This document shows, in pieces, positions 1-34,566 of a DNA stretch of 34,566 nt. Every line of letters starts with the position of its first letter. The first letter of the stretch is position 1. Both the position numbers and the translations under genes were made by a program. Below the pieces are notes generated by a model. It searched no databases, was not told where the DNA came from, and was given only the letters and a program-made list of their open reading frames with translations. Source of the stretch: Rhizaria sp. SCN 62-66 (lineage: Eukaryota); assembly GCA_001724265.1 (NCBI GenBank), contig MEDY01000660.1:186001-220566 (forward strand). Direction: 5' to 3'.

Positions 1-3000
1 CCGAGGCGGTCAAGCTGGCGTCACTGCGCGACATCCCGCCCGTGGCTGCGCAGGTGATCTGGCTCAAGCAGCTGGGCCGGCAGCTCGACACGCATTTGGC
101 GCGCGTGGAGAGCATCCTGGGCCCGCGCTGGGCTCAACACCCCGAGGGCGTCAAGATCACCAAGCAGACGGAGCACCTCCGCGCGCGCGTCGACACGGCC
201 GCCGTCTTCGACGACTGGGTTAAGGCCGCGCTCGCGGTCCGCGGCTCCGTGTCCGCCGAGGCTGAGAGCGTGTTCTCGCTCGCCGATCCCGCAACGGCCG
301 CGCTGACGGGCGCCGTGGCAAACCCGTCCGCCGTGGTGACCATCGACTTCGACATGCGCCTCGTGCCCCTGGTTAAAGAGGCCCGCCTCCTGGGCAAGCT
401 CGTCGGGCGCGTGCCGTACGACGTCGTCGAGCTGACCCGCGAGGCCAAGGCCAAGCACTCGGCCGCCATGCGCCTCCGCGACGCGCTGGCGATCTACGCG
501 CGCACCGCCGAGGCCGCGCGCAGCAACAACAAGCTCACGCTGCTCGTCGCTCAGGCGCAGCGCTCGGTGCAGACGTTGCTGGTCGACAACGCGCGCGTGC
601 GCTGGGACTCGGGCCGCCTCGAGGCCGTCGTGGCGGCTATTGCGCAGCGCGCGCTCGAGTTCGAGGAGCAGACGCGCGACTTGGCGGTCAAGATCGCGCA
701 GATCGACGCCTTCCTGCTCGCGCTCAAGACGCAGAAGCCGTCGCTGGAGCTGTTCAAAAACACGCTCGCGGGCGCGCAGGCGCTCGTCGACGCCATCGAC
801 AAGGCCCTGCCTGCGGGATATGTGAACATGGTCATGTGGGTCGACTCGCTCAACGAGGCCTTCGAGGCCGCCTTCGCCGCTCGGTACGTTCCTTTTTAGA
901 AAGCAAAAACAAGATATCTCAATGACAGTTCGGTTTCATTGTCTTAATGTGTATTATTATATCAAATGTTACACTTATTTTGATCTTTGTGTTATTTAAT
1001 TTTTGATTCTTTTCTCTCTTTCTCACAAACATCTATCTACATTGCCCGCAATCGTTTTTTTATTCGACTCCACAGCATGCGCGGCGTGCTGCGCATCTGG
1101 GCGCGCGCGCTGCCGAAGCAGTGCGTGGACCCGTCCTCCTACGGCCCGGGCGAGGACGACTCTGACTCGGACTCCGACTCCGACGACGCCCCCGACGCCG
1201 CGAGCGCTGCGGCCACGAACGAGAGCGACAGCAGCGCGCTGACTCTGTTCGGTGAGCGCACGGCCGCGGCGCCCAAGGACGCGCTGAAGAAGGCCGACAT
1301 GGCGTTCCTGGCCCCGCTCAAGCACGCTCTCGAGGTGCGGCAGCAGTCGTTCGTGGTGGAGCCGCCGCTGTCGTACGCCGTGCTCAAGATGCGCAGCGAG
1401 CTTGACCGCTGGCTTTCGCTGTTGGCTGATCTCCCGCACCTGCAGTGCTTTGCGCACACCAGCATGCTCGACCCGCGCGCGCTCGCACAGCGGACCTTCT
1501 CCTCGGTGTTCCCTCACCTGGCGCCCGCAGACCTGGCGCTGTGCACCAGTGCAATTAACGCCATCGCGGCTAAGGCCGAGAGCTACACCCAGCAGTGGCT
1601 CGGCTTCCAGGTGCGTTTTATCGCTAAAACACGGTTCATACTTTATAATCTTGTACCCGCAAGTTGACCCTTAGATATCTTATGTTAGTTGCATTAAATT
1701 GCAACATTGTAGCATGGTTTATTTGAATTTCATTGCACTCACATTTTCCTTGCCGATTGCCTCATTTTGTTCCTTGCACACACACACGCAGGCTCTCTGG
1801 GACCTCGACGTCGCGGCTGTTACCAACGACCTCGGCAGCGACATCCCCCGCTGGGAGCGCCTGCTGATGGACCTCCGCAAGTCCGGTGGCAACATCGAGG
1901 GCCCTGCGCAGGTGCAGTTCGGCCCCGTCGTTGTCCAGGTACGTTCTATGACGTTTAAAAGCGCATTGCTGTTATGATGCTAAACGAACATGTGATATCA
2001 TCTAAGTGGGACGCAACATGTTGTAATTATGTTGCATTCTGTCTTATATCGGGTATCTAACATCTATTGTCTTTATATTCCTCTTTTTGTCCACTCTCGC
2101 GCAGGTTGACACGATCCAGACCAAGATCGCGGGCAAGTTCGAGTCCGTTCGCAAGGACTTCACCGGCCGCCTCGTGGCCATGCTCTCTGGCACGCTGCAG
2201 GCGCTCTACAACGAGGTCTCTGCGGGCCGCAAGCAGCTCGAGGAGATGAACTTTGACCTCAGCACGACTGCCGAGGTGATCCGCTCTATCACGTCGCTCC
2301 AGGTATGTCATCACCGAGTGTAACGAAACCACTGAAATATGCTTAGTCTGTCTGATAAAGCGCATTTCACGCTAAAAACCAATGAATCATGATCAATTAC
2401 ATGTGTTTTCATGTGCAATTATTGTTACTCATATGGAACACCTTTCTTCATCTTTTTGCATAGGAGCTCACTGAGAAGCTGCAGTCGTGGCAGACCCAAG
2501 CCGAGGCTGGTAAGCGCGTCGAGACTCTGATCCAGCGCCAGCGCTTTGTGCTGCCGGCCGACTGGTTCCCCGCAGACCGTGTGCTTAACGAGCTGGCCCA
2601 GTTCGTGCAGGTCCACGCGGCGCGCCTCGCCAAGCTCAGGGAGGACTCACCCAAGATCCAGGTACGGACATATCTATTGGCACTCGCAATATATCAAAAT
2701 ATCGGCAATCTATTTTTTGAGGCCACAAACACAGATGTTTAATTATCAAAGTATACTTTGACAAGATTCTGCATATATCATCTCACATTCTTCATTGCAT
2801 GCTCTGTGTTCACCCTCTACAGGCCAAGGTCGCGGACGAGGAGCTGGCGCTGGACGCGCGCGTCAAGGCTGCGCACGCGGACTGGAAGGCACAACGGCCC
2901 GTGCAGGCGGACCTGGACCACGCCGTGGTTATCCACGTGCTTACGGTCTTCGACGGCCGCCTGTCGCAGCTCGAGGAGTCGGTGGCGATGCTGTTGGCCG

Positions 3001-6000
3001 CCAAGAAGGCGCTCTCGATGCCGCCGTCGTCTACTCTCGACGAGGACATGCGTCTGGTGGCCGCGATCCGCGAGGAGATGTCGGGTCTGCGCGCGATCTG
3101 GGACATCCTCGCCGTGTACTGGCAGGCCATGGACAAGGTCGGCGAGATCAAGGTCAAGGACGCCGTCATCCTCGAGATCCGCCGCGAGATGTCGGCCATC
3201 CTCGACAAGGTCAACGCGCTGCCCGCCGATCTGCGCTCGTACTCGGCATACGAGCGCACGCGCACGGTGGTTAAGGAGCGCATGGGCTCGCACGCGCTCA
3301 TCGCCGACTGCTGCACGCCGTTCTTGCGGCCCAAGCACCAGCGCCAAATCCTCAAGGACATTGGTTTCCCCCAGCTGCAGTGGGCGGACCTCTCGGTTGG
3401 GCACCTCTGGACGCGCGACAAGGACCTGGTGCTGAAGAAGGTGCGCGCCGTGCTGGAGCAGGCGCAGGGTGAGGCCGCGCTGGAGGAGTTCATCAACGAG
3501 CTCTCGGCCAAGTGGGCCGAGACGGCGTTTGAGACGTTCGAGTATCAGCAGGGCAAGTGCCCGCTCATTCGCAACTGGGAGCAGGTCTTCGAGCTGGTGG
3601 CCTCGAACCTCTCGGACCTCTCCGCGATGAAGCAGTCGCCCTTCTTCCCGGCCTTCGAGCGCGACGCGGGCATCTGGGAGACGTTCCTCAACAACACGCA
3701 GGCGCTGCTCGACGTGTTTATCGAGGTTCAGCGCCGCTGGGTGTACCTCGAGGGCATCTTCAACAACTCGACCGACGTGCAGACGCAGCTGCAGGCGCAG
3801 TACCGCAAGTTCAAGACGTTCGACCGCGACTTTATCCAGACGATGCGCGAGGTCAAGGCCGCGCCGCTCGTCAACCGCTGGGCCACGGCCGACAAGGTCC
3901 TCACGGAGCGGCTCGAGCGCGACCTGGAGACGCTCAACATGATCCAGAAGGCGCTGGGCGAGTACCTCGAGACGCAGCGCCAGGCGTTCCCGCGCTTCTA
4001 CTTCGTCGGTGACGAAGACCTGCTCGAGATCGTGGGCAACGCCAAGAACCCTGCCAAGATCATGCGGCACCTGGTCAAGATGTTCGCCGGCATCGCGGGG
4101 CTGACGATGAGCGAGGACGGCACGACTCTCACGGCGATGGTGTCGCGCGAGGGCGAGACCGTGGCGTTCAAGCGCCACATCGAGCTCAAGGACCACACGT
4201 CGGTTCAGTCGCTGCTGTCCCGCGTGGAGCTCGAGATGCGCGCCACGCTGTGCCTGCTGCTCAAGGACGCGCTCGGCCTCACGCTGGGCCGCGGCGCGGA
4301 GCCTAACGCGTACTTCGCGTGGATCGACCAGTACCCGAGTCAGATCGCGCTGCTGGCGACGCAGGTGCAGTGGTCCGAGCTTGTCGACACGACCCTTGAG
4401 AACAAGGCATCGCTGGCACCCGTTCTGACCGAGATTGAGCGCCGCCTGCTCTGGCTCGCGGACCGCATCCTGCTGCCCGACGTGAAGCAGGACGCGCGCC
4501 GCAAGTACGAACAGCTCATCACCGAGCTCGTGTACCAGCGCGACACCGTGCGCCTGCTCATCGACGACAAGGTTGTCTCGCGCACCGACTTCACGTGGCT
4601 CTCGCAGCCGCGGTTCTACTTCTCTAAGACCTTCTCAGCGGTCGGCGGCGTGTCGACCGAGGCCGTGATGACCGCGCTCGAGGTCCGCATGTCGCGCGCC
4701 GTGTTCCACTACGGTTTCGAGTACCTGGGCATCACCGAGAAGCTTGTCCAGACGCCGCTGACCACCAAGGCCTACCTCACGCTCGCTGAGGCTCTGCACA
4801 TGCGCATGGGTGGCAACCCGTTCGGCCCCGCCGGCACAGGCAAGACCGAGACCGTCAAGGCGCTCGGTGGCCTGCTCGGCCGCTTCGTGCTCGTGTTCAA
4901 CTGCGACGAGGCGTTCGACCTCCAGGCCATGGGCCGCATCTTCGTCGGCCTCTGTCAGTGCGGCGCTTGGGGCTGCTTTGACGAGTTCAACCGTCTTCAG
5001 GTACGGAACATAATCTCTTTTATTATATTCACTTTCTTTAAGTGTTGAATGTCCTCATTTTGATTCCTTTTTATGTGATCAGATCTTAATTTTCCCACAA
5101 CAACTCACCAATCTCTTTCTCTTCTTGCTTTGTTCGACAACTATAGGAGCGCATCCTGTCCGCGGTGTCGCAGCAGATCCTCACGATCCAGACCGGCCTG
5201 CAGGAGCAGTCTGCCGAGATTGCCCTCCTGGGCTCGCAGGTCAAGCTGCACCCCCAGGTCGGTCTGTTCGTGACGATGAACCCCGGCTACGCGGGCCGCT
5301 CGAACCTGCCCGACAACCTCAAGCAGCTCTTCCGCTCGCTGGCCATGATCCAGCCCAACACGGTCCTCATCTCGCAGGTCATGCTCTACGCGCAGGGCTT
5401 CCGCACCGCCGAGGCGCTGTCCTCCAAGATCGTGCTACTGTTCAAGCTCTGCAACGACCAGCTGTCCTCGCAGTCGCACTACGACTTCGGCCTCCGCGCG
5501 CTCAAGTCCGTGCTGCGCTCCGCCGGCGCCCTCAAGCGCGCGGCACTCGCGCTCACGGCGGCCCCCGCATCGGGCGACACTGACGAGGCCAAGACCGACT
5601 CGACGGCCGTCAGCACGGCGACCGTGGGCGCGGACCAGGAGGAGGACGAGCTCAAGCTGCTCGTGCGCGCGCTCTGCACCTCTCTCGTCCCCAAGCTGGT
5701 GCAGCCCGACGTGGTGCTTTTCTCGACGCTGCTGACCGCCGTGTTCCCCACCGCGCGCGTGGCGCCGCCCTCGGCCGACGCGCTGCGCCGCGCCGTGGTG
5801 AACACCGCGACCTCGCTCGACTACCGGCTCCGGCCCGAGTCGGCGTGGGTGGACAAGCTGCTACAGCTGCGCCAGGTGCTGACGATGTCGCACGGCGTCA
5901 TCCTCGTCGGCCCGCCCGGCTCCGGCAAGAGCAAGGGTTGGAACGTGCTGCGCGAGGCGATGCAGGTCGTCGAGGGGGAGAAGATTTCCGCCCACGTCGT

Positions 6001-9000
6001 CGACCCCAAGGCCATCTCCAAGGAGGCCCTCTTCGGCAAGCTCGACAACACCACGATGGAGTGGACCGACGGTGTGTTCACGCACTTACTCCGCAAGATC
6101 TTGGACAACCAGCACGGCGAGATGTCGCGTCAGCACTGGCTTGTTTTCGACGGCGACGTCGACCCCGAGTGGGCCGAAAACCTCAACTCCGTACTCGACG
6201 ACAACAAGCTTCTCACACTGCCCAACGGCGAGCGTCTCGCGTTGACCGACAACATCCGGCTGCTGTTCGAGTGCCAGGACCTCAAGCACGCGACCCCGGC
6301 CACGGTGTCCCGCTGCGGCATGGTGTGGTTCTCGGAGCAGGTCGTGCCTCCGCTGTCGCTGGCGTGGTCTTCACTCGCCGACTTGGCCGTCGGCCCCATC
6401 CCCGGCGTGCCGCCCGCCGTCGCCGCGCGCTGGCGGCCCCTGCGCGAGCGCGCCGTCAAGAGCGCCGCCCCGCACCTCGTCAACGGCTATGGCATGGCTG
6501 ACCTGGCCGCGCTGATCGAGGCCCACAACAGCCGCGGCCTCGCGCCCAGCGCTAACCCCAACGCCAGCTCCAACTCGAACGCCGCGGGCGCGAGCGCGAC
6601 TGCTGCTGCGGCCGCTGTGAACAGCGACCTGAACCAGGACGCACCCGCCGAGGGCTCGTCGTTTGTGCTGCGCGCGCTGGACTGGGCGCTGCAGCAGCAC
6701 CCGATCATGGACCTCTCGAAGCAGGGCTTCCTGCGCGCGTTCCTGTCGCTGCTGCAGGGCGCCTTGGCGAAGCTTATCGACCACTCCGAGGCCAACTCGA
6801 CGTTCCCGCTCACCGACGGGCAGATCGACGAGTACATCATGCGCGCCGTCGTCTTCGCCGCTATTTGGGGCTTCGGCGGCGCCATGTCGCTTGCAGACCG
6901 CAACGTCTACGTGGCAGAGCTGCCCCAGTTTGCCACGGGTATGTCCGCGTCGCTCCCTTTCCCGTCGGCGCCGGGCGCGTCGCTGATCGACGCCGACAAC
7001 GTGCTCGCGCCCAACGGCTCCAGCTCCTGGGGCTCGTACCAGGACCGCGTGATCCCGCCCGAGCTCGACCCGCAGACGCTGCTCAACGCGTCCCACGTCA
7101 TCGACACGGCCGACACGTACAAGCACACGGATGTCATCTCGAGCTGGATCGCCGCGCGCCAGTCCGTCCTCCTCTGCGGTCCCCCCGGTACGTTTCAGAA
7201 CAAGAGCTATTCAGACATTTTTAATTCTTTATATTCTTTTTTAAATCGATTTCTCTCTCTATTTGTGTTGAAATATTCATTTTCATGAAACTGCCCACTA
7301 AATAATTTTTTAAATACTTTTCCTTGTTTCTTTAACTGCAAACTTCTAGGTTCCGGTAAGTCGATGACCCTGTCTGCCGTGATGCGCGCCCAGTCCAACG
7401 TGGAGCTGGTGACGCTCAACTTTTCCTCGACCACGACTCCGCAGCTGCTGCTGCGCACGCTGGCGCTGAGCACCACCACAGAGCGCACCCCACAGGGCCT
7501 GGTGATGAAGCCCTCGGTGCGCGGCCAGTGGCTTGTCATCTTCTGCGACGAGATCAACCTGCCCGCGGCCGACAAGTACGACACGCAGGCCGTGGTGACG
7601 CTGATGCGCCAGATGATCGAGCACGGTGGGTACTGGGACCCGGCTGAGCTCTGCTTCGTTAAGCTCGAGAACATCCAGATCATCGGCGCCTGCAATCCGC
7701 CCACGGACGCGGGCCGCGTCGCGCTGTCGCCGCGCTTCCTGCGCCACTGCCCGCTGCTCTTCGTCGACTTCCCGTCGCCGCAATCGCTCGAGGTTATTTA
7801 CGGCGCCTTCGCCAAGGCGCTGCTGAAGCTCGCGTCGCCCGCGGTGCGCCAGATGCACGGCCCGCTGACCTCGGCCATGGTTGACGTCTACCTGCGCGCG
7901 CAGAAGACGTACACGCCCGATCAGCAGGCGCACTATGTGTACTCGCCGCGTGAGCTCTCGCGCTGGGTGCGCGCGCTGTACGAGGCCTTCTCGGGCTTCC
8001 ACAAGCAGGGCGTATCAGGCGGCGTCGAGGACGCCGACTCGCTAGTGCGGCTGTGGGCCCACGAGGCGCTGCGCCTGTTCCAGGACAGGCTCGTGACCGA
8101 GGAGGAGCGCGAGAAGATGGACGACATCATCAACCAGGTACGACTATGTTTCCGTATAAGACATTTAAAAAAAATAACGTGTGTTTTCTTTCTTTAGTTT
8201 GCGTTTGCATGGCCATTTCCTCACTCTGTTTCATCTCAATCAATGCTTTTGTTCCGTTTTTGCTCTCTTTCAGGTGGCGTACCAGCACTTCCCGACGATC
8301 TCCTCGGCGGCGCTCAAGCGGCCGATCCTCTACTCCGACTGGTTGGCGAGCACATACGCACCCGTCGGCCAGGACGAGCTGCGCGAGTACGTCAAGCACC
8401 GCCTGAAGGTCTTCTACGAGGAGGAGCTGGACGTCAAGCTGGTGCTGTTCGACGAGGTGTTGGAGCACATCCTGCGTATCGACCGTATCCTCAAGCAGCC
8501 GCTCGGCCACGCGCTACTCGTCGGTACCTCAGGCTCCGGCAAGACCATTCTGTCGCGCTTTGTCGCCTGGATGAACAACATGCAGGCGTGCCAGATCAAG
8601 GTGCACAAGAACTACACGTCGACCGACTTCGACAAGGACCTCCGCGCCATGCTGCTGCGCGCCGGCTGCAAGAACACCAAGATCTGCTTCATTTTCGACG
8701 AGTCCAACGCCGTGTCGACCGCGTTCCTGGAGCGCATGAACTGTCTGCTCGCGTCCGGCGAGGTCCCTGGTCTGTTCGAGGGGCCTGACTACCAGGCCCT
8801 CATGCAGGAGTGCCGCGAGGCCGCGCGCAGGGACAACTGGTCCGCCGAATCACAGGTACGCTCTCAAACAACTCTTTGCTAACAAAGCGTTGTTTTTCAC
8901 TTTATGGATGATAGATTCTGCATGTTTCTATGATGTGTGCTCAGGTTTGATTACTGTTTCAATGTTTGTTTTACCACAACATGCTTATTTTCACGACACT

Positions 9001-12000
9001 GTCTTTCTTTTGCTTTTATTAATAGGCGAACGAGGGTGAGCTGTACAAGACCTTCATCGGCTTCGTGCAGCGCAACCTGCACGTCGTCTTCACGATGAAC
9101 CCCGCCAACGACGACTTCGACAACCGCGCCGCGACGTCCCCCGCGCTCTTCAACCGCTGCGTCATCGACTGGATGGGCGAGTGGTCCTCTTCCGCGCTCT
9201 ACCAGGTACGTGTTCTGCAAATTTGAACAGCATATATCGCATTATTTGTTTGAAAAATTAAGGAAGCACATCTAAACACCACTTTACTATGTTAACACCT
9301 TTATCTCACATGTCGACTCCATTTTCATCCTGTTTTTTTTCTCTTTGCACCCCGCGCAGGTCGGCGCCGAGTTCACCCAGAACCTCGACTTCGCCGGCTG
9401 CGCCGCCTACGCCAACGCGGCGCACGCGGCCCTCACCGGCACCGCGAGCAGCACCGAGTACAACGAGGCTGACTTGCGCGAGGCGGTGGTGCAAAACCTC
9501 GTCCACGTCCACGAGAGCGTCCACAAGGCCTGCAAGCGCCTCGCCAAGGAGCAACAGGTACGCAGATCTCGCGATATGTCAAATCGAACGAAGAACAACT
9601 TAAGCTTAAGAAACCCAATTTTTGCTCATTTTTGTGTTTAAACGTAATGTCTCACCTTTTTCTTTTCATTTGCAACTTTTCAATTTGAATTTCGCTTCAT
9701 TTTTGCGCAGGGCCGCACGACGTACGTGACGCCGCGTCACTACCTGGACCTGATCTCCCAGTACCGGCGCATGTTCAAGTCGAAGCAGGAGCAGCTGCGC
9801 GAGCAGCAGCGCCACCTCACCACGGGCCTGCGCAAGCTGACGGAGACGCAGGAGCAGGTGCAGGAGATGCAGGGGATGCTGCGGCTCAAGGACGTGGAGC
9901 TACAGGAGAAGGAGAAGAAGGCCAACGAGCAGCTGGAGCAGATGATGGCGGGCCGCAAGGAGGCCGAGGCGAAGCAGAAGGACGCCGAGGCGCTCGAGGC
10001 CAAGATTCGCGACAAGGCCGTCGCCATCAACGCGCGCAAGGCCGAGGTGCAGTCCTCGCTCGACAAGGCCATGCCCGCGGTCCTCGAAGCCAAGTCCTCC
10101 GTCTCCGGCATCAACAAGACGGACCTGGACCAGGTGACGCGCTTCGCGAACCCGCCGGCGATGGTCAAGATGACGATGGAGGCCGTGTGCGCGATCATGG
10201 GCGAGAAGAGCAAGGAGTGGAACGACCTCAAGGCCTTCATGCGCAAGGGCGACTTTATCAAGGCCGTGACGTCCTATGACATCGACGCGCTGCCGCTTAA
10301 GGTGCGCCAGATGATCGACAAGGAGTACTTGCCGAAGCCCGAGTTCACGTTCGAGCGCGTCAACCAGGCCTCGAAGGCGTGCGGCCCGCTTGTGCAATGG
10401 GTGCGCTCACTCATCACGTACGCGGGCATCAAGGACTCGATCGGCCCGCTCACGGCCGAGCTGGCCGCGCTCGAGGCGCAGCAGGCGGAGCTCCAGACCG
10501 AGCTCGCCAACCTCCGCGCGCTGCAGGAGCAGCTCAATGTTCGACTGGAGGAGTACCGCGCCGAGTACGCGGCGCTGATCGGCGAGGCGCAGGCCATTAA
10601 GACGGCGATGGAGGACACCAAGAAGAAGGTGACGCGCTCCGTGGCGCTGCTCGGCAACCTCGGCTCGGAGCGCGAGCGCTGGGAGACGGACCAGAAGGGC
10701 TACAACGGACAGCTCGCTACCGTGCTCGGCGACTGCATCCTCGCGGCAGGCTTCCTCGCCTACATTGGATACTTCAACCAGACGTACCGCAGCCTGCTCA
10801 CGAGCTCCTGGCGCGAGTGTTTGGCGCGCCACCGCGTGCCGACCAGCTCCGAGACGGGCGCGGGCAAGGCCGGCAAGGACGGCAAGCCCGCGCAGGGCGG
10901 GTTCAACATCGTCGACTACATGTCGACGGCTAAGGAGCGCCTGCAGTGGGGCGCCAACGCGCTGCCGACGGACGACCTCTCGATGGAGAACGGCGTCATC
11001 CTCGGCAACTTCCACCGCTACCCGCTCGTGATCGACCCCAGCGGCCAGGCCACGGCGTTCCTCATGAAGCAGTACGCGGAGCGCAAGATCTTGCGCACGT
11101 CGTTCCTCGACAACAACTTCCTTAAGAACCTCGAGTCGGCGCTCCGCTTCGGCAACGCGCTGCTGTGTGAGGACGTCGAGAACATTGACCCCGTGCTCAA
11201 CCCCGTCCTCAACCAGGTACGCTTTGCTCACAATTATTCAATGCATATACCTCATTACTTTTATTTCTGATCGTCAAATTTATACTTTTAAATGCTATCA
11301 TCATCACTCATATCTTATAACACGTTCTTTTTCTTCGTTTCGCTTCACATCAAACGCGTAGGAAATCACGCGCACGGGCGGCCGCGTCATGGTCACCGTC
11401 GGCGACAAGGCCATCGACCTGTCCCCGTCCTTCGTCATCTTCCTGGCGACGCGCAACCCGCTGGCGCACTTCACGCCCGACCTGTGCTCGCGTGTCACGC
11501 TGGTGAACTTCTCCGTCACGCCCGCCTCGCTGGCGGCGCAGTGCCTCACGCGCGCGCTCCAGGCCGAGCGGCCCGAGGTGGACCGCAAGCGCACCGAGCT
11601 CATGCGGCTGCAGTCGGAGTTCCGCGTGCGGCTGCGCTCGCTCGAGGACGGGCTGTTGGACGCGCTCACCGCGGTCGAAGGCAACATCCTTGACGACGAG
11701 AAGGTCATCACCTCGCTCGAGACTCTCAAGAAGGAGTCCGGCGAGACGCAGCAGAAGCTGCAGGACAGCGAAAAGGTTATGGGTGAGCTCGCCGAGGCCT
11801 CGGAGGTGTTCCGCCCCTTCGCCAACGCGTGCTCGTCCATCTATTTCACGCTCGAGCGCCTCGGCAACTCGCACTTCCTCTACCAGTTCTCGCTGTCCTT
11901 CTTCTTCGCCATCGTTGGGCGCGTGCTCGAGTGCCCCTCGTTCCCCGCCAAGGCCACCGCCAACGGCAGCCCCGCGAGCAGCAGCAGCGCGCTGACCGCG

Positions 12001-15000
12001 ACGATGAAGGCGGCCGGCATCGACACGCGCCTACTCAACGCGAGGCTGCTCGACTCGCTGCCGGCCGAGAAGCCCGTCCACGCCGCCAACACGGCCGACA
12101 CGGCGCGGTCCATCGCGCAGCTCGTGTGTCCGCTCGTGGCGCTGACCTTCGCCCGCGTCTCGCGCGCGCTGCTCAACGACACGCGCGCAGTCGTCGCCAT
12201 GCGGCTCGCGCAGATCTTGCTCGAGGCGCTGCTGCCCGCACAGGCCGTGGCCGCCGCCGGCGCCGCGGCTGGGCTGGGCGGCGACGGCGACGTTGTCGAC
12301 TTCCTGCTCCGCGGCCGCCTCAGCGCCAAGACCAAGGAGCGTCTCGCCACCAACGCCAGCCTCACGGCCGCCGCCGCGACGTCCGTGGCCGCGGTGCGCG
12401 GCGTGGCGGGCAAGCTGGGCATCAACGCCGTGTCGCTCGAGGGGCTGGAGCAGCTCGTCGCGCTGCCCGCGTTCGCGCAGCTGGCGGGCCACATGCAGGC
12501 CAACGCCGACCGCTGGACGCGCTTCATCACGCCAGAGGTACGTAGTAAAAGAATCTCTCTTTGTTCTTTGTTTAACTGAAATGGCATCTTCAATTTGATT
12601 TTTAACATATATTCGCTATTTATCTTTATTTTATTCCCAATTCCTCACATTATATTACGACATATCGCTACTTTGTTTCTTTCTCACTCTTTAGGCGTTC
12701 GCTGAGGAGGAGGCCGCCAAGACCGCCGCCTCCGGCGTCGACGCCGCCGGCTCCGTCGACACCGAGGCCTCCGTGCCGGCCGGCTGGGAGACGGGCGCGA
12801 GCTCTGCGGGCCTGAGCCAGCTGGCGGCGCACACGGCGCTGTGCCGCGCGCTGCGCCCCGACGCTGTGCCCGGACTGCTGCGCGGCATGGTGAGCGAGGT
12901 GCTCGGCGACGGCTTCATGGGTCTCGCGGCCGGCGTCTCGAGTCCCGAGGAGCTGGAGCAGCTCGTGACGACCGAGGCCAGCGCGCACATCCCCATCCTG
13001 CTCGTGTCGCAGCAGGGCTTCGACCCCAGCGCCCGCGTCGACGCGCTGGCCGGCGCCAAGCAGCGCCAGCTGGGCCCCGCCGCCTTCAGCTACACCGCGC
13101 TGGCCATGGGCTCGCCCGAAGGATACGACCAGGTACGGCTGAGCAGGATTTATCACTACTATGCACATTGACAATTCATCACTGAATTTATTTATTTTAT
13201 GATGGTATATATAATCCTCTTTGCGCCAAATCGCTCACATGTATCTTATATCGTCACCGTGCTTTGTGTGCTTTTTTTGTTTGTTTTTGTTTTCACTTTT
13301 AGGCCGACCTGGCGATCAACCAGGCGGCCAAGAAGGGCCACTGGGTGCTGCTGCGCAACGTGCACATGGCGCCCGAGTGGCTCGGCCTGCTCGAGAAGCG
13401 GCTGCACCGCATGACGCCCCACGCCTCGTTCCGCCTCTTCCTCTCGGCCGAGCTGCACCCCAAGCTGCCCAGCTCGCTGCTGCGCCAGTCCGCGCTCGTG
13501 CTGTACGAGGCTCCCAAGGGCGTCAAGGCGTCGCTGCTCAAGACGCTCTCCGCGGGCGGCGTGCTCACAAAGGCGCGCGTTGAGGCCGCGCCCGCCGAAC
13601 GCGGCCGGCTCCACTTCCTGCTCGCCTGGCTCCACGCAGTCATCGTTGAGCGCAGGCGCTACGCCCCCGTCGGGTGGCTCAAGCCCTTCGAGTTTTCCGA
13701 GAACGACCAGGTACGATCTAAAAAGCGAAACAGAAGGATCAATTCCGACAAAATAGTAATTTCATATCTTTCATTGTCACGTTTTCTAACTCTTCGTTGT
13801 ATGCCTTCACTTCCGCTAATTTTTCATTTGCGCTCCACAGGTTTGCGCCCACGCTGTCGTCGACGGCTGGGTGTCTGACATGGCGCAGGGCCGCCACAAT
13901 GTGCCGCCCTCGCAGCTGCCGTGGCCGGCGCTGCGCACCGTGCTCTCGCAGGTCGTCTACGGCGGCCGCGTCGACAACGTCTTCGACGGCGAGCGCCTCT
14001 CGGCCCTCGTCTCGGGCGTCTTCACGCCCCAGGCCTACGGCCACGCGTTCCCTCTGTGTTCCCGCACCGTCAACGGCGTCACCACGCCGCTGCTGACGGC
14101 GCCCGAGGGCTCGACGCTTGAGGCCTTCCTGGCCTGGGCGCAGGCGCTGCCCGACCAGCTCTCGCCCGAGGTGCTGGGGTTGCCCGCCAACGCGGAGAAG
14201 CTGCTCCTTGTAACCGCCGGCGCCGCCATGTGCAGCACCATGCTCGAGCTGCAGGTACGTGCCATCACATTACTAACTTTTCGAACGACGACGTGTCAAT
14301 TTTATTTCATGGTTTTTACTTACTCACTCCTACATGTCTTTGTTCTCTTTATTTGCTTCCGCGTCGCCCTACAGGACCTCGAGGAGACCCCCGCCGACTC
14401 CTCGTCCTCCGCCTCGTCCTCGTCCGAGGACGCAGACCCCACGAGCCCTGTCGCCGCGGCCTCCGCGAGCAGCCGGCCCGCGTGGGCGATCGCGCTGGAG
14501 ACGAGCGCGCGCGAGTGGTCGGCTAAGCTTGCGGCCATGACTAGCGGCATCACGCTCCCGCCCGTTCTGGCAGCCGCAGACTCTGCGGCCGACAGCGGCG
14601 GCAGTAGCGCGGACACGACGAGCGCGGCGCTGTCGCTCAAGCTGCAGCACCCCGTCTTCCGCTGCCTGTACCGCGAGTGGACGCTGTGCCGCCACCTCGC
14701 CGCGATCGTGCAGCGCGACCTCACGCGCGCGCTCTCGGTCCTCCGTGGCGACTCGCGCGCCGACGGCGCGTTCACCAAGGACGTGCTGTCCGCGCTGCAG
14801 GTCGACCAGCTCCCGCTGCCGTGGCGCGCCTTCTCGGGGCTCAAGACGCTCGCACTGAGCGCCGTCTCACCCGCGCTCTTCGTTACCAACGTCGGCGCGC
14901 GCTGGGTCCAGCTCGCCCGCCTTGTGTCCGCCTTCTTCGGCGCCGAGTCTGACCCCGCGGCGGCCGCTGCGGCGCTGCCCCCCGTCTGGCTCGGCGGCCT

Positions 15001-15704
15001 CTTCGCCCCCGAGGCCTTCGTCGCCGCCACGCGTCAGGTACGACTTGATTCCACTTGTGATAGTTATATTTTATTAAATCTTCTTTTAGTTTATTTTATT
15101 TTGATGCTTATTTTCCGAGATGTACCAACGAGATAACACAATGCCAACTTGCTCACTTTTCTTCCTTATTGTCCCGTCCCTTGCTTTGCTTTTACTCTTT
15201 ACACAGGCTGCTGCTCACAGTCAGAAGGTTTCACTCGAGTCCCTGCGCCTCGTCGTCACCGTCTCGACCACGCCCGTCTCGCTCACGGCCCCGGCCGCCA
15301 CGGGCGCCGCGGCCGCCGCGGGCAAGTTCACCTTCGTGGGCTTCGTCGTTCACGGCGCAGTGCTGGAGCCGCCCCAATCTGCGGCCGCCACGGGCACGCT
15401 GCGGCTGGGGCCCAACGAGCTGGACGTGCCGCTCGACGCCGTGACATTCTCCTGGCGCGTGACGGCGCCTGGTGACGCCGCGGCCGACGCCGCTGACGCC
15501 AAGAGCGGCGAGGCTCTCGCGATCCCGGCCTTTATGGACGGCTCGCGCGCCATCCACGTGCTCACGCTGCCGCTGCGCGCCACCGCCGCCGCCGCCAAGG
15601 CCACGGTCAAGGAGATGTGGGCGCAGCGGTCCGTGTGCGTCACCGTCGCAGACTTCTTCAACGTGCCCGCGGCCTTCGCCGAGGCCGCCGCCGTCAGCAA
15701 GTAA
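1..15704 (+). CDS. DYNC1H1: Cytoplasmic dynein-1 heavy chain, 5'-partial, 18 exons in window (~4,342 aa visible)
   Basis: Exons joined by hand at GT..AG junctions that keep the frame: <3-883, 1076-1610, 1792-1938, 2105-2302, 2464-2661, 2823-5000, 5147-7187, 7350-8137, 8274-8855, 9026-9205, 9360-9557, 9711-11216, 11362-12537, 12695-13132, 13303-13710, 13841-14254, 14375-15037, 15207-15704 (TAA). Motifs: tail [16 protein letters not shown]; linker [21 protein letters not shown]1 GPAGTGKTE (4824-4847) and [11 protein letters not shown]2 GPPGSGKS (5909-5932) and [34 protein letters not shown]3 GPPGSGKS (split by intron 7); AAA4 GTSGSGKT (8523-8546); stalk coiled coil/MTBD in exon 12; AAA5 [15 protein letters not shown]6 [14 protein letters not shown]. 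Motifs such as LESALRFGN and [12 protein letters not shown] point to the cytoplasmic-1 class rather than axonemal dyneins. Confidence 0.96.
884..15206 (+). other. 17 spliceosomal GT-AG introns of the dynein gene (120-192 nt, AT-rich)
   Basis: 884-1075, 1611-1791, 1939-2104, 2303-2463, 2662-2822, 5001-5146, 7188-7349, 8138-8273, 8856-9025, 9206-9359, 9558-9710, 11217-11361, 12538-12694, 13133-13302, 13711-13840, 14255-14374, 15038-15206. Each shows an abrupt GC-to-AT switch, a donor GTACG (15 of 17; the others GTGCG and GTATG), a pyrimidine tract and YAG. Removing them restores one continuous dynein frame. Confidence 0.93.
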
Positions 15705-16657
15705 GTGTTCTTGCGAAGCGGTTAAGGCGAATGCTTGACTGTTAAGATTGAATCTGTTGATGACATTTTTTCATTCATTTTTTTTGAAAGTTTTTTTTTT
15801 AATGTGTGTTTTTTGTTATCCTGACTCAGTTTTGAGCGCATGCTTTATTGTAGTGTTGATACTAGACTGGAGATCTTGTTTCGACGTAACGGTAGAGCTA
15901 CTTAACAATTGAGATCAGGATGTTTCTTTATGCCCGCTTTTTATTTTGTATTGGCAAGATATTTTTTGATTTTTCGGAGGATTTTGTTGATTGGAGAAAA
16001 GACTAGACTCTAATACGAGCGGAGCCATGACGTGAGCTGTTGCTTGTTTAGTTTGCTTTGTTTGTTGAAGGTGGAGTTTATGCCGTTGTTCAAATGTATG
16101 TTTGTTCTAATCGTGTACAAAATTTTATGGCCGTGTGGTTTGTGTTGTCGTTTCATTTTTTTCGTTTTGTAAGCGTGTTTGAGCTGGAGACTCACGCATA
16201 CTTATTTTGATTGCAATACATCTCGCACAGTGATGCAAAACATTCTTTGACTTCACACATGTATTTATCATGCACTGTATATTGATTAACAAGACCAAGC
16301 TGCTGGCTTTTGCTGAACACTTCCTAAATTGATACTTCAGTAGCCAACTCGAGAGCAATAACCAATACCTCAATATATGCAAGAAAGTCTTGTACAAAAG
16401 TGTTTCTGAACTGATTATATCTGCTTCTGAAACAAACTTGCTCTGTATCATACACAGAAAACACACACATAAACTAAATATATAACATACATTTCAAACG
16501 ATCTCTCATACTTCACCGCCGTGTCAACACAGCAGCCCAACAAAAACGCAGCAACGAACTCCACCAAACGATGACGGCCCTCTTTGGTTGGCCAACGCCC
16601 CCACCCGAGGCGCCGCACCCGGCCGGGAGCGAGCTCACGCACGCGGACCATGCGTGC

Positions 16658-17457
16658 TTACGCGTTGCCCATGTCCGTCTCCAGGTTGGCGACCTCGGTG
16701 TCGACGTCGTAGAGCCGCGCGCGCAGCTTGTCGAGCGCGCGCTGGATCTGCTCCTGCGCCGCGCCCAGGCGCTCGATCTGCCGCTTCTCCTGTTCGCGCA
16801 CCGCCGCGCTGCTCTTGGCGACTGGGCGGGGCGGCCGAGAGCGAGCGCAAGATGAGGAGCATGTCGAGAGAGATGGAGTGAGAAAGTGAGAGATTGGCTT
16901 GTGTTCGAGTTCAAATGAGGCGACAAAAGGATTTAAAAACGTTATGATATATATTCGAATCGAGATGGCATATGTCGGCGGAACGTACAGAAGGGCGTGA
17001 GCACAGTCTCCGGAAGCCTGCGCGGCGGGGGTGACTTGAGCACCGCGAGTGCCTGCGCCGTGGGGTTCACGAAGACGGTCTCATCGTACTTCTCGAAGAT
17101 CAGCGGGTCGCCGCCCGGCACGGCGCCCTCGCCGAAGAGGCGCAGGTTGTGCTGCAGCGACACGGGCTGCTCCTGGAGCGCGTCGACGAAGGTGATGGTG
17201 ATGTGCACCGTGAACTCGCCCCAGCCCAGCTCAGAGACTTCGTAGGGCGGCTGCGACAGCACGCGGATAGGCTCCGCGAAGGACTCGTGGAGCTTGAAAG
17301 TGACGTGCTTGATGTAGCTGGACATGTCCTCGTTGTCGAGCGAGCGGACGTAGAGGATCCAGCGGTGTGAGTTGTCGCCGTCCTTCTGCGCCAGCAGGAA
17401 GCTCGCGTTGCCGTACAGGAACGGCTTGGAGAAGGAAACGCCGGCAATGCGGGTCAT
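16658..17457 (-). CDS. YAF9: YEATS-domain protein (Yaf9/GAS41/YEATS4-like, NuA4/SWR1 subunit), 210 aa, 2 exons: 17457-16989 and 16821-16658
   Basis: Exon 1 has the YEATS signature (KPFLYGN, SHRWILYVR, VTFKLHESFAEPIRVLSQPPYEVSELGWGEF). Splicing out 16988-16822 joins it in frame to a C-terminal coiled coil (AKSSAAVREQEKRQIERLGAAQEQIQRALDKLRARLYDVDTEVANLETDMGNA, stop TAA). This is the typical Yaf9/GAS41 architecture. Exon 2 is absent from the supplied ORF track. Confidence 0.9.
16822..16988 (-). other. Intron of the YEATS gene (167 nt, phase 1)
   Basis: Minus strand reads GTACGT...CTCAC...CCCAG; removal gives an in-frame fusion to the coiled-coil exon. Confidence 0.87.
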
Positions 17458-18134
17458 TGCAAGAGGAGTAAACCGGTCAATCCGGACGTTGAGAGCCTTG
17501 TGTGTGGTGGAAAGAGACGGGGAGTGGCTGGAGAGGGGAGGGGAGAGAGCTGGGATGGAGTCGGCAAAGCAACGGGGAAGTTGTTTTGAATCAATACAAT
17601 GAGATTTCGTTTGCGGAGAGTTTAATTACAAAAACATGTATAAACAAACGGTTTCAATTCGCGGCAGCGGTTTCAGCGCGACTGACGAAGGGATGAGTGC
17701 AAGGGAGTGCCGTCTTTTCTCGATCTTCGCCTATCTTGACGTTGGCTTGTGGTCGATCCTGGGGGGTTGGCTCTGGCTCCCACACACTGCATGTTATCCC
17801 TCCTGTCTCATTTGTAAATACAATAACAGAAATAAACATATGTGCTCTCGAAATTTCAATCCGTTCGCATTCTAGAGTCAGATTACATCAGCAGGAGTGT
17901 TTGATGACCTGTTTATCTTGTCCCTCAGCAAGCCATTGAAGCCAGGCCCGTTGCAGCTTGGCGCCCACCAACTCGAACTGCGGCCCATCGGTGTCTCACC
18001 TTCGAGTTGTTATAAGAGTTTGTAGGAGCGAAACCTTAATTAAATTAGTTTATTACACACTACCACACAATTATATTGCGACACGACTCATCATGCATGT
18101 TATAATTCCACTTTTTCGCTGCCTGACTCGCCAG
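17458..18134. promoter_or_regulatory. Divergent (head-to-head) intergenic region between the YEATS gene and DNA2; putative bidirectional promoter/5' UTRs
   Basis: 677 nt between the two predicted start codons on opposite strands. Inferred from gene orientation only; no specific element identified. Confidence 0.4.
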
Positions 18135-21100
18135 ATGGCGAGCCTTTACAAACGCAAGGCGCCCGCCACCGCTCCCGCTGCAGTATCAACCCCTGCCGCG
18201 CCCGCACCACCCCCGCCGCCGCCGACCCTGGCAGCCCCGCCCGCTTCGGCCCCGCGCGAGCCTATATTCGGCCCGCTCCCGCCGGTGCCCGCCGCGCGCT
18301 CCCAAGCCGCCACAGTCAGCTCTCGCTCGAGCTCGAGCTTGGACGCGGTTGCAGCCTCCGCATCGCCCGTGCTGCCGCACACGGCGACGCGGCCCTGGCT
18401 GCGGCCCCCGCCCGCGTTCCACCGGCTCCTCGTGCTCGCCGCGCCCTGCGAGGACCACGGCTTCGCACCACTGCCACCGCCCGTCACGCCGGCGGCCTCA
18501 GCAGCACAAGCGGCAGCACCAGCGGCGGCGGCGGCAGTAAATGCGGCGGTAGTAAATGCGGCGGCAGTGAATGTTGGCGTTAGCCCGAACATCGGCGTGA
18601 GCGTGAGTGCGAGCGTGAGCGCCAGCACGGACGCGAGCGTGAGCGCCAGCACGGACGCGAGGGCTGAGCGGGCGCGTCACGCGCTGTCGTGTTGCGGTAT
18701 CGACCTCGACAGCAATGGCAACATCAGCCTTACGAGTGACGGGGACACAATTGACGACGCGAGCAATGCCCAAATCAACAGCAGCATCAAAACGAGTCGC
18801 AGCGGCGCCCCTGCCGGTCCCAGCGCCGGTGTGGTGCGCCAGCTGGCCGTGTACTGCTGGGACATGGCCGCCAACACCCCGGTCATGCTTCTGCTGCGCG
18901 ACGAGTGGGCGCGCAACACTCGGCATGCGTGCGATCACAGTAATTCCAGCGCTAGTTCTAGCTCTAGCTCAAGCTCTAGCGTGGGTTCTTTCTCTGGTTC
19001 TCGCTCATGCGCGTGCTCTTGTTTGCCGCCGCCGCCGGGCCCGCCCTTGGTAGCTTCCCCTCTATCGGCGCCCTTGCACAAAGGAGACATAGTGCACGTC
19101 ATCCGGCCGGTGCTTACCCATCTAAGTACCTTCTACAACAGCAGCAGTAGCAGTAGTGCAGCTGCTCGTATCACGATTACCACACCCTCTGCTGCTGCAG
19201 ACACGACTGCGGCCGCCAGTGGGCCTGGAAGTGTGACTGGCATCGTTGCGTCGTTGCCCACCGCCGCGGTGGCGTCTATTGCGCACGCGTCCGTGACCGT
19301 GGGCCGCATGGCCGTTGCAGTCGCAGTTCAAGGCCGACGCAGCCGGGAAACACTGGCGGCCGCTCTCATCAACGCCATCAACGACAACGGTATTAACAGC
19401 GTCGCTGGCGCGGTGTCACTGGACTGTGCGATGACTGCGACCGACATGTTTGCTGCAAGCGTGTCAGCCTCAGCTCGCGACACACACGCCGGCTCAATTC
19501 CCGCGGCTTTTGCGACAATTACGCACGGCAGCGCGCTTACAACAGCCACAGGCGCAGGCGCAGTTTCTGTGTGCGACGGCTGTAGCCTGGCGTATGCGTG
19601 TCTGCAAGCGCTGCATTCACACTCGTACTCGCTGCCGCAGTCAAAGAGTCGCAGTGGCGGTACCGCGAGCAGCGCGGCTAGCGCAGGCGTTGTGTTTAGC
19701 CGCGACTGGTGGCGGCTGTGGGCCCTGTCCGTCGCCCCGTCCTTGTCGGTCCCCACGCCCACTGACTCTGGTGCCGAGACCGACCGGTCGCCGTACAGCC
19801 ACACGCATATCAAACACACTATCAACACAAACAATGTTACTCATAGTACACCTGCTGCTGCTGTTGCTGCTGCTGTGCGCAACTATGGCCCTCTGGCAGC
19901 ATCAGCAGCGTCCGCGCTCTCTGCCGTCCTCGACCCTCTCTCAAGCCCCAGTGCGACCGGCAGCAGCAGCCCCGCAGCCCCGTTCCCCGCGTGGCCGGTG
20001 CCGCCGCTGCTGCTCACGGTTACCGCGCGACACGGTCTGCTGGTGCTGCACCCGGACCTGCTGCTCTCGCCCACAGTTGTCTCCACCGCGATGGGCTGCG
20101 TGCGCCGCGCCGTGCTGACAGAGCGGCTCGGAGAGACGCCATGGGCCGCGGGCGGCGCGGCAGACATGCTGCTTCCCAGAACGACGGCGAAGACTGACAG
20201 TCGGAGTGCCGATGCAAGTGCCAGTGCCAGTGCTGGTGCAAATTTAAGTGGCTCTGGTGGCAGCAGTTCTCGGGATGCCACGACAAAGGTTGTTGATAAG
20301 AAGGATACCATTAAAGCTGACGCATATGCCGACGACGAGGACGAGCTTGCGATCAATCAAGAGGAGTCTCTCTACCTGGCCAACTCAGCCGAACTCGAGT
20401 GCGACGCCTCAGGCCCGCTGCCGCTGCCGCGGCGCTTTCCTTTGACCGCGCCTTCCTACGCCGCCGCGCTGGGCTCGGCCGCGCACGCCGTCGCACAGGC
20501 CGCGCTTGCTGGCGGCGACTGGCGGGCGCGCGCGCTTGCCGCGGCCGCCGACGCGGCGACAGAGGCCGCCGCGCGCGCTGCGCTGGCGTGCGGCGGCGGC
20601 ACGGAGGGGACCGGGACTGCGACCGTGACAGGCTTGGTCCTCAACAGTGCCGGCGACAGCGACAGCGGCGATGCGAGTGGTACTGTCACTCCCAGCGGCG
20701 GCGTGTTTGGCGGCGTTCACGGGATTACCGTGACGCCGGCGCCGGTGCCGAGGAACAAACCCAACTACAATGCGAACACGAATGGTAGTAGTAACAGTAA
20801 CAACGCTGCAGGTACGACAAATATTAACAATGATGACGTTTTTTGACGTGTATTGTTCATCTTTTATATTCGGCGGTCAATTTCTCTCATGCTGTTTCTG
20901 TCATCGTCTTTATTCTTGCTTATTCGTCATAGCGTCGGCAGCGGCTGCCACGGCTGCTGCTGCGGCAACAGCCGCCGGCGCTGGTGCCAGGGTAGCCGAC
21001 GGCCGACTGCTCAAAACGCTTTGGCTCCGCCCCAATGAGCTCATCGCAGCGTTTTTGATTGATGATGCCAGCAGCAAGACAACAAGTGTCAGTTCAACCC

Positions 21101-24100
21101 CGAGTGCAAACAGTAGCAGTGCTTTGCTCCTATCCATTTTAAAAGAGGGCGCGGGCGCAATCCCAGAGCTTGAGACAACACTATCTGCAGTGCTGTCACA
21201 GCTTTCCAGCTTTCATTTACCTGCACATGCTTTATTGTCGGAGCAACATCAGTTTGCACGGGCATTGTCGATGTCACAACCAACGGTGCACTCATTGCTG
21301 CTGAATCTTGCTCAAAAGTCGAGTTCTGCCAGCGACTCCGCGAGTGCTACTGCTGCGCTCCACGTTGCAGCCGCGTATGTCCGTGCGTACATGTTGGCCC
21401 GGCAGCGCCTGCTGCCGCCCTCAGCGATCCCCCGCCTGCCCCGCCTTCACAACAACGCCGCTCTCCACAACTCCCCGACTCTCGCGACTCTGAGTGCACC
21501 TGGTAACAACAGCTACTACGGCGGCCCCGCGTCGCTGATGCCGGCGCCGGTGCCCGCGCTGCGGCGGCTAGCGCTCTCGCTGCTGCCGCGCATGCAGGCC
21601 TGGGCGCGCTGCTTTGCCGCGCCGCACGCGCCTGGACTGGGGCCGTTCGCCGCGGCGGCGGGCGCGAGCGTTGTCCTCAACGCGAGTGCCAATATGCGTG
21701 GCTGTGGTACAACCGCGAATGAGAATGCACGCGTTGGTGCTGCGGGACGTTGTAGCCACATTATCTCGTCGGGTGCTGATGCTTCTGCTGCTGCTGCCAC
21801 TGCCCCCTACGCACGAGCCCTCGTCACAGCCTCTGGCCCCGCATTTGCCTCCGCGCCCGCCGGCGCTCCAAACCGTGGCTACGGCCCTGGCGCCCCAGCC
21901 CCGCCCCTGGCCTTGTCGCAGCTGCCGTCAGCGTCCTCGCTGCCCACGGTGACCGCGGGCGCGGTGTGGAGCGTGGAAGAGGCCGTGACAGCGCCCGTGA
22001 TGGGGCTCCGGGGCAGGCTCGACGGCGTCGTCATCGCTAGCATTACGCCGCGCGCGGCGACGAGCAGCACGAACAACACTAGCTACGCCACTAGTAGCCA
22101 CAACAGTAACAACAACCAGGGTGGTGCTGGTGGTGGTGTTATCGGCGGCGGCGCCGGACAAGTCGTTGTTCAAACGACGACGGCGACGGCGGCGGCGACA
22201 ATGCGTCATGTTGCGAACACAAACAGCCATGGTGCTGCAAATGCTGGTGCTCTCAACTCAAGTCCCTTGAGTCTAAGCGCCCAGAACATGTGGCAATGGG
22301 ATCCTGTTGCTGCCTCCGCTGCTGCCGCTGCTGCTTATGTTGGGACTGCATCTCCCACCAACGGTGCGAACGTCACACTGTTCCCCCAACCCCAGCCTAG
22401 CCAGCGCAGCGGCGCGCCTGGGAGCAGCTACAACAGCAACAGCAGCAGCAACAGCAACGGCACAGTGACTGTGAGCAGTGTGGCGCACGCGGAGACGCAG
22501 CTGCGCGCGGCGTCGGCGCTGTGGGCCAGGCTCTGCCACAGGATCGTTTCTTCGAAATCAAACAGCAGCAACAACAATAGCATGAACGACAGCAGCGTTA
22601 ACCCAAACGCGATTGCGAATGCAGTCGCTAGCAATGATACCACGTTATATCACGTTACAGTCGCAGCCCCTAACCCAAGCACTGGCAACACTAGCAGCAG
22701 CAATACCACTGGCTCTAATTCTGGCTCAAATACGGGATATACCAGCAGTAATAGCAACAATCACACGAACGTTGCCCCGCGCCCCGGTCCTAACTCTCGC
22801 GCCAGCGCCCCGGTCCGCTTGGACTGCAACTGGCCGGTCCCAGCTCTCCCCATCCCCACACCTGCACCCGTGCCTGCATCCTCACTATCGACTGCGACTG
22901 CCAGTGCGAGCGTGACTGCGAGCGTTGCTAACGGGTCAGTTTTCCCCGCCTACGCCGTCACCGGCGGCCCCGACGCGGAGCCGCCGTGCCCGCTGCTGCC
23001 GCTGGGCGCCGACGCGGGCGCGTGGGTGGCCGTGGCCGCCGAGCCCGCGCCCGCGCTCACGGTCACCAGCATGACGACTACGACTGTGGCCACAACCACG
23101 ACGACGACAACAACTACGACGACGGCGACCGTTACCGGTGCTAGCCAAGGTGCGCGTCCCAACTCTCTTCACATTGCCAGCAGTCAAGGTGGCAGGCATA
23201 TTGTGAGCGGCAGCACTCTGGTGACCGTGGGCACTGCGGCGGCTCGACGGCTCACGGTCACTCTGCCGGGTCACCCGTTTTCGCCCTCCGTCTGCCCCGG
23301 TGAGTGCACTTTCGTCGGCACGAGTACCAACGCCAGCAACAGCGCGAATCCCTCTGCTGTGACCTCTGGCGCTGTTTACAGCCACGGCGGCGGCGTGGCC
23401 GTGACCGCGACGCCGGTCCCTGCCCCCGCTACTGTCAGCTTCACTGAGTCTGAGGCGTCGGGGCCCTACGCGGGCCTCTTTGCGGCCATTCGCGGCAGTA
23501 GGCGCTGGTGCGAGGCCGTGTTTCCACACTTGATGACCCCGGACGCGCCGGTATCATCACCACCATCAGCAGCAAATACAGCGGCGAACGCAAACAGCAT
23601 TAATTTTGCAGTCGCGAACAATGCAAGCTGTCGCCAGGGGGTGCTGTCGCGCTGGCCCGCCGCCGTCACCGTCACGGCGGCAGCAGCTGGGCTGTTCTCG
23701 CAGTCTGCGCCGCCCCTGTCGTCCTTCGTGGCAACGCCGGCCGCGGTCACGGCGGCGGTGGCCACGGTCACTGCAATGTTCCCGTTCCCGCCTGGCACGG
23801 CGGGGCGGGTGCTGTTGGCGCCCTGTATCACCGCCACATCAACAGCAGCACCCACGCCTGCTGTGAGCTTTAGCAGCGCGGCTGCGGTCGAGAATAAGAG
23901 CAGCGAGTCGATGAACGGCTTGGGCGTTGTTAGCGTTCCGTTCAACGGCTCCCACGGCCTCTTTATTACAGGCCGCCACTCCTCGTACAACAACATGTCT
24001 GTTGTCAACAGCACCGGAGTAAACCAGGCGACTGCGGCTATTAGTGCTCCGATGAGCGCAGGGACAGTGGCGTCTGACGCAGTGTTAGCGCTGGCTACAT

Positions 24101-27100
24101 CCCGCCTCGAGTCGCTTTCCTGGGCGTCCGGCGCCGCGACGTCGCTGCTGCTGCCCCTGGAGCTCAAGACATCGCGCCCGGGTTCGCTCGCGCACTCGGC
24201 GCAGGCCGCGCTGTACACGCTGCTGCTGGGCGAGCGGTACGCGCCGCAGCTGCGCGGGCCCGTGCCGGCCTCGCTGCTGTGGGCCATGCGCGACACGCGG
24301 CGTGGCGTGGGGGCCAAGCTCGCGGACCTGGACAAGGCGACATCGAACAACAAAGCGAACGGCAATGCTCAGAACAGCTCGAACGCGCCGGTTGGTGCCA
24401 GCTCTTCAGCAGCGAATCCGAGCGTCCCCTTAGAGGTTGCTGCGCGCGCTGCTAGGGGGCTGCTGCTAAGGGAAGTCTCGGATATTGACGCGAGTTTGAT
24501 GGCGGTCCCGTACAGCACAGTCGAGCTGCCTCAACAGCCGCAGCAGCAGAATGCAGCTGTTCCTGCCACGGCATCTTCAGGTGACAACAGCAACCGCCCT
24601 GCGAGTTCAAGCGCTCGTCCTGACTGCTTTGGAGAGAGTTACCTGGCAGATCTTGAGTCAGAGGGCGTGGCGACGCTGGCAGAGGCCGGGTCAGAGCTTG
24701 GTCTTGCGCTGCCGCTAACTGTGGGCAACATCCTTGCTTTCGGCGAAACCACTTCTGATCTCTATAGCAACACAACTGGTGCCGAGTCAGAGAGCGGCGG
24801 TGCGTATCCCACCGACATGTGCCCCGTCTCCCCCCTCGTCGCGCCGCCCGGCGAGACCTCCGTCGTCTCCGTCCCCGCGGGCCACGTGACGCACCTCATC
24901 AGCACGCGCAACGCTATTGCAGCGGCGCTCGCCCGCGCTGCAGCATCAGCGGCGGCTTCAGCTGCAGCGGCGACAGCAGGTGAGGCGGCGGATGGCGACA
25001 TCGAGACTGATGCAGTGAAGAATCTCATTAGCAGCATGAGTAGCTCCACTGCAGCGACTGACGGCAGCCCTACTTCAACCGCTGAGACCTCCCTTGTCGT
25101 CGCACACCCTCGCTCCGCCAAGCCCCGGCCACAAACACAGCCTCAGTCCCGCCCCTGGGCCGCGTTGCAGCAGCGGCCTCAGTGGTCCCCGGTGGGCTAC
25201 CTGCCCCCCTGCACGGGCAACCCAGCCACGGACTGCGTGTACTGCCCCGTCAAGGCGCCCTGCGACGCGCTGAAGCGAGCCGAGGAGGCCGCGCTTACCG
25301 CGGCGATCGACGCAGAGAGCAGCGGCAGTCTCAATGGCGCTGAGACGACCGGTGCGGCCGCTAAGATGACGGATATTGAGGACGTGTGCTCTGGCGCCAA
25401 CACCGCGAACTCCGCTGCAACAGCTCACAGCTTGCGCCCCCGCGCTGCGGCCGCAGTGAGCCGCGCCGCGCTGCGCGCCGCCCGACGCCGCACCGCTGTG
25501 CAGGCGTGGACTCGCGCGCTCGATATCGAGGCCGACGCGGAGGTGCGGGACGCGCTTGCGGCTTCGAAGCACAACAGGAGCGATGCCATGGGGAATAACA
25601 CGCAAGCGACTAGCAACAACAGCAATACGCACACTACATCTGTTTCTGCTGTCTCTGCTGGCCCGTGGTCTCGTGTCACGTCTGCTGTGACCGCGACTCT
25701 TAAGGGACCGGGCTCTGCTGCAGCTGCCGTTGCCCCATTGGCCCGTGCTTGGGCGAGCGATCGTGAGACTCAATGGGGTCTGAGCGCTACCAGTGCGGGT
25801 GCAGGTACTCGCACGGGTAAGTGTGAATGTGAGCTATCCGTTGTCACAGGTGGCTATTGTTCATGTGTCAATAATGTTTCTCTGGGCATTCAGTGTGCGC
25901 CGGACTCGAATAATCGCAAGTACAGCAAGAGTAATCCCCCCGAGTTGTTCCTTGTGTCTGCTAAGAAGGCGCCGGGTCGCCGCGACACCGCTACGAAGAG
26001 CACCAAAAACAAAAGGAGCAAGACTAACACGAGTGAGAAAACCCGTTCCACAAGTAAGATCAATGGTAAGTCGAACGCGAACGAGAACATCGGCCGCACC
26101 GCGTTTGTGTTTGGCGAAAGCGACAACAGTGGCAGCGAGGACGACGACGGCACCTACGAGCGCGACGAAGGGCTTGAGTACTGGCACTATACGTTTGCTC
26201 TCACCCCCACAGGTCCCGCGGTCGAGAGTGACAAGTTCTATATTTCGCCTAACACGAAGAAGGCTATTAATAGAAGCGCCAGCCAGATCACTATGACTGA
26301 TGGCGACAGTACCAGTCCAAGTTCTCCCGCCGCCAGTGTCGACCTGCGCGATATCTATACCGCCGGCGACATGATGACAGCGTCCGCGCGCGTCGCACCT
26401 GCACCGACACACGCGCTGCTCACGGTCACTCCTCCCACGCTTGCAGTCACTTCGCATGAGGGCAACCGCGAAAACACTTTTATGGTAGAGGAAGAGCTTG
26501 TAACACTGCCGACTTGGGCCTATTTTGCCCCAGCACACACGCACACTAACATCGTCGACAGTCAATTCGACTTGAGTGATGCGCTGTGGCCGTCAGCGGC
26601 AGACTCTGCGTACCAGCTATCAGTCCACCACGCAGCCCTGTATTCACAGCCGCCTCCAGCCGCCGCAGCTACCTCAACGGCAGCGACAGCGCAGCCGTCG
26701 CTGCCGCTGCTGCCGCCGCTGCCGCCCCGCCCCGCCACATCGGTTGTCGCTTCCATCTCGGTGCTCACAGTCACTGCAACCACGGTCACCGTTGTCGCCG
26801 CGGGCTCGCGTCCCGGCGCTGGAGCGAACACTCACGGCCACTGCTACCAAGGAGTGAGCCAGGGTGTGCCGGCGCCCGTCGCGCACGCGGCTGCCCTTGC
26901 GTTAGCGTCGAGCAGTGACGCGGGCAATAAGAGGGACGCTGTCGACGAGGGAGACGATTTACGTTTCCGCGGTTGCGGATCAACTTTGTGGGGTGGCGTC
27001 CTCTCACCCCACATGTACGCCCGCTCCGTGCTTTTCTGCGGCAAGCCCCCGCCGTCGGTGCCGCTGGGGCCTGAGTGGTTTGAGACCGCGACAGCCGCTG

Positions 27101-30100
27101 TGCTGCCCGTCGTGCCCGTGGCGGCGGCGCTGCGGCGCGCGCTGCTGTGGAAGGCACACTCCGCGACTACAGCAGCAGCAAAGAAGGCATCTGCCATTAG
27201 TGCATCGACTGTAAGCAGCACGACTTCAAACGCGACGAGCGTTAGTTTCAGCTCGAGCTCTAGCGTGCGTCAGGTTACAGCGCACACAGTACATGTTACG
27301 GCTTCTTCCCCCGCACCAACGCACATCACCACGACAACGTCAACAAGTAACAGCTCCGTTACAGCAGTGAGTAGTATTAGTCGCAGTGGCAGTGGCGGAG
27401 CGTCAGACCAGAGCGCTGTGGCTGTTGCCGCGCCAGCCTCGGTCGCCCTGTCGTTTCCCCCGTCCCCGGCCTCGCGCACGCTGTCGCCCTGCGTGTTCAG
27501 GCTGTTTCCCACCGCGTGGCAGTCCCGTCCGCGCGCGCAGAGGGCGGCCGTGGTGGGGCTGCTGATGGGGGCGGCGATGCCAGTGACCGCTGACACTGCG
27601 CTTCCTGCTGCTGAGGGTACCACATCCACGGCAACTCAAGCGACTGAGAGTGCGCTCACAGCTACGAGTAATGCAGTCGCAGCCATTGACAACACAATGA
27701 TTGATGAAAACACTTGCTGTATGTCGTCTGAGAATATGAGTCCTTCTGGTTTGAATGCAACCGAGGCAGCATCAGCGACTGCTGTGTCAGCCTACGACAA
27801 AAACTACTGGATTGGCGACGACTCCGACTCAGATGATGACGAGAGCTGCGCCTCTGACACGACGAAGACCGAGGCCGACGCAAAGCCCTTGTCGACCGCG
27901 ACCGTGCTCTCCGCTCGCCCCGACCCGCGCGTCCCGCCCGGAGCTCTCTCGGCGCGGCTCCTGCGCCACGCGCTGCTCGACGGCCGCCGTCCGCGCTTCG
28001 TGGCATCGCTCGCCCCGCTCTGGACGACTGCTCACGGCCATAACAATGCTCCACTTTGCGTCCCTGTGTATACTACAGCGTCTGGCTCCGGAGCTGTTCG
28101 TGTCGCGACGACACCAGGTATGCGTGCCAGTGCGACTGCGGCTCCCGACGTGCTTACATTGATGGGCGAGCTTTCCAAGTGCCCGTTGGTGCCGCAATAT
28201 GCCCGTGCAGCGCTTGAGATCCCCTTAGAAGACCTATCTCAATCTACAAGCAGGATTGATAAACCTGCAAAAAATCACGGCGACGACTCGTCGCATGCAG
28301 AGTCCCCGTTGCACCGTCTGCACACGCTTCCCCGCTCTGCTCCCGCTACCGCCGCGTCCTCCCCGCTCGCCCTGCCCTCGCTCTTCCCCGCCCCGCGCCC
28401 GCACTCTCTCGCTGAGCTGGTGACGGCGCTGAATGCCGACCAGCGCACCGCCCTGGCCCGCTGTCTTACTGCGCGCGACTACGCGCTTGTGCGCGGCTAC
28501 CCGGGCACCGGCAAGTCGAGTCTGCTGGGCGCGCTCGTCGCCGTGCTTGCGGCGGCGGGCGCGAGCGTGCTCGTCGTTGGTTACACGCACGCCGCGGTGG
28601 AGCAGGTGATGGAGAAAGTCGTGTCGATCGATCAGGCCGATGCGCTGACCAGTGTAAACGCGGTGGTTGATGCGACAAAGCGTGCGACGGAGGCGCGCAA
28701 TGCCGCTGCTTCCGAGAATGGCCAACCTGCCGTTCACATTGACGCTGTACGCGATACGTTTGTGTCGAAAGACGCGCGCGCGTATGCGCTGAGGTATGGA
28801 GGCTGGCTGCGTGCGCGCGTGCTGCGAATTGGCGGCGACAGCAAGAGCAGGAGTGACGCAGCGGTTGGTGACGGCGACACTGGTGCCGATGCCTTTGCTA
28901 CAGATAAATACGATGATGATACTCGTAACAAAGACGATGAGTCTGACGATGAACCAACTGCAGAGACAACGACCGTGTCGGGGTCTGAGCCTGAGGCGGA
29001 GACTGATGCCCCTCTATATGCGTATTCGTTTGTTGCCATTGTGCGCGCCGAGCGCCGCCGTTTGGCGCGCGAGCAGCTGCGCTCCTTGGACTCGATTAGC
29101 TCACAGTCGCAGTCAGCACCGAGTGGGCCCGGCTCACGTGACGATGGCCGCCCACTGCTCCCACTGCTCTCCCAGTCGCTCCCCTCAGTCTCCGCTGCTC
29201 TATCGCGTCGTACTGTTGTCTTTGCCACATGCCTTGCCTGCCAGCGCAACCCGTACCTGCTGTCGCGCGCCGGCACGTTTGACTACGTGATTTGCGATGA
29301 GGCGTCGCAAGTCGTGGTGCCGACGCTGCTGGCGTCGCTGGGGCTGCTGAGGCGGCGCCCCCAATCGTTTCTCACGGTCACTCCACCATCGCACACAAGC
29401 GCAACAGCTAATACCACGGGCGGCGTGTGGGCTAAGGGTCCGTGGTGGCTGTCGCAGCGCGCGGCGTTGCCCGGCGCATTTATCCTCGTCGGCGACGATT
29501 ACCAGCTTTCGCCGCTCGTTCTTAGTGACAGCGCCACTGCTAACAACAATAGCAACAGGAATGACTGTAACACAAAGGAAGAGACCAGGAGTGCGATCTT
29601 GACGAACGATTCTTTAGCAGTAACAGGTTCTGTTCGTAATGTTGCGGCAGGTACTGCATCGTCGTTACCGATGCTTCTTTTCACTTCATCGTCCTCTCTG
29701 CTCACAGTTTCCCCGCTTGCGTTGCTGTGCGCAGCTCACCCGGCCGCGGTCGCCCCGCTGCGCACACAGTACCGCATGAAGCAGGCTATTATGGCGCTTG
29801 CGGATGAGGTTGTTTACGGCGGGCAGCTGGTCTGCGGTCGCATTGATGACGGCTACAATAACGGCAACGAGGAAAATAGCACAGATGTGAGCAACAGTTC
29901 GAGTGCGTCTCTTTCTACGAAGCAAGACCAGACACAGCAGCCGTGGTCACCCGCGTTAGTGATGGCGTTATGGCTTGCCAAGTCCGGCGACACGACTCTC
30001 TCACATGCAACAGTGACATCAGACGATAACTTTCCGATTTACCAGACTCCGTGCACGTGCCCAAATGTCTTTGGCAACCACAGTTTGAGCAACACAAGTA

Positions 30101-32191
30101 CTCAAAGTGCATCATCGAGTTGCCCTCGTCACCAGTGGCTACTCTCAGCTTTGTCTCCATCGCATCATCTTTCGTGGCTTGATACCCGCCAAGTGAGTCT
30201 CGTTGACTCGAAGGAGGCCGCCGTGCTCACACAGTCGCCGCTGGGATTTGCGGCACCGATGGCAGCTGTTACTACACCGTCAGGTTGGAGCCCGGTCACG
30301 CCGGCGAGTAACGTGACGATGCCTGTCGCTATGGGCGCGGGCAACACGATTACATCCCAGTCTCTCTTGACATCAAACGTTGGTGCTCTTCGTTCAAGCT
30401 TAGGCGATCAACCCGTATCTAGGTCTGGCTTCACTTCGAGGACTAGCTCGAGTTCCAGCTCTAGTTCAGCAATGTTTGCAGCGCCTCTTATGTCACCATT
30501 GTCCGCGTCTGCGCCAGTTCCAGCGCCAGCGGTATCACCAGTGGCAGCGTCTGCGTCGCTGTCTAATCTATCATTCACAGCATCTCCTCTTTTCTTCACG
30601 CCTCTGTCGCCGCTGACTCCGCGCATCCTGTCGCCTTTCCTGTCGCAACGCCAGCCGCACTCACAGTCACGACTACACTCATCTCCGTTCCACTCACCAG
30701 AGCCTTTCAGTGCCAATGCGAACCATATCCGCAACGCGAACAGTAGTTTTACCAGTACGAAGCGCAGTGACACTGGTGGTGCGACTGTTGGCCTAACGCC
30801 TCCGATGTTCAACATAGGCGAAGCCGCGCTTACAGTCACAGTATGTACCGCGATAATTGTGTCAGAGTGTGCGATGTTGTTGCAGTCGGCGTTCGATACT
30901 GCAGCAGATGCAGCAGTCTCTGCCGCTGTCGATGAGCTGATGCACACTGCTGGTGCGGCTGCTGGTGATGGCGTGACTTTGACGGAGGCAACGCTGTCCC
31001 AACAAGAAGCAGCGATTTGGCACTCTCTTACAACTTTGAGCACGGCATCGGATATTCCCAGCAGCGTCAGTTTGTCCGATGCCAAGTCGTCACGCAACCC
31101 CCAGGCCCACAGTCACTGCGGTTTTCTGTCAGTGCATTCTCTTCAGTCTCTCGCACTGTCAGTTGCGGCCTCTGCTGCGTGGCGCGCTGTGCCAACGAAG
31201 GCACTCGCAGTCATGTCCCCGTATCGGGCGCAAGTTGCACTCATCAGCAAGATGCTTGCGGAGGCTGATGTGGCATCTGCGATTGCGCCAACCAACGCAG
31301 TTTCGTCAGAGAAGATGCATGGCGAGGGTCACGGTGAGGCTGATGGTCATACCATTGCGAAGAACACGATTGAAGATGTAGCGGCTGTAAACGCATTTGA
31401 AGCAGCTTTTGCTTTTATTGTGTCGGAAGTCGGGCATCGTACCTTTGCGCGCGCACACTCACGAATTCACTCACTTCTCCACACGCACGTCGCGCGCTCA
31501 CAGTTACAGACACCTCAAGATTGCTGCTTACAGCTACCTGAATGCTTACAGCCTTGCCCTTTATTGATTCCAGCCCGTCTCTTGCCAAAATTAAGTCGCA
31601 TTGAGGTCGCCACAATCGACCGCTATCAAGGCCGCGAGAAGCCCGCGATAGTTCTGTCCCTTGTGCGCGCCAACGGCGAGGCCGAGACTGGTGCGCTGCT
31701 CAAGGACTGGCGGCGGATCAACGTGGCGGTGACGCGCGCGCGAGACAAGATGATTGTTGTGGGGTGTGGTGACACGCTGGCGGGGGAGGCTGGTGAGTGG
31801 GGGGCGAAATATGGTCGCTTGCTCGCATCGGGAACACTTGTTTACAATAGCAATAAGGCTACTAGTAGCAGCGGCGACAGAGACGCAGGGATGGGTGATA
31901 AGATTGATCCCAGTGATTTCCCGTGCGGCGATGGTGACTTCGACGATCATGACGACTTGATGCGTGAACAAAGTGCTGTTGCAGAGGCGGAGTACTTAAG
32001 GGATATCAGATTTACACTTGCAGCACCAACCAATATAACCCCCGTTATCAGTGCGAATGATTACGCGCACCGCGATAAGAGGGCCCGCTTTGCTGTTGCG
32101 GGAGACCATAGCAGTCCGAAAAACACTCATAGTGCGCGCGCAATATCAGAGAACAACACATCGGTTCAACTGTCACCACGACATCAGGAGC

Positions 32192-32205
<14 letters not shown>
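18135..32205 (+). CDS. DNA2: DNA replication ATP-dependent helicase/nuclease DNA2, very long (2 exons: 18135-20811 and 20933-32205; 4,649 aa to the TAG, probably longer)
   Basis: DNA2 motifs in the expected order. OB-like: RLLVLA, LLLRDEW, KGDIVHVI. Nuclease/Fe-S: LHPDLLLSPTVVSTAMGCVRRAVLTERL (~20046-20130), LGSAAHAVAQ, VEEAVTAPVMGLRGRLDG (~21973-22026), PLELKTS..HSAQAALYTLLLGERY (~24154-24240), LISTRNAIA, LPP..CVYCPVKAPC (~25201-25263). SF1B helicase: LNADQR, GYPGTGKS (28495-28518), YTHAAVE, DEASQ (29296-29310), VGDDYQLSPLV, QYRM, SPYRAQ, TIDRYQGRE, RRINVAVTRAR. The start codon is the first plausible ATG after the AT-rich region and is less certain. Confidence 0.9.
18528..18661 (+). repeat. 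Short coding tandem repeats in the DNA2 N-terminus
   Basis: Three near-identical 15-nt units (GCGGCGGYAGTRAAT, 18528-18572) and two perfect 24-nt units GCGAGCGTGAGCGCCAGCACGGAC (18609-18656). Confidence 0.8.
20812..20932 (+). other. Intron of DNA2 (121 nt, phase 1)
   Basis: CAG|GTACGA ... CTCAT ... CATAG|C; AT-rich. Removal joins the 962-aa and 3811-aa ORFs in frame. Confidence 0.9.
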
Positions 32206-32276
<71 letters not shown>

Positions 32277-32283
32277 NNNNNNN

Positions 32284-32375
<92 letters not shown>
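32191..32375 (+). repeat. (CAG)n microsatellite, at least 57 complete units, interrupted by one TAG and by a 7-N assembly gap
   Basis: (CAG)4 TAG (CAG)23 CA, then N7 at 32277-32283, then AG (CAG)30. True length unknown because of the gap. Confidence 0.97.
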
Positions 32376-32377
<2 letters not shown>

Positions 32378-32609
32378 CCAAGACCGGAGCAAGACAGATA
32401 ACAGTAACAACAACATGAACAGTAATCTGTGCAGCATCGATAATCTTGGAGGCGGGGTTATGGCCCGCGCTGTTGCGTACTTGCGCCGCAATAACCACGA
32501 TGTAGTGCTGCCTGTTGACGCGTTGGATACTTTGCCCGCGCTTGTGCAAGTGCTGTGGCGTCGCGCCGTCGAAGACGAACTCTCGAAACGCGAGGGGCAG
32601 AACGTATAA
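32286..32609 (+). CDS. Probable true C-terminal segment of DNA2 (polyQ + PQDRSK...MARAVAYLRRNNHDVVLPVDAL...QNV-TAA)
   Basis: The CAG (Gln) frame after the gap is open to TAA at 32607-32609. It has the same N/S-rich style as the DNA2 inserts and contains a segment resembling the post-motif-VI helix of DNA2 (recalled pattern, not aligned). AT-rich UTR-like sequence starts right after 32609. Confidence 0.6.
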
Positions 32610-33057
32610 GTTAGGATTATTATCAGCAGAAATTCATTGATTTGTAATGCAGATATTTATGCTATTCGATATTTAGTCACCTGTGGGCTTTCTTAGACTC
32701 GTCAAGAATCGTAGACGCAGCAGTTGTGAAGTGATACCGAATTTGGTATGCTTGCTGTTACGTAAATACATCAACATATCATTTATTCACCTGGTATTAA
32801 TTCTTTTTTCTTTGAGTTAGATTATAATGTTATCACCTTTCCACCCTCTCACTCTCACTGATATTTATCCAACTGTCGTGTCATGCAATATCACTTTCCG
32901 ATAAATTGTAACACCAAACAATTGCTTTGCACATTATCTTGGCCATTATTGAGGTGCTGTGGCATTTCTGCGGACATTACACCCACGGTTAAACAAAAAA
33001 ACTTGCCGATTTCGGACTGATGACATATAAGAACGTTGTTGTCACTGAGGAAAGTTG

Positions 33058-34153
33058 TCATTTGTTGTCAGCGACCTTAAATCCACTGAAGACTGCAAAC
33101 ACCTCCGCCTTATTCAAGTCTGTACGGCACTTCCCAGCTTGACACAATGCCTCAAAGCGCTGCAAGTCAGCGGCATCAAAGGGCGCATCATTGGGGCTGG
33201 TTCAGTCATAATGATGGGCGGGCTTCCTTCCTGGCACAAAAGACATAATGCGACCGACAGGCACGGCGCCGCCCAGCAGAATCTTTGGACACGGCTTAAA
33301 GACAATGAACCATGGTGTGTCGCCTGAGTCTTGATTATCGACAGATTTTTTAGGAATCACACTGCAGGGATACGTCAACACCGTACCAACGGGGTACACT
33401 GTGTCAGTTTCAGCACCCACAGCAGCTGGATTTGTATATTCACCATACACGATATCACTGTTTGGGAGCGACAAAGTTCGCAACATCAGTGATCAGTTGG
33501 AGAACACGTGTCACCATGTCGAGAGTAAGCAGATGAGACATAAGAGCAGAAAACTTCTCGACTGCGCCGCAGGCAACTAGCAAATCGCTGCCGTCAGGAG
33601 TCTTCAGCACTTTTTGAAGCACCTTAATAAAGCTGTTGAACAAAGTCTCGACAGTCTTTGCGTCTTCGTCAGAAGTGTGGGCGATGGTGAACGACTGCAC
33701 TAATGTCGTCACAGCCCCACTCTCGCGAAGTACACCCGGGCAAAGAGGTACAGATAAAGTACTATCGAGCTCAAGCAAAACGGATTCATTTCTCGGCAAA
33801 GAAGCGAGACGACTTACCGCGATATATAGGCGATCTTCGTTGGTCTCGACCTTGGTTTGGGGTGTACTCTCCTCTGTCTCACTGGGCTGTTCCGGACTAA
33901 AAGCAGGAGGATTGTTGTCGACAAGAGACGTCATGCCTGCGGAATCTTAGCCGTAAAAGACAATGATCTTCGCACGGTAAAGCTGGTTCAGAGCTGGAGA
34001 GATTATGGGAGCCGTCGACTGCGCATGGCCGCGCCGAATGGCCGTCAGAGGCATTTTTACTGATGTATTGGACGCGCGAATCACAGCCGCAAGGCTCCGC
34101 AGCGAGCGAAGCATTTGGGCTAACTCTGAAGCGGCAAACCATACACAACGCAA
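33058..34153 (-). pseudogene. Degraded reading frame of unknown family
   Basis: ORFs 34153-33947 and 33934-33455 are in the same frame, separated by one TAA plus 4 codons. ORF 33486-33202 overlaps in a shifted frame and continues past a TGA for 47 further codons to 33058. No recognisable motif; codon usage is unlike the dynein/YEATS exons. Confidence 0.4.
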
Positions 34154-34566
34154 AAGGAGGGCGAATAAGAGTGCGGGGTAAGTATAGAACCGTGGGGATG
34201 AGGGAAAGTGCGCGTCAATAATGCAAGCAAGAAAGATAAGTCTATCTGTCTCAGCATGGACTCACGCGCTTGCAACATGAAACTCCAATATATATAGGTA
34301 TTTTTTTTGTACAAGTGGAAGCCACACACGATTTGTTAGCGCTCAAACAAACCTTCTAAGTCCTAGCTCAGTGTCGCGCAGCCAGAGCGCAGTCACCACG
34401 GGCACCAGGTTACTCGTGCTCACAGTCACTTGGTCCCGGAATTACAAAAATCACCACAATCATGTTGTTACGTACCCCTGATGTAGAGGTTTATGAAAAA
34501 CGCAAAAACGCGCCTGGAAGGGGCGGTTTTAAATATCCATACAACTTTGCCAAACATCCGTTAAAT

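Follow-up and report, generated by a model that had tools for sequence, protein, structure and literature searches.

A predicted DNA2 nuclease-helicase of about 4,780 residues in a rhizarian genome that appears to read UAG as an amino acid

The window analysed here, a 34,566-nucleotide stretch of contig MEDY01000660.1 from Rhizaria sp. SCN 62-66, likely carries a single-copy DNA2 nuclease-helicase of ~4,780 amino acids that we predict to be functional, with its inserts arranged as disordered loops and with UAG read as an amino acid. With less assurance, although still on balance, we favour a wider picture: a nuclear code in which UAG would mean glutamate, with UAA and UGA still ending translation, seen just after the capture of a nearly extinct codon, with feedback through the release factor eRF1 and with inflated repair enzymes.

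Two open frames on the + strand, where all the DNA2 features lie, span the gene (17940–20846 and 20734–32205), and a 121-nt intron joins both into 4,649 codons with a single stop, a TAG. Exon 1 (18135–20811; 892 codons plus 1 nt) starts at the ATG at 18135 and encodes a low-complexity N-terminus, OB-like pieces and the start of the nuclease. A +1 indel seen 5 nt before this ATG in two runs is compatible with a non-coding leader. The only spliceosomal intron of the gene would lie at 20812–20932 (CAG/GTACGA...CATAG, phase 1, AT-rich), as placed from consensus and reading frame; it matches the dynein introns (120–192 nt, 27–41% GC) in donor, size and GC, and none of the RNA joints listed corresponds to it. 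Exon 2 (20933–32205) then runs for 11,273 nt to the TAG without any in-frame stop, against a mean of 109 and a minimum of 89 in 200 shuffled versions, while its five other frames hold 76–171. The single intron and 11.3-kb stop-free exon described in an earlier note on this DNA were recovered. The TAG itself (32203–32205) falls inside a poly-glutamine CAG tract (32185–32376) that also holds a 7-N assembly gap (32276–32282), and is most likely a sense codon, presumably for glutamate. Past it, the conserved C-terminal helix region (32377–32609) ends in TAA and brings the protein to its total length; the sequence beyond the TAG encodes a C-terminal helix common to the relative P0002 (pairwise E 7e-6).

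The gene is a DNA2, as the earlier note had proposed: Pfam recognises Dna2 (PF08696, E 2.6e-12) followed by AAA_11 (E 1.1e-19) and AAA_12 (E 5.6e-33), and the best PDB match of the protein is mouse Dna2 (E 6.5e-35). Two candidates were scored and one Dna2 match was retained in the assembly, the DNA2-type motif VI context is absent at all other AAA_12 loci there, and the second, normal-size DNA2 envisaged by the note was not found in the assembly. Along the protein we located the Dna2 motif with the first Fe-S cysteine (20049–20114; Cys-1 at 20097, residue 655); the metal-ligand histidine equivalent to mouse His164 (20484–20486, by motif and DNA2 consensus); the nuclease strand with EE and the catalytic aspartate (21976–22035; Asp at 22021, residue 1256); the Glu-x-Lys and glutamine of the PD-(D/E)XK core (24148–24240; Glu-x-Lys at 24160–24168, residue 1969, Gln at 24202); the C-terminal Fe-S cysteine trio (25234–25263; residues 2327, 2330 and 2336); and the SF1B helicase domains 1A and 2A (28360–31800), whose ~420 core residues are spread over 1,147 and include Walker A (28495), DEASQ (29296), QYRM (29767) and motif VI (31720). 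The nuclease strand was mapped with an HMM from 15 normal DNA2s, and the motifs lie where the note had read them. The His, Asp, Glu, Lys and Gln set, checked against the residues in PMC4716839, is complete, the four Fe-S cysteines (1 + 3) are all kept, and the catalytic and Fe-S residues follow the canonical order, in agreement with the note. Mouse DNA2 (5EAN/5EAW; PMC4716839) shares the domain order, these residues and the SF1B motifs, but within 1,056 amino acids. The barrel and stalk pieces are recognisable by eye alone, against the DNA2 consensus, and the beta-barrel region has no Pfam match.

The distances between motifs are as hugely stretched as first reported. The metal-ligand Asp and Glu, 21 residues apart in mouse, are separated by 713 here, against a reference median of 23 and a range of 18–110 in 12 reference DNA2s; Cys-1 and Cys-2 lie 1,672 codons apart, and 11 of 12 inter-motif gaps are 2–31 times the reference median. 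The longest among the 150 homologues listed has 2,299 residues. Between the Asp and Glu-x-Lys, the low-complexity insert of ~700 amino acids (22045–24138) would hang from the hairpin that connects the Asp strand to the Glu strand; in other DNA2s this loop already takes the above range of lengths.

The inserts are coding sequence, since they show no intron signals and no in-frame stop, RNA contigs run from insert into motif, and the helicase model described below accommodates them. Introns in this genome have a GTACG-type donor, a length of 120–190 nt, AT-rich sequence and in-frame stops, all features that the inserts fail to show; the gene has 59 donor-like sites, of which the one at 20812 alone precedes AT-rich sequence, and the GC content of exon 2 per 100 nt never drops below 42%. 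Contigs of the poly(A) run X7 lie inside inserts (22660–22892 and 23844–24234 for the Asp–Glu insert) and cross insert-motif borders, covering Glu-x-Lys (23844–24234), Walker A (28302–28573) and QYRM (29703–29964); they have a depth of 2.5–5.5, may include DNA, are gapped, do not extend to the TAG and do not show the intron joint. Small shares of runs X5 and X6 contributed little. Removal of the inserts from RNA as introns, ordinary or non-canonical, would yield a normal-size DNA2 and bring back normal motif spacing, and the fragmentary, possibly DNA-derived contigs leave it some room; we nevertheless regard it as the least probable of the alternatives, because intron sequence would not stay free of the ~109 stops expected, and because the RNA joints listed have short sides (27 letters at most), join simple repeats and match no insert border. 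Scarcely more credible is excision or clipping after translation, by intein-like splicing or proteolysis, with the pieces staying together. Disordered loops of such size are accessible to proteases. Nothing positive points to such removal; against it, the inserts are low-complexity, numerous and genome-wide, no intein family was detected in the protein by Pfam (E up to 1), and neither of its two His-Asn-Ser sites (residues 1071 and 1282) sits at an insert end. The earlier note had left the choice between an active site folding around the inserts and their removal; the helicase model, the RNA contigs and the missing intron signals argue for folding around them, and removal at the RNA level appears unlikely.

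In the AlphaFold2 model of the helicase, 443 of the 1,147 residues have pLDDT of at least 70 and 581 fall below 50. Its top Foldseek match is Dna2, and it superposes on mouse Dna2 (5EAN, 605–1031) over 421 residues at 2.7 Å with a Z of 21.5 (2.6–2.7 Å for the core overall). The model thus shows a helicase core predicted to fold like that of mouse Dna2, with the inserts as disordered surface loops. Ighmbp2 scores higher (Z 23.1), so the helicase fold by itself is not specific to DNA2. The structure prediction called for in the note therefore succeeded for the helicase, whereas the nuclease model reached a mean pLDDT of only 36 (9-row alignment); a whole-protein alignment had spread the references across the insert and was left out of folding. 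The nuclease core may likewise fold as in mouse Dna2 with its ~700-residue insert looped out. ESM Atlas gave no usable match for the Asp–Glu insert or the stalk and barrel, a result that bears on neither novelty nor absence.

Taken across the genome, inflation is not specific to this gene, contrary to the earlier note. The length survey of replication and repair genes found long stop-free frames for an SF1 helicase (at least 5,753 residues), SEN1-like (5,032), RecQ (3,584), MutS (2,911), EXO1-like (2,867), MCM8/9-like (2,626) and IGHMBP2-like (2,171) proteins, with A/S/T-rich inserts like those of DNA2 in these long helicase and repair frames. The contig holds 40 non-overlapping ORFs of at least 400 residues; 8 of them reach 2,000 or more, and these 8 cover 35% of its length. 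With GC3 as a proxy for expression level, ORF length correlates negatively with GC3 (Spearman -0.82) and positively with low complexity (+0.85), each in 20 hand-picked replication/repair ORFs. The DNA2 nuclease core blocks have a GC3 of 0.89 versus 0.65 for the whole gene, and the dynein neighbour has a low-complexity value of 0.0. Mechanistically, the inserts may have grown as short A/S/T/N/Q repeats slipped and sequences drifted, a growth that would be genome-wide and would act in genes under weak translational selection. For Plasmodium, PMC11260460 describes comparable low-complexity insertions, lineage-wide, disordered and within globular DNA-processing enzymes including a nuclease, but those are AT-driven and, in the cited nuclease, 175 residues long, while the present ones are GC-rich, Ala/Ser/Thr-rich, up to ~700 residues per loop and ~3,700 in one protein. 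A word-indexed search, whose weak sensitivity makes it no evidence of absence, returned no DNA2 homologues of 2,066–6,575 residues; a metagenome scan gave 34 loci and, among those with long frames, no close insert-bearing relative; and our literature search (mostly non-subscription papers, without supplements) found no account of a giant DNA2 or of inflated proteins in Cercozoa. With inflation extending over the whole proteome, the giant DNA2 is less notable as a single-gene oddity than first thought. It is still an extreme case in nature for gauging the amount of disorder that an active site can accommodate, and one on which loop-deletion experiments are straightforward; if the wider picture is true, weakly expressed repair enzymes are inflated 2- to 4.5-fold, with 700 residues within one active-site hairpin.

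The in-frame TAG and its implication for the genetic code were passed over in the earlier note. That UAG is read as an amino acid genome-wide, with UAA and UGA still stops, is strongly indicated by the behaviour of TAG, the CUA tRNA and eRF1. The survey of gene ends covered ~0.75 Mb of the 34.9 Mb, with TAG ends checked individually and 100 TAA/TGA ends taken as a tally. Where a lone stop links two long ORFs in one frame, it is TAG in 10 of 10 cases. Coding-like sequence continues past 21 TAGs, 1 TGA and 2 TAAs, while UTR-like sequence follows 48 TAAs, 52 TGAs and 6 TAGs; of these six, two are intronic, two have 166–187 further open codons and two are probable antisense shadows, and no TAG at a true gene end was found in the ~0.75 Mb sampled. 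Conserved, otherwise intact genes with an in-frame TAG are eRF1, five kinases (one TAG in an insert), SUV3, two ubiquitin hydrolases (one in an insert) and one SF1 helicase. From 20 stop-containing matches to kinases, helicases, kinesins and hydrolases, we set aside 12 whose stops were confined to introns, intron edges or a shifted frame. An SNF2 match has a lone TAG and a kinesin match a lone TAA. UAG is rare, at ~1.4–1.8 per 10,000 codons versus 244 for GAG (less than 1% of GAG usage), and many insert TAGs stand in Gln-rich context; in a ubiquitin-like copy, TAG takes the position of a glutamine in the genome's ubiquitin. TAG behaves as a rare sense codon, whose residue we would take to be Glu rather than Gln or Lys, and because UAG most likely encodes an amino acid in this genome, the DNA2 TAG is in all likelihood not a stop.

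Decoding of UAG would rely on a CUA-anticodon tRNA derived from tRNA-Glu. ARAGORN and Rfam (58 bits) both detected one gene copy with a CTA anticodon (G000:C84, L181:1489-1561, minus strand), on a contig with host-type genes and introns; its 'Pyl' label, the ARAGORN default for that anticodon, was rejected. Its first five acceptor pairs are those of both genome tRNA-Glu types, its acceptor stem is unlike that of tRNA-Gln, and its identity is 47/73 to Glu(CTC), 46/73 to Glu(TTC), 46/73 to tRNA-His and 36/73 to Gln. In the eRF1 gene, the codon corresponding to human Glu107 is an in-frame TAG, where homologues have Glu (104/115) or Asp (10/115) and the nearest relative has Val; SUV3 orthologues have Asp at the TAG site. 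Thr32 of eRF1 touches the G of UAG (PMC5304391). The protein has T32S and G57S, found in 0 of 115 homologues, and also T58K in the stop-recognition motifs, and it has probably lost UAG recognition. Pfam scores totalled across 8 TAG sites (Glu 876.3, Lys 876.2, Gln 874.9) disfavour Leu, Tyr and Trp by 7–12 bits but lie within 1.4 bits for Glu, Lys and Gln and do not separate them. Glutamate is the assignment we think fairly likely, glutamine is doubtful, and lysine or a mixed reading takes what is left.

The scarcity of UAG, the tied profiles, the Gln-rich contexts, the single tRNA copy and the use of Gln or Leu in known UAG-only codes would all suit a reading as Gln or Lys, or an ambiguous one in which suppressor tRNA and eRF1 compete and DNA2 and eRF1 are partly truncated. 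This we hold possible though unlikely, given an acceptor stem that fits tRNA-Glu and not tRNA-Gln, the Glu and Asp of orthologues at two of the best-conserved sites (eRF1 and SUV3), and the lack of true TAG gene ends in the sample, which goes against UAG still being a stop. Whatever the code, TAG 32203 alone could be an assembly or sequencing error, as it stands in a long repeat adjoining a gap and beyond the reach of the RNA contigs shown; such an error is improbable and unnecessary, for like TAGs occur in non-repetitive, well-assembled genes. Very unlikely, in our view, is an expressed protein with a crippled nuclease or a decaying gene, TAG 32203 then being a real nonsense change. The poor nuclease model and the unmatched beta-barrel would fit decay, as would polymorphism: the 33 coding-region strain differences listed (12 synonymous, 21 non-synonymous, 0 nonsense) are indistinguishable from neutral (p 0.13–0.28) and so give no proof of purifying selection. 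In these data, variant row 22337 was dropped (simple repeat, many partly fitting contigs), and 1–4 nt indels at 18625–18632 and 20558–20561, in simple repeats under many such contigs, were not counted as alleles. Against decay stand the five nuclease residues and four cysteines, the high GC3 of the core blocks, a frame unbroken over 14 kb in the only DNA2 copy found in the assembly, and the use of TAG as sense in other genes, including eRF1.

Known UAG-only reassignments are those of the rhizarian exLh (Leu), Iotanema spirale (Gln) and phyllopharyngean ciliates (Leu, Gln) (PMC5304391, PMC11687900). As here, UAG is internal, terminal stops are UAA and UGA only, and a CUA tRNA is predicted or found; eRF1 Thr32 is changed in both Iotanema (T32G) and this genome (T32S). 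Unlike in those codes, the tRNA here looks Glu-derived, UAG is very rare instead of widespread, and the eRF1 gene itself contains UAG. UAG means Glu in peritrich ciliates (with UAA) and in Oligohymenophorea sp. PL0344 (UAA Lys, UAG Glu) (PMC10553269), where tRNA-Sup(CUA) is likewise nearest tRNA-Glu; but UAA is also sense there, whereas TAA is a main stop here (48 of the 106 ends that precede UTR-like sequence), and the present organism does not resemble a ciliate. Our literature search, again of mostly non-subscription papers without supplements, found no UAG=Glu code that keeps UAA and UGA as stops. The code change is the weightier result, as UAG/UAA splits are rare and the UAG-only cases reported are Leu or Gln. 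Genome, tRNA and eRF1 of this organism are available together, and a very rare UAG that has no terminal use is relevant to the choice between codon capture and an ambiguous intermediate. If the proposed code is true, the UAG in the stop-recognition domain of eRF1 means that the release factor can be made only by reading through UAG, and this feedback could lock the code. In practice, standard-code annotation truncates genes here, DNA2 and eRF1 included.

As to the host lineage, the genome contains a TPI-GAPDH fusion, to our knowledge restricted to stramenopiles and cercozoans. Its ubiquitin starts with an extra Met-Ser, a hint at the rhizarian/cercozoan polyubiquitin insertion (1–2 residues), with no junction assembled. 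For L10a, whose insertion is a Rhizaria/Cercozoa marker (PMC3014934), the assembly has C-terminal L10a-like fragments only, at contig ends.

The gene at 18135..32609 (plus strand) of the window is a genuine DNA2, with its catalytic motifs in place and spread far apart. Two open frames overlap at 20734-20846, and a single intron (20812-20932), similar to the dynein introns nearby in donor, size and base composition, fuses them in phase into 4,649 codons up to a TAG at 32203; no RNA joint for this intron was found among the joints listed. The coordinates that the earlier note had assigned to the cysteines, the Asp and the Glu-x-Lys were correct on re-check, and its motif order was borne out by an HMM built from 15 normal-size DNA2 proteins, which places 10 blocks in the right order. 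For mouse Dna2, the ligands are reported as His164, Asp278 and Glu299, together with Lys301 and Gln314 (PMC4716839). A search of the assembly, which may be incomplete, with the Dna2 nuclease family PF08696 gave one match, and none of its remaining AAA_12 helicase loci is DNA2-like.

We compared the motif spacing with 35 proteins of at least 850 residues (7-28 informative per gap). In the nuclease half, the gaps span 129 residues from Cys to His (reference median 26.5), 472 from His to Asp (113), 713 from Asp to Glu (23, range 18-110), 249 from Glu to RN (63) and 109 from RN to Cys (26). A further 1,087 residues lead from Cys to Walker A (290) and 267 from Walker A to DEAxQ (112), while the five gaps beyond measure, in order, 65, 92, 483, 134 and 34 (24, 41, 119, 28 and 34).

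Such inserts could be disordered sequence around which the enzyme folds, or they could be removed before the protein is complete. They are real and probably translated. The reading frame of exon 2 contains not a single stop, against about 109 in shuffles and 76-171 in the other frames, and among 59 donor-like sites in the gene AT-rich sequence comes after just one, the true donor. Poly(A) RNA contigs are found within the inserts and also pass, without a joint, out of insert sequence into three of the motifs (Glu-x-Lys, Walker A and QYRM), and cover is absent in three of 30 bins (one intergenic, two within the gene). Being low in depth and possibly affected by DNA carry-over, these contigs are modest evidence for translation. 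Strain variants (12 synonymous, 21 non-synonymous, no nonsense) fit neutral drift of the insert sequence, and the two clean coding indels measure 24 and 3 nt. As for folding around disordered inserts, the proposal is supported by modelling for the helicase: AlphaFold2 on 28360-31800 with 39 homologues returned a confident core with disordered inserts, Foldseek gave Dna2 as the top match of this model, and 421 residues superpose on residues 605-1031 of mouse Dna2 (5EAN) at 2.7 A. The nuclease model failed, so that this half of the proposal relies on motif conservation and on the Asp-Glu loop, which is already expandable in other DNA2 proteins (110 residues in the homologue P0066).

Low-complexity sequence makes up 59% of the DNA2 protein, about 5% of the references and 0% of a dynein exon. 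Tandem Repeats Finder reports 47 short arrays, mostly decayed and with periods chiefly in multiples of three, which fits insert growth by slippage. The word CTCAC(A/G)GT recurs in the inserts (20013-31497) and in other giant ORFs, often reading Leu-Thr-Val; that it is read in more than one frame (two) suggests a candidate motif of the DNA itself, not of the peptide.

The inflation had been thought specific to this gene, a view contradicted by family searches, which find the same type of insert elsewhere in the genome, also inside domains. The DNA2 inserts belong to a proteome-wide inflation. Stop-free frames with such inserts include SF1 helicases (at least 5,753 and 5,032 aa), RecQ (3,584 and 2,215), MutS (2,911) and MCM (2,626); to these we add an XPG-family frame (2,867) and another of 2,171 aa, EXO1-like and IGHMBP2-like by our own reading. 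The stretch from MutS_I to MutS_V covers about 2,000 residues in one MutS gene versus about 770 in another. Normal frame sizes are seen for Pol delta, Pol alpha, FEN1, UPF1 and most MCM genes. Searches for kinases, helicases and hydrolases returned many further frames of 2,000-7,100 aa, and very long stop-free stretches lie at C53:73526-74485 (7,102 aa), C298:22125-39383 (at least 5,753 aa) and C660:154876-172008 (5,711 aa), some very long frames being prolonged further through TAG. On C660, the contig of the window, eight ORFs of at least 2,000 aa occupy 35% of 220 kb. ORF length correlates with low GC3 across 20 hand-picked ORFs (open frames, not full gene models), which suggests that inflation would affect weakly expressed genes. 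Low-complexity inserts in Plasmodium nucleases are a known precedent, described on a smaller scale than here (PMC11260460).

The broken-looking end of DNA2 is explained by a likely change of code. Downstream of the TAG at 32203 there are 23 more CAG codons, a 7-N gap, further CAG and then a helix matching the C-terminus of P0002, a homologue 65% identical to DNA2 across motif VI; the TAG would therefore cut off conserved sequence. P0002, a metagenomic protein of a relative, has a far shorter insert in this region. Across about 600 kb, the single stop between two long same-frame ORFs was TAG in 10 of 10 cases, in GC-rich context. Sequence after TAG still looks coding, with medians of 0.69 for GC and 218 aa for the open stretch that comes next (n=13), and that after TAA or TGA does not (GC 0.41-0.42, 10-15 aa; n=33 each). 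In 752 kb, UTR-like sequence follows 48 TAA, 52 TGA and 6 TAG, the last six including no convincing gene end, whereas coding-like sequence follows 21 TAG (a few possibly antisense shadows), one TGA and two TAA (Fisher p 6e-16). A lone in-frame TAG in coding context occurs in eRF1, five kinases, SUV3, two ubiquitin hydrolases and one SF1 helicase; the lone TAA among the fetched matches is intronic. Taken globally, UAG is very probably a sense codon in this genome.

The decoding machinery points to glutamate as the likely residue, if UAG is indeed sense. A pattern search gave one CUA-anticodon tRNA (controls: 7 and 8 backwards matches), at C84, L181:1489-1561 (minus), which both ARAGORN and Rfam recognise as a complete tRNA; an oligo-T run comes after it, and its contig bears host-type genes. 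The first five pairs of its Glu-type acceptor stem are those of the genome's tRNA-Glu(CTC) and tRNA-Glu(TTC) and differ from tRNA-Gln; overall identity is less telling. The tRNA family search scored 63 of 506 candidates, so further copies may exist. The eRF1 gene (L158, C63 ~103000-103900, minus) has a TAG in frame within its N domain, together with T32S and G57S, absent from 115 homologues, and T58K, present in one, the nearest relative. In the account of Panek et al., recognising the G of UAG is tied to Thr32, and Iotanema eRF1 has T32G (PMC5304391). The TAG stands at Glu107, a position with Glu or Asp in 114 of the 115 homologues and Val in the nearest; the SUV3 site is Asp in the human protein. 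Hand-summed Pfam scores over eight TAG sites exclude hardly any residue except Leu, Tyr and Trp. A TAG within eRF1 might also provide feedback on eRF1 synthesis. The metagenomic eRF1 of a relative, P0155, is 84% identical, with T58K, T32 kept and Val107.

The accounts in PMC10553269 and PMC11687900 give UAG-only reassignments as Leu or Gln, and UAG=Glu solely alongside reassigned UAA; the literature searched yielded no code that reads UAG as Glu and retains UAA as a stop. A term search of the main text of a 2026 cercozoan transcriptome paper found no mention of the genetic code (PMC12930898).

The host may be a cercozoan: a TPI-GAPDH fusion, in frame and seemingly with a mitochondrial leader (L220, C200, minus), Met-Ser-extended ubiquitin and a divergent 18S rRNA gene fit this putative lineage. 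Cercozoa include a known UAG=Leu code. Five unusually divergent ubiquitin copies (L022, L025, L026, L027, L029) carry the extra Met-Ser at the start, several being single units with a short tail. The 18S gene (L219:1501-5945, C706; 4,445 nt) has four group I introns, and a long extension of the first may code for a putative homing endonuclease. Another ubiquitin-like unit (L024, C681:3012-3650), AT-richer than host genes, carries within it a TAG at a site that is Gln in the genome's ubiquitin and is fused to a domain resembling, by eye, a viral tail-fibre chaperone.

The window is the terminal stretch of its contig, in a eukaryotic assembly of 34.9 Mb and 714 contigs. Runs with the labels bioreactor, wastewater and activated sludge contain nearly identical DNA, and three of these runs may be the source. 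The dynein heavy chain (1-15703) has 17 short AT-rich introns, in sharp contrast to the giant genes, which have almost none. A short coiled-coil ORF (16650-16870) lies between it and the YEATS gene, both on the minus strand, as is a fragmentary reading frame close to the contig end (33000-33950).
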